Source of the DNA: a virus
Lineage: Duplodnaviria; Caudoviricetes
Length of the DNA: 64,000 nucleotides
Virus record (IMG/VR): IMGVR_UViG_3300020413_000003
Location: 32,001-96,000 of that record
Strand: one strand, 5' to 3'
Below are positions 1 through 64,000 of this stretch, piece after piece. A model generated the notes under the pieces. The model was given only the letters and a program-made list of their open reading frames with translations. It ran no database searches and was not told where the DNA came from. Positions within the stretch are counted from its first letter, which is position 1. Each line of letters starts with the position of its first letter. Made by a program: the position numbers and the translations under genes.

Positions 1-177
1 TGGGATACAAATGATCAACAAGTATTAGATGTCAATCTAACGTCAGGTGATACAATTTGGATACCAAAATTATATCCTCACTTAGCAACATCTCATACTA
101 AAAGATTATCTGTTAGTTTTCCTGTTATGGAAGGTCATGATTTATGTAAAGAAGATAGAGAGTGGATTAAATTATGA
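1..177 (+). CDS. C-terminal fragment of a cupin/JmjC-like oxygenase (5' truncated by the window)
   Basis: Frame 1 is open from base 1: ...LTSGDTIWIPKLYPHLATSHTKRLSVSF...; TGA at 175-177 overlaps the next ATG (ATGA). Confidence 0.65.
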   Translation, partial: WDTNDQQVLDVNLTSGDTIWIPKLYPHLATSHTKRLSVSFPVMEGHDLCKEDREWIKL

Positions 178-755
178 AAACTTTTACAATTAGTAAACAA
201 GAAGATAACCTCAATGATTTTATTTTTGAATCAACAGTAGCAGATAAAAATGTATGTAATTATCTCATAGATCAATATCATATGATGGAGCATCATGAAG
301 GTAGAGTGAGTAGAGACGGTGATGAAAATTATGTCAATACAAATATGAAAGTAGCAGAGCAAACTTTCGTTGAACCTAATAATCCTTGCTATCAAACAAT
401 ATATGAATGTATAGATAAAACGATAAGTTCATTACCATATGGATTAACTATACCATATGATATAAAATCAACTGAATATTCTATCAGGAGGTACCCAAAA
501 GGTGAAGGTCACTTTGGAACTCATGTTGACACATTGAGCAAAGTAACGTATAATAGGCTTCTTGCCTTTATATTATATCTTAATGATGTTGAAGAGGGTG
601 GTGAAACAGAGTTTATTACTCTTAATAGATTAGTAAAACCTGAGATAGGTAAAGTATTATGCTTTCCTTGTAATTTTATGTTTCCTCATAAAGGCAATAT
701 CCCTTTATCAAATGACAAGTACATCGTAACAGCATTTGTTTATCCAACATGGTAG
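174..755 (+). CDS. 2OG-Fe(II) oxygenase, prolyl-4-hydroxylase-like
   Basis: HVD...LYLNDVEEGGETEF...FPH...KY double-stranded beta-helix motifs. Confidence 0.9.
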   Translation: MKTFTISKQEDNLNDFIFESTVADKNVCNYLIDQYHMMEHHEGRVSRDGDENYVNTNMKVAEQTFVEPNNPCYQTIYECIDKTISSLPYGLTIPYDIKSTEYSIRRYPKGEGHFGTHVDTLSKVTYNRLLAFILYLNDVEEGGETEFITLNRLVKPEIGKVLCFPCNFMFPHKGNIPLSNDKYIVTAFVYPTW

Positions 756-1318
756 ATTATAACTTATACGAAATAGATCCAATTCATTGTGATATAGATC
801 ATGATAAATTAGTTCAATATGTAGATATGTCAAAGTCTAAATTTGAACATCTATTTGATGATAAAACACATGATACTGGTTTCTATTATCTCTATAATTT
901 TTTTAGTATAGCTTCATGTAATAAGAATACATACAACTTATATCTTGCAATTATAAAGTGTATAAAAGATTATTTTGAAGTGCATAATATATCAAAAGAT
1001 AATGTATGGATGCAAATGTGGATGAACATACATGATAAAGATCAAGTTCTTAAATCACATTCACATGACTTTCCTTATCATGGTTATTTCTCATTAACAC
1101 CTCAAAATACTGACACAGTATTTCAAGATAAAAAGGATGGAAATGAATTGTATAGAGTAAAGAATACACCTTATCAAGTTTATATTGGACCTGGTGAAAG
1201 ACATCATTATGTTGATGTATTAGAAGACTATACAGATAAAAGAATTACCTTTGGATTTGATATACAAACTGATGATTTGGTTACTGGCAACTTTAGTTTC
1301 ATACCTATAGCATTATGA
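749..1318 (+). CDS. 2OG-Fe(II) oxygenase-like protein (HxH type)
   Basis: WMN..HSH..HGYF..HYV..RITFGFD pattern. Confidence 0.75.
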   Translation: MVDYNLYEIDPIHCDIDHDKLVQYVDMSKSKFEHLFDDKTHDTGFYYLYNFFSIASCNKNTYNLYLAIIKCIKDYFEVHNISKDNVWMQMWMNIHDKDQVLKSHSHDFPYHGYFSLTPQNTDTVFQDKKDGNELYRVKNTPYQVYIGPGERHHYVDVLEDYTDKRITFGFDIQTDDLVTGNFSFIPIAL

Positions 1319-1896
1319 TTAACTTAGATTTATATTTTCCTACACCTGTATGGTGGGCTGATACTGGTATTGATAATGAACTAGTATCAAAGTTTGTATA
1401 TGAACAGAAAGATGCTAACCCAGAAGGTAGATCAATTAGTAACTATGGTGGATGGCAATCACCAGTTTATAGTCCATCACACTTACCAACTGTCGTTGAT
1501 GTAGCAGAGGACATAGCATATCGAGTCAGGGATGACATGGGATTAAATCCATATACTGTTTTTAATGTAGATAATATGTGGTCTAACATTAATAATCAAG
1601 GCGATACAAATCAAGTACATATACATCATGGTTCATTCCTATCTGGTGTATATTATGTTCAAGCAAATGAGAATAGTGGTGATCTTGTATTCTATAAAGA
1701 TTTTAAAGATCAATATATGAAAACTACTGATACTGAAATAGTAAAACATACACCATTATCAGGTGATGTAGTAAGATATAAACCTAAAACTGGTAGGATG
1801 TTTGTATTTCCTGGTTGGTTACCACACTCAGTAGATAAGTGTATAGATAATACAGATAGAATATCTATTGCCTTTAACATATTAATTAAAAGATGA
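1315..1896 (+). CDS. 2OG-Fe(II) oxygenase, TIGR02466-like (HxH type)
   Basis: YFPTPVW, WSNIN, HIH, LSGVYYV, FPGWLPHSV, RISIAFN. Confidence 0.9.
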   Translation: MINLDLYFPTPVWWADTGIDNELVSKFVYEQKDANPEGRSISNYGGWQSPVYSPSHLPTVVDVAEDIAYRVRDDMGLNPYTVFNVDNMWSNINNQGDTNQVHIHHGSFLSGVYYVQANENSGDLVFYKDFKDQYMKTTDTEIVKHTPLSGDVVRYKPKTGRMFVFPGWLPHSVDKCIDNTDRISIAFNILIKR

Positions 1897-2411
1897 TTCA
1901 AACTATTGAAAATATTATTCCAGAGTCACAACAAGATTTCCTTTTAGGTAAGGTAACTGACTTGAGTTTTGACTGGCATTTTATGCCTGATGTGACTTAT
2001 GTTGAGCAAGGAGAAGGAATAAACACACCAGGTTTTGCCAACCTATTGGTCAATGGACAGAAGAGATCAGGTCAAGAAGATTTATTCATGTCGCCACTTA
2101 TTGAGTACTTACATAGATCAAATCAAAAGTTAGGTGCATTGCATAGAATGAGATTAGGAATGACCTTGAACAATAGTAACGAGGAACATAACAATAAACA
2201 TATTGATTTCAATTTTGCACATCAAGTAGGATTATATTATTTGAATGATAGTGATGGTGATACACTTGTTTGGGATGATGATATTGTAACTAGAGTATCA
2301 CCAAAGAAAGGAACATTCTTTGTATTTGATGGAGCATTTCCTCATGCAAGTTCTTGTCCTAAAGAACACTCAACAAGAATTGTTCTAACATATAATTTCA
2401 CTACACGATGA
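1893..2411 (+). CDS. 2OG-Fe(II) oxygenase
   Basis: HID, YYLNDSDGDT, FDGAFPHASS, RIVLTYN. Confidence 0.85.
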   Translation: MIQTIENIIPESQQDFLLGKVTDLSFDWHFMPDVTYVEQGEGINTPGFANLLVNGQKRSGQEDLFMSPLIEYLHRSNQKLGALHRMRLGMTLNNSNEEHNNKHIDFNFAHQVGLYYLNDSDGDTLVWDDDIVTRVSPKKGTFFVFDGAFPHASSCPKEHSTRIVLTYNFTTR

Positions 2412-3010
2412 GACTACCTTTAACAGTAGTAGATAACTTTTTTGAGACACCAACACTTGTAAGAGACTTTGCACTACAGCAAGAGTTCTTTAAAGGTGAT
2501 AGAGGAAACTGGCCAGGTATTCGCACCAAGTTTATAGAAGACTTAGATGTAGATTTCTTTAATATATTACATGATAAACTATTAAATTATATACCTAGAA
2601 ATTATAAAGGATTTCAATATTTAGAAGCAACATTTCAATTAATAGATGAGACATATAAAAGAGGATGGGTTCATAATGATGACCCTAAATGGAATGTAGC
2701 AGGTATAATATATCTAAACAATGATAAACCTAAACAAGATTGTGGAACTACATTCTATGATGATAGAGATACATCAAATGATGGAGACCACAGTAAAGAA
2801 TATTGTGATGATGTAAATGATAATATAGGACAGAATGAAGATGTAAGAGATAGAGTCAATTCAAAATGGGTACCCAGTATGCTTGCAGAGAATAGATGGA
2901 ATCGTTGTGTTCTATCTGACTCAACTAGATGGCATAGTGCAGGGAGATTCTTTGGACATAACAAAGAGACATCTCGATTGACTCTAGTATTTTTTGGGAG
3001 AGTAATATGA
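2408..3010 (+). CDS. 2OG-Fe(II) oxygenase (DUF6445-like)
   Basis: VVDNFF, WPGIR, WVHND, AGIIYLN, GTTFY, WNRCV, HSA, RLTLVFF. Confidence 0.85.
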   Translation: MRLPLTVVDNFFETPTLVRDFALQQEFFKGDRGNWPGIRTKFIEDLDVDFFNILHDKLLNYIPRNYKGFQYLEATFQLIDETYKRGWVHNDDPKWNVAGIIYLNNDKPKQDCGTTFYDDRDTSNDGDHSKEYCDDVNDNIGQNEDVRDRVNSKWVPSMLAENRWNRCVLSDSTRWHSAGRFFGHNKETSRLTLVFFGRVI

Positions 3011-3591
3011 GTGATATTATAGTTGTAGATGATTTCATATCAAAAGATTATGCAGATCATATAGAACAGTTAGTTAATGAAAAAGATTTCCCATTGCATT
3101 TTAGAAAAGGAATTGTAACTAACGAAGATGAACATGAAGGTAATGTAGATGGATTCATTCATATGTTATATGAAGTTCAGAAACCAGTATCACCTAGATT
3201 TCCATTAATATATCCTATGGTATTAAGTATTACTGAAGCAACTGGTATCAAATGGAATGTACTAGAGAGGTTGAGATTTAATTTCATGTTAGGTAATAGC
3301 ACATCTAAAATAAAACATCATGCACCTCATACTGATAACTATACACCACATTGGTCAGCAATATATTATGTTCATGATTGTGATGGTGATACATTTTTCT
3401 TTAATCAAAAGCTTACTGAATTTACAGAGGAAGAGTCATATAGAATAACATACGAGAACAACTGGACAATTAAACAAAGAGTAACACCTAAGAAAGGAAG
3501 ACTGGTAATGTTTGATGGTGTAAGATTTCATGCTAGTTCATTCACTAAAACTAAACCATTTAGATGTGTACTTAATATGAATTTCTCATGA
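3007..3591 (+). CDS. 2OG-Fe(II) oxygenase
   Basis: PHTD, IYYVHDCDGDTFFF, PKKGRLVMFDG..FHASS, RCVLNMN. Confidence 0.85.
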   Translation: MSDIIVVDDFISKDYADHIEQLVNEKDFPLHFRKGIVTNEDEHEGNVDGFIHMLYEVQKPVSPRFPLIYPMVLSITEATGIKWNVLERLRFNFMLGNSTSKIKHHAPHTDNYTPHWSAIYYVHDCDGDTFFFNQKLTEFTEEESYRITYENNWTIKQRVTPKKGRLVMFDGVRFHASSFTKTKPFRCVLNMNFS

Positions 3592-4118
3592 TAAACGTAG
3601 TTAGACAAGCAATTAGTAAAGATACTTGTGAAGTAATATCTAATAGTATAGAATTCATGAGAGTGATGATGGGCAACCCACCTGACCCTACTATCAATAA
3701 TGCTTTTGGATACTATTCACCAGTATTCTTAGAAGGTTTAATGTTGTATATGCAACCAGAGATAGAGAAAAAAGTTAGTAAGAAATTATATCCAACATAC
3801 TCTTATGGTAGGATATATGGACATGGATCAGTATTAGAGAGACATACAGATAGACCAAGTGGTGAATATGGTGTCACCTGTTGTTTAGAAAAGCAATGTA
3901 ATTATCCTATATTTTTTGAACGTGATGGACATAATATAAAAATAGAATTGGATGTAGGAGATATATGCATATACAAAGGTATAGACTATCCCCATTGGAG
4001 AGAACCATATCAAGGTACAAGACACATACAAGTATTTCTCATGTATGTTGATAGTAAAGGATTGTATAAGGATTGGAAGTGGGATAAAAGAGAGAGTTTA
4101 TGCCAACCACCAATCTGA
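3588..4118 (+). CDS. 2OG-Fe(II) oxygenase
   Basis: YSYGRIY, RHTDRP, GDICIYKG..PHWRE, QVFLMY. Confidence 0.85.
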   Translation: MINVVRQAISKDTCEVISNSIEFMRVMMGNPPDPTINNAFGYYSPVFLEGLMLYMQPEIEKKVSKKLYPTYSYGRIYGHGSVLERHTDRPSGEYGVTCCLEKQCNYPIFFERDGHNIKIELDVGDICIYKGIDYPHWREPYQGTRHIQVFLMYVDSKGLYKDWKWDKRESLCQPPI

Positions 4119-4156
4119 CCATAGGGTATAGACAACTAGAAAATATATGTTAGAAT
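4099..4156 (+). promoter_or_regulatory. Early sigma70-type promoter with degenerate upstream palindrome
   Basis: TGCCA-N10-TGACC (4101-4120), TAGACA-16-TAGAAT with extended TG. Confidence 0.5.
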
Positions 4157-4179
4157 ACTAGAGTCCATATAATCCGACA

Positions 4180-4452
4180 ATGCCAACATTTACACTCACA
4201 GCCGTTGACGATGACGGAACTGTAACGTCTAAGACGTTTGAATCACCATTCTTAAGAGAGGTGGTAGAAAAGACTGATGACTTCTTAAGAGGAGTAGGAT
4301 TCGTTTATGAAGAACTCAATGTAATTCATAGCGATGAAGACTACGATACAATAACCAAAGAAGGTATAATTCGTAGCGAAAGCAAGAAAGAACGTAAACC
4401 ATTCACACCCGACTCATCTGTTTATAGGGATGATATAAAGGGTATTGAATAA
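4180..4452 (+). CDS. Hypothetical protein
   Basis: ORF directly after a promoter. Confidence 0.75.
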   Translation: MPTFTLTAVDDDGTVTSKTFESPFLREVVEKTDDFLRGVGFVYEELNVIHSDEDYDTITKEGIIRSESKKERKPFTPDSSVYRDDIKGIE

Positions 4453-4515
4453 TACTATTATCATGTGTCAGCATGATACTATATAAATTGTAGTTACTAA
4501 TTTTTATTAATTTAC

Positions 4516-4686
4516 ATGGGTAAAACTTTTAGACAAGGTGGTACCGAAAGAGGGTATAATGCACCTGGTAAATCTCTAAGAGACAAACGATCATCCAAAA
4601 ACTATTCCAAAGGCGATTCTAATGACTATGGTAAAAAAACCAAAAAATATGGATACAACGAAGGTAACGGATTTGGAAGACGATGA
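4516..4686 (+). CDS. Small basic Gly/Lys/Arg-rich protein (56 aa)
   Basis: MGKTFRQGGTERGYNAPGKSLRDKR...; below ORF-track cutoff, translated by hand. Confidence 0.65.
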   Translation: MGKTFRQGGTERGYNAPGKSLRDKRSSKNYSKGDSNDYGKKTKKYGYNEGNGFGRR

Positions 4687-4762
4687 CCTAGACTACGAGG
4701 ACATGTATTATGATGATGATTATGGTGCAGGTTTTGATGTAGAATACACAACTCAGGACTAA
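4649..4762 (+). CDS. Small highly acidic peptide (37 aa)
   Basis: MDTTKVTDLEDDDLDYEDMYYDDDYGAGFDVEYTTQD; stop overlaps next ATG (TAATG). Confidence 0.5.
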   Translation: MDTTKVTDLEDDDLDYEDMYYDDDYGAGFDVEYTTQD

Positions 4763-5010
4763 TGATAGGAAAAGAAACCCCAGAGATCAAGTATGATCGA
4801 GCATTAACCCTATTTGAAGAGTCAGTATTACAACCTGACTCTAAACTTAGAGGTTGTGCATATAATCAGGACTGTTTTAATGAACTCATGGAGATCAGAG
4901 AACATGTTTTAGATTATCTTAAAACACTAAGAGAAGTCACTCGTCACACAAATGCTGATGAGAGTGATGATATTGAAACAGCAAAATTACACACCTTGAA
5001 ATCAAAGTGA
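4762..5010 (+). CDS. Hypothetical protein
   Basis: ORF in a coupled chain. Confidence 0.75.
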   Translation: MIGKETPEIKYDRALTLFEESVLQPDSKLRGCAYNQDCFNELMEIREHVLDYLKTLREVTRHTNADESDDIETAKLHTLKSK

Positions 5011-5207
5011 TAGGACTTCACTCAGCAATCTTAACTATAGATCAAAAACGTATCCTAAAGGATTCTCTTATGATGTATGTTTGCTCACTACAGAAACAAT
5101 ACTTTAGAGACAATACCATAGCATCACAAGATTATCTTGATAAGATGAAAGAGGTTGAAACTATTGCAGAACAATTACATTTAAAGGAACTTTACAAACA
5201 TGGATGA
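5007..5207 (+). CDS. Hypothetical protein
   Basis: GTGA overlap with the upstream ORF. Confidence 0.7.
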   Translation: MIGLHSAILTIDQKRILKDSLMMYVCSLQKQYFRDNTIASQDYLDKMKEVETIAEQLHLKELYKHG

Positions 5208-5385
5208 ACCTACCGACTTGTATCAAGACATGGAGAAACTCAACATGTTATATGAAGAGTTGATGTGGGACAATGATGATGTCTTAGACTTTACACCTGA
5301 TTATAAACATGATAGAATTATAATCACTAATATCTCTCAAAAAAGTAGGAGACTTAAACATGGTAAGGATTTAGATGTGCTATGA
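5200..5385 (+). CDS. Hypothetical protein
   Basis: ORF in a coupled chain. Confidence 0.7.
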   Translation: MDEPTDLYQDMEKLNMLYEELMWDNDDVLDFTPDYKHDRIIITNISQKSRRLKHGKDLDVL

Positions 5386-5555
5386 AATATCATTTGTACG
5401 ACACTCAAGAAAAGCACCAAGGGTCTTTTAATTCTATTGAAGAATTAAGAAACTATTTGTGTGATCGAAAGTATGCTATGAATTGTGATAAAGACATAGG
5501 AAGCACATTTGATTATATCAAACATATAAAATGGTTTTTTGAAATAGAAGAATGA
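5382..5555 (+). CDS. Hypothetical protein (57 aa)
   Basis: MKYHLYDTQEKHQG...YLCDRKY...; ATGA overlaps at both ends. Confidence 0.7.
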   Translation: MKYHLYDTQEKHQGSFNSIEELRNYLCDRKYAMNCDKDIGSTFDYIKHIKWFFEIEE

Positions 5556-5722
5556 TTGAACTAATTGCCTCAACTATTATTACTGTCAGTTGTGCTGACA
5601 TCAATACTCTTATTGATAGAGCAAAAACTTATCCTGACATTACTGAATCAGATAGACATGAAATCATAGACTTGTATCGTGATTTTGGTAAGAAGCAAGG
5701 ACTAGAATGTGAAACAGGATGA
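5552..5722 (+). CDS. Hypothetical protein (56 aa)
   Basis: MIELIASTIITVSCAD...; ATGA overlaps at both ends. Confidence 0.65.
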   Translation: MIELIASTIITVSCADINTLIDRAKTYPDITESDRHEIIDLYRDFGKKQGLECETG

Positions 5723-6339
5723 TAGAACACTTTAATCCAAAGTGGTATTTTAAGGACACACTCACAGATATAGATCAGCAGAAGATAGAAGATTGGTTTG
5801 CTGACATATACACAGATGCAGATGGATTTGGAATACCAAAAGACTGGCAGAAATTATGTAGAGTAACATCTACAGATAGAAAGACTGATGGTAATCCAAT
5901 ATGGGAAGACTATTTACAATTACTTAAACCTTATCATGATAAGTTTTTAAGTGAGATAGAGACATATTGGGATGCAGAATTAATATGTGATAACGTATGG
6001 GTCAACAGATATACAGAGGGAGATTTCCAAGAGGTTCATAACCATTGCCATCCAGACTATAATATTGCTATGGTATATTTCCATAAGTGTCATGGGTCAC
6101 AATTTCATTTCTTTGATTCATCATGGACAGAGTATAGATCAAGCGGACTAGATCAGATAATGGATGTGGTAGGAGAAGAGATAGTACAACTAGAGATAGA
6201 ACAGGGAGATATAATTATGTTCCCAACTAACTATCCTCATTTCGTATCACCTAATATGAAAGAGGAACTAAGGATAACGTTTGCAGGTAACTTTAAACTA
6301 CAAAGAAAGCCTATGACAATAAGAGAAGTGACCCTATGA
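5719..6339 (+). CDS. 2OG-Fe(II) oxygenase (HxH type)
   Basis: WVNRY..GDFQEVHNH, GDIIMFP..YPHFV, RITFAGN. Confidence 0.85.
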   Translation: MIEHFNPKWYFKDTLTDIDQQKIEDWFADIYTDADGFGIPKDWQKLCRVTSTDRKTDGNPIWEDYLQLLKPYHDKFLSEIETYWDAELICDNVWVNRYTEGDFQEVHNHCHPDYNIAMVYFHKCHGSQFHFFDSSWTEYRSSGLDQIMDVVGEEIVQLEIEQGDIIMFPTNYPHFVSPNMKEELRITFAGNFKLQRKPMTIREVTL

Positions 6340-6368
6340 GTGACATAGTGGTAATAGTATGTTATACT
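6312..6368 (+). promoter_or_regulatory. Early promoter with degenerate palindrome
   Basis: TGACA-N10-TGACC; GTGACA-17-TATACT with extended TG. Confidence 0.55.
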
Positions 6369-6390
6369 AGTATCATAGTCAAAGAGATCA

Positions 6391-6840
6391 ATGAAACTAA
6401 GACCTCAAATCGAACTCAACAAAACATACACTTATAAGTGTGAAGCGACATTCGGCACACTATCACAAGAGAAAGTAAATAAGTTATTTACTGATGGTAG
6501 AAGAGCATCTGGATTTCTTGAGATTCAATTAGAAGAGTGGTTTCCTAGTCTTACATTTGTTGATGGTAAAGGTTATGACCACGTTGATAAGGAAGGAGTT
6601 AAGTATGATGCAAAATGTTTTACCAGAGGTGGTTCAAAGTTTTGTCCTAGTGGTATGTTAGGTATGGGTAGAAAGGTTAATGAAGAAGAATTATGGGAGC
6701 ATGCAGAAAATATGATTTACATCTTCACAGATGTGGTAGAATTTCCAAAGGTGCAGGTTAGATTCGTAAAAGGTTCAGACCTCACTCAATACACAAAAGG
6801 TTCAATTCCATTCTCACATAGAAATGCTTTATTTGGATGA
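6391..6840 (+). CDS. Putative PD-(D/E)xK restriction-endonuclease-like protein
   Basis: E-rich helix (FLEIQLEE) then GYD...YDAK catalytic-like motif; overlaps a DNA methyltransferase by 17 nt. Confidence 0.55.
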   Translation: MKLRPQIELNKTYTYKCEATFGTLSQEKVNKLFTDGRRASGFLEIQLEEWFPSLTFVDGKGYDHVDKEGVKYDAKCFTRGGSKFCPSGMLGMGRKVNEEELWEHAENMIYIFTDVVEFPKVQVRFVKGSDLTQYTKGSIPFSHRNALFG

Positions 6841-7609
6841 TTGTATTACAGGGATGCAGAAACTAGATGAAAAGTCAGTTGATGCAGTCGTAACATCCCC
6901 ACCATACAACTTAAATATTAAATACAGTAAATACAACGATAAGAAACCAATAGATCAATATCTATCATGGTTAGGAGACGTATTTGCTGAATGTAAACGA
7001 GTACTTAAAGATGATGGTCATCTATTTGTTAACATGGGATATTCTAATATTAATCCCACAGTAGGTATAGATGTATGTTGTAAGTTAAGAGAGAATTATA
7101 TATTACAGAATAATATTGCATGGATTAAAAGTGTTCATACTGATAAGACACATGGACATTTTAAACCTATCAACAGTAAGAGATTCTTATGCCCAACATG
7201 GGAGCATCTATTTCATTTTACAAAAGATGGTAAGATAGAGATTGATAGATTATCAGTTGGTGTGAAGTATGAATACTATGAAGCAAACATTCGTGGTAAT
7301 AATACTAAGGACAATAAACCTAACCTAAGAGACAAAGGCAACTCATGGTTCATACCATACGAAACCAGACAAAGTAAACTAGAGAAGGGTAACCACCCCG
7401 CTATTTTTCCAGTTAAACTTGTAGAGGATTGTATTAAACTTACTGGTAAAAGTAGTGGTATTGTTTTAGACCCATTCATGGGAACTGGAACTACAGGAGT
7501 AGCAGCAGTAAATTTAGGATGGGATTATATTGGATATGATATAGATGAAGAGTATGTTAAGTATTCTAAACAAAGACTAGAAGGGGGATTGAAATCTTTA
7601 CTGAAATGA
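6824..7609 (+). CDS. Beta-class N4-cytosine/N6-adenine DNA methyltransferase
   Basis: VTSPPY (motif IV), HPAIFP, LDPFMGTGTT (motif I) in beta order. Confidence 0.92.
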   Translation: MLYLDDCITGMQKLDEKSVDAVVTSPPYNLNIKYSKYNDKKPIDQYLSWLGDVFAECKRVLKDDGHLFVNMGYSNINPTVGIDVCCKLRENYILQNNIAWIKSVHTDKTHGHFKPINSKRFLCPTWEHLFHFTKDGKIEIDRLSVGVKYEYYEANIRGNNTKDNKPNLRDKGNSWFIPYETRQSKLEKGNHPAIFPVKLVEDCIKLTGKSSGIVLDPFMGTGTTGVAAVNLGWDYIGYDIDEEYVKYSKQRLEGGLKSLLK

Positions 7610-7617
7610 TATATAAT
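7589..7617 (+). promoter_or_regulatory. sigma70-type promoter
   Basis: TTGAAA-17-TATAAT upstream of 7692. Confidence 0.6.
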
Positions 7618-7691
7618 AATGAACAACGTAATTCATGTGAAGACACACCAGTCAAGCAGGATTACAAAACGTATAACAACGGAGAAAAGAC

Positions 7692-8807
7692 ATGACACAA
7701 CAATTAGTTGTGGGAGAGTGGTATGAATTACCAGGAATTCCAAATATAGTTATTTGTTTAATGAAAACAGATAATTTTTTAATGTACCCAGAGTGGATAA
7801 CACAGAGGGATACAGAACTTAGATCAAAGAAGAAAACTACAATAGATCATTTAAGAGTATTATTTCCTACTCATCATATAGTAGCAGCAGGAGAGTTGAC
7901 AGAAGATGATGTATGGGAAGATGGAACAGAATACGAAGCAGGAACAGAGTGGAGACTCGATGCTAATACTAGATCATATCTATGGGAGACTGGACAAACA
8001 AATGAGTTACCAGAAAATGTATTAGTTGTAAAGTATCTTGAACCAACATTAATAAAGTTAAGAAGAACTTACTGGACATTTGATAATCCATCAGCAGCAG
8101 AAGTAGCAGCAGAAGTTGTAACAGGATGTCAAAAGTCACTAGGTATGAACTTGAAAACTAAGAAGTTTCAAGAAGGACAATACGTTACAGCATTATCATA
8201 CCTATGTAAATATGATGACCCTGAGACTTATGGAGACAAAGGACTATGGTCGGAGACTGACGATAAGACTATAACTCAAAGTGAGTATCGTAGGACTAAG
8301 ATGCAGAATGCTATCATGCAATATAAAGATAATATTGTTGCAGTTGATGATCTCTTAAATGAGACAAAATACAATAAGCATTTCGACCAGACATTTATGG
8401 TTTCACTATTCTTACATCATGTTAAATTTGGTTATTGGGAAAAGAGTGTAGTAAACTTATTAAAGTTAATTACAGAAGAATTAAAAGATGAGTTCGATGA
8501 CCCAATACAAATACCTATGGCAACTAAAGGTAAATTAAATGCTACTGGATGGATACAAAGAGAGAATACCAACTATGGCAATGGTAAGAAATGGATACCA
8601 GATAGAGGTAAGATGGATGGATTTAATCAAGGAGTACCATTCTTTAGTTATTGGTTAGCAATACAAAAAGAGAAAGGTATGAAGCACAAACAAAATATGG
8701 GTGCAAAGCAAGGTTATTCTCAATGGTTTAAGGAATACTTAAAGATGCCTAATAGATCACATGAGTTAAATGACCTTAAAAGTAAAATCTTAACAGATTT
8801 TGACTAG
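7692..8807 (+). CDS. Hypothetical protein, possible ParB/DndB(DGQHR)-like N-terminal domain
   Basis: QRD ... RLDANTR ... FDNP spacing resembles the QR/DGQHR/FxxxN signature; domain call is weak, ORF is solid. Confidence 0.6.
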   Translation: MTQQLVVGEWYELPGIPNIVICLMKTDNFLMYPEWITQRDTELRSKKKTTIDHLRVLFPTHHIVAAGELTEDDVWEDGTEYEAGTEWRLDANTRSYLWETGQTNELPENVLVVKYLEPTLIKLRRTYWTFDNPSAAEVAAEVVTGCQKSLGMNLKTKKFQEGQYVTALSYLCKYDDPETYGDKGLWSETDDKTITQSEYRRTKMQNAIMQYKDNIVAVDDLLNETKYNKHFDQTFMVSLFLHHVKFGYWEKSVVNLLKLITEELKDEFDDPIQIPMATKGKLNATGWIQRENTNYGNGKKWIPDRGKMDGFNQGVPFFSYWLAIQKEKGMKHKQNMGAKQGYSQWFKEYLKMPNRSHELNDLKSKILTDFD

Positions 8808-8833
8808 ACAAAAATACTATTCTATACTATACT
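8800..8833 (+). promoter_or_regulatory. Overlapping sigma70-type promoters
   Basis: TTGACT-17-TATACT and TAGACA-17-TATACT. Confidence 0.6.
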
Positions 8834-8838
8834 AAGTT

Positions 8839-9015
8839 ATGAGAAAATTCTTTAGTCCTAAAGGACAAATCAGACTGATTAAAAAAGCACTCGCATCTGA
8901 TACTCAATACTCTAGCGAAGAGTTGATTAAATTAAAAACATCACTCAAGAAACTAGAGAAGGAAGTAGAGGAAGAGAGACAATTCCAAAATGGAGGATTT
9001 GGTTATGACATTTAA
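8839..9015 (+). CDS. Hypothetical protein (58 aa)
   Basis: MRKFFSPKGQIRLIKKAL...GGFG; translated by hand. Confidence 0.6.
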   Translation: MRKFFSPKGQIRLIKKALASDTQYSSEELIKLKTSLKKLEKEVEEERQFQNGGFGYDI

Positions 9016-9133
9016 TGTCTATGAAATTATTGAAAACGACAAAACAAAAGTCCAAGAGGAAGAAGAGGAGTGGGTATCCGAGATCATAGGATCAGAGGAT
9101 GATGAACTTAAAAGATTATTAGAGGAGTTTTAA
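9005..9133 (+). CDS. Small acidic hypothetical protein (42 aa)
   Basis: MTFNVYEIIE...EEEEEWVSEIIGSEDDE; translated by hand. Confidence 0.55.
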   Translation: MTFNVYEIIENDKTKVQEEEEEWVSEIIGSEDDELKRLLEEF

Positions 9134-9487
9134 ATGAACAGGTATGAAGTATTATTGCAACGTGACAATGGTTTAAACAAAACTGTTTATGTTGATGACT
9201 GTTACTATGAAGACGAAGCAAGATTACTTGCAGAGTCACAATATGGATTACCAGTATTGAAAGTATTATTTCAAGGTCAATCTAACAATGGACAATACCA
9301 ACATGAATTAGAACCACCTTATCCTAACTATAATCAAAACATATTCAGAAGAGGATTGTTTGACTTTCAAGTTATAGGAACACTAGGCGGTTTATTATTA
9401 TTGTTTGTTTTTATACAGTATTGGTACTTATTTGTTGGTGCAACAATATTTGCTATTATATACAGTATCGTAAGAGACGAAAACTAA
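9134..9487 (+). CDS. Hypothetical membrane protein
   Basis: GAGGAG RBS; hydrophobic C-terminal segments. Confidence 0.75.
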   Translation: MNRYEVLLQRDNGLNKTVYVDDCYYEDEARLLAESQYGLPVLKVLFQGQSNNGQYQHELEPPYPNYNQNIFRRGLFDFQVIGTLGGLLLLFVFIQYWYLFVGATIFAIIYSIVRDEN

Positions 9488-9625
9488 AATAGGCATAAAT
9501 TCTTGTTACTTTTAACGTATATTATACTATCTAATTTCTAAATAATAGTGTAGAATCTAGGAGCAATAAGATGCACTAAACCTCATATATTATGAGAGTA
9601 TCTAAATTTTACTAGGAGTATTTGT

Positions 9626-9781
9626 ATGTCAAAACTTAACTTCAATCAGATGGCACAATGGAAAAATGGTATGAATTATAGTTCACAAGAGAATAAAATA
9701 GACGAATACTTTGAGTGCTTAATCGAATGCGAAGACAATGATAGAGTATGTAAAACAGTTTGCACACCTCTATTAGAATAG
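9626..9781 (+). CDS. Small four-Cys protein (51 aa)
   Basis: AGGAG RBS; ...NQMAQW...DEYFECLIECEDNDRVCKTVC...; followed by a terminator. Confidence 0.7.
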   Translation: MSKLNFNQMAQWKNGMNYSSQENKIDEYFECLIECEDNDRVCKTVCTPLLE

Positions 9782-9800
9782 ACTACATTACGAATCCTAC

Positions 9801-9827
9801 AAAGACGGTTGCAAGACCGTCTTTTTT
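9801..9827 (+). terminator. Rho-independent terminator overlapping a promoter
   Basis: AAAGACGGT-TGCAAG-ACCGTCTTT then T run; TTGCAA-17-TATAAT (9809-9837) embedded. Confidence 0.85.
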
Positions 9828-9930
9828 ATTGTATAATATTAAATGATATTGTATTTACTATTATGTGGTATGTTATAGGATGGACTATAGTTACACTATG
9901 GTTATTATCTAAGTTAGGTGTATTTAAAAA

Positions 9931-10887
9931 ATGAAAGATACCATATTATATGGAGATTGTAGAGACACACTTGACGCATTCATACCTAAGAGTGCGAGAA
10001 TGTGTGTTACTAGTCCACCTTACTATGGTTTAAGGAACTATGGTAATGAAGATAATCAAATAGGACAGGAACAAACACCCGAAGAATATATTGATGAAAT
10101 GGTAAATGTATTCAGAAAGGTAAGAGAAGTATTAACTGATGATGGAACACTATGGTTAAACATAGGAGATAGTTATTATAATTATAGACCAGGAAAAGGT
10201 CAGTCATATCCTAAACAGTCAGTAAGTAAGACGAAGCAAGATCTACCAGATAAATGTAATAAACGTGGTAACAAATTAAAAGGATTAAAAGAGAAAGATT
10301 TAATTGGCATCCCTTGGATGTTAGCATTCGCATTAAGAGCAGACGGATGGTATCTAAGGCAAGATATTATATGGCATAAACCTAATCCAATGCCAGAAAG
10401 TGTAAGAGATAGATGTACTAAATCACATGAATATCTATTTTTATTATCAAAGAACAAAAAGTATTATTATGACAATGAAGCAATCAAAGAACCAGTCAAG
10501 CAAGATTGGGGGACAAGAGACCGCACAAAAGGTAAGTATCATAATACTGGTAGTGGGTTGGCTCCTCATAGTGGGTTATCCAAGTCTTATGACAGGAAGA
10601 ATAAACGATCTGTTTGGTCAATAACAAATAAACCATATAAAGGTAGTCACTTCGCAGTATTTCCACCTGACTTAATTGAACCTTGCATCAAAGCAGGGAG
10701 TGAAGAGGGAGATATAATACTAGACCCATTCATGGGGTCAGGCACAACAGCAATGGTAAGCAAGGAACTAAACAGACATTATCTAGGATGTGAGTTGCAT
10801 GAAGAGTATAGTGAACTAATACAACAGAGAGTGCCAGATGAGAGAGTGGTACAAAATGGATTGACTGACCTATTGAGTGGAGTATAA
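9931..10887 (+). CDS. Beta-class N4-cytosine/N6-adenine DNA methyltransferase
   Basis: VTSPPYY, IIWHKPNPMPES, HFAVFP, LDPFMGSGTT. Confidence 0.93.
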   Translation: MKDTILYGDCRDTLDAFIPKSARMCVTSPPYYGLRNYGNEDNQIGQEQTPEEYIDEMVNVFRKVREVLTDDGTLWLNIGDSYYNYRPGKGQSYPKQSVSKTKQDLPDKCNKRGNKLKGLKEKDLIGIPWMLAFALRADGWYLRQDIIWHKPNPMPESVRDRCTKSHEYLFLLSKNKKYYYDNEAIKEPVKQDWGTRDRTKGKYHNTGSGLAPHSGLSKSYDRKNKRSVWSITNKPYKGSHFAVFPPDLIEPCIKAGSEEGDIILDPFMGSGTTAMVSKELNRHYLGCELHEEYSELIQQRVPDERVVQNGLTDLLSGV

Positions 10888-10888
10888 T
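10830..10888 (+). promoter_or_regulatory. Early promoter with palindrome
   Basis: AGTGCCA-N10-TGGTACA, 29 bp to TATAAT; TTGACT-16-TATAAT. Confidence 0.7.
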
Positions 10889-10913
10889 TCAAGAGTCACT
10901 CACACAGACACAC

Positions 10914-11129
10914 TTGACTACTACACTAGCACCTAAACCAACTCGTAAGAGAAGGACACGCAAAGCACCAATAAATAAGACAGTAGCGAAAAAGCAAATG
11001 GAAGTGGTTATTACACCCGACCATATCACACTCAACAAACAAATCAAAAGACTAGACACATTCACACTAGTTTTACTTCCATTCTTATATCTTGAAGCAT
11101 TTGTGAAACTGATACTACGAGTCAAGTGA
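10914..11129 (+). CDS. Hypothetical protein (basic N-terminus, hydrophobic C-terminus)
   Basis: ORF after a promoter; TTG start. Confidence 0.6.
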   Translation: MTTTLAPKPTRKRRTRKAPINKTVAKKQMEVVITPDHITLNKQIKRLDTFTLVLLPFLYLEAFVKLILRVK

Positions 11130-11146
11130 CACTCACACAACTGAAC

Positions 11147-11172
11147 ACCCCTCTTAACAGAGGGGTTTTTTT
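11147..11172 (+). terminator. Rho-independent terminator overlapping a promoter
   Basis: ACCCCTCT-TAAC-AGAGGGGT then T6; TTAACA-17-TATACT with extended TG (11154-11182); palindrome at 11125-11148. Confidence 0.85.
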
Positions 11173-11203
11173 ATGCTATACTATAGGTATTGATAAGGTT
11201 ACT

Positions 11204-12451
11204 ATGTTTTTATTGAAGAAGCATCAAGATTATGCATACATGAAAATGCTAGAAAACAAGAAAGGACAAATTGTAGTGCCTACTGGTGGCGGTAAGACTT
11301 ATATTATGATCGCTGATGCTATTAGAAACAACTATCAGCAGATACAGAAATCAGATAATATCAATATTGTTGTAGCACCTCGTATATTATTAGCACAACA
11401 GTTATGCAATGATTTTACAGAGCATATACATGCATTTGATGATATTATTCATGTTCACTCAGGTGATACGGAGTATTACAGCACAACTTCCGCAGAAGAT
11501 ATAAAGTTATGGTATTTAACTTCAAATAATATATCAAATAGAATAATATTTACATCATATCATTCATTACATCGCATCGTTGAGAGTGGTATTCCTATCA
11601 ATACGGTATATTTTGATGAAGCACATAACTCATGCGGAAAGAAGTTTTTTGAAGCAGTAAAATCAGTATCTAACAGAGCAAATAGATGTTATTTCTTTAC
11701 AGCAACACCTAAGCAAGGAAGAGGTCAGACTATTGAGCGTGGTATGAATAATAGTGATGTTTATGGTAACGTTATTGCTAACGTTGATGCTAAGGAGTTG
11801 ATAGACAATGGTATTATACTACCACCTAAAGTAATACCATTTGATACTAACAGGAAGAGAAACAAAGTTAATGCTCATGAAGTAGATGCTAAGAACCTTA
11901 AGGACATTCTAGAGGATACAATAGAGGATGATTCAAAAGTACTTGTAGCAGCACCATCAACTAGAATACTATGGAATATGCTCACCAAAACTGATATACT
12001 TGACTGGTTTAAAAAGCAGGACTATGGAGTTATGCATATTACATCTAAGCATGGAGCATACGTTGATGGTAAGAAAGTCCGCAGGGATGTATTTTTTGAT
12101 ACTCTTACAGAGTGGGGTAAAAGTGCTAAGAAATTTGTTGTGTTTCATTATAGTATATTATCTGAAGGTATCAATGTAGCAGGATTAACTCATACAGTAT
12201 TGTTAAGGAATTTACCTGTTATCGAAATGGCACAAACAATAGGTAGAGTAATTAGAGTTCATCCTGATGATAGAAAGTCAGTTGAAGATGGTATTATACC
12301 AGTAGCACAATTCTCACTATATCGCAAGGGATATGGAAGAGTAACAGTTCCCTTGAGTGGTAAGTATGGTGAGAAGATCGCTAAAAGACTTGAGTCAGTA
12401 GTTAATCAAATCTTTATAGAGGGAATTCCACCAGTAGCGTGGACATCATAG
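11204..12451 (+). CDS. Superfamily 2 (DEAH, ResIII-like) helicase
   Basis: PTGGGKT, FDEAH, TATP, SEGINV, QTIGRVIR; start moved to ATG 11204 because 11126-11203 contains a terminator and promoter. Confidence 0.9.
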   Translation: MFLLKKHQDYAYMKMLENKKGQIVVPTGGGKTYIMIADAIRNNYQQIQKSDNINIVVAPRILLAQQLCNDFTEHIHAFDDIIHVHSGDTEYYSTTSAEDIKLWYLTSNNISNRIIFTSYHSLHRIVESGIPINTVYFDEAHNSCGKKFFEAVKSVSNRANRCYFFTATPKQGRGQTIERGMNNSDVYGNVIANVDAKELIDNGIILPPKVIPFDTNRKRNKVNAHEVDAKNLKDILEDTIEDDSKVLVAAPSTRILWNMLTKTDILDWFKKQDYGVMHITSKHGAYVDGKKVRRDVFFDTLTEWGKSAKKFVVFHYSILSEGINVAGLTHTVLLRNLPVIEMAQTIGRVIRVHPDDRKSVEDGIIPVAQFSLYRKGYGRVTVPLSGKYGEKIAKRLESVVNQIFIEGIPPVAWTS

Positions 12452-12511
12452 GACAGTTCAACAAAGTGGCACACAGTACTACCATTACGGTATCAAATAC
12501 AGTATTATAAT
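12449..12511 (+). promoter_or_regulatory. Early promoter with palindrome
   Basis: TAGGACA-N11-TGGCACA; TATTAT 29 bp and TATAAT 32 bp downstream. Confidence 0.7.
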
Positions 12512-12514
12512 AAT

Positions 12515-12766
12515 ATGAACAACAGGAGACACATGGTTCACTCAATGCATTTCGGAAGAGTATTCTGGTTAAACCTCGATAATGAACTAATGTCAGCACC
12601 TTGGTTAAAGGATGGCACAGTTTTAGATGGCACACATGGCACAGAAGACCAAACTGATTATGTGAGTGAGTGGACAGACCTTGAAGGTCTTAACATGAGT
12701 GCATTGTTATCCATTCATAAAGACTTAATACTTGAGTCAGTCAACTACTATGGAGACCCAAAATGA
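12515..12766 (+). CDS. Hypothetical early protein
   Basis: ORF after a promoter; likely start ATG 12533 after AGGAG. Confidence 0.7.
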   Translation: MNNRRHMVHSMHFGRVFWLNLDNELMSAPWLKDGTVLDGTHGTEDQTDYVSEWTDLEGLNMSALLSIHKDLILESVNYYGDPK

Positions 12767-12906
12767 ACCAGTTTGGTATCGTTGTAACATTTGATGAAAA
12801 ATATCAAATGGATAAACTCTATGACATATTGAGAGATATGGATTTTGAGTTAACATTTGAACAAGAGAATGTATTTGAGAAAATCTTATTAGGAACAGAC
12901 AAATGA
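12763..12906 (+). CDS. Hypothetical protein (47 aa)
   Basis: GGAG RBS, ATGA overlaps at both ends; translated by hand. Confidence 0.6.
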   Translation: MNQFGIVVTFDEKYQMDKLYDILRDMDFELTFEQENVFEKILLGTDK

Positions 12907-13112
12907 AAACAGCAGTATTTCAAGTAAGACTTGAAGCAACATCCGATGCAGAAATCAATGCATTTCATTTAGCAGAAGAGATACAGGCATATCTCAATGC
13001 TCATGTATGCATCGATGACCCCTGTAATGATACATTTGAAGATGTGAGAGTAACAGGTTATAAATTTGAATACGATACATTTACACCTACCCAATTTGAT
13101 TACGAGATTTAA
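12903..13112 (+). CDS. Hypothetical early protein
   Basis: ORF in a coupled chain. Confidence 0.7.
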   Translation: MKTAVFQVRLEATSDAEINAFHLAEEIQAYLNAHVCIDDPCNDTFEDVRVTGYKFEYDTFTPTQFDYEI

Positions 13113-13113
13113 A

Positions 13114-13347
13114 ATGGAAAAGCACATTAACCTATGGCAAGTAATACCAGAAGATGAGCATAACCATATTTCTAACAAGATATGGGAAGCACTTGACAGA
13201 GCAGGAATTGTATGCTCTCAAGATGCTGAACTATCCATCAAAATATATGATGAAGAGATAGTAATCAGAAAAAGTGACCCATTTGGACTTGAGTCTGTTA
13301 CTGATGATGATTATGACTCAGAAGGCGAATTAATATACAAGCCATAG
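13114..13347 (+). CDS. Hypothetical acidic early protein
   Basis: In-frame ATG at 13114 avoids overlap with the upstream ORF. Confidence 0.65.
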   Translation: MEKHINLWQVIPEDEHNHISNKIWEALDRAGIVCSQDAELSIKIYDEEIVIRKSDPFGLESVTDDDYDSEGELIYKP

Positions 13348-13403
13348 GACAGTACAATATGTGTCACACACTACCACGCATCGGTTATAAAATCCCTTAT
13401 AAT
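13345..13403 (+). promoter_or_regulatory. Early promoter with palindrome
   Basis: TAGGACA-N10-TGTCACA, 29 bp to TATAAT. Confidence 0.75.
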
Positions 13404-13425
13404 AAAGACATCAAGCAAACACAAC

Positions 13426-13677
13426 ATGCACAACTTCAAAGAATTTCTAGACTATTGCGAATCATTCTATTCACCTAGTCATCCTGATGTTTTATATCCT
13501 ATCGATGGATTAACTAGGGAAGAGTTAGCAATTGCAACTTTAAACTACTTAGACTTATGTGCGACTAGTGAGAACATTACATGGGGTGATGGTGATTCAC
13601 TAGACAGAGAAAGAGTTAGAGATTTTGTTATTCAAAGAAGAGCAACAAAACAAACAGCAACATCACTAGGATTTTAA
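13426..13677 (+). CDS. Hypothetical early protein
   Basis: First ORF after the promoter; ...WGDGDSLDRERVRD motif. Confidence 0.75.
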   Translation: MHNFKEFLDYCESFYSPSHPDVLYPIDGLTREELAIATLNYLDLCATSENITWGDGDSLDRERVRDFVIQRRATKQTATSLGF

Positions 13678-13681
13678 ATCA

Positions 13682-13939
13682 ATGGACAAAGCACTAATTA
13701 ACGAACTAAAATCATTCTTAGTTGAGAGATATGTTGACAATATGTCAACAAAAGATTTAGTTAACTATGTAACTGATGATCTTGATGACCTATACAAAAA
13801 TATGTCAGATGAAGAGTTTATTGATGAAGCAAAAAACTACTGGGATGACGGTTTTGGCGAAGTAATTGATGAGATTCAAGATTATATGAAAACACCTTTT
13901 AAACAACCATTAAGAGAATCATTCGAGGAGACCAACTAA
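13682..13939 (+). CDS. Hypothetical acidic early protein
   Basis: ORF, D/E rich. Confidence 0.75.
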   Translation: MDKALINELKSFLVERYVDNMSTKDLVNYVTDDLDDLYKNMSDEEFIDEAKNYWDDGFGEVIDEIQDYMKTPFKQPLRESFEETN

Positions 13940-14106
13940 TGAAAACAATTAAATTGACTAATGACCAGTTTAAGCAACTAAAAGAGTATGTTATTGATAG
14001 TTGCGAAGATATTATGGATAGGTCACTAGAATGGGATGATACTGAAACTATTGAAGATAACGAAATACTATTTGATTTCAGATCAATTTTGGAGTCAGTT
14101 TCATGA
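13939..14106 (+). CDS. Hypothetical protein (55 aa)
   Basis: GAGGAG RBS, TAATG coupling; translated by hand. Confidence 0.65.
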   Translation: MKTIKLTNDQFKQLKEYVIDSCEDIMDRSLEWDDTETIEDNEILFDFRSILESVS

Positions 14107-14276
14107 GTCAACATACAGTAAACTTATCAGATAAAGAAATTACTAGAGTATGTGATCTCTTAGACGAGCAACATGACCTAGACAACAAATTATCTAAAAG
14201 GTTAAACACTATATTGATTAAGCATTTAGCACTAATCGATAATAATAGATCAAAACAACCAAAGGAGGAGTGGTAG
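14103..14276 (+). CDS. Hypothetical protein (57 aa)
   Basis: GGAG RBS, ATGA overlap; translated by hand. Confidence 0.6.
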   Translation: MSQHTVNLSDKEITRVCDLLDEQHDLDNKLSKRLNTILIKHLALIDNNRSKQPKEEW

Positions 14277-14363
14277 TGTACCAGTTAAACAAAGTGGCAC
14301 AATGGGTGTTGTGTTTCGCAGTCGTCTCGACTATACTTAATTCATAAGCAACAAAGGAACTTT
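14277..14363 (+). promoter_or_regulatory. Repeated early promoter cassette
   Basis: TGTACCA-N11-TGGCACA, TTGTGT-17-TATACT, CATAAGCAACAAAGGAA leader. Confidence 0.8.
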
Positions 14364-14495
14364 ATGACCAACTCTCAAAGATACAAATCTTATCTAAGAT
14401 GGCAAGATATGATGGACAGAAGGGCATTAAGACTAACAGGAAAGTCAAAAGCACAATTACATGCTGACAAGTATTTCAACATAGAGGTTAACTAA
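14364..14495 (+). CDS. Hypothetical protein (43 aa)
   Basis: AAGGA RBS in the cassette; translated by hand. Confidence 0.6.
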   Translation: MTNSQRYKSYLRWQDMMDRRALRLTGKSKAQLHADKYFNIEVN

Positions 14496-14496
14496 A

Positions 14497-14709
14497 ATGA
14501 ACAAAGAGCAACTACAACAAGAAATCGGTTTATTCAAGTATTTCATCTTAAAAGGTGATTTCGATGAAAATGAATTAATCCCTGATACTAATACACCATT
14601 CCCACAGAATGATGAGCAAATAGTTAAACACCTCGTGGTAGATAAAGGTTTACCAATAATGAAAGCAATTTCACTTGTTAAAGAAGTTCAAATACTGGAG
14701 AACCTGTAA
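14497..14709 (+). CDS. Hypothetical early protein
   Basis: GAGG RBS, ORF. Confidence 0.7.
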   Translation: MNKEQLQQEIGLFKYFILKGDFDENELIPDTNTPFPQNDEQIVKHLVVDKGLPIMKAISLVKEVQILENL

Positions 14710-14713
14710 ATGT

Positions 14714-14807
14714 CAAGTGGTATTGTGCCACTAATAGTACTGTCACACAGTATCACTATTATCCCTTAAAACCGACTATACTTATTACATAAGCAACAAA
14801 GGAATCA
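14714..14807 (+). promoter_or_regulatory. Repeated early promoter cassette
   Basis: TGTGCCA-N10-TGTCACA, 29 bp to TATACT, CATAAGCAACAAAGGAA leader. Confidence 0.85.
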
Positions 14808-15278
14808 ATGACTAATCCAACTATCGAAGCACTAGTTCCAACATGGACAGAGCAGTATTGTGAAGCATTAACTCAGAACTATTTTGATTATCATGTAAAT
14901 ATGCTTACTGACAACTCTAGACGTTTTTCTACACCTAACGATAGTGTATTAGGTGAGAGACCTGACTTATCAGCATATGCGAAGGAGCAACTTGCAAACA
15001 TCGAAAACGGAACAGCGAAGTTAATGAAGTTTAGAGCGATCTCAGGCAAGAAGTATTACAAAGTAGTTCAGCAAGAATATGATGAGAATAGAGGTGAGTA
15101 TAGAGACCAGTCAGTAAATAGTTTTGTAGATAAGAAAACTGGTGAGATATACAAAGCAGCATCATGGAAAGCACCTGCAAAGGGAGTTAGATTTGATATG
15201 AGAATTATCAATGAGAGAAAAGCAATGCATAATCCAAATTGTGTTGACTGGGCAAGTGGTCATCTTTACATACGATAG
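14808..15278 (+). CDS. Conserved-type phage hypothetical protein
   Basis: KKYYKV...SVNSFVDKKTGEIYKAASWKAPAKGVRF motif, recalled from many phages. Confidence 0.8.
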   Translation: MTNPTIEALVPTWTEQYCEALTQNYFDYHVNMLTDNSRRFSTPNDSVLGERPDLSAYAKEQLANIENGTAKLMKFRAISGKKYYKVVQQEYDENRGEYRDQSVNSFVDKKTGEIYKAASWKAPAKGVRFDMRIINERKAMHNPNCVDWASGHLYIR

Positions 15279-15287
15279 GAGGAACAA

Positions 15288-15452
15288 ATGAAAAAAATGA
15301 TTAAAATCGAAACCAAACATCACATAGTCGAATTTGAGACTAAGAAGAGTTCCAGGAAATTCTTAAAGAAAATCTACAAAAAAGGGATAACTCTCGATTA
15401 TTATCTTTGGGAGTTCGATCTTAGCACAGAGTTAGAGGAAATAGCGGAGTAG
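15288..15452 (+). CDS. Hypothetical protein (54 aa)
   Basis: AGGAGG RBS; translated by hand. Confidence 0.65.
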   Translation: MKKMIKIETKHHIVEFETKKSSRKFLKKIYKKGITLDYYLWEFDLSTELEEIAE

Positions 15453-15535
15453 TGTGACAGTTATATTACTGGCACACAGTACCACTATTACCAGTTAAAA
15501 TCGACTATACTTATTATATAAGTTACAAATCAAAC
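15453..15535 (+). promoter_or_regulatory. Repeated early promoter cassette
   Basis: TGTGACA-N10-TGGCACA, 29 bp to TATACT. Confidence 0.85.
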
Positions 15536-15949
15536 ATGACTGTTAAATCACTAAATTTTCAAGCAGGTTCTTCAGCAAAAGTTGCATACAAGAAACTTGA
15601 TACTTATCAGAAATTAGTTGTAAATGCTATTACAACATATGGAGGAGGAAGTTGGAAAAATGGAGTTTCAGTTCATCATAAGCATGACCAGAGTCAGTTT
15701 TCAAATATTCTCATGAGTGGTCAGGTTGTGGCAAAAGTGGTTTACGATGTTGCACATGATGATATTTCTATGGATGATTATACAGACATTCATATTAATA
15801 AGTGTCTTTTAGCAAGTGTATCCTATATTGCATTTGGTAAGGATACTCACAAGTATAGAGACTCTCAGCAAGTTGCACGTTATAGAAATATGCTTCAAAG
15901 CATGGGATTCACAATAATCCAAATGGATAATAAGCAAATTAAATACTAA
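15536..15949 (+). CDS. Hypothetical early protein
   Basis: Single ORF between two cassette copies. Confidence 0.75.
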   Translation: MTVKSLNFQAGSSAKVAYKKLDTYQKLVVNAITTYGGGSWKNGVSVHHKHDQSQFSNILMSGQVVAKVVYDVAHDDISMDDYTDIHINKCLLASVSYIAFGKDTHKYRDSQQVARYRNMLQSMGFTIIQMDNKQIKY

Positions 15950-15953
15950 TTTG

Positions 15954-16047
15954 CAAGTGGTAGTGTGCCAGTACTATTAGTGGCACATTACTCTTTACAA
16001 GTATAGCAAAATGAACTATACTTATAATATAAGCAACAGAGAACTAA
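15954..16047 (+). promoter_or_regulatory. Repeated early promoter cassette
   Basis: Perfect TGTGCCA-N10-TGGCACA; TTTACA-17-TATACT; ATAAGCAACA leader. Confidence 0.85.
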
Positions 16048-16281
16048 ATGTTATCAACAGCAACTTACACCACAGCAGTTAACAGAATCAAGCAGAAAGT
16101 TCTATTTGATTTTAACCTAGATGCACTTTCATGCATATGTCATGACTGGGAAGATTTTACTATTGAAATCGCAGAGTGGGGAATCTACAACTTAGCAGGA
16201 GTTGACTTTGATACTCTAACTACTGAAGATCTTGCTAGACTAGATCAGTTTATTAAAAATCAAAACGGAGGAGAATATTAA
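16048..16281 (+). CDS. Hypothetical early protein
   Basis: ORF after the cassette. Confidence 0.7.
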   Translation: MLSTATYTTAVNRIKQKVLFDFNLDALSCICHDWEDFTIEIAEWGIYNLAGVDFDTLTTEDLARLDQFIKNQNGGEY

Positions 16282-16282
16282 A

Positions 16283-16465
16283 ATGAGTTGCATTCAAAAC
16301 GAGACCATTCTTGAAAATCTTTATGATGAGGTATGGGAGGACTATAGAAAAGAGAACAATTTGACACTAGATCAAATGTATTCTCTAGAGCAGGATGACA
16401 AAAGCGGTATTATGTCAATGCTAGGAGATCAAGCAACCGCACGTTTTGAGGACTTAATTCAATGA
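16283..16465 (+). CDS. Hypothetical acidic early protein
   Basis: GGAGGAG RBS. Confidence 0.7.
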   Translation: MSCIQNETILENLYDEVWEDYRKENNLTLDQMYSLEQDDKSGIMSMLGDQATARFEDLIQ

Positions 16466-16596
16466 ATCGAGACCTCTATGCAGAAATCGTAAAAGTTTAC
16501 GAATCTACTGACGAAATTGAATCCACAGTAGCATTTGAATTTGGACTTAAAAACGATCTTTACTATCAACTTTTTCATTCTTATAAGGAGGACTAA
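16462..16596 (+). CDS. Hypothetical protein (44 aa)
   Basis: GAGG RBS, ATGA overlap; translated by hand. Confidence 0.55.
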   Translation: MNRDLYAEIVKVYESTDEIESTVAFEFGLKNDLYYQLFHSYKED

Positions 16597-16599
16597 ACA

Positions 16600-16764
16600 A
16601 TGACCAGAGCAGAATATGTATTACTATACTCAGCATTTAAGAGTTATAGACCATTCATGAGTCAAGCAGAAGAGGTATTAAGCGAGAAAATTCTAGATGA
16701 TTTATTTTATCCCGAATTTGATAAACTTAAAAATGTATCTGAACCAGTATTGCCCGAAGTATGA
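16600..16764 (+). CDS. Hypothetical protein (54 aa)
   Basis: AGGAGG RBS; translated by hand. Confidence 0.6.
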   Translation: MTRAEYVLLYSAFKSYRPFMSQAEEVLSEKILDDLFYPEFDKLKNVSEPVLPEV

Positions 16765-16976
16765 AAAACTACGACAGTAAAAACTCAAAAGAACGAAACT
16801 ACAAGAGTTTTGAACAAATCGGTATAGGAGACACCGTACGATATTTCAAAGAATATGGTCAAATCATCCTACGTCTAGACGAAACTAGGCAAGTTTATCT
16901 AACAAACGATAAGCACATGTTTCTACCAATCAACTGGAAGAAAACTAAAGTAATTTCACTTATTAATGAGGACTAA
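16761..16976 (+). CDS. Hypothetical protein
   Basis: ATGA-coupled ORF. Confidence 0.65.
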   Translation: MKNYDSKNSKERNYKSFEQIGIGDTVRYFKEYGQIILRLDETRQVYLTNDKHMFLPINWKKTKVISLINED

Positions 16977-16979
16977 TCA

Positions 16980-17204
16980 ATGTGTCAACTTGAATTTATG
17001 ACTGAAGTCTTAAGCGATTATTGTGTAGTTGAAAATTTACCCTTTATGTCTGCATCTGATATTTTGGTTATGTATCGCAGTATTCTTACAGAATCTCAAA
17101 GGGAGTGGTTACGCAATTATATTGAGATCTGGGATATAATACAAGAGAATGAAAACCAATCAGAGCAGAATGTGGATGCTCGCCCGATTTTTTCCTCTAT
17201 ATAA
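16980..17204 (+). CDS. Hypothetical protein
   Basis: GAGG RBS. Confidence 0.65.
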   Translation: MCQLEFMTEVLSDYCVVENLPFMSASDILVMYRSILTESQREWLRNYIEIWDIIQENENQSEQNVDARPIFSSI

Positions 17205-17221
17205 AGTGCATAAACAAATAA

Positions 17222-17461
17222 ATGTCAACACACTTTCAACTAATACCTTGGACAGAAATGTGTCATGCAATTGACATGATAAGGTATGAAGAGGAAAATA
17301 AAGCAACTATGACATACGAACAGTTAAAGAAGTTCCTGGAAACCCTAACACCAGAGCAATTATCAAATGAAGTTGTCATTTATGATAAGGATGTTGAGGA
17401 CTATTGCAAAGCAGATGCAAATTTGATAATCAAAAATGACAAAATTTACATAGGCATTTAA
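17222..17461 (+). CDS. Hypothetical protein
   Basis: ORF; MTYEQLKKFLETLTPEQL motif suggests a later start is possible. Confidence 0.65.
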   Translation: MSTHFQLIPWTEMCHAIDMIRYEEENKATMTYEQLKKFLETLTPEQLSNEVVIYDKDVEDYCKADANLIIKNDKIYIGI

Positions 17462-17462
17462 C

Positions 17463-17705
17463 ATGAGTCTTGACTATTACAACTTTATGAAAGGAGAACT
17501 AATAGAAGTCAAAAACGATATAGGGAGGATAAATTTCATATCCGATGAATACATAACAGTAACAACAAAACATGAAAAGGATAATACCTATAAGAAGGGA
17601 TACAAACAAACTAACGTAGTAGTAAGTAAGAAATATTGGAATGAAATTAAATTCATTACAAGAGAGCAACTATACAAAGTAACCAATGAACAGAAAGAAC
17701 AATAA
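17463..17705 (+). CDS. Hypothetical protein
   Basis: ORF. Confidence 0.65.
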   Translation: MSLDYYNFMKGELIEVKNDIGRINFISDEYITVTTKHEKDNTYKKGYKQTNVVVSKKYWNEIKFITREQLYKVTNEQKEQ

Positions 17706-17977
17706 ACTAATACTATTAAGAACGTCCGCAGATAAGATAATATACTCTTTTACTGTACTCAAGTATATCATAGTGGACATATGGGAGTCAATACGAAGTA
17801 TGAAATATTATCGGAAATCAATAGAGAATGAATCAATATCAGATACAAATGATGATATTAATTAATATTAAAATAAATTAGGTAGTGTTGTTGTTATCGT
17901 TATTAATATGCGATCTTGATACGGTCTTAGCATGCAGACTATCAACAGTCAAGCATCTCACATAAAACTTAACAAAC

Positions 17978-18006
17978 TTGACAGACACAGGGATTTATGT
18001 CATAAT
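17978..18006 (+). promoter_or_regulatory. sigma70-type promoter
   Basis: TTGACA-17-CATAAT with extended TG. Confidence 0.7.
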
Positions 18007-18030
18007 AAGGTATAACAGAAGTATTGCCAA

Positions 18031-18213
18031 TTGCCTATGATTTTACCAGGAAAGTTTAAAAGACTTGCCGAGGGTTATCCAAAATTAAATAATACTGAAC
18101 TGATTGAATACTTTCAATTTCTTTTAGATACGGAACAAGTCACGGAGGAGACTCGGAGACATGTAGATTATTTTTTAATGGAAGGATTTTTGTACTATGT
18201 GCCAGTTGCATAA
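18031..18213 (+). CDS. Hypothetical protein
   Basis: ORF after a promoter; IEYFQFLLDT motif. Confidence 0.65.
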   Translation: MPMILPGKFKRLAEGYPKLNNTELIEYFQFLLDTEQVTEETRRHVDYFLMEGFLYYVPVA

Positions 18214-18286
18214 GTGTCCACTAAGGGGTGCATACAGGTAACCAAAGGCTTATAATAATAGTATACAAACAAAGGAACATTTAAAA
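18198..18286 (+). promoter_or_regulatory. Early promoter cassette with palindrome
   Basis: TGTGCCA-N10-TGTCCAC, 29 bp to TATAAT, AACAAAGGAA leader. Confidence 0.8.
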
Positions 18287-18517
18287 ATGAATCTTACACC
18301 AATCGCAGCAAACCAAACAGAAGTAGAGACAAAGAACGCTCGCATCTTCTTTTCTTATAAAACACCTGTTGCTGCTTACATCTTCGGAGAGGGATTCGTA
18401 AAAACTTCAACTTGGTATTCAACTACAACTACTAGGCATCTTAACAAGTGGATCGGCAGAGACATTGTAAACACAGTTAAAGAAGTTCCACAGGAGTTAC
18501 TTGACAACCTAGTATAA
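18287..18517 (+). CDS. Conserved-type phage hypothetical protein
   Basis: FSYKTPVAA...YSTTTTRHLNKW motif. Confidence 0.8.
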   Translation: MNLTPIAANQTEVETKNARIFFSYKTPVAAYIFGEGFVKTSTWYSTTTTRHLNKWIGRDIVNTVKEVPQELLDNLV

Positions 18518-18529
18518 GCATACTATAAT
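18501..18529 (+). promoter_or_regulatory. Perfect-consensus sigma70 promoter
   Basis: TTGACA-17-TATAAT. Confidence 0.8.
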
Positions 18530-18533
18530 ACAG

Positions 18534-18556
18534 AGGGCAGTTAAATGCCCTTTTTT
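18534..18556 (+). terminator. Rho-independent terminator
   Basis: AGGGCA-GTTAAA-TGCCCT then T run. Confidence 0.75.
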
Positions 18557-18691
18557 CTTGCCGACAGTTAGCCGTATTGTCGGTTATATTAATTCGGCCA
18601 CTACCCTAACCTACAAAGGTTCCCAATCGCTAGTGATATATAATCAAAAATAAAAAAATCCCCAGTATAAAAAATTTCCCCATAGGTAAAA

Positions 18692-18901
18692 ATGAACAAA
18701 CAGGATGATCGTGTATGGTGTATTGAACAGTTACTTAAGAAAGAGGGGTTCCTAGACCCTAGAATGTATGAATGTGCACAATATCTCGCTACATCTGGTA
18801 GACCTGAGTCTAAGGAATCTCTATATACATCATGGGAGAATTGGAAGAGTAGTCATCCACAAGATTTTTCCCTTAACAATAGTCAACGAAATAAACTATG
18901 A
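18692..18901 (+). CDS. Hypothetical protein
   Basis: ORF with AGGT RBS. Confidence 0.7.
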   Translation: MNKQDDRVWCIEQLLKKEGFLDPRMYECAQYLATSGRPESKESLYTSWENWKSSHPQDFSLNNSQRNKL

Positions 18902-19056
18902 GTAATAGATTCACTACGAAGTTGGAAGAAGATGACTATGGCGACCTCATCTTAACAATACCTTACGAAGTATGTGAAGAACTAGGATGGGATACCAAGT
19001 CAGAACTAGCATATGATATAACTGAAGACAGTTTTACACTTAAAAAAGACAAATGA
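18898..19056 (+). CDS. AbrB/MazE/SpoVT-like small DNA-binding protein (52 aa)
   Basis: MSNRFTTKLEEDDYGDLILTIPYEVCEELGWDTKSELAYDITEDSFTLKK matches the swapped-hairpin pattern G-x-hhhhP-x(5-6)-LGW; ATGA overlaps at both ends. Confidence 0.65.
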   Translation: MSNRFTTKLEEDDYGDLILTIPYEVCEELGWDTKSELAYDITEDSFTLKKDK

Positions 19057-19304
19057 CATTTTTCAAAGAACAAGTAAAAAGATTTTTTACATCAGGTAAG
19101 TGGGCATTGAAGTTAATCTTCCTTGTAGTACTTGTTGAGTTAGGTATAGTTGTCGGTGCTATAGCAACTCAAGAGTTAGATGAGAATGACAGCAATAACA
19201 TCAAACACATCTTGTCGTTAGTTGCTACAAAGTCCTTTGCATTATATGCAGCAGAGAAAGGTAATGGTGATAAGTATGTTAAACTTAAAGAATCTGAAGC
19301 TTAA
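19053..19304 (+). CDS. Hypothetical membrane protein
   Basis: Single hydrophobic helix WALKLIFLVVLVELGIVVGAIA. Confidence 0.7.
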   Translation: MTFFKEQVKRFFTSGKWALKLIFLVVLVELGIVVGAIATQELDENDSNNIKHILSLVATKSFALYAAEKGNGDKYVKLKESEA

Positions 19305-19389
19305 GAGACTCTTACAGAGGTCTTTTCCGAATAAGAAGATAGTAATTACAGATAATAAGGATGGTTCTCAGACCATTTCTATTACTTAA
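19276..19389 (+). CDS. Small hypothetical protein (37 aa)
   Basis: MLNLKNLKLKRLLQRSFPNKKIVITDNKDGSQTISIT; translated by hand. Confidence 0.5.
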   Translation: MLNLKNLKLKRLLQRSFPNKKIVITDNKDGSQTISIT

Positions 19390-19407
19390 CTTCCCGCGAT
19401 CCACATT

Positions 19408-20016
19408 ATGCCGAGAATATTTGAATTGTTTCCTACTCCTGTGTTTGAATCGGGGATTACTCCCCTAGAGGAGTGGGTGCGTTTCGCTGACGATGTAGTA
19501 TATGAGCGATATCCACGTGACCCGAACTCGATTTCGATTGATAAGAACGTATTAGATAGTATACCTGTACTGAAAGAAGAGATTACTAACGCTTGTAAGG
19601 TGTATGCATACGAGTATCTGGGAGTAAGAAGTCACAATGATGTCTATATTAGTCGTTCATGGTGTGTAAAGCATAAGAAAGGGGACTGGGCGGGTCTACA
19701 TGCTCATATAAACTCTATATGGAGTGGAATATATTACCTTAAGTGTGATGACCATAGTGGAAACTTAGTATTTGAGAAGAGTTGGGGACACAATACATGC
19801 TTTACTAGTACAATGCAACCTGATCATATGATTAATCATCTAAATCAGAACGCTTTTTCGTTTACTCCTGTAGATGGTAGTCTATTAATCTTCCCTTCTC
19901 ACCTTCAACATAAGGTATTAGAGAGTAATTCTGCAGAAGATCGTTATTGTATTGCATTTGATGTTTACATAAAAGGAGAAATAGGTTATACTAATGGTAA
20001 TGGTATTACTCTATGA
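19408..20016 (+). CDS. 2OG-Fe(II) oxygenase, TIGR02466-like (HxH type)
   Basis: LFPTPV, SW, HAH, WSGIYYL, IFPSHLQHKV, RYCIAFD. Confidence 0.9.
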   Translation: MPRIFELFPTPVFESGITPLEEWVRFADDVVYERYPRDPNSISIDKNVLDSIPVLKEEITNACKVYAYEYLGVRSHNDVYISRSWCVKHKKGDWAGLHAHINSIWSGIYYLKCDDHSGNLVFEKSWGHNTCFTSTMQPDHMINHLNQNAFSFTPVDGSLLIFPSHLQHKVLESNSAEDRYCIAFDVYIKGEIGYTNGNGITL

Positions 20017-20228
20017 TTAGAGAATGTGGTAAATGTGGTGCTCGTTGGTTAGATGGGCAACTATATTGGGCAGATGGCAAGATGGCATGTCCTCATGACC
20101 TTGCAGGTCTTGTCTGCAACCTCACTGATCTGATTGAAGAAGGTAATTGTATTAACCCCTGCAAAGGATCCACAAGTGGTATGACCTGGAAACATCGTGA
20201 GATGATGATAGACTACTACGATATATAA
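20013..20228 (+). CDS. Small Cys-rich hypothetical protein
   Basis: CGKC...WLDGQLYW...DLAGLVCN...CINPC. Confidence 0.75.
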   Translation: MIRECGKCGARWLDGQLYWADGKMACPHDLAGLVCNLTDLIEEGNCINPCKGSTSGMTWKHREMMIDYYDI

Positions 20229-20239
20229 AAATAAACCCT

Positions 20240-20455
20240 ATGGTTAACCTAAGAGATAAAATTCTCGCATCCCAAATTAGTTACTATCAAGGATTAATTT
20301 GTAAACATCAACAAAATGTTGAGATCTACCTTAACAACCCAGTTGGTATAGGTGAACATCCTGATGTAATGGCTGCAATAGACCAAGAAATTGCTGCTAT
20401 TGCTCAAAACCATGAAAAGATTGACATTATCAATCACTACTTCTTAAATGCCTAA
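20240..20455 (+). CDS. Conserved-type hypothetical protein
   Basis: NVEIYLNNPVGIGEHPDV motif, recalled from marine phages. Confidence 0.8.
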   Translation: MVNLRDKILASQISYYQGLICKHQQNVEIYLNNPVGIGEHPDVMAAIDQEIAAIAQNHEKIDIINHYFLNA

Positions 20456-20714
20456 GTACGAACTAGAAGGAGCATATGACGAACACTGGAGAGAACAATG
20501 GAAGTTCAACCAGACTGTTGGTGGTGCTTTGGAAGAGATCGCAAATAGACTTACAGAACTAGAGAAAACAGTCGCAGAACAACCTACAAGTGACAAAACC
20601 TACTATAAACCATACGGTTATAAGGATTATGACACCTTATATGGCACTCTAGACACTATTTTTAAGCGTTTAGACGATTTAGAAGGAAAAAAACGCACTT
20701 TTGGTAAACTTTAA
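20448..20714 (+). CDS. Hypothetical coiled-coil protein
   Basis: ORF in a coupled chain. Confidence 0.75.
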   Translation: MPKYELEGAYDEHWREQWKFNQTVGGALEEIANRLTELEKTVAEQPTSDKTYYKPYGYKDYDTLYGTLDTIFKRLDDLEGKKRTFGKL

Positions 20715-20724
20715 CCCTATTTTT

Positions 20725-20829
20725 ATGAAAAAACCTAAAAAAACACGTCAAGGTAACGGATTATGCACAAAAATTGCTGCTAGTTCACGAAATAAAGCAA
20801 AAAAACGTTATCGTGGTCAAGGTAAGTGA
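20725..20829 (+). CDS. Small basic peptide ending in YRGQGK (34 aa)
   Basis: MKKPKKTRQGNGLCTKIAASSRNKAKKRYRGQGK; translated by hand. Confidence 0.7.
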   Translation: MKKPKKTRQGNGLCTKIAASSRNKAKKRYRGQGK

Positions 20830-21020
20830 ATGATGAAATAAATGAGGCTTGGAGTGAGTCTCGGATCAATAAACCAAAAAAATATCCGATGCCTCTATGG
20901 TTAACGGATGAAGAATTTGACAAAATGGTTGAATCTTTATGGATCAGAAGGAAGTCTGATAAGTTGTGTGAAAAATTATGGACAAGAATGTCGGCAATAA
21001 AGGCTGTTGTACCTGACTAA
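20826..21020 (+). CDS. Hypothetical protein
   Basis: GTGA-coupled ORF. Confidence 0.6.
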   Translation: MNDEINEAWSESRINKPKKYPMPLWLTDEEFDKMVESLWIRRKSDKLCEKLWTRMSAIKAVVPD

Positions 21021-21023
21021 ATA
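21016..21023 (+). promoter_or_regulatory. Probable T4-type late promoter
   Basis: ACTAAATA (variant of TATAAATA) upstream of the SET-gp25-gp6-gp7 run. Confidence 0.55.
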
Positions 21024-21044
21024 TAATTAGTTAGATTATGAATC

Positions 21045-21374
21045 GTGACTTATCAGGCATTACCCGAAGGACTGTACATTAAAGACTCCCCTATAGCAGG
21101 GCAAGGCATATTTACTAGTAAATCCCTTGAAGTTGGCACAGAATTAGGTATGTCTCACATAGTTATCGCAGATGAGATCATTAGAACTCCTCTTGGAGGG
21201 TTTATTAACCATAATGATGTCCCAAATTGCGAGAAATTGTGTCCAAGGGTGGAAAAAATGTATAATTTGACCAAAACCCACTATAAGTCAATAAAGAAAT
21301 ATTATGTAAAGGTTGTTAAACCTATTGGTGAAGGTGAAGAATTATTTTTGAATTACACTTTCTATAAGGTATAA
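21045..21374 (+). CDS. SET-domain protein (putative lysine methyltransferase)
   Basis: SPIAGQGIF (motif I), FINHNDVPN (motif III), GEELFLNY (motif IV). Confidence 0.85.
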   Translation: MTYQALPEGLYIKDSPIAGQGIFTSKSLEVGTELGMSHIVIADEIIRTPLGGFINHNDVPNCEKLCPRVEKMYNLTKTHYKSIKKYYVKVVKPIGEGEELFLNYTFYKV

Positions 21375-21793
21375 TGGCGATTAAAGAGGTAAGAGGTGGT
21401 AAAGATAACCTTTCACGTGGTTTTAAAGATGTTGGTATGAGTTTCTTACTCAATGTCTTTACAAAAGATGCTGCGGTGGTGAAGAATGAGAATGCCATTA
21501 AACAATCTATCAAGAATTTAGTACTAACACAGAAGGGGGAAAAGTTGTTTCAACCTGAGATAGGGTCTGGTGTATATGAATTACTCTTTGAACCTATGGA
21601 TCCGTTTACAGCAGATTCTATTAGGGATGAGATAATAAATACTCTTGGACAGTATGAACCTCGAATTAGTATTCTAGAGGTAGATGTGGAACCGAACGAA
21701 GCAACTAACACATTTGATGTTACGGTTGAATATAGAATTGTAGGACAACCCATAGTGGAAACAGTCAACTTCATCTTGCAGAGACCCGAATAA
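21374..21793 (+). CDS. g25: Baseplate wedge subunit gp25
   Basis: AIKQSIKNLVLT..GEKLFQPEIGS..LLFEP..YEPRI. Confidence 0.93.
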   Translation: MAIKEVRGGKDNLSRGFKDVGMSFLLNVFTKDAAVVKNENAIKQSIKNLVLTQKGEKLFQPEIGSGVYELLFEPMDPFTADSIRDEIINTLGQYEPRISILEVDVEPNEATNTFDVTVEYRIVGQPIVETVNFILQRPE

Positions 21794-23820
21794 TGCAACC
21801 GAACAATTTAACAGCATTAGATTTTGGTGATATTAAGGCATCAATCAAATCATATCTAAGAACTAGGACAGAGTTTACAGATTATGACTTTGAAGGTGCT
21901 GCTTTATCTTATCTAATAGACACATTAGCATATAATACCTATTATACTGCCTTCAACGCTAACATGGCGATGAATGAGGCATTCCTACCATCCGCTACAG
22001 TAAGAGATAACGTTGTTAATATAGCAAAACTACTAAACTATGTTCCGACCTCTATAGTCGCTTCTAGGGCAACTATATCGTTGGTAGTTCAATGTCAGCA
22101 AACAAGTGATGTATACCCAAGTACAGTAACCTTAAAGAAAGGTGCAATACTACAGGGTGGTTCCTTTATGTGGAATATTCTAGCAGATACTACGGTTTCT
22201 GTCGATCCAACAACAGGAATTGCAAACTTTTCTAGTTTAATTGTAAAACAGGGAACAATTCTTAACTTCTCATACGTTGTTAATACATTTGCTTCTCAAA
22301 TTTACAAGATTCCCTCAGAAAATTGCGATATATCAAGTTTAACAGTTAATGTAAAGGCAACCGAGACATCCACAACCTCTGATTTATACACTAGAGTTGA
22401 TACTATTAGTAATCTTACCGCTACATCACGTATATACTTCATCTCCGAAGGTGAGGATATGCGTTATGAGTTGAAATTTGGAGATGATAGTATTGGTAGA
22501 GCACTAAGTGATGGTGAGGTTGTAACACTAGAGTATCTTGTTACTGACGGTGAACCTGCTAATGATGTCAATGTATTCAACTTCATTGGTAGACTGTCAG
22601 ATAGTGCAGGTAGATCATATACTTCACAATCGGTAACTATGACTTTGAATGAGAAGTCAGGTTATGGAGAGAGTGCTGAGTCTATAGAATCTATCAAATA
22701 TAATGCTCCTAGGTATTATTCCTCACAGTATAGAGCAGTTACTGCACAAGATTACGCAATCATCACTAAAAAAGTGTATGATAACGCACATTCCGTTGTT
22801 GCGTATGGTGGAGATTCACTAAATCCCCCAATTTACGGTAAAGTTTACATCGCTATTAAGACAAAGACAGGATCTTTGCTTAATGATCAAACTAAAAAGA
22901 GTATTGCTGCGGATTTACGCGGTTATGCAATGGCATCTATCGACCCTGTGGTCATCGATCCCGAAAATGTATACATCTATCCTAAAGTGTTTGTACAATA
23001 TGACACGGGATGCGGAAGTGATACATCAACTATTAAGACAAATGTGTCTACTGCAATAGAAGATTGGGCGACACAGACGGAAATAAACAACTTTAACTCA
23101 ACATTTAGATCATCAGCATTTGAAAAGGCAATTACACTAGCAGACAGGTGTGTTAGTGACGTTTCACTTCAAACTACAATATTACGATACATTCTACCTA
23201 CTACCAATCAAACTAATACGTATAGCATCTCTACTGGATCCGCACTCTACAATAGTGCTCCTTCTAAAGACGGTAGTGATGGAACTAATCCAAAAGAACC
23301 AATTCTCCTATCAGGATCCTTTAGAACTTCAGACAGACCAGGTGTTGATCAACAGTTTGAAGATGATGGATACGGAAACTTGAGAACTTACTACAATACA
23401 GGAACAAGAAAGATCTATACCAATAATGCTGCAGGAACTTGTAACTATGATACTGGTGAAATTGCTTTCGGACCTGTTGCAATTATCGGTGCGGGTGCAA
23501 ACTTCTCAACAACTGGTGTAAATATTACTAATACTTCTACAGGAGCAGGGTCTGTAACCGATTCAACATTACTTCCTGTAGATTTACAAATTCCCGTTCA
23601 ATTTATTCCAGCGAACTCAAATAGCATTCCTGCTTCAACTCCTGGTACAATTATTAATATTGTGTTACCAGAAATAACAGTTGCACCTGTAGGAACAGCA
23701 CCACCTCCCACTATACCACTAAATAGTTTGACACCGACTATTTTTGACCAGACTCCATCAACTGTGGCAATCACATCAAGTCTGGGCAGCACAACTAACT
23801 TAAATACCACCTCTTATTAG
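21793..23820 (+). CDS. g6: Baseplate wedge subunit gp6
   Basis: LDFGDIK..FTDYDFEGAALS..LAYNTYY; RAVTAQDY; YGKVYIAIK. Confidence 0.93.
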   Translation: MQPNNLTALDFGDIKASIKSYLRTRTEFTDYDFEGAALSYLIDTLAYNTYYTAFNANMAMNEAFLPSATVRDNVVNIAKLLNYVPTSIVASRATISLVVQCQQTSDVYPSTVTLKKGAILQGGSFMWNILADTTVSVDPTTGIANFSSLIVKQGTILNFSYVVNTFASQIYKIPSENCDISSLTVNVKATETSTTSDLYTRVDTISNLTATSRIYFISEGEDMRYELKFGDDSIGRALSDGEVVTLEYLVTDGEPANDVNVFNFIGRLSDSAGRSYTSQSVTMTLNEKSGYGESAESIESIKYNAPRYYSSQYRAVTAQDYAIITKKVYDNAHSVVAYGGDSLNPPIYGKVYIAIKTKTGSLLNDQTKKSIAADLRGYAMASIDPVVIDPENVYIYPKVFVQYDTGCGSDTSTIKTNVSTAIEDWATQTEINNFNSTFRSSAFEKAITLADRCVSDVSLQTTILRYILPTTNQTNTYSISTGSALYNSAPSKDGSDGTNPKEPILLSGSFRTSDRPGVDQQFEDDGYGNLRTYYNTGTRKIYTNNAAGTCNYDTGEIAFGPVAIIGAGANFSTTGVNITNTSTGAGSVTDSTLLPVDLQIPVQFIPANSNSIPASTPGTIINIVLPEITVAPVGTAPPPTIPLNSLTPTIFDQTPSTVAITSSLGSTTNLNTTSY

Positions 23821-23825
23821 AGTAG

Positions 23826-26800
23826 ATGACAAATATTAATAAGGTATCACAAGCGGTTGTCTCACAGACACCCGATTTCGTAGAGTCAGATTACCCACTG
23901 TTTAATCGATTCCTCGAGTACTATTATGCATCTCAAGAAAAAACAGGTTTAGGACAGAATATATTAAACAATTTTCTAGGATATCTTGACATTGATAAAC
24001 TAGACATTAGTATTTTAGATGGTGCAACTAAGGTTAGAGAAGCAATAACTGCAACTAGTGATAGAATTGTTGTAGAGAGTGTAGATAGTTTTCTAGAGAA
24101 GAATGGAACAATATTAGTTGATGGCGAAGTAATATTTTATGAATCTACAACATCCTCACCAAACATTGCACTAACACCAGGTGTTAACTACGATCAGGTA
24201 AAATTAAAGTGGGATGAACTAGCAAGTCCTTTAACAAGTTTTGACGGAACTACATCAAGGTTCCCATTAACCTCTCAATCTAATCCCGTAGGTCCTCCAT
24301 CTGCACAACATTTGATTGTAAGGGTATATGGTGATTGGTTACTTCCTAATGTTGATTATACCATTGACGGTGATCATATTGTCTTTACTACTCCTCCTAG
24401 AGCAAGAGTTGTTGCTGATGATGCCTCATATACTTACATTACATACCTAAACGGTTTTGTTGAGAACCAAATCGTTGCTATGGATAATATCTCTGGTGCG
24501 TTTGGTGAAAATAAGAGACAATTTACTATTACACGAAATGGAGTAAGATATGAACCTACTGTAGATGAATATTGTCTTGCGGTATATGATAATAAGTTAA
24601 TGATACCTAAAGTTGACTTCTTTATTGATGGTGATCAGTTTATCTTTAATACTGCTCCATTAAACGGAAGACTACTTTCTTTCTATGTTATTGAAGCACC
24701 TATTCCTTCATTTGGTGCAGGTGCTGTTGGATTTGCTCAAGTTAGTGATACAGGTACTCTTACTGGTATTACTGTTAATAATACAGGTTCTAAGTATAGA
24801 TTCCAATATCCTCCACAAGTATCCGTTAACTCTGATACTGGATCAGGTGCATCTGCAACTGCTCTTGTAAATGGTGTTAAAGAACTTTCTTTATTGAATG
24901 GTGGATTTGGTTATAGTGAAACTAACCCTCCAGTAGTTCAAGTTGAATCTCCAACACTAGATGGTTCACAGCAAGCAACTTTAAAAGCAACTGTTACTAA
25001 TGGTGCTGTTTCTTCTCTTGAAATCGTCAATTCTGGGTCAGGATATACATTCACACCTAGAATCACTTTCCGACAGCCAGGAGGGTGCACATTGGGCACT
25101 GGGCAGATATTAAATGGATCTATTAGTGCTGTTCCTGCTATTACTTACGGTGGATTTGGATATACGACTGCACCTACCGTTTATGTTGATGAACCTACAG
25201 GTGAATCACCAATTAGAGCAAATATTCAAGCAACTGTTCTTAATGGTGAAGTTACTGCTCTTACAATATTAAATGCAGGTCAAGGATATACTTCTACACC
25301 TAGAATTGCTATTGTTGATCCAGTAGGTGCACAAGTTTTAGAGACTGTTGTTGATACTGACGGAAGGGTAACTTCTATTGAACTTTTAGATGGTGGTAAT
25401 GGATATGAAGATGTTCCCTCAGTTTACATTGTTGATAATAGATTAGACGATAGAGGAACATTTATTGGTGGAAGTGGTGCTACAGCGTCAGCATCAATCT
25501 TTAACGGTAGAATCACTGATATTAACGTTACTGAGTTTGGAACTGGGTACAGTCAAACTACTCCTCCTACTGTTGTTATTCAAACACCTCCTTCAGCAGA
25601 TGCATCTGCAACTATTGGTGTAAATGAAGTTACTGGATTTAATATTAATCAAAACGGAACAGGATATACAAAAGCACAGTTTATTGGATGTGCTAGAGCA
25701 GCAAGTGCTATTACTTCTTATACACAAAGTGGTAATGCTGTATTTACTGACACAACTAGTGCAGTAGAACATGCACTTGACTCTCCTGTTAAGTGTTTAG
25801 ATTCATTATTTGTTAAAAGACTACTTGATAAGTATACTCAACAATATCTACCTGACGTTCCTTCATTAGATTACAATACAATCGATGTAAGAACCGCTAT
25901 CAAGACTATTAAAGACTTTTACAGTTGTAAAGGAACTTCTTACAGTATTGCATATCTTTTCAAACTTCTTTATGGTGAGCAAGTCAATATATCATATCCT
26001 AAAGATCAAATCATTAAACCATCTGCTGCAACATGGTCTATTGATACAATTCTTCGTGCAACTATAGTAAGCGGTGATCCTGCTAACATTAGAGACGGTC
26101 TTTTAACTCAAGATGCTGATATTGCTGATGAAAACATAAGAGCAGCAAGTGCACTTGTAGAAAACTTTATTTCGATTAAAACATCCCAAACTGAAATATA
26201 TGAATTAATTCTTTCCGAAGAAACCATTGATGGAACATTTATAGTCCCTTATAAGACAAAATTAGCAGAACCTCTTAATCAAACAGAAGGTATTATAACT
26301 GTTGACTCTACAATTGGTTGGCCAGAAAGAAACGGTGAATTTTTGATTGGTAGTTCATCAGATACTGCAGAACTCATTCAATATAAGGAAAAATCACTAA
26401 ACCAGTTTATTGAGTGTACTAGATCAGTCAATAACGTAGTTGAGGACTGGGATTCTGCGACTGAAGTAAAATCCAACTTTAAAGTCTATGTTAACAAAGG
26501 AACTGCTCAAGAAGTAATCATGAATGTTGTTGGTATCGTTGATGCTCAACAAACTACTCTTACTGACACTGGTTCTTATTACTTACCTGGTGATAAACTA
26601 GCAATTTCTAAATTAGGTGGAACTGACGCTAGTTCTGAACTTATTACTTGGTTGTATAACGTTAAAAAGTTAATTTCAGTTACTGGAATTACATTTGGTG
26701 GTATTAATGATCAAGCTGCTACTGTAACTTGTGCAAATCCTCATGGTCTACTGGTTGGAGATCAGGTTACAATCTATGGTGCTAACCCAATCATCTATAA

Positions 26801-29800
26801 TGGAACATTCTTAGTTACATCAAGAGATTCTACAACAGTATTCCAGTATCAACTTCCCCAACCAGGTGGAGTTATACCTCAAGGTAATATTCTTGTTTCT
26901 ATTGACCTTAATAAAGGTAAATCATCAAGTGCACAGATTTTAACTGCTATTGGTTCGTACACTACAAACGTTCAGAACACATTCTTTAATGACAATCATG
27001 TTTATGTTGCTTCTACAGGTATTCCAAACTATGACATAGGTCCGTTTCCTGGTTCTGCACTATTACCTGGTAACCAAAGAAAATTAAACAGATTTCCAAG
27101 AGTTGCTCAGACTATCTCTACAAAGAACTTAATTAATCCAGGTCCTGTTGGAACTTGGGTTAATGGTGTTTCTATATGGTCATATAAGTCATCTCTATTC
27201 AAAACATTTGGTGCTGTAACTGGTATTACAATCACTAACGTTGGTCAAGACTATGATGCTGCGTCACCTCCTAATATTACTATTGCAGGTGGTGGAGGAT
27301 CTGGTGCAACAGGTTCTGTTGTTGTTAACGGTTCTCTTAGTGAAGTAGAAGTTCTTACTGGAGGAACTGGTTATACATCCTCTCCATTGGTCTCTATAGT
27401 CGGTGGTAACGGGTCTGGAGCTGCTGCTACTGCCATTATAACCAAAGGTGTTGTTTCACGTATTCTAATCAATTCTGGAGGAACTGGATATACCTCACAA
27501 CCATCAATTACTATTGTTGGAGGTGGTGGAACTGGTGCAACTGCAACAGCAAACGTTAGAGGTCCTATTCAATCTATTTCAGTTGATCAGGGTGGTGCAT
27601 CATATACTTCTAAACCAACAGTAACACTAAGTTCTGGATCAGGTGCTGTTGCTCAAGCAATTGTACAGAATGGTCGTATTATATCAATCGCTATCATTTC
27701 TGCAGGATCAGGTTATACAACTGCTCCTATAATAAGCATTCAAGGTGATGGATTTGGTGCTGTTGCTAGAGCAGGTATTGATATTGACGGTGAAAACGCA
27801 GGAAGAGTTACAAGTGTTCAGATTCTTAATAGAGGTATTGGATATATTCAAGGAACTACACTGATTAATCTAACTTCAGTTGGTCAAGATGCATTATTCA
27901 CAGCAAACGTATTCCAGTGGACTTATAACTTACAAGCAACTAGTATATTAGATACTGCTAAAGGTGGAGTATTTGAAGGATTTAATAATCAGTATGGTGG
28001 TGAATATGCTCACCTATCAAACCCACAAAGACTAAGATATGTTCTTGGTGATAACTTACAAGAACCAACTGTAGGAAATATAGTTGAACAGGCAGAACAA
28101 TTAGATCACTCACCTATTGTTGGTTGGGCATTTGATGGAAACCCAATCTACGGTCCTTATGGTTACGCTGATCCTACAGATCAAGGATCTGCTATCAATA
28201 GATTGAACACTTCTTACAAACTTAAGACAGAACTTGTATATGATGTAGTTACAAATCCTTATCCTACTAGAACTGCAGGTCCATTACTAACTAACGAGGC
28301 AGCAGGTAACTTTGTAGAAGATTATGAGTATAGTTTTGGTTTGGGTGATCTTGACCAGTACAATGGTCGTTTCTGTAAAACACCTGAGTTCCCTGCAGGT
28401 AGGTATTGCTATTTCGTTACTATTGACACTACGGAGCAAGGTAATGCAATGTTCCCTTATGTTTTAGGTCCTAGTTTCAACTCTGTTGTTGATACTTGGA
28501 ACTTAACTGATGGTGCAACTCAACAGAATATTCCTACTGGTGTTGTTAGATATCGTGATCCTTACGAGAACGTTGATATTGACGTTGAGAGGGCACCAAA
28601 TGCCTCTACAAACGCTCTAACTACCGAAGACGGTGAATTGCTCCTATTTGAGGTAGAAGACGAAAATAGAGACGCTATTATCAGTCAGGATGAACTAGAT
28701 GATCCTGATCAAATCTTTGAAGAGTCACCTCTACAGTTATTTGATTATTTCCCTAAAGTTAAGTTTGACTCTAAGGTTGATATTGAAGTTGAGACAATTA
28801 CTAAGTTTGAAGATGCTTCTGTAACTGGATTTACAGTAGAGAATCCTGGTGCTTCTTATCAGGTTGCTGACAGACTAGTATTTGATAACACAGATACTGA
28901 TGGTACTGGTGTTTCTGCTCGTGTTTCTCATATTAAAGGAGAGGCAGTTTCAACTTACAGTTATGAAAGTATTGGTGGTATTAACTACGGTGTTTTAAAG
29001 ACTTCAACTCCTCACAACTTAACTGTTGATGATCAGGTTGTTATAGATTACACACCTATAATGAACAACACTAATAAAACTTTTGTTGTTAAACAAATTA
29101 AAGGTGTTGAAGAAATTGTTATTGATCAGCAAGGTTCTGGATATAATAGTGAATTACCTCCAACAATCATTCTTGATGGTGATGGAACTGCTGCAGCATT
29201 AGAAGCGGTTGTAACATCTGTAGGATCTATTTCTACAGTTAATATTACTAACTCTGGTCAAAACTATACTACAAACCCAAGAGTTATATTATCACACCCT
29301 CAAATCTATAAGAAAGCAGATTATTATGTTTCTAAGATTGCAAATGAGAATTATGTTAAGGTTAATGACGTATTTGTAAATGATGCTAAAGAAATATTCA
29401 TTTGTGGTAAAACAAAAGACTCTTTTGGATATACTATTGGATTCTTAGCAAAACTATCTGCTACTGGTGTAAAAGACTGGGAAAAGACAATTAAGAGTAC
29501 TGATGGACAACAAGAAGTAGAATTTGAGAGATTATTAATTGATGGACAAGATATTTACGTTGCAGGTCATAATAAACCAAATGCAAGTATCTTAGAGGCA
29601 TATAACCCTGATGTTGTTCTTTGTAAGTATACACAGGCAGAAAATGGATTAAGTGCTACTTTACAGTATCAAAAGGCATATGCAGGTATATCTGGTTCTA
29701 CTCGTTCCGACAATATTAGTGCTATTGCAAAATACTCTGATACTAGATTTGTTTTAGGTGGTTTCACTAATACTAACTCTGGTAATCCATTTGATGCTTA

Positions 29801-32800
29801 TATTGCTGTTGTAGACACACTTGGTAACTTTGCTGTTAAGAGAAAGATTACTTCTGTAAATGTTTCTGAAAAAGTTACAGATTTACTTGTAAATGGAACT
29901 GACATATACTATACATTAGAAATTGCTACAAGTCCTAATGCAACAAGCGTTGATACAGGTATTGGTAAAGCAACTGTAGGTACTAGTGCAATTAGTCTTG
30001 TTTGGACTAAGCAATTAACTAATACACTGTATTCATTCATGGATACAAGTCTTACTATCGATGAATTTAGTGAATTATACATTACTGCTACAACAAGACT
30101 TAAATCAGACAATACAACAAAAGATGGTTTCTGGATTGGTAAATTAGATTCAGATGGTGCTTTCCTTTGGAACTATCGTTATGCAGTAGCTGGTGGATAC
30201 ACTATTAATGTTGCTAAAAGAACTCATATTGATATCTTTGGTGATCTTAATATTGCTGTCAACAAATATCTCAATACAAATGGAGAATTAACTGTAGACG
30301 TAGTTAAAGTTGGTTATAACGGTATTATTAAGAATCAGACAAATAATAAATTTGATCTTAATAATATTGAAGGTGTAACTGCACATAGTTTATATCCTGA
30401 TAGTTCTGGTGATATTCATGTATTTGGTCAAACTTCTTGGAATAGAAATGAACTTCTAATACCATTTACCAGTGGTGCAACTACAGATGTTACAGGACAC
30501 TATACAGCAACCTTTGTAGGAGACGGTAACTCACTTCAATATGATACTACTAATGGATTTGCAAAATTACTAGGAAAAGACTCTACTACTCCTAGTACTT
30601 GGGTAAATTCAGTTATACAAGTTAATGGATCAGATTTAACAACTAAAATGACTGGCGACTGGACTATTGAGTTCATGTTGTTTAAAGATGCTGCTAATAA
30701 CAATAATACACACTCTCAAACACAACAAACCCTAATAGCAATAGGTGATGCAACATTATCTACTGGTGGTCTATGGTTGTATTATGATATTTCATCTGGA
30801 GAGATGCAGTTAGTTGTTACTGCAAATGGAACTGCACTCAACTCTGCATCAGGTTCACTACAATCTACAGTTACAACAATGTTTGCCGATAATACTTGGC
30901 AATTTGTTGCACTTACTAAATCTGCAGGTCAGTATACAGCATATGTCAACGGTATACAAGTTCTTCAAGGAACTATTGATAATACTGCATTCCAGAATCA
31001 AAATCTATACATTGGTAATATTCCTGGTAAGAGTGGAACTTTAAATCAATTCCGTTCTAATGAACAAGGTCAATACTTTGTTGATAATCTTCGTATTAGA
31101 AACAGAGCAGTTGTTCCTACAGTTCCTAATGATGTTACTAACTATCCTATTGCAGGTGAGTTTAGTGAAGGATTTACATGGACTGATACATCATGGTTCT
31201 CTACTTACACTAACAAATATGATTATATCGATTATGTTGGTTGGGGTTTAAAAGTTGATAAGAACTCTGATGCTGCAAGAATTGGAACTCAAACTGTTCA
31301 AACTAACACACAAGTTGGATTTACTAGAACTGCTATTGTATTACAAACAGGTTTACCATTAACTGTTAATAATACTGGATTTGGATTAGCAGAAGCAGGA
31401 TTCCAAAACTTAGACTTTGATGATGCTGATACATCAATGACTCAGGACTCTGATTCATTATCTTATACTCAAGACGTTTGGAGTTCTAGAACTGCTACTG
31501 TTCCTTCACCAGGTTCTAAAAAATTAAGAGTTACTGCAGTTGTTAAAGACAGATACTTCTTTAAAGTTACACCTACAGTCAAGATTGATAATATTCAAGA
31601 ACTTACTCTAAATCAGCAATTTGTATTTACTACAGGTTCAAAATTAGTATTAAGTAGTTCATCAGGATCATTCATTAATAGTGGATACATTATTAGACAA
31701 AATAGTGTAGGTAATAAGATATATCTTGCTGTTAATAATAATGCTTGGGCAAATGATCTTAATACTGGTGAATTAACTACAGAACAGTTTAATGAGCAAA
31801 GCACTTATGGAATTGTAGGTCCTATACCCGCAGATGTTAATGAATTAATATACACCTTCCCACTACTAAACAACACTACACCTGGTACATTTGATATAGA
31901 TCTAAACAATTTTAATCACCCAGAAGGAGGTTCAAATAATCTTGATGAATTAACTAACTTTAAACCTTACACTGATGATGATTACTCTATAAGAATTGAT
32001 GAAGTAGCTGGTGGTTCACCTTTTATTCCTGGATCTGTTGTTAATATTAACTCTGGTGATATTAGTTTCAATGCTGCATATACAACTGCATCAATTATCA
32101 ATTTAACTGGTGTTCTTAAGATTACTTTAGTAGCAACACTTAAGAAAATTATACAAGTAACTGCTGTTGCTAATAGTGATGAAGTTTATATTGTTACTGC
32201 AAATAGTCATTACCTTACTCAAGGTGAAATGGTTAGTATTGATGGTAACCCATCACAAACTGTTGATAGTGTCGTTTATGATGAATATGATGGTGCTTTC
32301 CCAGTTCACACTATTGTAAGTCCTGTTGAATTTACATATAAATTACCTTCTGCTGCAATAACTTCACCAGCTACAAGTTCTGGAAGTGTTAATATCTACG
32401 TTAAGTCACCTGTTCTTAAAATGTATTATGGACATCAATATCTCTTTGATGTTGGTCATTCTTCTATGGCGGGTGGTAACTTATCATTCTCTAAAGATAA
32501 TCTTTATAAACTGGAATATTCATTCAACTCTATTGAAAGAGTAGGTACACCTGGTATTACTGGTCAAGGTGTTCCTAACCCTACTGTTAAGTTAAAAGTT
32601 GATACTGACATTGTTACTAATATTTCTTACTACTTTGACCCATCTAGAACAGGTGCTGATTCTCCAGTTATTGCATCTAGTTACTTAGATGTTGTTAATT
32701 CACCTTACGTAGGTAATTTCGCAATCACTTCTACATCTGGTGCAACTATTACTCGTGGTGCAGATACCTTTAAATTTGTTCTTGCTAACGAACCAGAGGG

Positions 32801-35800
32801 TAATGCTGATGTTATCAATACATCTTATAGCACTAGTTCATTGAAAGCAGTTGGTTCTATAAGTGATATTCGTATTGTTAATGGAGGAGGTTTCTATACT
32901 AGACTTCCAGTTGTTACATCTATTCAGTCATCTAGACAAATAGAAAGAATTCAAATTGATGCACCAGGTACTGAATATGCTGTAGGTGTTTACAATAGTG
33001 TTCCTATTGCAGGTGATGGAGAAGGTGGATTTGTTTCTATTACTGTAGCAGACGGAACTGATGATGATGGAGTAACGATTCCTGGTCAAATACAGTCTGT
33101 TGTTGTTACATCACCAGGTAAAGGATATACTACTGCAAGTATTGATGTTGAATCTATATCGGGTATTCTTGGAGCAGGTTTAACAGGTTCTGGTGTTGAT
33201 TTGAATGTTGTTATTCCTCCTGCAGGAACTGGTGCTTCTATCTTTACCAAAGGAACTAAAGTTGGTAAGATTAAGAAATTACAGAACAACAACTTTGGAT
33301 ATGATTATCCTCATGACTATACTTTACGTCCTGAGATTTCATTCCCAATTAACGCACAGTTAACATCCACAAGTATACTTGATAGTATTACAGTTACAGA
33401 TCCAGGTTCTGGATATTCACAAGCACCAACCGTTGTTATCACAGGTGGTGGTGGACAAAATGCAACTGCTGAAGCATTCATTAAGAATGGTCGTTTAGAT
33501 GATATTCTTGTTAAAGATCCAGGATCAGGTTACTCTTCTGCTCCTACTGTTGCATTAAGATCTTCTTTCAACTATGTTGTTAACCTTGACTTAGGATTAC
33601 TACAATTTGCTTTCCCACATGGTATTGTGAATGGTTCTGAGGTTACATTAACAGTTACTGATACTGGTGATGGTGCTGAGTTCCCATTATCAGCAGGTGC
33701 TGTTGGTCGTTTGAATTCTACTAACACATATTATGCTATTGCTGGTACTGCAAACTCACTAGAAGAAAACCAATTAAAGATTGCTATTACTGCTGCTAAC
33801 GCTGCATTAGGTGACTCTTTATCATTTGTTAACGCAGGAACAGGTCGTCAAACAATATTAACTGAATCATTCGGTGGTGCAGCAACTGCTAACGTTATTA
33901 CTTCTACATTCTTAGAAGGTGAACTTGTTTATCAAGGAGATACTTTAGATGCTGCAACTGCTAGTGGATATGTTTCTACTAACCAAGGTTGGCAGGTAGG
34001 ACCTAGAATTATTAAGATTGTTGATTACACTGGAAACTTTAATGCTAACGAAAGAATAACAGGTGTTATTTCTAAGTCTTCTGGTATTATAAGTGATCTT
34101 AAGATTGCTCGTGGTGTTCTTGAAATTGGTTCTATCACTAAGACAACTGGTCAGTTCATTGATGATATTGGTAAACCATCTGAAATTATTCAGAAAATTC
34201 AAGATAGTTACTATTATCAGGACTTCTCATATGCTGTTAAGTCTGCTGTTTCTATTGGTGAGTGGAAAGAGATATTACTTAAGAACGTTCACCCTGCATC
34301 ATTCAAAGTATTCGGTGAATTAAATCTGGCTGAATATGGTCAAATTCCTAACAAAGAAACTGATTTCCAGATAACCAAAGCTGTTGAATTAGCAAGAGAA
34401 GCAATTGTACCTAACATTCAGAGTTTCTCTCTAGTTGAACCAGTCTACTCACAGTTTAATAACTCAGAAGTATTATTCAGACAGAAGAGATTGACATCTT
34501 CTGAGAACATTTTGACTTCTGTTGTTCAGCGTATTGATGATATATCAAATCAATTTGATGGTGTTAAAACACAGTTCCAATTAAAAGTTAATGGTGACAA
34601 CGTAGTTGCTAATGCTAATCAGTTAATGATCATCTTAAATGGTGTTGCTCAAACTCCTGAGACATCATTTAATATTCAAGGTGATTCTATTGTATTCAGT
34701 CAACCACCACAACCACCTGCAAGTATTAAGTATGTAAACGTTACTATTCAAGAGATTACTATATCTACTCTTGAATTTACTAATATCAGTGGAATATTCC
34801 CACTCAAGGGAAATACAATGGCTGGACAGACTTCTTTAGCAAGATTTACTGTTACAGCTGTTGTTGGTAATTCAATTTTCGGTTTCTTTGTAGAAGGAAC
34901 TGCATTTACAGTTGGTGAATTGGTAAGTAACAGTGCTACTGGATTTATTGCAAACTATGCTTCAGTATCAACTGTTTCAAATCTTGGATTGTTTGTATTT
35001 GGAGAGCAGGTTTCAAACCTTACTGGAGAGACTGCTAAAGTTGAAGCAATTAACTTAGCAGGTGGTTCTGAAGCTCCACTTGGTCAATTACGTTATGGTA
35101 TAGGTCCTTCAACTGCATCAGTTGAAATTGTAGCAGCAAAGATACTTTCTACAGATGCTGATACACCTCCTGCAGCAGGAACATTTACTGTAGGTGGTAA
35201 CTATCAGATTGGTTCTGAAATTGTAAATGTAACTAACGTTACTACTAACAATGATTCAGTTGTATTAGAAATAACTAGAGGTGAATTAGGTACTACAGCA
35301 GCAACACAGGCAGAAGATGGTCCTGTATATGCAACAACAGTTCTTGTTAATGACAAGTTAACTTTAAGTAAAACTACTGGAACATATCAGTCTACACCTG
35401 GTTTATTTGATCTTGCTCTTGATGATGTTATTATTGGTGCTCAGTCTGGTGTAGTTGCAAGATTGACTGCTACATCAACATATCAAGATCCTACAACTAA
35501 TGAGTTTATCGGTCAGGTTAATATTTCAGAAGGATCTTCATTCTTTGGATTACTATTCAACAGAGTTACATCAATTACATACCCAAATATTGTTCTAGAT
35601 GATATTTCATTATCAACAATTAGTGTTGTTGACTATACAGACTACGTAACAGATATTGATTCTCAATTCCCTGCTAACGAATTTATAAGTCAAATTGTAA
35701 TTCCTTACGATAATGCTTCTGGATCATTATCTATAGGTGAGAAGATTAGGAACTATAAATTTGATTATGGTAATAATGTTGGAACATTTAATAGTGGTGA

Positions 35801-38800
35801 AGCTGGTAAGTCTAGAAAACTATCATTTAAAGATAAGATAGGAACTGGTCTATTCTCCACAGGCGATACAATAAGAACTAGAGATACTAAAGCAGAAGTA
35901 ATTGGATTTAATTTCTCAGGTAATACAATATATCTTGGTAAGATTGGTAGATCATTAAGAGGTGGTGGTGATTATCATGTATTCAACTTCTCTGGTAGTG
36001 CTCAATTAGATACTTCAATTAAGAAATTTGGAGATTCTTCATTACAACTTGATCTAGCAACAAGTGATTATATTCAAATTCCTGCATCATCTGAATTTAC
36101 TCGTGGTACAGGTGATTACACTATTGAATTCTGGATTCGTCTAGATGCAGTATCTTTAGCAGATACTAAGACTTTAGTTGATATGAGAACAAGTGCTACT
36201 GAAGTTGCACTTAGAATTTACTTAGAAGCAGCACAAGTTCGTGTTAATGTTAATGGTTCAGATATAGCAACCTCTGGTGGAAATGCTCTAAACAATAATG
36301 TTTGGTATCATCTTGTAATTCAAAGAACTGGAACTACTGTTAAGATTATATCTAATGGAGTTGAGATTGGAACTGGAACAGATAGTGGTAATTATACCTT
36401 AGATAGACCAATTAGAATTGGTGCAGATTTATCTGGTCTTAATTCTATAACTGCTCATATTGATGAGTTTAGATATTCTACTGTTGCACGTTATGCAACA
36501 ATTCCATTTACTTCTCCTAATGGTATTTTCCAAGGAGATACTGATACTAAAGTATTATGCCACTTTGATGGTGCTGATGGAGCAACTAAGACTGAAGATT
36601 GGTCTGGTGGTGAATCATTTACTAAGGGTGAATATGTTAATAACGATTCTATATTAACAACAAATAGTTCTAATCCAACTGCTGCACCTGCAGGATTTAA
36701 TATTAAGAGTCACAGATATATTAACGCTGCAGATTTAATGTTAATGAACAAGGAATATCTTGCTCAAGAAACAGTTTATATTATGAAGGAAGTATTCCCT
36801 GCTCATAGTGTTAAGGGTAGTGAAGTTGATTGTGAAGATGATGTAAGAGATGTTGTCGATTCTATAGTAGAAGATTTACGTAATGGTAGTAATCATCATA
36901 TGTGGAAAGCAGCTTCATACTATGTTAATAGAGAAGTTAATCCAATTCAAATTGTAAACGTAGAAGATGATGTCTCTATGACAGTCTATGTTTATGAAAT
37001 ATTAGATAAAATTGCTAAGTATATTGTTAATAATGTTCCTTGGAGTACTCAAGGTGATCATGGTTTAACTCAGAAGTATGACACTACTATTACATTTGAT
37101 GGTTACACATCTCAAACATTAACTAAGTTTACACCAACAGCAATCGACTATCATCCATCAATGGGTGACATGGAAATAACAGCTGCAAGTCATGGACTCG
37201 CGGCCCCTAGAACTATAACAGCATCAGGGTCGGGATACACTGCTACCACTGGTGTTTTGACTATTGAATCTGTTGGGCACTCACTAGAAACTGGGGACAG
37301 AATTAAGTTTGAGCCTAATTCTATTACCATGACTTGTACTTGTGATGGTAATGTAGTATCACAGAGTTATCCTAGAGATGATGATCCAGCAAATCAAGGC
37401 TGGTTAGAAGTATCGAAGATTGATAATGATAACTTTAGTGTAAATGTTGGAACATCTCCTACAGTAAACTTTACTGCAACTTCAGCAGATTATAATAGTA
37501 ATACTGGTTTCTTAACTATGGACATTGGTGACAATGATCTAAGACCAGGAAGTAAATACACTGTTGAAAGTGCAGCATATAATCCTACTAGTGGTGTAAT
37601 GACAGTAGGTATTGGTAACGATCAGTATAATGTTATTGATGCTGATTATAGTCCTACAAGTGGAGATTTAGAAATCTTTGTTAGTTCACATAACTTAAAA
37701 ACAGGACAGAAAGTTAAGATTGCTAATGATGGTCTTACATTCAGATGTTCTCAAGATGACTATGCTACTGATCACCCATATCCAAGAGCAACTGACCCTG
37801 CACGTAATACAGCATTAGAAGTTCTTCATGTAACTGATGAATCATTCACAGTAAACGTTGGTAAATCTCCTATAGTTGAATTTGATGTTTCCAATGCAAC
37901 ATTCAATCCTAATACAGGTGATATGGAGTTGACTATTGGAAATCATAGTTTGTCTTCAGGTACTTCTATTAGAATAGCAACTCAAAGTATTGGATTTACA
38001 TGCACATATGGTGCAGGTGTTCACTACTACCCAAGACCTCTAATTGATGTGCATGTTCCAACTGATGCATCATATAATCCAACAACAGGTGTAGTAACAT
38101 TCACTGTTAATCAGGGACATGGAATGAAGAATGGTGATAAGGTTAAGATTCCTGATTACTCACTTTCATTCACATGTGATAAAGATAATAATGCAACTAC
38201 TCACAGATATCCTAGACCTTATGATCCTATTAGTGATAAATGGATTGAAATAAGTAATGTTCAAACAACATCAATCGATGTTCAAGTATTAGATACTGCT
38301 CCTTCCACAAATACATCTACTCATACTTTTGTAAGTTTTACAGATGTTATATCACAGAAACGTGATAAGTCATTTGAACAATCTATTCCAATTACTGCTA
38401 CAACTGGAACAACTATTACTATTAATGTTGGTGTTTCAAGTAATACAACAACTCATACATATTCAACTTCTAAAGCAGGTGCTGTAATTACTGGTGGTAA
38501 TTATAAGCATAAGTTTAGATCTGCACTTGATAACGCTATAACAGTAGAGCATGGCTTATATGTTGGTGATAGAGTCATGTTCGATAGAGACTCTCTAACA
38601 TTTACATGTCTTGAAGATAGTGGTGCTACTGAACACACATACCCAAGAATTACAGATCCTTACTATAATAAGTGGTTACCTATTTCTAATGTAACTCATA
38701 CAACATTCGATGTTCAAGTACTAAGTTCTACACCTTCTACTAACCAAACTGCTCACACATTTGTTCGTGCTAAAGTTAATGGTCTAACAAGATCTGGTGA

Positions 38801-41800
38801 AACACTAAAACTTGCTAAAGACGCTCTATCATTTACATGCTCACAGGATAATGATTCTACAGTTCATTCTTATCCTAGAGTCGATGATTCAGTTTATAAT
38901 ACCGCTATTCCAATTTGGAGTAATGGTAACACTAGAATGACTGCTGAAGGTGCAAGTTATAATACTTCAACTGGACTATTGACTATTAATATACTAAATC
39001 ATGGTTTAACAGTTGGCACAGAACTTAGATTAGAAAATAATTCTCTTGTCTTTACTTGTGCTAAAGATGGTAATAAAACAGAGCATTCATATCCAAGACG
39101 TAAAGATCCATACGCTGCTAGATGGTTAAGAATTAAAGCAGTTAGTGATCATACATTTACAGTATTTGTTGGTGAAGCAAGTTCTACAGGTCAGTATGCA
39201 CATACATTTGTAAGAGCAGTTAAGGATGGTATTGTTAAGCGTGATAATACTGTTACTGTTAACGTTGGTGCTACTCCAACTAAGGCATATACTCCATCTG
39301 CTGCAACTTATAATGCTAGTACTGGTGCTTTAGAATTAAATGTCGGAACACATAGTTATCCTGCTCCAACACAACATACACCAACTGATGTTGCTTATAA
39401 CCCTGTTAGTGGTGTAATGACTCTGACTATTGCAGGTCATAACTTCTCTAATGGTGAGAAAATTAAGATTGCTGATAATGGTATTAAATTAAGTTGTCCT
39501 TACGGTGGTGCAACTGGAACTGCTGCACAGAAAGATTATCCACGTTCAACTGACCCAGTTAGCAACAAATGGATTCCAATATTCAACGTAACTACAGATA
39601 CTTTTGATGTTCAAGTTTTAGATTCAATTCCTTCTACTAACGTTGATACTCATACATTTGTAAGTGCAGTTAATAACTGTGTTAGCAAGGCAAATTACAC
39701 TGTTAAACTTGCTCCTGATTCATTACTAATGACATGTGATATGGATACCAATGCTACTAAGCATGTATATCCAAGATCTAATGTTGCTACTCATACTCCA
39801 TCTACAGGTACAAGTTACAACCCAGTAACAGGTGCTCTTACAGTTTCAATTCCTACTGAATCATTTACTGCTTCTGCTGCAAATTATAATGTCACATCAG
39901 GTGCATGTGTATTAACAATATCACAGAATGCAGGATCATATAATGTTACTGGTGCAACTTACTCACCTTCTGTTGGAACTTTAGTTCTTACACTTGGAAC
40001 TCATAGTCTAACAACTAGTGACAGAATTAAAATTACTCCAGAATCACTTAAGTTTACTTGTGATTATAATAACGATAATAATACAACAATTCACCCTTAT
40101 CCTCGTGCTGCAGGTGCTTACAACTCAACAAATTCAAAAGCAGATTATGCTTATGATACATGGTTAGACATTAGTGCAGTTACAGGAACAACAATCACTG
40201 TTAACGTTAACGGTGGTCAAGGTGCTATTACTGACATTAGTAATCATACATTTGTTGGTGCACTTGATGGTGCAGTTCAAGTTGGTCATGGTATAGTACC
40301 TGGCAACAAAGTTAAACTTGCTCCTAACTCACTAACATTTACTTGCACATTAGATGGCAACACTGCACAGAAATCTTATCCTAGATCAACAGGTGCTAAT
40401 ACAACAAGTGGTGCTGACTATGCTTATGATAAGTGGCTCAGAGTTATGGATGTTGGTGACAATACTATAACTGTTAACTTGAATGGTGGTCAAGGTGCTA
40501 TCTCAGATACATCAGCACATACATTCGTTTCAGCTACTACAAATGGTATTACCCTTGGACATGGTATGGTTGCTGGTACACCTATTAAAATCAAAGATGG
40601 TGGCGTAACATTCAGATGTGCACATGATAATAATGCTACTTTACATCCATATCCAAGGTCTACTGACCCTGCAAGTGATAAGTGGTTGTTTATCAAGAAT
40701 GTATCTGATACTCAGTTTGAAGTTGATATTTTACAAGGAACAACTCCTACAAATACAACAACTCATACCTATGCAGGTTCTCTTGATAATTGTATCATTC
40801 AAGGAGATCCACTTGTTGCTCAGGCAATTCCTATTGATGCAGTAACAGGAAATACTATTACTATCAATGCTTTAGATGGATATACGCCTTCATTCACACC
40901 AAATCATACTTTAGATTCTGTAGCAACATCTCAGTTTACACCAACTAATGCAGTTTATAATGGAACTACAGGTCTAATGACCATAACAGTTTTAACTGCT
41001 AACTTCCAACCTTCTACTGTTGCTTATAATGCGATAACTGGTGAGATGCAAATGACTATTGGAACTCATAGTTTGGCAGTTGGAGAAGAAATATTAATCG
41101 CTCCTAATTCACTAACATTTACTTGTGATTATAATGGAGATGGAAATACTACAAATAAGACATATCCTAGAGCAACAGGTGCTGCAACTCCTAGCGGTGC
41201 AGACTTTGCTTACAATAATCAATTAGTAATTACAGACACAACCAACACCACTATTACTGTTAATGTTAATGGTGGCGGTGGAGCAATTACTGATACAACC
41301 AACCATGTATTTGTATCAGCATTAGCAGATGCAGTCAGTGTTTCACATGGAATGAAGAACGGTGAAAAAATTAAGATTGCTGATAATGGTATTACATTTA
41401 CTTGTACTCATGATAGTAATGCTACAAACCATCCATATCCAAGAGTAACTGATCCTGCTAGTGGTAGATGGTTAGATGTTCATAACGTCACGAATACTAC
41501 TTTCGATGTTCAAGTATTAGATGAAATTCCTTCTACAAATACTACAACTCATACATTTGTTTCTGCTACAACTAATGCGATTACAAGAGCAATAGTTTCA
41601 ACTGGTGGTAACTATAAGCATAAGTTTATATCTGGTCTTACAAATGGTGTTAGAACTGGTGGTGACTATACTCATACATTTGTTTCTGCTACTTCTAACG
41701 GTATACATGTTGCAGGTGATTCAATTTACATTGATAATAATTCACTAAGATTTACTTGTTCTCAAGATAATCATGAAACACAACATGATTATCCACGTGC

Positions 41801-44800
41801 CACTGATCCTGCAGCTAAGCATGTAATGGAAGTTAAGACTAAGGATGATAATAGATTCGTAGTTAACGTTGGCAAGTCTCCACAAGACAAACGTTATGAT
41901 CACTTATTTGTTAGTGGTGATGCTAATTCTATTACTAAGTCTAAGTATGTAATTACAAATTGTTCTGACGTTTATACAACTACAAACAACTTAATTGATA
42001 TTCTTAGAGATACAATCACTCAGGCTGCTTTACCATCTCCTGTAGATCATCTTGCATCTATTACTGATCTTCTTCCAGTAGATGAATTTGTTGGTGGAAC
42101 AATTCATTCATATCTAGAAGTACCATTCAAAGTTACATACGAAGATGATGCTCAGGAAATGGTATACACAGATAGAATCGATGTATTCAGTCGTTACAGA
42201 TTCCGTGATGCTGCTAATTTAATTCGTCAGAACACAGGTGCTATTGTAGATAAAGCATCCTATGATATGTTAATTCGCTACCCTGCTCTTTATCAGGATA
42301 TGCCTAGAAACAATAATGGTGCATCTACAGATGGAATTGAGCGTTGTAAGACTGACCTTACACAGGTTTGTGGTGGACTTGCTAATGATATTGAAAATGG
42401 TGGTAATAAGAACGTTGTTGCTGCTGCAGGATTCTACATTGGTCAATTTAATGAAATACAACATATTAGATTACAGTTACTACAATCAATTTACGTTCAT
42501 AATCGTTTAGTATTCTACTTAAAGCAAGCAATAGATGGAAGTTTAACTACTGATAATACAGAAAATCTTATCGTTGGAGATTGGGGTATAACCAATGATG
42601 ATAGTGTAACAACTTATGATGTATACAATGCATCTTATGACGCAGGAACTGGTGATTTGGTAATGACTCTTGCATCAAACACTGGAACATTTAGTGTTAG
42701 TGGTGCAGTTTATAATCCAACATCAGGTGATCTAACACTTACAATCGGAACCCATACTTTAACAACTAATGATAAGGTTGGAATTGCTGAGGAATCATTA
42801 GTATTCACTTGTGATTATAATGGTAATGGTAATCAAACTCAGAAGAGATATCCTAGATCATTTGGTGCTGGTACAACAAATGGTGCTGACTATGCATATA
42901 ATCAATTCCTTGATATTACTCAGGTAAATCAGAGTGGTGGAACAATCACTGTTAACGTTAACGGTGGTCAGGGTGCAATTACAGATACCACAACTCATAA
43001 CTTTGTTGTTACTCCATCTGCTACAAATGCAGTTACTGTTGGTCATGGATTTACTGCAGGAGATAGTTTACAAATTGGTAATGAAGCATTGACATTCACA
43101 TGTTCAATGGATGGTAACGTTTCTAATAAGACATATCCTCGTGCAACAGATCCTGCATATGGTAAGGCACTTACAATTACAAGTGCTACTACAACAACTG
43201 TAACTGTTAATGTAGGAACTACTCCAGAAGTTAAGTATACTCCAACATTCGCAACATACACTGCTACAACTGGTGTGTTAGTTCTTACTATTGGCAACCA
43301 CAATTTAGAGGTTGGTCAACCAGTTAAGATTAATCAAGGTGCATTGAAGTTTACTTGTGCAATGGATGGAAATGAGTCTATTAAACCTTATCCAAGAACT
43401 AGTGATCCATTCTACAACAAACCTATTGATATTACTGCAACTACAGCAGATACTATTCAGTTAAACGTTGGGCAGAGTCCAATAGTTTTACATACAGTTT
43501 CTAATGCTACTTACGATCCTACTACAGGTGTAATGGTATTGACAATAGGATCTCACACTTTGACTGCTGGTACTAGCATTAAACTTGCTACTGAGTCATT
43601 AGTCTTTACTTGCACATTAGATGGTAATACAATTCAGAAATCATATCCTCGTGCTACTACTGCTAATACAGGAACTGGTGCTGACTATGCATACGATACT
43701 GCAATCAATATTGATTCTGCAGATACCGCAGCAGGAACTATTACTATCAACGTAAATGGTGGACAAGGTGCTATATCTGATACATCAGCACATACATTTG
43801 TTTCTGCTAATGCAGGTGCTGTAAGATCTGGTGGTGATTATGTTCATACATTCCATTCTGCAGATACAGAATCTATAATTGCTGGTGGTGAATATACTCA
43901 CGTATGGGCAGGTGGTACTGCTACAGATGCAGTTAGTGTTATCGGTGATTGTGCAGATGTTAAGAGTAATATCGAATCATTAATCAATACAGTTAATGAT
44001 ATTATCGCACCTACAGGTCTAGATTATGATACTGCAGGTAACAGACTTTACTTTAACAGAGAACTTCTTGCATCAGATGTAACTTCTAGAATGTTAACTG
44101 AGTTTACATATCAAGCAGGTCCTACAACATACTTTGCATTCCAATTTGATGGAAATAATATATCAGCAGCAGACTTCCAAGCAGATGTTGAGGTATTGAT
44201 TCAAAATCTAATATCTGATTTACAAACAGGTGGTAATAATAGTTCTATTAGAGCACTTCAAGAAGTGTATCTTAATTCTGATGGAACTCTTCATAGAATT
44301 GAAGATATGCTTATGCCAACTGTTTATGGTATGGAAGTTCTTAAGGAAGCAGGTAGAGAAGCAATTAGAAATAACGTATTCAATTCATCAGAAAATATTC
44401 CTTTCGGTGGATATGTAACAAACGCTGCTCAAGCAGCATTTAGAGATGATTTAGAGACTGTAGATATTGATCAAGTAATTGGAGATTGGAATAATCTTCT
44501 TGATCATGTAATTGAATTCTTCTCACCTGGCAAGAAAGAGGCTAGAAATGGTATGAAGAATATTCTTTATAATGTAAACTATTATAAGAATGAACTAAAC
44601 AACCTTGTTAATACTCAGTTTGGTAATGGTGCTTGGGTCTATAATGATTTCGTTGATGAGTTAGTTGGAAATATAGTTCAAGACTCCATCACAACTCCTA
44701 TAGATCATAAGACTACAGCAAGAAGAATAACTGTTACAAGTGTGAGTGGAGAATTTATAGTTGGTGAAGTTGTAACTGCTAATGGTGGTGGATACGCTCA

Positions 44801-47800
44801 GATTCTTGAATGGGATAGTAAAGACAGACATCTATATGTCGGACCTTTCCTTAGTGGTACAATTTCTGCAGGTGAGACTCTTACTGGTGGAACTCAAGGT
44901 GGTGGAACTATTCCAACTGGAGGAGTTGGTATTGCATTTGATTGGTATACACAACCATCAAACGTTGAAATTCTTAGAAATGCAAGATTAATTAGTTCTA
45001 CTGTTCAAGATCAATTAATAGGTGAAAACGTTGGTTATAATTATCCAGAAGATTTAAGTAGTGGTAATACACTTACCGAAATAACCATAGGTGCTGATAG
45101 TGCTGTTGCACCTGATAACGCAATTAGTGCTGATAAGATTATTGCTTCATCTACTGTTGGTGAACATTTAATACACAGAAATTATAGTTTAAATGCATTT
45201 GAAACATTTGACGGTGGCACAGTTAAGTTTGACTCATCAACAGAGACATTTGATACTGGACAAGTAGGAACTACTGAATCACAGCAATTTACTTATTCTG
45301 TATTCTTAAAGGCAGGTGAGTATAGTAAAGTTCGTTTCGAGATGGCTCTTGATAGAGATACTACTGAGAAACAGCAATTGTTCTATGATATTGATTTAAC
45401 AGATGGAAGTGTAGGTAGTATCTTCCAACCTCAAGGTGGTCTTACAGTAGATGGAACTGGAGTAATTCCTTATGGTGGAGGATGGTATAGAGCATACGGA
45501 ACAATTACATGTTCATTCGGTTTCTCTCAACTCCGTCAACAAATTCAAATTAAGAATGCTACTGGTCAAACTAGTTTTGCAGGTAATGCATCTGATGGTC
45601 TTTATGCATGGGGTCTAAAACTTACTAAAGGAACTATCGATCCTTATGCTGCTACAACTGGAGATGTATTCTACGCTGATACAGAATATAATATTAAGTC
45701 ATATACAATCGATAGATTGGAAGAATGGATATATGATGCATTGAAAGATCAACTTCTTAATCCTTCTCCTGAGTCAGGTTTTGTACCGTTCTTCAGTGAT
45801 AGTGCATCTACTTATTATCATCCAGATTCAATTCAAAGATTGGTAAGATATAGTTTAGAAATAATTCGTAATCAATTATTAAATAGCACTTACTATACTG
45901 ACATTGTTGTTCAAAATGCAATAGGTCTTCCAACTAAAGATTATGGAACATTTGATTTCCCTGTTGCTCTTGCAGGTGGTCTTGCAGGTGCTGACTACTT
46001 GTATGGTTTAGAAAGTGGATCATATGCTGAACTAGAAAAAGTTACTATGAACGAAGGTGAAATTGTTCAAGTATATCAAAGATTCCGTATTGATGCTAAT
46101 ATTGTTGATGGTCCTTACTTCATGAATGAAGTTGTTCAAAAACAAGGAGATTCAACAGTCACAGGTGTTGTTTATGCATTCTATGAAGATGAAAACTTTA
46201 AGTATCTTGATGTTGCAGTTACTGGTGGAACATGGACAGTATTAGATTATGTTGTTGGTGCAACTAACTCAACAACTGCACAGATTAATGCTATTGAAGA
46301 TAGAATACAAATCACTGGTCTTGAAGGAGAATTTGTTAATAATATTCCATTCAAGGGATATGACACAGGTGAAACTGCAATTCCAACTGGATTCTTAAAA
46401 GCACAAGCTGCTGTTCTTGACAATAGTGGTGGTAAATTAACTGTTGATACTGAGTCTCTAATAGGTAGTTTTGAAACATCTGCTGTAATATATCCTGAGC
46501 AATCTAAGTTATTCATGGATGTTGCCAGATATGAAGGGTTAGATGTATTAATCGGTTATAGAATTTCTTCTGCAGGACATACAAGAATTGGTATTACAAT
46601 TCAGAATAATAAAAATGTATTTGTAGTAGGTAATAAACTTAATAAGATTACTAATGGCATCATTGATATAAACAACTATGGTTATATTACTGAAGTTGAT
46701 CTTGATAATAACATTCTATACTACATCTTAGCAGCAGGAAATATTACTAATGGTGATCAAGTTGGTGATTTTGGTGTTGCTCCTGATCCACTCAATCCAT
46801 TAGGATATGCAGTAATTAATACTAAGTTAGATATTGCAGGAGCTGCTAGTGCAGTAATTCAAGACATCAAAGATGTTGGTGTTAACAAACGATTCTATCT
46901 AACAAATGTAACAGGAACATTTAGTGGTAGAGATGGAATCTTTGGTAAGGATAATTACAAGGCAGCAGTCATAACTAAGACTGATCTTAGAGGACGTGTT
47001 GAACGTGCATTCAGAGGATTTGATGGAACACAAACTAACTTTAAGTTAACCATCTCAAACGGAACCAAGTACTTCCCAGATCCTGCAGGACATATGTTGA
47101 TCTTCATCAACGGTGTTCTACAACCACCAGGTTCAGCAAATGCTTATACAGCATTCTCAGATAACATCCAGTTTACTGAAGCACCTGATCTTGGAGCATC
47201 ATTCACAGGATTCTATGTTGGTAAACTAAGACAATTAGATGATATATCTTTCGAGTTTGATTCATTACGTCAGTCATTCAACCTTAAGCGTGATGATGTA
47301 TTCTACTCATTGACACTAACTGATGGTGTTCAATCATCTACAATATTACCAGAGAACAATATCATTTGTTCATTGAACGGTGTTATACAGGAACCAGGCG
47401 TTGGTTTTGAATTGGTTGGTTCTAGAATAATCTTCTCTGAAATTCCTCGTGTTGGATCAACATTCGTTGCATTCTCATACGTTGGTTCTGAAGCGGACGT
47501 TGATGCTGCAGAAGTTGTACCACCAATAGAAGTGGGTGACTTCATTGATATACAAGGTGAGACTGAAGATAGACAGGTTGCTGTTATCGAATCTTCAAAC
47601 TCCTTAATTACATTTGATTATCTTGGATCTGTATTTGGACAGAATGCTCAGGCATCTGCTACTCTCACATCTGGAACTATTGATAAAGTTCAAGTTACAT
47701 CTGGTGGATCTGGTTACACAACTAGACCAAATGTAAGAGTTGACTCCATATCTGGATTTGATGGAAACATTCGTGCACTAATTGGTGTAGCAGGTGTTGA

Positions 47801-47927
47801 AATTAGTAACGTTGGTTCTGGATATCAAAATCCTATAATCAATGTTGAGACTTCAGTCCCAGATGACTGGACTGCTCCAGACTTAAGTCTATACGGGGAA
47901 GAGGGAGTTGACCCCGAAACCCCATAA
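23826..47927 (+). CDS. g7: Giant baseplate wedge initiator gp7 / multidomain virion protein (8033 aa)
   Basis: N-terminal P.F....YPLF..FLEYYY and IKDFYSCKGT..LFKLLYG; internal QDSYYYQDFSY..VHPA; position between g6 and g8; GxGY repeats, YHYH-like, propeller-like, LamG-like and nested Cys/His repeats. Confidence 0.88.
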   Translation: MTNINKVSQAVVSQTPDFVESDYPLFNRFLEYYYASQEKTGLGQNILNNFLGYLDIDKLDISILDGATKVREAITATSDRIVVESVDSFLEKNGTILVDGEVIFYESTTSSPNIALTPGVNYDQVKLKWDELASPLTSFDGTTSRFPLTSQSNPVGPPSAQHLIVRVYGDWLLPNVDYTIDGDHIVFTTPPRARVVADDASYTYITYLNGFVENQIVAMDNISGAFGENKRQFTITRNGVRYEPTVDEYCLAVYDNKLMIPKVDFFIDGDQFIFNTAPLNGRLLSFYVIEAPIPSFGAGAVGFAQVSDTGTLTGITVNNTGSKYRFQYPPQVSVNSDTGSGASATALVNGVKELSLLNGGFGYSETNPPVVQVESPTLDGSQQATLKATVTNGAVSSLEIVNSGSGYTFTPRITFRQPGGCTLGTGQILNGSISAVPAITYGGFGYTTAPTVYVDEPTGESPIRANIQATVLNGEVTALTILNAGQGYTSTPRIAIVDPVGAQVLETVVDTDGRVTSIELLDGGNGYEDVPSVYIVDNRLDDRGTFIGGSGATASASIFNGRITDINVTEFGTGYSQTTPPTVVIQTPPSADASATIGVNEVTGFNINQNGTGYTKAQFIGCARAASAITSYTQSGNAVFTDTTSAVEHALDSPVKCLDSLFVKRLLDKYTQQYLPDVPSLDYNTIDVRTAIKTIKDFYSCKGTSYSIAYLFKLLYGEQVNISYPKDQIIKPSAATWSIDTILRATIVSGDPANIRDGLLTQDADIADENIRAASALVENFISIKTSQTEIYELILSEETIDGTFIVPYKTKLAEPLNQTEGIITVDSTIGWPERNGEFLIGSSSDTAELIQYKEKSLNQFIECTRSVNNVVEDWDSATEVKSNFKVYVNKGTAQEVIMNVVGIVDAQQTTLTDTGSYYLPGDKLAISKLGGTDASSELITWLYNVKKLISVTGITFGGINDQAATVTCANPHGLLVGDQVTIYGANPIIYNGTFLVTSRDSTTVFQYQLPQPGGVIPQGNILVSIDLNKGKSSSAQILTAIGSYTTNVQNTFFNDNHVYVASTGIPNYDIGPFPGSALLPGNQRKLNRFPRVAQTISTKNLINPGPVGTWVNGVSIWSYKSSLFKTFGAVTGITITNVGQDYDAASPPNITIAGGGGSGATGSVVVNGSLSEVEVLTGGTGYTSSPLVSIVGGNGSGAAATAIITKGVVSRILINSGGTGYTSQPSITIVGGGGTGATATANVRGPIQSISVDQGGASYTSKPTVTLSSGSGAVAQAIVQNGRIISIAIISAGSGYTTAPIISIQGDGFGAVARAGIDIDGENAGRVTSVQILNRGIGYIQGTTLINLTSVGQDALFTANVFQWTYNLQATSILDTAKGGVFEGFNNQYGGEYAHLSNPQRLRYVLGDNLQEPTVGNIVEQAEQLDHSPIVGWAFDGNPIYGPYGYADPTDQGSAINRLNTSYKLKTELVYDVVTNPYPTRTAGPLLTNEAAGNFVEDYEYSFGLGDLDQYNGRFCKTPEFPAGRYCYFVTIDTTEQGNAMFPYVLGPSFNSVVDTWNLTDGATQQNIPTGVVRYRDPYENVDIDVERAPNASTNALTTEDGELLLFEVEDENRDAIISQDELDDPDQIFEESPLQLFDYFPKVKFDSKVDIEVETITKFEDASVTGFTVENPGASYQVADRLVFDNTDTDGTGVSARVSHIKGEAVSTYSYESIGGINYGVLKTSTPHNLTVDDQVVIDYTPIMNNTNKTFVVKQIKGVEEIVIDQQGSGYNSELPPTIILDGDGTAAALEAVVTSVGSISTVNITNSGQNYTTNPRVILSHPQIYKKADYYVSKIANENYVKVNDVFVNDAKEIFICGKTKDSFGYTIGFLAKLSATGVKDWEKTIKSTDGQQEVEFERLLIDGQDIYVAGHNKPNASILEAYNPDVVLCKYTQAENGLSATLQYQKAYAGISGSTRSDNISAIAKYSDTRFVLGGFTNTNSGNPFDAYIAVVDTLGNFAVKRKITSVNVSEKVTDLLVNGTDIYYTLEIATSPNATSVDTGIGKATVGTSAISLVWTKQLTNTLYSFMDTSLTIDEFSELYITATTRLKSDNTTKDGFWIGKLDSDGAFLWNYRYAVAGGYTINVAKRTHIDIFGDLNIAVNKYLNTNGELTVDVVKVGYNGIIKNQTNNKFDLNNIEGVTAHSLYPDSSGDIHVFGQTSWNRNELLIPFTSGATTDVTGHYTATFVGDGNSLQYDTTNGFAKLLGKDSTTPSTWVNSVIQVNGSDLTTKMTGDWTIEFMLFKDAANNNNTHSQTQQTLIAIGDATLSTGGLWLYYDISSGEMQLVVTANGTALNSASGSLQSTVTTMFADNTWQFVALTKSAGQYTAYVNGIQVLQGTIDNTAFQNQNLYIGNIPGKSGTLNQFRSNEQGQYFVDNLRIRNRAVVPTVPNDVTNYPIAGEFSEGFTWTDTSWFSTYTNKYDYIDYVGWGLKVDKNSDAARIGTQTVQTNTQVGFTRTAIVLQTGLPLTVNNTGFGLAEAGFQNLDFDDADTSMTQDSDSLSYTQDVWSSRTATVPSPGSKKLRVTAVVKDRYFFKVTPTVKIDNIQELTLNQQFVFTTGSKLVLSSSSGSFINSGYIIRQNSVGNKIYLAVNNNAWANDLNTGELTTEQFNEQSTYGIVGPIPADVNELIYTFPLLNNTTPGTFDIDLNNFNHPEGGSNNLDELTNFKPYTDDDYSIRIDEVAGGSPFIPGSVVNINSGDISFNAAYTTASIINLTGVLKITLVATLKKIIQVTAVANSDEVYIVTANSHYLTQGEMVSIDGNPSQTVDSVVYDEYDGAFPVHTIVSPVEFTYKLPSAAITSPATSSGSVNIYVKSPVLKMYYGHQYLFDVGHSSMAGGNLSFSKDNLYKLEYSFNSIERVGTPGITGQGVPNPTVKLKVDTDIVTNISYYFDPSRTGADSPVIASSYLDVVNSPYVGNFAITSTSGATITRGADTFKFVLANEPEGNADVINTSYSTSSLKAVGSISDIRIVNGGGFYTRLPVVTSIQSSRQIERIQIDAPGTEYAVGVYNSVPIAGDGEGGFVSITVADGTDDDGVTIPGQIQSVVVTSPGKGYTTASIDVESISGILGAGLTGSGVDLNVVIPPAGTGASIFTKGTKVGKIKKLQNNNFGYDYPHDYTLRPEISFPINAQLTSTSILDSITVTDPGSGYSQAPTVVITGGGGQNATAEAFIKNGRLDDILVKDPGSGYSSAPTVALRSSFNYVVNLDLGLLQFAFPHGIVNGSEVTLTVTDTGDGAEFPLSAGAVGRLNSTNTYYAIAGTANSLEENQLKIAITAANAALGDSLSFVNAGTGRQTILTESFGGAATANVITSTFLEGELVYQGDTLDAATASGYVSTNQGWQVGPRIIKIVDYTGNFNANERITGVISKSSGIISDLKIARGVLEIGSITKTTGQFIDDIGKPSEIIQKIQDSYYYQDFSYAVKSAVSIGEWKEILLKNVHPASFKVFGELNLAEYGQIPNKETDFQITKAVELAREAIVPNIQSFSLVEPVYSQFNNSEVLFRQKRLTSSENILTSVVQRIDDISNQFDGVKTQFQLKVNGDNVVANANQLMIILNGVAQTPETSFNIQGDSIVFSQPPQPPASIKYVNVTIQEITISTLEFTNISGIFPLKGNTMAGQTSLARFTVTAVVGNSIFGFFVEGTAFTVGELVSNSATGFIANYASVSTVSNLGLFVFGEQVSNLTGETAKVEAINLAGGSEAPLGQLRYGIGPSTASVEIVAAKILSTDADTPPAAGTFTVGGNYQIGSEIVNVTNVTTNNDSVVLEITRGELGTTAATQAEDGPVYATTVLVNDKLTLSKTTGTYQSTPGLFDLALDDVIIGAQSGVVARLTATSTYQDPTTNEFIGQVNISEGSSFFGLLFNRVTSITYPNIVLDDISLSTISVVDYTDYVTDIDSQFPANEFISQIVIPYDNASGSLSIGEKIRNYKFDYGNNVGTFNSGEAGKSRKLSFKDKIGTGLFSTGDTIRTRDTKAEVIGFNFSGNTIYLGKIGRSLRGGGDYHVFNFSGSAQLDTSIKKFGDSSLQLDLATSDYIQIPASSEFTRGTGDYTIEFWIRLDAVSLADTKTLVDMRTSATEVALRIYLEAAQVRVNVNGSDIATSGGNALNNNVWYHLVIQRTGTTVKIISNGVEIGTGTDSGNYTLDRPIRIGADLSGLNSITAHIDEFRYSTVARYATIPFTSPNGIFQGDTDTKVLCHFDGADGATKTEDWSGGESFTKGEYVNNDSILTTNSSNPTAAPAGFNIKSHRYINAADLMLMNKEYLAQETVYIMKEVFPAHSVKGSEVDCEDDVRDVVDSIVEDLRNGSNHHMWKAASYYVNREVNPIQIVNVEDDVSMTVYVYEILDKIAKYIVNNVPWSTQGDHGLTQKYDTTITFDGYTSQTLTKFTPTAIDYHPSMGDMEITAASHGLAAPRTITASGSGYTATTGVLTIESVGHSLETGDRIKFEPNSITMTCTCDGNVVSQSYPRDDDPANQGWLEVSKIDNDNFSVNVGTSPTVNFTATSADYNSNTGFLTMDIGDNDLRPGSKYTVESAAYNPTSGVMTVGIGNDQYNVIDADYSPTSGDLEIFVSSHNLKTGQKVKIANDGLTFRCSQDDYATDHPYPRATDPARNTALEVLHVTDESFTVNVGKSPIVEFDVSNATFNPNTGDMELTIGNHSLSSGTSIRIATQSIGFTCTYGAGVHYYPRPLIDVHVPTDASYNPTTGVVTFTVNQGHGMKNGDKVKIPDYSLSFTCDKDNNATTHRYPRPYDPISDKWIEISNVQTTSIDVQVLDTAPSTNTSTHTFVSFTDVISQKRDKSFEQSIPITATTGTTITINVGVSSNTTTHTYSTSKAGAVITGGNYKHKFRSALDNAITVEHGLYVGDRVMFDRDSLTFTCLEDSGATEHTYPRITDPYYNKWLPISNVTHTTFDVQVLSSTPSTNQTAHTFVRAKVNGLTRSGETLKLAKDALSFTCSQDNDSTVHSYPRVDDSVYNTAIPIWSNGNTRMTAEGASYNTSTGLLTINILNHGLTVGTELRLENNSLVFTCAKDGNKTEHSYPRRKDPYAARWLRIKAVSDHTFTVFVGEASSTGQYAHTFVRAVKDGIVKRDNTVTVNVGATPTKAYTPSAATYNASTGALELNVGTHSYPAPTQHTPTDVAYNPVSGVMTLTIAGHNFSNGEKIKIADNGIKLSCPYGGATGTAAQKDYPRSTDPVSNKWIPIFNVTTDTFDVQVLDSIPSTNVDTHTFVSAVNNCVSKANYTVKLAPDSLLMTCDMDTNATKHVYPRSNVATHTPSTGTSYNPVTGALTVSIPTESFTASAANYNVTSGACVLTISQNAGSYNVTGATYSPSVGTLVLTLGTHSLTTSDRIKITPESLKFTCDYNNDNNTTIHPYPRAAGAYNSTNSKADYAYDTWLDISAVTGTTITVNVNGGQGAITDISNHTFVGALDGAVQVGHGIVPGNKVKLAPNSLTFTCTLDGNTAQKSYPRSTGANTTSGADYAYDKWLRVMDVGDNTITVNLNGGQGAISDTSAHTFVSATTNGITLGHGMVAGTPIKIKDGGVTFRCAHDNNATLHPYPRSTDPASDKWLFIKNVSDTQFEVDILQGTTPTNTTTHTYAGSLDNCIIQGDPLVAQAIPIDAVTGNTITINALDGYTPSFTPNHTLDSVATSQFTPTNAVYNGTTGLMTITVLTANFQPSTVAYNAITGEMQMTIGTHSLAVGEEILIAPNSLTFTCDYNGDGNTTNKTYPRATGAATPSGADFAYNNQLVITDTTNTTITVNVNGGGGAITDTTNHVFVSALADAVSVSHGMKNGEKIKIADNGITFTCTHDSNATNHPYPRVTDPASGRWLDVHNVTNTTFDVQVLDEIPSTNTTTHTFVSATTNAITRAIVSTGGNYKHKFISGLTNGVRTGGDYTHTFVSATSNGIHVAGDSIYIDNNSLRFTCSQDNHETQHDYPRATDPAAKHVMEVKTKDDNRFVVNVGKSPQDKRYDHLFVSGDANSITKSKYVITNCSDVYTTTNNLIDILRDTITQAALPSPVDHLASITDLLPVDEFVGGTIHSYLEVPFKVTYEDDAQEMVYTDRIDVFSRYRFRDAANLIRQNTGAIVDKASYDMLIRYPALYQDMPRNNNGASTDGIERCKTDLTQVCGGLANDIENGGNKNVVAAAGFYIGQFNEIQHIRLQLLQSIYVHNRLVFYLKQAIDGSLTTDNTENLIVGDWGITNDDSVTTYDVYNASYDAGTGDLVMTLASNTGTFSVSGAVYNPTSGDLTLTIGTHTLTTNDKVGIAEESLVFTCDYNGNGNQTQKRYPRSFGAGTTNGADYAYNQFLDITQVNQSGGTITVNVNGGQGAITDTTTHNFVVTPSATNAVTVGHGFTAGDSLQIGNEALTFTCSMDGNVSNKTYPRATDPAYGKALTITSATTTTVTVNVGTTPEVKYTPTFATYTATTGVLVLTIGNHNLEVGQPVKINQGALKFTCAMDGNESIKPYPRTSDPFYNKPIDITATTADTIQLNVGQSPIVLHTVSNATYDPTTGVMVLTIGSHTLTAGTSIKLATESLVFTCTLDGNTIQKSYPRATTANTGTGADYAYDTAINIDSADTAAGTITINVNGGQGAISDTSAHTFVSANAGAVRSGGDYVHTFHSADTESIIAGGEYTHVWAGGTATDAVSVIGDCADVKSNIESLINTVNDIIAPTGLDYDTAGNRLYFNRELLASDVTSRMLTEFTYQAGPTTYFAFQFDGNNISAADFQADVEVLIQNLISDLQTGGNNSSIRALQEVYLNSDGTLHRIEDMLMPTVYGMEVLKEAGREAIRNNVFNSSENIPFGGYVTNAAQAAFRDDLETVDIDQVIGDWNNLLDHVIEFFSPGKKEARNGMKNILYNVNYYKNELNNLVNTQFGNGAWVYNDFVDELVGNIVQDSITTPIDHKTTARRITVTSVSGEFIVGEVVTANGGGYAQILEWDSKDRHLYVGPFLSGTISAGETLTGGTQGGGTIPTGGVGIAFDWYTQPSNVEILRNARLISSTVQDQLIGENVGYNYPEDLSSGNTLTEITIGADSAVAPDNAISADKIIASSTVGEHLIHRNYSLNAFETFDGGTVKFDSSTETFDTGQVGTTESQQFTYSVFLKAGEYSKVRFEMALDRDTTEKQQLFYDIDLTDGSVGSIFQPQGGLTVDGTGVIPYGGGWYRAYGTITCSFGFSQLRQQIQIKNATGQTSFAGNASDGLYAWGLKLTKGTIDPYAATTGDVFYADTEYNIKSYTIDRLEEWIYDALKDQLLNPSPESGFVPFFSDSASTYYHPDSIQRLVRYSLEIIRNQLLNSTYYTDIVVQNAIGLPTKDYGTFDFPVALAGGLAGADYLYGLESGSYAELEKVTMNEGEIVQVYQRFRIDANIVDGPYFMNEVVQKQGDSTVTGVVYAFYEDENFKYLDVAVTGGTWTVLDYVVGATNSTTAQINAIEDRIQITGLEGEFVNNIPFKGYDTGETAIPTGFLKAQAAVLDNSGGKLTVDTESLIGSFETSAVIYPEQSKLFMDVARYEGLDVLIGYRISSAGHTRIGITIQNNKNVFVVGNKLNKITNGIIDINNYGYITEVDLDNNILYYILAAGNITNGDQVGDFGVAPDPLNPLGYAVINTKLDIAGAASAVIQDIKDVGVNKRFYLTNVTGTFSGRDGIFGKDNYKAAVITKTDLRGRVERAFRGFDGTQTNFKLTISNGTKYFPDPAGHMLIFINGVLQPPGSANAYTAFSDNIQFTEAPDLGASFTGFYVGKLRQLDDISFEFDSLRQSFNLKRDDVFYSLTLTDGVQSSTILPENNIICSLNGVIQEPGVGFELVGSRIIFSEIPRVGSTFVAFSYVGSEADVDAAEVVPPIEVGDFIDIQGETEDRQVAVIESSNSLITFDYLGSVFGQNAQASATLTSGTIDKVQVTSGGSGYTTRPNVRVDSISGFDGNIRALIGVAGVEISNVGSGYQNPIINVETSVPDDWTAPDLSLYGEEGVDPETP
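37125..41942 (+). repeat. 15 nested copies of a ~110-aa Y-N-P-x-T-G / FTC..YPR..DP / HxF domain within gp7
   Basis: 15 YPR motifs, each preceded by a Cys; segments interleave in balanced order. Confidence 0.85.
42606..43940 (+). repeat. 4 further nested copies of the same domain within gp7
   Basis: 4 FTC..YPR motifs; closers GGDYVHTF and GGEYTHVW. Confidence 0.85.
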
Positions 47928-47930
47928 ATA
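47923..47930 (+). promoter_or_regulatory. T4-type late promoter
   Basis: CATAAATA 22 nt before ATG 47953. Confidence 0.75.
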
Positions 47931-47952
47931 ACTACACAGAAAATAGCGAGTA

Positions 47953-49179
47953 ATGGCTAAACAAACGATAGGTCTTGGATCTGCTGCTAACGATAATACA
48001 GGTGACACTCTTCGAGCAGGTGGTGACAAGGTAAACGACAATTTTAGTGAGATATACACTGCTCTTGGGAACGGAAGTAACCTGACGGTAACTCTTGCAA
48101 ACCCTGCTGTTAATCAGGTGTTGCGTTATAATGGTACAACCTTTATTCCTTCTGACTACACACAATTAACTTCTGCTCTTGACGTAAATAGTAATTCTAT
48201 AATTTCTTCTTCAAACGGTAATATATCTATTGCTCCTAATGGCACTGGAAATGTATCTATATCTAACGGAAGTGTTACTAATACATTTAATGGCACAGAT
48301 GGAACTATAGATCTTCCAACAATAATAAAATATAAAAACGAATATACTTCTCTTGGTGCATCTCCTCTACCTGCAACATATCCTGGTTATTTCTTTACTG
48401 TAGATGGTGATGATAATCCATATGTAAACATTAATATAACTGCAGGTGGTGTTGGTGATGCTAGAGCAAAAGTATTAACAGAGTATTCTACTCTTGGTTT
48501 AGTTAGTGATGTAGATGTAGTATCAAGTGCTCCTACTAATGGACAAGTTTTAAAATGGAATACTTCAAGTAGTAAGTGGTTACCTGCTGATGATATAGCA
48601 GGTGCAGGATCACAGAATATATGGGAGTCTATTGTTGCTGATACAGGAACAACTACTGCTGATTCTGACACTGATTCTTTAACAATATCTGGTGGAACAG
48701 ATATCGCAACTACTATTACGGGTGATACAGTAACAATCAATTATACTGGAACTCCTGTAACAACATTTGCTGCTTTAACTGATTCTGATTTATCAGGAAT
48801 AGTTAAAGGTGATTCAATTTATTGGAATAATACTGACTGGGTTGTATCTAGAAGTCCAGTTATTTGGTGGAACTTGAACTCTAGTGGTGCATCTGATTAC
48901 ACCTTCTCTGGTCCTGGTTTTACTGGTGCTGTAAATGACCCAACTCTTTATGTTTATAGAGGGTTTACTTACATCTTTGATAACTCAGTTCAAGGTGGTG
49001 CTCATCCATTCAGAATTCAAAGTACACAGGGTTTAACTGGAACTCCATATGTGGCAGGTCAGTCAGGTAGTGGATCTAATATTCTTTATTGGACGGTTCC
49101 GTTAGATGCTCCTGCAACTCTTTATTATCAATGTACACTTCATTCTGCCATGCAAGGCACAATCAACGTAGCGGTATAG
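47953..49179 (+). CDS. Baseplate/fibre connector with gp9/gp10-like N-terminus and cupredoxin-like C-terminus
   Basis: MAKQTIGLGSAANDNTGDTLRAGGDKVNDNFSEIY; C-terminal HPF...YYQCTLHSAM. Confidence 0.8.
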   Translation: MAKQTIGLGSAANDNTGDTLRAGGDKVNDNFSEIYTALGNGSNLTVTLANPAVNQVLRYNGTTFIPSDYTQLTSALDVNSNSIISSSNGNISIAPNGTGNVSISNGSVTNTFNGTDGTIDLPTIIKYKNEYTSLGASPLPATYPGYFFTVDGDDNPYVNINITAGGVGDARAKVLTEYSTLGLVSDVDVVSSAPTNGQVLKWNTSSSKWLPADDIAGAGSQNIWESIVADTGTTTADSDTDSLTISGGTDIATTITGDTVTINYTGTPVTTFAALTDSDLSGIVKGDSIYWNNTDWVVSRSPVIWWNLNSSGASDYTFSGPGFTGAVNDPTLYVYRGFTYIFDNSVQGGAHPFRIQSTQGLTGTPYVAGQSGSGSNILYWTVPLDAPATLYYQCTLHSAMQGTINVAV

Positions 49180-49184
49180 AATAA

Positions 49185-52100
49185 ATGGCAAGAACGGTTC
49201 CTGGTTCTGGTGCTGTCATTGAACCAATTTTCGATGAGATCTTTGGAGTTCGTGCGGTAGAAGTCACAAACGGTGGAAGTGGATACTCTCAAGCAGATCC
49301 ACCTCGTTTGGTAATATCTGGTTGTGGAACCCCAGATGTAGAAGCGTTATTATATCCTATTATTGATTCTGAATCAGGAAAAATAATACATGTTAGAGTT
49401 CTTACTAGAGGTAGAGGATATGATCCGTTAAGACTTCAGATCATTCCAGAACAAGAAACTCCTAATGTTGTAACTTCATTTGATTTTAAAAGAATATTTC
49501 AAGCACATCCTAATAGTCCTACTACAGCAACATTTACAAGTGATAGACTAAGATTAGTATCAGATAATCATCCTAAACCTTCTCAGCATATTTTATCAGA
49601 AAGAGAACCTAGTGGTTCTTCAACAGTTGTAGATAGATCTTTTGATCAGACATTTATCTATAGAGGTGGTAAAGATGTACCTCATCCAGATGCTGATAAT
49701 AGACAATATCAAGGTGATAAAGCCATGGGTATCATGGCAAATGGTGTTTTGCTTCATACACCTGAGTGGGGACAAGATGGAAGTCCACCACCAGGATTTG
49801 CTATTGATGCTGTAAAGTATCCTTATATTAAAAACAATAATGCATATGATGCAGTAATTGACAATCAAGTTTACTACTATCAAACAAATAAACTTACAGA
49901 CGAGTGGTCTTTAGATAACGGAGTATTTGATTGGGGTAGAATAAGACAGTTTGTTTGGCAAGTTAAAACAGAGCATGATAATATTTTAATTGAATTAAGT
50001 AATTTAGATCAAACCATAGGTTCAATTGAAGTCGGTAGAATTGTTGACTGTATTTCATCTACTGCAAAAGGTGAAGTAGCAAAAATTGTTAAAGATAGTT
50101 TAGGTAATCCAACAAAAATATATTTAAGAACTCTTACTGGTGTTGCTTTCCAAGAAAATGATGTTTGTCTAGGTGCTAATGGATTCCAATTTAAAGTATC
50201 AGGTATCCCAACTCTATTCCCCAATGGAATATTCTATATTGAATTTGGAGAGGAAGCACATGAGTTTGGTGCATTTACACCTGGTCAATTTTATTTTGCT
50301 CCAGAAGGAATTAAAGTTCAAAGAAATTATTTAATAATTTGGGATCAAAGTGATCCAACAAATAATAGTGGTGGAATGCAGCATCCAATGAGATTCAGCA
50401 CAACTGCTGATGGAACTTTGAATGGTGGAACTCTTTATTACAATAGTACTGGTGTTACACAAGCACCTGCTACTGACTATGAAAATGAATATCAACCATT
50501 ATTCTTGATGAATGCTGATGAGAATAATAGAATATATTATTTCTGTGCTAATCATCGTTACATGTCTGGGTATCAGGGCGATGAAGGTTATATGGAACTT
50601 GCGTCAGATGTAGATCCTGACCCAATGGTCAATACATATTACTTTAAAGATTATTATCAATCAAATGCTAATGATCCAAATACCATTGATTATAGTAGAC
50701 ATGTAGATGGTCATTCTAAAATCTTAGGTATGTCCTTTGATGGATATCCTATCTACGGTCCTTGGGGTTATAATTCTAGTGGTGCAGTTGCTAGAGAAGT
50801 ATCAGGACATAGATTAAAAACTACTGCTGAGTTATCAGGTAATCGTCCTCAAGTTAATACAGTTTCTAATGTAACATATACAGTTACTGTATCAAATAAT
50901 TTATTTAATTTTGATGGTAGTAGACCTGCATTTTTAACATTAGATAGAGGTAAGACATATATCTTTAATCAAGATGATTCTTCAAATGATAGTCTATTCT
51001 TATTTGTTGGAACATCTGATGATGGATGGCATGTAGGTGCACCTCCTGTTATTGGAGATACCACATATCTTTTATCAGGTAATCATGTTAAGTATTATAT
51101 TGATGGTGCTGAGACTACTTACAATACTTATATTTCTGCTTTCAATACAGCATCACAAAGAGAAGTTAGATTCCATGTTCCTGTAAATGCTCCTATAGCA
51201 TTATACCTCTTTGCATATTCACAATCAGGTGTAGGAATAAGATGTGTTGTTGAGGGATATGTACTTGGAGATTTGACTGATGATTATATTCCTGATTCAA
51301 CTGTTGGAACTCTTGATGCTTATAATGGTAAGTTTAGTCCTACTCCAGAGTATCCTAATGGAACTTATGCATATTATATGACTGAGGATAGTTCTTCGGT
51401 TCCAACTTATCCTTATGCTATAGGAGATGCATTCTATGGAACTCCTTTATTTGAAGGTGATACCGTTCCTGATCAAGTAGAAATATTCCCAAGCGGTGCT
51501 ACTGGCGATGTTGTTTTAAATGCTAACGGTCAAATATCATACGTTAGAATGAGTCAGTTTGGTGATAATTATTTTGGTCCTGCACAAGCAAAGATTTTAG
51601 GTGGTCAAGGAACAGGTGCATTAGCAAGTCCGATTGTACAAACAGTTACTGGTTTATCATTACTAGCAACAGGTAGAGAGTATGCTACTCCTCCAACACT
51701 TATATTTGAAGGTGGAGGTGGTGGTGTAGGTGCTGAAGGTGCTGCTGAAATTGATACCTTTGGTAAAGTTACTGGAATTAATATTGTTGACGAAGGTGAA
51801 TTCTATCAGGAACCTCCTTATATTTTAATCACAGGTGGTGGTGGTATTGGTGCTAAAGCAGTTGCTAGAATTGATCAAGGTGTAATAGTTGGTATTGATA
51901 TTACAGATTCTGGTTCTGGTTATATTAATCCACCAAATATTGTATTTACTAAACTTGTAAACTTAAAACGTAAGACAAGAGCAAGACAGTCTTACAACTC
52001 TACCGCAATTTATTTAACAGGTCTTGTAAAAGATTTAGCAGCGTCAGACACAGAAATATTTACTGACACAACTACAGGTTTTCCTGGTTCTGGATCTCTT

Positions 52101-53354
52101 ATTGTTAATACTGAAACCATTACTTACACTGGTAAAGCAGTAGGTAAATTCTTTGGTTTAACAAGAGGTGTAAACTTTAACTATGATCAGAGAATCATAT
52201 TAGATGCTACTCAGAATAACCAACAAGATATATCCACATACAGTTTCAATGTTGGTGATAGAGTAATCCGTAGAATAGATAATGCAAATAATAAAATTGC
52301 AAAAGTATATGACTGGAATCCAAATACTAGAGAACTTTTAGTAACATTTGAAGTTGATGAACTAGCATTCATTGATGGTGGTCTTCCATCTACTTTAGAT
52401 GCTATTGTTCAATTTGATGGTGGTGTTGCTGCTAGTGCATCTAATGCTTACGATCCTCATCAAATTACATTTGAAGCAAACGCAACTATTATAACTTTGA
52501 CTGATCCTATTAGTCAAATTCTAGATACTAAATTTGTTGATACTGCAGAAAATGCAGGAGCTGGTGATGGAATCCCAGACTTGTTTAATACAGGTACTGA
52601 TTATGAAAGTCAAATATCACTTGATGGTGGTATTTACAATTCATTATATGGTATTGAAGAAACTCAAGGTGGAACTAACACAACTCTGTTTGCAGTTGCA
52701 GATCAAATTAAAGATGGTTCTATTCCGTTTAAATATGCAACTGTAGAAGTTGCAGGAACATTGACTGATGGTGTAGATCATGTTGCAAAATTAAATGTAT
52801 ATGTTGATCTAAATCAAGGTAACGGTCAGAACTATGTTGTTAATGATCTTGTTACAGGTGATATATCTGGTGTAAGAGGAACAGTTCTAGGATGGGATCC
52901 TACTACTGGTCTTTTAGAAGTTGGTAACGTAGTTCCTTATAATACTGGTAATATCAATGTAGGTATTGCAGGTTACTTCTATGAGTTCTCTGCTAGAGAA
53001 ACAGTTATTGACTTTATTGTTCAAAATCCAGGTACTAACTATACTGCACCACCTGCGGTGACAGTAGAGAACATTGGTGATATACAAGCAACAGCAACTG
53101 TTAACATGACCGCAGCAGGTGACCAAGTTGCTTCACTAACAATCACAAATGGTGGTTATGGTATTGCCCAGAACATTGATGAGAGTTTTGTAACACATCC
53201 GACAGTTACATTTACTAACAATGCTAGTGATAGCACAGGATCTGGTGCGGTTGTTCAAGCCGTTCTCGGTGGTGAACGTATTGCAGGTAATACTGGTGCG
53301 AGTTATAGGATTAAAAGAATTGAATATCAAGCACAACTCCAGTCTAAGGAGTAG
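49185..53354 (+). CDS. Virion structural protein with YHYH-like, cupredoxin-like and GxGY repeat domains
   Basis: GHSKILGMSFDGYPIYGPWGY, LDAYNGKF..TPEYPNGTYAY, HPMRF..YFCANHRYM. Confidence 0.8.
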   Translation: MARTVPGSGAVIEPIFDEIFGVRAVEVTNGGSGYSQADPPRLVISGCGTPDVEALLYPIIDSESGKIIHVRVLTRGRGYDPLRLQIIPEQETPNVVTSFDFKRIFQAHPNSPTTATFTSDRLRLVSDNHPKPSQHILSEREPSGSSTVVDRSFDQTFIYRGGKDVPHPDADNRQYQGDKAMGIMANGVLLHTPEWGQDGSPPPGFAIDAVKYPYIKNNNAYDAVIDNQVYYYQTNKLTDEWSLDNGVFDWGRIRQFVWQVKTEHDNILIELSNLDQTIGSIEVGRIVDCISSTAKGEVAKIVKDSLGNPTKIYLRTLTGVAFQENDVCLGANGFQFKVSGIPTLFPNGIFYIEFGEEAHEFGAFTPGQFYFAPEGIKVQRNYLIIWDQSDPTNNSGGMQHPMRFSTTADGTLNGGTLYYNSTGVTQAPATDYENEYQPLFLMNADENNRIYYFCANHRYMSGYQGDEGYMELASDVDPDPMVNTYYFKDYYQSNANDPNTIDYSRHVDGHSKILGMSFDGYPIYGPWGYNSSGAVAREVSGHRLKTTAELSGNRPQVNTVSNVTYTVTVSNNLFNFDGSRPAFLTLDRGKTYIFNQDDSSNDSLFLFVGTSDDGWHVGAPPVIGDTTYLLSGNHVKYYIDGAETTYNTYISAFNTASQREVRFHVPVNAPIALYLFAYSQSGVGIRCVVEGYVLGDLTDDYIPDSTVGTLDAYNGKFSPTPEYPNGTYAYYMTEDSSSVPTYPYAIGDAFYGTPLFEGDTVPDQVEIFPSGATGDVVLNANGQISYVRMSQFGDNYFGPAQAKILGGQGTGALASPIVQTVTGLSLLATGREYATPPTLIFEGGGGGVGAEGAAEIDTFGKVTGINIVDEGEFYQEPPYILITGGGGIGAKAVARIDQGVIVGIDITDSGSGYINPPNIVFTKLVNLKRKTRARQSYNSTAIYLTGLVKDLAASDTEIFTDTTTGFPGSGSLIVNTETITYTGKAVGKFFGLTRGVNFNYDQRIILDATQNNQQDISTYSFNVGDRVIRRIDNANNKIAKVYDWNPNTRELLVTFEVDELAFIDGGLPSTLDAIVQFDGGVAASASNAYDPHQITFEANATIITLTDPISQILDTKFVDTAENAGAGDGIPDLFNTGTDYESQISLDGGIYNSLYGIEETQGGTNTTLFAVADQIKDGSIPFKYATVEVAGTLTDGVDHVAKLNVYVDLNQGNGQNYVVNDLVTGDISGVRGTVLGWDPTTGLLEVGNVVPYNTGNINVGIAGYFYEFSARETVIDFIVQNPGTNYTAPPAVTVENIGDIQATATVNMTAAGDQVASLTITNGGYGIAQNIDESFVTHPTVTFTNNASDSTGSGAVVQAVLGGERIAGNTGASYRIKRIEYQAQLQSKE

Positions 53355-53364
53355 TCGGAAAGGA

Positions 53365-53372
53365 CATAAATA
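53365..53372 (+). promoter_or_regulatory. T4-type late promoter
   Basis: CATAAATA upstream of g8. Confidence 0.75.
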
Positions 53373-53397
53373 AACAGGAGGACACTAGTCTTAGGAA

Positions 53398-54930
53398 ATG
53401 GCAGCTCTATTAACTGATCAATTTAGAATTTTTTCAGCACAAAAATTTATTAAGGCTCTTGAAGGTCCCGTTGCAACTCAAAGTGATGATGTTGCAGGGG
53501 CTACAAGAGACAGGTTATATCTTTTCATAGGTAGACCACAAACTTGGGATAATGAAAACTCACCGCCACAAGCGGTTGATTCATTTGCCGAATTTTCTGG
53601 TTCTTATGATGATATGGTTTCAATGAAGCGTGTGCTGGCTTCTGATACTGTTCAAGTTGTGCGTAGAATTGACTGGGTTTCCCCAGAACAAACTACTGGT
53701 GGATTAGGATTTACTTATGACATGTATCGTCATGATTATTCTCCTAGTAAAACTGCTGCATCTGGTGCTACTAAACTATATGATTCTGATTTTTACGTTG
53801 TAAACTCACAGTATCAAGTATATAAGTGCATCTATAATGGTACATCTCCTTCAGACCCTAACGGAAAACCTTCAACTGTTGAACCGACTGGAACATCTAC
53901 TTCTATCATCACCACTGGTGATTCTTATCGTTGGAAGTATATGTATACTATTCCCGTTGCATCAGTTCTTAAATTCTTCTCCAATGACTACATGCCTGTC
54001 TTTACCAATGATGCGGTAAAAACAAACGCTGTTGCAGGAGAGATTGATACTGTTGTTATTAACGCAGCAGGATCAGGTTATAATAACGGAACCTATGACA
54101 ACGTTGCTATTAATGGAGATGGAACTGGTGGTCGTGTTTCTATTGTTGTAGATGGTGGTAAGATTATATCTGCTACTGTTACTTCTGGAGGAACAGGATA
54201 TACCTTTGGTAAAATTTCTGTTGATAACGTTACTGGTATTGGAACAGGAACTGGTGCACAAGTCGATGTTATCGTTCCACCGCCAGGTGGTCACGGTGCT
54301 GACTCTGTTGTAGAACTTGGTGCTTTCCGAGTTATGATCAACGCTAAACTCTCATATGATGAGGGTGCAGGTGACTTCCCAGTTGATAACGACTATCGTC
54401 GTATTGGTCTTATTACCAATCCTTTAAAATATGGAACTGAGGAATTAATTTCAGACTTGACTGTATCTGCTACTAAGGCAGTTATATTCGCACCTACATT
54501 CCAAGGTAACTATGTTCCTGATGAAATCATTACACAAACAAGAGTTGTTGGTGGAACCAACGTTACTGCTCGTGCTCGTGTTGTTTCTTGGAACCCAATA
54601 ACAAAATTATTAAAGTACTATCAGAATGCTGTAGATGGTATCTTCCCAGAAGTTACAGGAACACAGAATGAATTTGATGGTTCAAACGTGATTAATGGTG
54701 CTACATCTGGTGCTGCAGGACAACCCGATGTTAACTTTCCTGCCATCCCAAACTCTTCTTCTAGAACTATCAACAATACTGAGTATGACTTAGGTATGAA
54801 GTTTAACAATGGTTATGCTAAACCCGAAGTTTCCTCAAGTAGCGGTGACGTAGTTTACATAGATAATAGAAGATCCATCAGTCGTGCAAACGACCAAGTA
54901 GAAGATATTAAAATCGTAATCGAGTTCTAA
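53398..54930 (+). CDS. g8: Baseplate wedge subunit gp8
   Basis: MAALLTDQFRI, YLFIGRPQTW, RRIDW, YDMYRHDYS, VYKCIYNG, YRWKYMYTI, QVEDIKIVIEF. Confidence 0.92.
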   Translation: MAALLTDQFRIFSAQKFIKALEGPVATQSDDVAGATRDRLYLFIGRPQTWDNENSPPQAVDSFAEFSGSYDDMVSMKRVLASDTVQVVRRIDWVSPEQTTGGLGFTYDMYRHDYSPSKTAASGATKLYDSDFYVVNSQYQVYKCIYNGTSPSDPNGKPSTVEPTGTSTSIITTGDSYRWKYMYTIPVASVLKFFSNDYMPVFTNDAVKTNAVAGEIDTVVINAAGSGYNNGTYDNVAINGDGTGGRVSIVVDGGKIISATVTSGGTGYTFGKISVDNVTGIGTGTGAQVDVIVPPPGGHGADSVVELGAFRVMINAKLSYDEGAGDFPVDNDYRRIGLITNPLKYGTEELISDLTVSATKAVIFAPTFQGNYVPDEIITQTRVVGGTNVTARARVVSWNPITKLLKYYQNAVDGIFPEVTGTQNEFDGSNVINGATSGAAGQPDVNFPAIPNSSSRTINNTEYDLGMKFNNGYAKPEVSSSSGDVVYIDNRRSISRANDQVEDIKIVIEF

Positions 54931-57900
54931 TGGCACAAAATACTAATCTAAACGTAACACCGTATTACGACGACTTTGATAAAGCGAAGAACTTTTATCG
55001 AGTGCTGTTTAGACCTGGTTTTCCAATACAGGCAAGAGAATTAACACAGTCTCAATCAATTCTTCAAAATCAAATTGAGAATATGGGAACCCATCTATTC
55101 AAAGATGGTTCAATGGTTATACCTGGTCAAATAGGTTATGATCTAAACGTTAGTGCTATTATGATCCAAGAATCATTCTTGGGTGCAGATGTAGAAAGTT
55201 ATAGAAGTCAGATTACAGGAAAAATAATTACAGGTTTAACATCTGGTGTTAAAGCTAAAGTTCTCTATAGTATTTCATCAACTGATTCAGATAAAGGATA
55301 TATTACACTCTATATTAAATACATTGAATCAGGTGGAGTAGATAATAATCAAGATACATTTACTAATAATGAACAGTTAATCACTGATACTGAAATTACT
55401 TTTGGAACCACTCTTATTGAAGTTGGATCACCATTTGCACAGTTACTACCTACAGCAGCAACACAAGTTGGATCTGTAGCATATGTGCAGGAAGGTGTTT
55501 ACTTCATCAGAGGTTTCTTTGTAGACGTTCCTTATCAGTACATTCTCCTTGATCAATATGGAAGTAACCCCAAATACAGAATCGGACTCGAAATTCTTGA
55601 GTCGATCATCACCCCCGAAGATGACTTATCACTCAATGATAACGCTGCAGGAACATCTAATTATGCTGCTCCTGGTTCTCACAGGTTCAGAATAACAACT
55701 AACCTAGTTAAGAAATTACTTACAGACGAAGCAGATAAAGACTTTATTGAATTACTACGTATCAATGGTAATAAGATTGAGAAACTAGTTGATCGTAGTG
55801 CATATGATGAGTTAGAAAAAACAATGGCAACCAGAACTTATGAAGAGTCTGGTGATTATGTTGTTAGTGATTTCCAAGTCACTATGAGAGATGGACTAAA
55901 TGATGGATTTAATAATGGTGTTTATGAGGTAGGAGACACAACTGCTCAAGGTAATAGTGCTGCAGAAAGCATGTATGCTGTTGAGTTTGGTCCTGGTACT
56001 GCATATGTTAGAGGTTATAGACTTAAAACATTATCTCCAACTTATGTTGATATAGCAAAACCAAGAGATACAGATGCTTCTCAAAACACAATTATACCTT
56101 TCACATTAGGAAACTATTCTAAAGTAGGTAATATTAACGGATTTTTAAATACAGCTGGTTCTACTATTTCTCAAGCATACCAGACAGTAGAATTGCGTGA
56201 TAGATTTACATCTACACCTGGTACTGCAGTTGGTAATGTAATTGGATATGCACGTGTAGCATCTCTTGAATTCTTACAAGATCCAGATAATAGTTTTGGT
56301 AATGCAGATGACAAATATAATATGCATCTGTTTGATGTTCAAATGTTTACTGTATTACATTTAGCATCTGCACAAACTATTAGTACTGGTGCTGCTGATC
56401 AGAGAGGATCTCTTGTTGTTGGTAAATCATCTGGTGCAAAAGGATATTTAATTGATAACGTTTCTGCTGCAACTCACTTGAGCATTTATCAAGTTGAAGG
56501 AACTTTCCAACAAGGTGAGATGGTAACATTAGATGGTTTAAATTTAGATACTATTACTAATGTCCATACTTACAAATATTCTGATAGTAGACAAGTTTGT
56601 GCTAAAGATGAGTCTACATCAGCAGTAGAATTTACAGCAGATATTATATTAGAAGATTTAAAATTCCTTCAAGGTGCTACATTCACTTATGATGCAACTA
56701 GTAGTAATGAAAAAATTACTGGTTTAAATTCAAACTTTGCTTCTGACTTAAGACCTGGCGATAGAATATATTTCTCTGAAACAAAATATGTTGATGTAGA
56801 TTATGTTGATCCTACAAACTTAGCATCATCTAATACTGGATCTATATTTACTTACTCTACTCAAGTAGTTAAAGTAACACCTCCTGGTTCTAACTATCCT
56901 GCAGCAGGAACTTATAATACATTACTACGTTATAGATCAAAACTTTGGGAAACAGAAAAGGCAACTCTTCTTAAAGAAATGCCTAAACCATATGTCAAGA
57001 CTATTTCTGACGAGTCTATGGTTGTTAGAAGAACTTTTGACTCTCAAACTGTTGCTGCAAACGCTATATCAATTACTCTTCCTGAGAACGAGCAGTTCCA
57101 AGCAATTACGAATACTTCATATTCATTTACTGTTATGGGCAGTACATCATCTGCATATCCTGCAGGTGCACAGATACCCATTGACACTGTAAATACTGGT
57201 GCTATTGGTTATACTACATTTACATCGGCTGATAGAACTACAATTCAGATAACAAACTTAGATGTGACAGGTGACTCAGGTGCAATTACATCTGTTAAAG
57301 TTACAGCATCTGTTTCTAAGAACGTTACAACTAAGAAAACAAAATCACCTACTAACATGTTTGTGTTAAAGGTGAATCAAACTGTTCAGAATTTAGATAA
57401 GCAAAACTATCAACTTACATATTCTGGAGTATATGGAACTAGAATTGAAGACGTAGATTTATCATTAGGTATAACAGACGTATTTAATATACATGCTGTA
57501 TATGAATCAATGGACGATGCTGATCCAATAATACCTTCTATAACTTTAGTTGAACCAACATTCTTTGAGACTAAGAGTATTGTTACAGGTAAAACATCTG
57601 GTGCAAGAGCAAGAGTTGTTGACTTTAACTCAAGTACTTTAAAACTATCACTAGTTTATTTAAGTGGTAAGTTCATATCAGGTGAAACAGTTGATGGATT
57701 TAATAGTAGTAATATTGCTATTCAAGGTATTATTAATGACTCTGTAGGATCTATTATTGAAGGATCTAAAGTTATCACAGATCGTTATGAATTAGAGACT
57801 GGTCAAACTGGATTTATATATGGTATATCAAAATTAGTAAGAAAGAAAGGTGTTGCTAGACCAATTAGAAAAGTAAAAATTGTTTTAGATTACTATTCTC

Positions 57901-60900
57901 ATGCTGCTACTGGAGATTACTTTGCAGGTCAATCATATTTGGATACTGCATATGCTGATGTTCCTTATTATCAAGAAAAATTCTTACCTGATTTCTTAGA
58001 CTTTAGACCAGGTGTTAGAAACTTATTTACAGGAACTGGATCAGTTGCTTCTCCTGCATATGTAAATGCTGCTACATTAGACTTTAAACATAGAACATTC
58101 CCAACTGCAGGTAGTCCATCTGCAACTCTATTTGATATTCCTAAAGTTGCTAGTGACTTTAGATGTGATTTTGATTGGTATCTTCCTAGAGTTGATAAAG
58201 TATTCTTACTACCTACTGGAGAATTTCAAGTTGTTAAAGGTAAGTCAGAACAGAGACCTTCTCCTCCAGATGATCTACAAGATGGTATGCTACTAGCAAC
58301 ATTGCTACATGCACCATATGGTTTTGATCCTTCTAGTGATGTCGTTATTCAGAAATCTGATAACAGACGTTATACTATGCGTGATATTGGTACTTTAGAA
58401 AAACGTATTGACCAAGTTGAATATTATACATCACTTAACATGTTAGAAAGTGATACATTCAACGTTGAAATTACTGATGCATCTGGTAAGAATCGTCTGA
58501 AGAATGGATTTATGGTTGATGATTTTACAGATCATTCTAAATCTAGTACAACAAATCCAGACTATGCTGCTGCATTAAGTTATTCTGATGGAACTTGTCA
58601 GTCTTCACACTACACTACTAATACATCATTATTAATTAATGAATCACTGTCTACAAATTATCAAAAGACTGGTCCTTTAATTACACTACCTTATACTGAG
58701 ATAGCATTAATTACTCAATCATATGCTTCTAGAGTTGAAAATGTAAACCCATTCAACGTATTTGCTTACATTGGACGTATTGATCTTGTACCTGCTTCAG
58801 ATGACTGGGTAGATACTAATCGTCTTCCTGTTAATGTTATTGATGTTGAGGGTGATTTTGAAGCAACTAGCAGAGAGATGAATGTAGATCAATCTGGTTT
58901 TGCTCCTATCCAATGGGGTTCATGGAATACTACATGGTCTGGAGAATCTACTGGTGCATGGAGTACATGGAGAGAACATACATTTGCTAACTATGTCCGT
59001 GGTAGAGGTCGTCGTGTTATGGGATCAAGAACCATTACGGCTACAAATAATCAAACAAGAAGAGGTATTAGAAGTAGAGTAGTTCCCAGAATTGATCGTC
59101 AGTCAATGGGAGATAGAACTGTATCTTCAACATCTATTCCTTGGATACGTTCTAGAAATATTGATGTAACTGTTGCTAGAATGAAACCAAGAACAACATT
59201 CTATGCATTCTTCGATGGAACTAAAGTTGGTGATTACATGATGCCAAAAGTTCTTGAAGTTATTAAAAATCCTTCTACAGATAGTAGAACAAACTCAACA
59301 CCATTTGTAATTGGTGAGACAGTTAGAGGTTTAGTAAGTGGTGCTAGATTTAGAGTTTCTGCTCCAAACAACTTCTTTACATGGAATCCTTATGATGATA
59401 CTGATATGCCATCATCATATTCTTCAACTACTAACTTTATCAACGTTGATACTGAATCACTTGCTGCTCAGGCAGTTGGACAATACTACGGTAATATACA
59501 AGTAGGTGAAGTTTTAGTTGGAACATCTGGTGCAAGAGCAGTTGTTCGTGATCGTAGATTGATGACTGATAGATTAGGACAGTGGAAAGGTTCATTCTTT
59601 ATACCACAACCTCAAGTCAATACAAATCCACGTTGGGCAACTGGTAGTAGACTACTAAGATTAACAACTAATTCAGATGATTCTAGAACATTTGGAACAG
59701 TTGCATCTGCTGCACAAACAGAATATGCAGCAACAGGTACATTGAATACATTACAAGAAAATGTATTATCAATTAGAAATGCTGATATTGTTCAAGATAC
59801 TGTAACTCAAGATAGAACTGTCCAAACAACTAGAACTGAAACACGTCAGGTTGGTTGGTGGGATCCACTTGCACAATCATTCTTAGTTGATGAAACTGGT
59901 GGTGTGTTTATTACTTCTGTTGATGTTTACTTCAACGCTAAAGATAGTAATATTCCGATCTCTATGCAGATCAGAACTATGTCAAATGGATATCCAACAA
60001 CAAGTATTCTTCCATTCTCTGACGTTACTGTAACTCCAGATACTATTCAGACATCTGAAACTGGTGCTATTGCGACTAAGTTTACATTCCAAGCACCTGT
60101 TTATATTCCTCAGTCTATTGAACATTGTTTTGTTCTATTCTCAGACTCTAATGAATATCAGGTTTGGATCTCTAGAATGGGTGAGTTAGATATTACTGGA
60201 GACAGAACTATATCTGAACAACCATATGCAGGTGTTCTATTCAAATCACAGAACGCAACTACATGGACTGCAGACCAGTACGAAGATCTTAAGTTCGTTG
60301 TTTATAAAGCGGTATTTAATACCAGTGTTGCTTCTCAGTTAACATTAAACAATGCTCCTTTAGACATAGGTAACGGTGGTAAGATTGTATTAAGAACTGA
60401 TCCAGTTCAAACATATCAACCAGAGTTACAGTTAGTAATGAATGCTGTCAATGCAACCCTTCCTTATACAGTTGGTGCTCGTGTTTATCAAAAGACGACT
60501 CTTGCTCAAGGAACAATTAAAGAAATTACAGATAGTAATGCAGGAGTTCTGTTAACTATCAATGATATATCAGGAACATGGCAGTCAGGTTCATCAACTG
60601 GTGGAACTATTATTAACAGAATAGTTTCTTCTAAGACTCTTGCTACTATGGCAGTAACAAGTGCATCAGGTGACTTTACTGTTGGTGAAACTATAACTGG
60701 TAACAGTGCTTCTGCTCCAACTGCAGAGGTTGTTAGTTGGACAGATGGTGGCGGTGGTGCAGGAACATTAACACTTAAATATGTTTCAACTACATTCACA
60801 TCTTCTACTGAACAAATTACTGGTGGAACTTCTACTAAGACTGCAACTGTTGGTTCTATAACTTACTCTGGAGATAACGTTTCATCTTCAACTGTTCAAG

Positions 60901-62156
60901 ATGCATTCCCAAGTAGCACTCCAACATATACTACTTCTCAAAGAAGAGTAACTATACAGCATTCACACCACGGTATGCATGATACAGATAATAATGTTGT
61001 TATCGAAGGTGTTACATCTGAGGTATCACCAACATACTTAACATCATCTATATCAGCATCTGATACAACCATACAGGTTAATGATGCAACAGCATTCCAT
61101 ACCGTTATTAACGGTGCTAATGTTGGTACATTAAATCTTGGTTATATCAAGATAGAAGATGAAATCATGTCCTATACTGGAATTAGTGGAACTGGTAAAA
61201 CTATTACTGTTAATGAAAGAGGACTAGCTGGAACTACAGCAGTAAGTCATGCTGATGAAACAAATGTGGAATGTTATAACTTAGATGGTATTCCTCTAAC
61301 TGAAATCAATAAGACTCATACTAATATACAAAGTCCTACTTTAGACAGTTACGATCTTGCAACTTCATCTATTGGTAGATTAGGTATTAGATCTGGTGCT
61401 ACTAATGTTATTGCATCTCAGAACATACAGTATGAAATTCTCTCACCACAAATTCAGAGAATGACTCTTCCTAAGACTTTGATCACAGCAAGAGTTAATA
61501 CTATTACTGGAACATCAATTAATGATGGACAGTCATTATCACAAAACTCATTCAGTAATACTGGAGAGTTCTATGATGTAAACCTAGGTGAAGATAATTA
61601 CTTTGTTGCTCCACAGTTAATATGCTCTGCTCAAAACGAGTCTGCAGAATTAAGTGGTGCTAAGTCATTTAGACTGGATCTAACACTATTCAGTGAATCT
61701 GATAATGTAACTCCTGTTGTTGATACTGACAGAATGTCTATTACTACAATCAGTCATAGAATCAACGCTCCTGCAGATCCTAATACTGCTCAGTTACCAG
61801 TTGGTGACGGACATAATGGAGTCTATATTACTAAGGTTGCTGACTTAAGTAATCCATCGTCTTCTATTAAATTAATGTTTGCGGGTTATCGCCCAGCTAA
61901 CACTGAAATTAAACCTCTATATAGAGTACTACCTTCGGGATCTACTGATTCTATAGAGACTCTAGGATGGGAATTCTTCCCTACTGGTGATGCTAAGATT
62001 CCTCAAACTTCTGATGAGTTACAATACTACGATTATGAGTATGAGGTTGCAGGTTTAGATTTCTCACAATACCAAGTTAAACTTGTGTTTGTATCTCCAA
62101 ACCAAGCATACGCACCAATCGTTAAAGATTTACGAGCTATCGCTCTTGCTGTATAA
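54930..62156 (+). CDS. Large virion structural protein, DUF4815/VrlC-like (2408 aa)
   Basis: NLNVTPYYDDFD..FYRVLFRPGFPIQARELTQ; RRYTMRDIG.LEKRI..VEYYTSL; KNGFMVDDF; ENVNPFNV; DPLAQSF; DLRAIAL. Confidence 0.88.
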   Translation: MAQNTNLNVTPYYDDFDKAKNFYRVLFRPGFPIQARELTQSQSILQNQIENMGTHLFKDGSMVIPGQIGYDLNVSAIMIQESFLGADVESYRSQITGKIITGLTSGVKAKVLYSISSTDSDKGYITLYIKYIESGGVDNNQDTFTNNEQLITDTEITFGTTLIEVGSPFAQLLPTAATQVGSVAYVQEGVYFIRGFFVDVPYQYILLDQYGSNPKYRIGLEILESIITPEDDLSLNDNAAGTSNYAAPGSHRFRITTNLVKKLLTDEADKDFIELLRINGNKIEKLVDRSAYDELEKTMATRTYEESGDYVVSDFQVTMRDGLNDGFNNGVYEVGDTTAQGNSAAESMYAVEFGPGTAYVRGYRLKTLSPTYVDIAKPRDTDASQNTIIPFTLGNYSKVGNINGFLNTAGSTISQAYQTVELRDRFTSTPGTAVGNVIGYARVASLEFLQDPDNSFGNADDKYNMHLFDVQMFTVLHLASAQTISTGAADQRGSLVVGKSSGAKGYLIDNVSAATHLSIYQVEGTFQQGEMVTLDGLNLDTITNVHTYKYSDSRQVCAKDESTSAVEFTADIILEDLKFLQGATFTYDATSSNEKITGLNSNFASDLRPGDRIYFSETKYVDVDYVDPTNLASSNTGSIFTYSTQVVKVTPPGSNYPAAGTYNTLLRYRSKLWETEKATLLKEMPKPYVKTISDESMVVRRTFDSQTVAANAISITLPENEQFQAITNTSYSFTVMGSTSSAYPAGAQIPIDTVNTGAIGYTTFTSADRTTIQITNLDVTGDSGAITSVKVTASVSKNVTTKKTKSPTNMFVLKVNQTVQNLDKQNYQLTYSGVYGTRIEDVDLSLGITDVFNIHAVYESMDDADPIIPSITLVEPTFFETKSIVTGKTSGARARVVDFNSSTLKLSLVYLSGKFISGETVDGFNSSNIAIQGIINDSVGSIIEGSKVITDRYELETGQTGFIYGISKLVRKKGVARPIRKVKIVLDYYSHAATGDYFAGQSYLDTAYADVPYYQEKFLPDFLDFRPGVRNLFTGTGSVASPAYVNAATLDFKHRTFPTAGSPSATLFDIPKVASDFRCDFDWYLPRVDKVFLLPTGEFQVVKGKSEQRPSPPDDLQDGMLLATLLHAPYGFDPSSDVVIQKSDNRRYTMRDIGTLEKRIDQVEYYTSLNMLESDTFNVEITDASGKNRLKNGFMVDDFTDHSKSSTTNPDYAAALSYSDGTCQSSHYTTNTSLLINESLSTNYQKTGPLITLPYTEIALITQSYASRVENVNPFNVFAYIGRIDLVPASDDWVDTNRLPVNVIDVEGDFEATSREMNVDQSGFAPIQWGSWNTTWSGESTGAWSTWREHTFANYVRGRGRRVMGSRTITATNNQTRRGIRSRVVPRIDRQSMGDRTVSSTSIPWIRSRNIDVTVARMKPRTTFYAFFDGTKVGDYMMPKVLEVIKNPSTDSRTNSTPFVIGETVRGLVSGARFRVSAPNNFFTWNPYDDTDMPSSYSSTTNFINVDTESLAAQAVGQYYGNIQVGEVLVGTSGARAVVRDRRLMTDRLGQWKGSFFIPQPQVNTNPRWATGSRLLRLTTNSDDSRTFGTVASAAQTEYAATGTLNTLQENVLSIRNADIVQDTVTQDRTVQTTRTETRQVGWWDPLAQSFLVDETGGVFITSVDVYFNAKDSNIPISMQIRTMSNGYPTTSILPFSDVTVTPDTIQTSETGAIATKFTFQAPVYIPQSIEHCFVLFSDSNEYQVWISRMGELDITGDRTISEQPYAGVLFKSQNATTWTADQYEDLKFVVYKAVFNTSVASQLTLNNAPLDIGNGGKIVLRTDPVQTYQPELQLVMNAVNATLPYTVGARVYQKTTLAQGTIKEITDSNAGVLLTINDISGTWQSGSSTGGTIINRIVSSKTLATMAVTSASGDFTVGETITGNSASAPTAEVVSWTDGGGGAGTLTLKYVSTTFTSSTEQITGGTSTKTATVGSITYSGDNVSSSTVQDAFPSSTPTYTTSQRRVTIQHSHHGMHDTDNNVVIEGVTSEVSPTYLTSSISASDTTIQVNDATAFHTVINGANVGTLNLGYIKIEDEIMSYTGISGTGKTITVNERGLAGTTAVSHADETNVECYNLDGIPLTEINKTHTNIQSPTLDSYDLATSSIGRLGIRSGATNVIASQNIQYEILSPQIQRMTLPKTLITARVNTITGTSINDGQSLSQNSFSNTGEFYDVNLGEDNYFVAPQLICSAQNESAELSGAKSFRLDLTLFSESDNVTPVVDTDRMSITTISHRINAPADPNTAQLPVGDGHNGVYITKVADLSNPSSSIKLMFAGYRPANTEIKPLYRVLPSGSTDSIETLGWEFFPTGDAKIPQTSDELQYYDYEYEVAGLDFSQYQVKLVFVSPNQAYAPIVKDLRAIALAV

Positions 62157-62377
62157 TGAAAGTTCCAATTAAAGACATTGAAAATTGGTACAAAGATGAT
62201 ATAACAGGAGCAGTTTCGTGTTCTGATTCCGCTAAGTATGAACAATACATGGCTGCATATAGAGCAGATCTGAAGGAGAAAGAAGATTTTAAGGCTTTAC
62301 AAAATGATGTTTATAGCCTAAAATCAGATATGAGTGAGATAAAATCTCTCTTGTTAACGTTAGCAAAAAATTCATGA
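62156..62377 (+). CDS. Small hypothetical protein, C-terminal coiled coil
   Basis: TAATG coupling; LKSDMSEIKSLL. Confidence 0.8.
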   Translation: MKVPIKDIENWYKDDITGAVSCSDSAKYEQYMAAYRADLKEKEDFKALQNDVYSLKSDMSEIKSLLLTLAKNS

Positions 62378-62613
62378 CAATGGAAAAGATCGGTCAAGAT
62401 CAAATGCTCTCCCAATTTAAAGAGAGATACAGTGGGTTGATCAAAGAAAACCAGGAACTAGCTGGTAAAATCAAACAAAATGAAGTTCAAGCATTGAAAC
62501 TTCAAGGTGCTATAGAAGCATTGGAGTATTATTCTCCACCAGGCGACACAGAATCCCCTCCAATTATTGAAGAGGATGATGTAACTTCCGAGTCTCCTGA
62601 GTTAACTGAATAA
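62374..62613 (+). CDS. Hypothetical coiled-coil protein
   Basis: ATGA coupling; LKLQGAIEALEYY. Confidence 0.75.
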   Translation: MTMEKIGQDQMLSQFKERYSGLIKENQELAGKIKQNEVQALKLQGAIEALEYYSPPGDTESPPIIEEDDVTSESPELTE

Positions 62614-62621
62614 ATCATTTT

Positions 62622-62648
62622 AAGGGGGGACAGGAGTTCCCCTTTTTT
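62622..62648 (+). terminator. Rho-independent terminator
   Basis: GGGGGAC-AGGA-GTTCCCC then T6. Confidence 0.8.
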
Positions 62649-62653
62649 AGTGA

Positions 62654-62661
62654 CATAAATA
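62654..62661 (+). promoter_or_regulatory. T4-type late promoter
   Basis: CATAAATA upstream of ATG 62701. Confidence 0.75.
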
Positions 62662-62700
62662 ACTTGGAAGCATGTTCTCATAGAGTTGTCCTAAAAAGAA

Positions 62701-64000
62701 ATGGCAAATAGATTACAATTAAGAAGGGGTGGTGCACAGGAATGGGCAAACTCCAACCCGACTCTTGCACAAGGTGAATTGGGTATAGAATTAGATACTG
62801 GTCGATTTAAGATTGGTGATGGAGTATCAGCATGGAATACCTTGCGATACGAAAGACCTGTTGAATCCATATCTAATACTGCAAACACTCTTGTACAAAG
62901 GGATGCTGACGGTAATTTTGCTGCGGGTGTTATAACTGCGACTCTAATTGGTAACTCTTCAACTGCTGCTAGACTTTCTTCAACTCGACAAATAACTCTA
63001 TCTGATGACCTAAGTGCCACAGGAACATTTGATGGATCACAGAACTTAAACCTTGCTGCAGAACTTTCTTTAGTTGCAACTCTTCCTCATTACGATGGAA
63101 CAGCTTCTTCATCTGGAACTTATAACAAAGTAACTGTAGACGCAAAAGGTAGAATTACCGCAGCGATAGACTATACTACAGGTAATAATGGAACGCTTGC
63201 TGATTACGGTCTAGACGGGACTACAGAGGGTGCTTCTGCTCAACCTTATGATTTAGACCTAGTTGCTATTGCAGGTCTCACAACGACTGGTATGATCGCT
63301 AGAACGTCTGGTGGTGCTATGGCAACCAGAACGATTACTGGTACTGCAGGAAAAATACAAATTAATAATGGTGCAGGTGTTAATGGTAATCCTACTATTA
63401 ACCTTATAACAACTGCTGTAACTCAAGGTAATTATAATACAGAGTCTTTAACTTCTGTTAATGCAGTAGGAGGTAGTAACGAACCATTTGGAACTGAAAC
63501 TGTAAACGCAGTTAAGTTCACTGTTAATGAAGATGGAAGAATAACATCAGCTACTAATCTTCCTATAGCAACTGCTACTGAAGGTAGTAAGTATGGTGCA
63601 TTCAATGGTGCTACTAATTATGTAAGAGATAATATAATTGAAACAGGAAGTAAGGTATATCAAGCGATTCAAGATATTAGTTCTGGAGGAATTGCACCAA
63701 CACATACAGATTCATCTGATACTAATGGTTGGAGATACCTCGCTGCTGCTGCAGTAGAACAAAAAGGTTTAGCATCATTTGCTCAAGAAGATTTTGACGT
63801 AGATTCAAATGGTCATGTTACTATTGCTGCAGTAGGAGTTGATAATAGTCAACTACAGAATAATAGAATTGGATTTGCTGATGGTAATACATTAGAGAAT
63901 TTTGAACTAGATCAGGAATTAACTGCAACAAGCGGATACAGAGGATTTAACTATCTTAACTACGTTAAAGTAAATGACACATCAGGTAATTTACTTTTCG
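62701..64000 (+). CDS. Tail fibre protein, Mtd/hyaluronidase-like N-terminus (3' truncated)
   Basis: MANRLQLRRGGAQEWANSNPTLAQGELGIELDTGRFKIGDGVSAWNTLRY; YNKVTVDAKGRIT fibre repeats; absent from the ORF track, consistent with no stop inside the window. Confidence 0.85.
   Translation, partial: MANRLQLRRGGAQEWANSNPTLAQGELGIELDTGRFKIGDGVSAWNTLRYERPVESISNTANTLVQRDADGNFAAGVITATLIGNSSTAARLSSTRQITLSDDLSATGTFDGSQNLNLAAELSLVATLPHYDGTASSSGTYNKVTVDAKGRITAAIDYTTGNNGTLADYGLDGTTEGASAQPYDLDLVAIAGLTTTGMIARTSGGAMATRTITGTAGKIQINNGAGVNGNPTINLITTAVTQGNYNTESLTSVNAVGGSNEPFGTETVNAVKFTVNEDGRITSATNLPIATATEGSKYGAFNGATNYVRDNIIETGSKVYQAIQDISSGGIAPTHTDSSDTNGWRYLAAAAVEQKGLASFAQEDFDVDSNGHVTIAAVGVDNSQLQNNRIGFADGNTLENFELDQELTATSGYRGFNYLNYVKVNDTSGNLLF

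What the first reader, a model, noticed from the sequence alone, without database searches (positions are those of the whole stretch)
37125..41942. Recursively nested (bracket-balanced) domain tree inside the 8033-aa gp7
Seen: the repeat unit has ordered segments A (F/Y-T-P-T-x-A-x-Y-N-P-x-T-G-x-L-x-L-T-I), H (GH-x-L-x-x-G), B1 (I-K-I-x-x-N-S-L-x-F-T-C...YPR), B2 (DP...W-x-x-I..T..V-N-V-G) and C (H-T-F-V-S-A). The 15 copies are not in tandem. Several openers occur back to back (37464, 37551, 37623) and their missing halves reappear later in exactly reverse order. Manual parse: D1[D2[D3[D4[D5[D6[D7]]]], D8, D9[D10, D11[D12[D13]], D14[D15]]]]]. The last three fragments (41604 GGNYKHKF, 41658 GGDYTHTF, 41715 GDSIYI..FTC..YPR..HLF) close D3, D2 and D1; D1's halves are about 1500 aa apart. 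No fragment is left over, depth reaches 7, and at least six different loops serve as insertion sites. Inference: the chain folds as a branched dendrimer-like arbor rather than beads on a string, grown by repeated domain-in-domain insertion, possibly a multivalent adhesion/antenna structure. I do not know a description of this architecture but cannot check the literature.
Basis: partly seen in the sequence, partly recalled or inferred. Interest (0 to 1): 0.92.

Follow-up and report, generated by a model that had tools for sequence, protein, structure and literature searches.

The report
Self-nested beta-barrel tree in cyanophage gp7
A giant baseplate protein of a marine cyanobacterial virus carries 15 copies of one small beta-barrel domain plugged into each other's loops seven levels deep, a rare way to build a protein that has been described for cyanobacterial RNA polymerase.

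Summary
In the 8033-aa gp7-like ORF (23826-47927), a 103-position profile built from intact copies cuts aa 4433-6034 into 27 pieces. A stack parser joins them into 15 complete units, depth 7, with nothing left over. None of 200,000 shuffles of the piece order is balanced. A second tree of 4 units follows at aa 6262-6699.

Two details change. D14[D15] hangs on D3, not D9. Four loops serve as insertion sites, not six.

Among 57 distinct orthologous regions from viral metagenome contigs, 48 parse as balanced, with 1, 4, 11, 15 or 17 units. The trunk is conserved and the tips vary. A unit that is contiguous in a P-SSM4-like relative (L084) best matches both halves of the split D4.

A two-chain prediction places the outer halves, about 1,500 residues apart, together (score 0.73, best control 0.00). 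The unit is a confident 8-strand barrel. It has no Pfam family and only weakly resembles the E1 FCCH and endosialidase barrels.

The architecture has a published precedent: the six-level nested Si3 of cyanobacterial RNA polymerase. I rate this a new variant of a known kind. Function is inferred. This scan already made and followed up the same finding in other cyanophage genomes.

The parts
23826..47927 (+). gp7-like giant baseplate / fibre-fusion ORF, 8033 aa
   Evidence: Pfam Baseplate_wedge 38.4 bits (cut-off 27); PHROG 701/18802
36690..37124 (+). helical scaffold segment just before tree 1, homologous to the segment before tree 2
   Evidence: BLASTP 25% identity over 150 aa, E 1e-9
37122..37199 (+). 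D1 opener (profile 1-26)
37215..37460 (+). D2 first part (profile 3-87)
37467..37532 (+). D3 opener (profile 2-23)
37557..37619 (+). D4 opener (profile 3-23)
   Evidence: ortholog contiguous in L084
37623..37865 (+). D5 first part (profile 2-84)
37878..38039 (+). D6 first part (profile 2-59)
38052..38345 (+). D7 intact unit, depth 7
38361..38474 (+). D6 closing part (profile 60-100)
38493..38516 (+). D5 closing strand GGNYKHKF
38544..38777 (+). D4 closing part (profile 22-101)
38790..38936 (+). D3 middle part (profile 27-77)
38934..39227 (+). D8 intact unit (the one folded alone)
39288..39356 (+). D9 opener (profile 3-25)
39369..39680 (+). D10 intact unit
39690..39782 (+). D9 middle part (profile 28-60)
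39792..39854 (+). D11 opener
39864..39920 (+). D12 opener
39939..40268 (+). D13 intact unit, depth 7
40281..40544 (+). D12 closing part (profile 22-102)
40557..40790 (+). D11 closing part (profile 23-102)
40803..40919 (+). D9 closing part (profile 60-98)
40932..41006 (+). D14 opener (child of D3)
41001..41330 (+). D15 intact unit
41340..41576 (+). D14 closing part (profile 22-102)
41583..41627 (+). D3 closing strands (ends in GGNYKHKF)
41658..41699 (+). D2 closing strand (profile 89-102)
41706..41927 (+). D1 closing part (profile 26-102)
41931..42620 (+). conserved non-repeat 'anchor' between the two trees, used to fetch orthologs
42609..43922 (+). second tree E1[E2, E3[E4]], 4 units, depth 3

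Best explanation
The stretch encodes one family of small beta-barrel domains of about 100 aa and 8 strands. The domains sit inside one another. Each split unit is completed by a distal segment in last-opened, first-closed order. The parse is D1[D2[D3[D4[D5[D6[D7]]], D8, D9[D10, D11[D12[D13]]], D14[D15]]]]. The whole tree starts and ends at one loop of a helical scaffold in a gp7-like baseplate protein.

Each unit has neighbouring ends and four permissive loops: after strand 2, after the YPR motif, in the strand 6-7 turn, and before the last strand. A complete unit or subtree can therefore be added or lost in a loop without breaking the host unit. Evolution acts mainly at the tips, and the D1-D2-D3 trunk is conserved.

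Shown here: the sequence grammar, its generality among orthologs, a confident barrel model, and a model-level pairing of the distant halves.

Inferred: the tree is a compact cluster of barrels displayed at the periphery of the baseplate or fibre apparatus, and it probably helps bind the host surface. My odds for that function are about 0.4.
For: Sequence grammar in the window:
- Piece coordinates on the profile are complementary, and the automatic parse is balanced: 27 pieces, 15 units, depth 7, 0 violations.
- 0 of 200,000 piece-order shuffles are balanced.
- All 19 units, split or not, keep the Cys, the YPR motif and the His of the closing strand. They cover 79-103 of the 103 profile columns.
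- A second tree obeys the same rule.

Orthologs and other genes:
- 48 of 57 distinct orthologous regions that are not cut by a contig end parse as balanced. The counts are 14 with 1 unit, 23 with 4 nested units, 8 with the window's topology, and 1 each with 11, 15 and 17 units.
- The same pattern appears in P-SSM4, P-SSM3 and Syn30 gp7 and in a P-HM1 tail-fibre gene.
- L084 unit 4 is contiguous, and it is the best match of both halves of the split D4. The opener matches at 17/25 (next best 15/25) and the rest at 48/70 (next best 37/71).

Structure models:
- AF2 of unit D8 with an 89-row alignment gives pLDDT 96.0 and pTM 0.87. All break sites lie in loops of that model.
- AF2 of a native 4-unit nest (L030, 23-row alignment) gives mean pLDDT 82.9. 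The orphan opener hairpin has pLDDT 90-92, and every unit shows the same 8-strand pattern.
- Two-chain prediction of window aa 4430-4547 against aa 5942-6038: score 0.73, best of 3 controls 0.00. That mark was reached by 58 of 80 solved complexes and 2 of 110 mismatched pairs. These counts hold only roughly, because my own alignments were used. The runs agree in at least 90% of contacts, and the partner's pLDDT is at least 82.
- In that model, D1 strand 2 (I4451) touches F6011-V6013, 1,560 residues away. The chain entering D2 (aa 4462-4465) touches the chain leaving it (aa 5960-5962).

Context for function:
- BFVD matches of the unit (28 at E <= 0.001) are cyanophage baseplate, tail and fibre proteins or unnamed entries.
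- Sullivan et al. 2005 (PMC1079782, one passage read) read the large gp7 homologs as fibre-baseplate fusions.
Against: - No coordinates of the AF2 models were available. Which strand pairs with which is shown only for D1 and D2, and only by a predictor.
- pTM of the 4-unit nest is 0.50, so the overall shape is unknown.
- 9 of the 57 orthologous regions did not parse cleanly. Five are large trees of 21-25 units and four are small regions. I did not resolve whether the cause is undetected short closing strands or real exceptions.
- For L084 unit 8 the two halves point to different window units: the opener to D11, the rest to D14.
- Three closing strands in tree 1 were found only by a loose motif or as part of a weak fragment.
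- There is no direct evidence for any binding function.
Confidence: 0.88

Rival explanations
1. The copies form a tandem chain with circular permutation or strand swapping. Each orphan segment pairs with its sequence neighbour, so there is no true nesting.
For: Runs of openers (A-A-A) and closers (C-C-C) could be extra edge strands added to neighbouring barrels. The pairing inside the deeper stacks (D4-D7, D11-D13) was not seen at coordinate level.
Against: - Every neighbour already has its own complete set of segments.
- Profile coordinates of distant pieces are complementary in last-in, first-out order, and 0 of 200,000 shuffles are balanced.
- The two-chain model pairs D1's hairpin with D1's strand 7, which is 1,560 residues away: score 0.73, best of 3 controls 0.00. 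The mark was reached by 58 of 80 solved complexes and 2 of 110 mismatched pairs, roughly, since my own alignments were used. Runs agree in at least 90% of contacts and partner pLDDT is at least 82.
- Split D4 has a contiguous ortholog.
Confidence: 0.04
2. The nested order is real in sequence, but the outer units (D1-D6, D9, D11, D12, D14) are decayed relics that no longer fold. Only the five intact copies would be domains, and the rest would be linker.
For: The outer units are more diverged. D1's best paralog is 47% identical and D3's is 38%. D3 lacks the loop His and covers only 79 of 103 profile columns.
Against: - All 19 units keep the Cys, YPR and closing-strand His.
- Trunk units are conserved between phages. 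D2 is 76% and D3 is 68% identical to the L084 units.
- Split units have pLDDT mostly 70-92 in the 4-unit model.
- In the two-chain prediction of the D1 and D2 halves, chain pLDDT is 83-85.
Confidence: 0.05
3. The nest grew by separate tandem duplications of sub-domain segments (first openers, then cores and closers), not by insertion of whole units. The final fold would be the same but the history different.
For: A-A-B-B can arise from two tandem duplications. DNA copies are too diverged (83% or less) to trace events. The closest paralogs are usually in other branches, not parent and child.
Against: - Differences between orthologs are whole units or subtrees at loop sites. D4 is contiguous in L084 and holds D5[D6[D7]] in the window.
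- I saw no clear orphan half-units in the 48 balanced parses.
- A foreign Laminin_G-like domain sits in the same loop of a unit in L030-like phages, which shows that whole-domain insertion happens there.
Confidence: 0.15
4. Assembly or annotation artefact: repeats were mis-joined into a false order.
For: The region is repetitive, and no reads were laid on it here.
Against: - Seven IMG/VR contigs with distinct sequences give the identical 15-unit bracket string.
- Unit DNA copies are 60-83% identical, too diverged to confuse an assembler.
- The frame is open for 8033 codons.
Confidence: 0.01

Closest known systems
Si3 insertion in the trigger loop of cyanobacterial RNA polymerase beta' (RpoC2): recursively nested sandwich-barrel hybrid motif (SBHM) domains
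   Same: - Copies of one small beta domain are inserted into each other inside a loop of a host domain.
- Several units are built from distant chain segments.
- Some nodes branch.
The case is described as 8 domains in a 6-level recursive architecture (PMC13114784, passages). The crystal structure shows SBHM-2 to -5 made from distant segments (PMC10895346, passages).
   Different: - The protein is a virion baseplate protein, not a polymerase.
- The unit is different. Its best fold matches are the E1 FCCH and endosialidase barrels, not SBHM.
- There are more units: 15 + 4 here, and 17 in a relative that parses as balanced.
- The nesting is deeper: 7 here, and 8 in L015 and L070.
- Topology differs strongly between orthologs, from 1 to 17 or more units.
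E1 ubiquitin-activating enzyme FCCH domain and the beta-barrel domain of phage endosialidases (Pfam E1_FCCH PF16190, End_beta_barrel PF12195)
   Same: All are small closed beta-barrels.
- VIA-align: 4p22_B Z 7.4, rmsd 2.5, 74 aligned. 4hiz_A Z 6.8, rmsd 2.5, 79 aligned.
- Foldseek: 4hiz E 0.03, TMq 0.48.
- Sub-threshold Pfam hits: E1_FCCH in 7 of 89 units and End_beta_barrel in 2 of 89.
From recall, not from a call: both of these barrels are themselves insertion domains in their host proteins.
   Different: - No hit reaches a Pfam cut-off.
- Z is under 8, which the tool says may mean only a common arrangement.
- The Cys, YPR and His signature of the unit is its own.
- Neither family is known to me to nest in itself.
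T4 gp7 baseplate wedge protein and the gp7-fibre fusions of T4-like cyanophages
   Same: - The N-terminal part matches Pfam Baseplate_wedge.
- The downstream ORF sizes (408, 1389, 510 and 2408 aa) follow the P-SSM4 order of gp7, gp9, wedge subunit, gp8 and VrlC.
- Sullivan et al. 2005 called the large (>15,000 nt) homologs fusions to gp7 homologs that likely encode tail-fibre subunits (one passage read).
   Different: From recall: T4 gp7 is about 1,000 aa and has no such repeat. I found no description of the nested barrels in the papers I searched.

Membership tests
Recursive self-insertion architecture (as in RpoC2 Si3) | Units are homologous to one another | tested here: met
   One 103-position profile matches all 19 units. 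Cys, YPR and the closing His are kept in 19 of 19.
Recursive self-insertion architecture (as in RpoC2 Si3) | Interrupted units are completed by distal segments in nested (last-in, first-out) order, over more than one level | tested here: met
   The parse is balanced with depth 7 and 0 violations. 0 of 200,000 shuffles are balanced. 48 of 57 orthologous regions are balanced.
Recursive self-insertion architecture (as in RpoC2 Si3) | Distal segments physically form one domain | tested here: inconclusive
   Prediction only. Two-chain score 0.73 against best control 0.00; the mark was reached by 58 of 80 solved complexes and 2 of 110 mismatched pairs, roughly, with my own alignments; runs agree in at least 90% of contacts; partner pLDDT at least 82. 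AF2 of a 4-unit nest gives pLDDT 82.9 without coordinates. No experimental structure exists.
SBHM / hybrid-motif domain family | The unit has the SBHM fold or sequence family | tested here: inconclusive
   No SBHM entry is among the 50 listed rows of either fold search of the single unit. Absence from a list does not exclude it.
E1_FCCH (PF16190) / End_beta_barrel (PF12195) | Score at or above Pfam's gathering cut-off | tested here: not met
   Best E 0.011 in 7 of 89 and 2 of 89 units. In the 2601-aa piece of gp7 that holds the repeats, the score is 16.4 bits against a cut-off of 29.5.
E1_FCCH (PF16190) / End_beta_barrel (PF12195) | Same fold | tested here: inconclusive
   Z 7.4 and 6.8, rmsd 2.5, 74-79 aligned. 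Foldseek E 0.03. All are below the tool's trust level of Z 8.
T4-type gp7 baseplate wedge protein | Baseplate_wedge domain | tested here: met
   PF23786, 38.4 bits against a cut-off of 27, at aa 683-729.
T4-type gp7 baseplate wedge protein | Synteny with gp9 and gp8 homologs | tested here: inconclusive
   ORF sizes downstream match the P-SSM4 gene order. The neighbours were not aligned.
T4-type gp7 baseplate wedge protein | Presence in the virion baseplate | not testable with these tools
   The record annotation of relatives says 'virion structural protein'. The proteomics tables are supplements that I could not open.

The most novel reading that the evidence does not exclude
The gp7 barrel tree is the deepest and most branched natural case of a domain inserted into copies of itself. 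It would be a living series in which closely related phages carry 1, 4, 11, 15, 17 and more than 20 units at the same scaffold loop. The tips would grow and shrink by whole-unit cassettes to retune host-surface binding. An invariant Cys/His/His triad would staple chain segments that lie up to 1,500 residues apart.
Probability: 0.25. Interest if true: 0.85.

Novelty: new variant of a known kind. Interest (0 to 1): 0.7.

Why it matters
Domain insertion is usually one level deep. A 2026 survey of 2.7 million domains presents six levels in RNA polymerase Si3 as its example of the most complex nesting (PMC13114784, passages read). This virion protein goes to depth 7 in the window and depth 8 in two relatives, with branching.

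Natural orthologs also span 1 to 17 or more units on one conserved trunk. That gives a ready-made series for three questions:
- How do insertions arise?
- Which loops tolerate them?
- How does a chain fold when the two halves of a domain are made about 1,500 residues apart?

For phage biology, it marks a large, fast-changing part of the baseplate or fibre apparatus of abundant marine cyanophages as a candidate host-range determinant.

Tried and rejected
- Pfam on the repeat region and on 89 single units: nothing reached a cut-off.
- PDB sequence search with the unit profile: nothing at E <= 0.001. The best hit, at E 0.0075, is an unrelated carbonic anhydrase.
- Foldseek against PDB with the 4-unit model and with the single unit: no match at E <= 0.001.
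- I looked for coordinate files of the AF2 models so that I could count contacts. None are provided. AF2 therefore gives only confidence and strand patterns.
I replaced it with a two-chain prediction of native pieces.
- The first version of my parser missed D12's opener and reported a false violation. Separate opener and closer profiles fixed this.
- With strict coordinate tolerance many distant relatives failed. After I allowed forward jumps and limited the region to the tree next to the anchor, 48 of 57 were balanced and 9 were still not. I inspected L014 by eye. I suspect undetected short closers and a possible fifth site near profile 47-52, but did not settle it.
The best copy identity is 83% over 60 nt.
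- Read-level checks were not run (look-up of sequencing runs and read laying unused). Independent contigs served instead.
- Five literature searches found no paper on nested domains in cyanophage gp7. Supplementary tables of the cyanophage proteomics papers could not be seen and may bear on virion presence.

Full report
**The gene.** The window holds one open frame at 23826-47927 (+), 8033 aa.
- Its N-terminal part matches Pfam Baseplate_wedge (38.4 bits, cut-off 27), YHYH and Laminin_G_3.
- The 2601-aa piece that holds the repeats has no Pfam family. It gives only a sub-threshold E1_FCCH hit, E 0.0096.
- PHROGs call it a virion structural or baseplate wedge protein.
- A tblastn search of phage records finds the repeat in 320 records, all below 60% identity. 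All are cyanophage records by the first word of their name: Synechococcus 239, Cyanophage 49, Prochlorococcus 22, Marine 10.
- The best hits lie in the gp7 genes of P-SSM4, P-SSM3 and Syn30 and in a tail-fibre gene of P-HM1.
- The downstream ORF sizes follow the P-SSM4 order of gp9, wedge subunit, gp8 and VrlC. I did not align them.

**The observation.**
- Motif maps give 15 openers, 15 cores (..C..YPR) and 15 closers between aa 4433 and 6034, and they are not in tandem order.
- A profile from the five uninterrupted copies cuts the stretch into pieces with complementary profile coordinates.
- I rebuilt the profile from 157 unique intact copies taken from the window and its relatives, and added separate opener and closer profiles.
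- The opener profile hits 15 places in tree 1, 4 in tree 2 and nowhere else in the protein.

**The parse.** The stack parser follows three rules. It opens a unit at a piece that starts at profile position 12 or lower. It continues only the innermost open unit, and only where that unit stopped. It closes a unit at position 93 or higher.
- It uses all 27 pieces and returns 15 units, depth 7, no violation and nothing left open.
- The result is D1[D2[D3[D4[D5[D6[D7]]], D8, D9[D10, D11[D12[D13]]], D14[D15]]]].
- None of 200,000 shuffles of piece order is balanced.
- A second tree, E1[E2, E3[E4]], lies at aa 6262-6699.
- In this window the unit occurs only in gp7.

- D9 closes at aa 5660-5698, before D14 opens at aa 5703. 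D14[D15] is therefore a sibling of D9 under D3.
- The 12 breaks of tree 1 fall at four profile sites, not six: 21-26 (7 breaks), 59-60 (2), 77 (1) and 84-87 (2).

**Relatives.** A conserved non-repeat segment (aa 6036-6265) follows tree 1. I used it to fetch 80 viral metagenome loci.
- Of 57 distinct tree-1 regions not cut by a contig end, 48 parse as balanced: 14 with one unit, 23 with four nested units, 8 with the window's own topology, and one each with 11, 15 and 17 units. Depth reaches 8 in L015 and L070.
- Nine do not parse cleanly: five large trees of 21-25 units and four small regions. I did not resolve whether this is missed short closers or real exceptions.
- The large balanced trees share the trunk D1[D2[D3[...]]] and differ at the tips.
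- Unit 4 of L084, a P-SSM4-like contig, is contiguous and is the best match of both halves of the window's split D4. The opener matches at 17/25 (next best 15/25) and the rest at 48/70 (next best 37/71). The two D4 halves, 308 residues apart, therefore belong to one orthologous domain, and the D5 subtree is a whole-cassette difference.
- For L084 unit 8 the signal is mixed: the opener points to D11 and the rest to D14.
- In L030-like phages a Laminin_G-like domain sits in the loop before the last strand of a unit, so the loop also accepts foreign domains.

**Not an artefact.** Seven IMG/VR contigs with distinct sequences give the same bracket string as the window. DNA copies of the unit are 60-83% identical.

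**Structure models.**
- Unit D8 with an 89-row alignment of intact copies gives pLDDT 96.0 and pTM 0.87, with eight strands. All four break sites map to loops of this model.
- A native four-unit nest from L030 (428 aa, 23 orthologs) gives mean pLDDT 82.9 and pTM 0.50. The orphan opener hairpin has pLDDT 90-92, the closing pieces about 67-92, and each unit shows the same strand pattern.
- To test the longest-range claim on the window's own sequence, I predicted two native pieces as separate chains. One was aa 4430-4547 (D1 opener plus most of D2) and the other aa 5942-6038 (D2 closer plus the rest of D1). Each had 24-25 ortholog rows.
- Result: score 0.73, best of 3 controls 0.00. The mark was reached by 58 of 80 solved complexes and 2 of 110 mismatched pairs. 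These counts hold only roughly, since my own alignments were used. The runs agree in at least 90% of contacts, and the partner's pLDDT is at least 82.
- The lowest-error contacts join D1's second strand (I4451) to F6011-V6013. They also join the chain entering D2 (aa 4462-4465) to the chain leaving it (aa 5960-5962). That is what a domain insertion predicts. This is a model, not a measurement.

**What the unit is.**
- Foldseek finds no PDB match at E <= 0.001. The top weak rows are the phi92 endosialidase (E 0.03, TMq 0.48) and the UBA1 FCCH domain.
- VIA-align gives E1 FCCH at Z 7.4 (rmsd 2.5, 74 aligned) and the endosialidase barrel at Z 6.8 (rmsd 2.5, 79 aligned). Both are below the Z 8 that the tool asks for.
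- Pfam on single units gives only sub-threshold E1_FCCH (7 of 89) and End_beta_barrel (2 of 89) hits.
- The PDB sequence search is empty at E <= 0.001.
- In BFVD, 28 predicted viral structures match at E <= 0.001. The named ones are cyanophage baseplate, tail or fibre proteins, and one is annotated as an endosialidase.
- In the large protein collection, 343 of 8000 scored candidates match at E <= 1e-5. They come from marine metagenomes and are almost all unnamed.
- Invariant columns in the 89 copies are Y12, G17, C45, P57 and H93. H26, F43, Y56, R58, D61 and V82 are nearly invariant. All 19 window units keep the Cys, YPR and the closing His. A Cys/His/His metal site is a guess that I could not test.

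**Scaffold.** The 145 aa before tree 1 and the 152 aa before tree 2 are homologous (25% identity, E 1e-9), and both end at the tree start. The pieces after the trees are only weakly alike (E 0.077). Both trees therefore appear to sit at the same point of a duplicated helical module. This explains why the array must return to its origin, which nesting achieves.

**Known precedent.**
- A 2026 survey (PMC13114784, passages read) describes eight hybrid-motif domains in a six-level recursive insertion architecture in Prochlorococcus RpoC2 Si3, with bifurcating nodes. The word 'phage' does not occur in its main text.
- The Si3 crystal-structure paper (PMC10895346, passages read) states that SBHM-2 to -5 contain elements from distant parts of the chain.
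- Sullivan et al. 2005 (PMC1079782, one passage) read the large gp7 homologs as fusions that likely encode tail-fibre subunits.
- Five searches found no paper on nesting in cyanophage gp7.
- Earlier notes of this scan report the same architecture in other cyanophage genomes and name the same precedent. I reached Si3 from my own search before reading them.

**Verdict.** The nesting is real at sequence level, general among orthologs and supported by models. The function (a peripheral, probably host-binding cluster) and the overall shape are inferred. I class it as a new variant of a known kind. It has a new domain family and host protein. It has more units than the published Si3 case, greater depth, and a natural series of tree sizes.

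Noticed in passing
L030, gp7-like ORF residues 2384-2678: A unit (profile 7-88) is followed by about 200 aa of a Laminin_G / concanavalin-like sequence and then by its closing strand (profile 93-102). A foreign domain is therefore inserted in the same loop that hosts sibling units.
   Followed up: partly
window 36690-37124 and 42180-42635: The helical segments just before tree 1 and tree 2 are homologous (25% identity over 150 aa, E 1e-9). Both trees sit at the same point of a duplicated scaffold. The segments after the trees are only weakly alike (E 0.077).
   Followed up: partly
window 37122-43922 (all 19 units): A Cys after strand 4 and a His in the last strand are invariant, and a His in the strand 2-3 loop is nearly so. 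They may form a metal site or a hydrogen-bond clamp that ties together segments far apart in the chain. This was not tested.
   Followed up: no
L004 4983-16013 (P-HM1 tail fibre gene PHM1_097): The same unit occurs nested in a different gene, at protein residues 1021-1316. The pieces run 2-85, 2-59, full unit, 62-102.
   Followed up: partly
L014, gp7-like ORF residues 2167-2673: Pieces with profile ranges 3-47 / 52-102 and 24-51 / 53-96 suggest a fifth insertion site between the Cys and YPR. My parser does not balance this region.
   Followed up: partly
window 39930-43830: The closest paralogs lie in different branches or trees (D12-E4 61%, D10-D14 59%, D13-E2 58% identity), not in parent-child pairs. 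A subfamily with a longer loop after YPR (D12, D13, D15, E2, E4) is spread over both trees.
   Followed up: partly
window 27987-28433 and 36060-36488: gp7 also carries a YHYH domain (aa 1388-1536) and a Laminin_G_3 domain (aa 4079-4221) by Pfam. A GGGDYHVF motif that resembles a unit closer lies just before the Laminin_G_3 domain.
   Followed up: no
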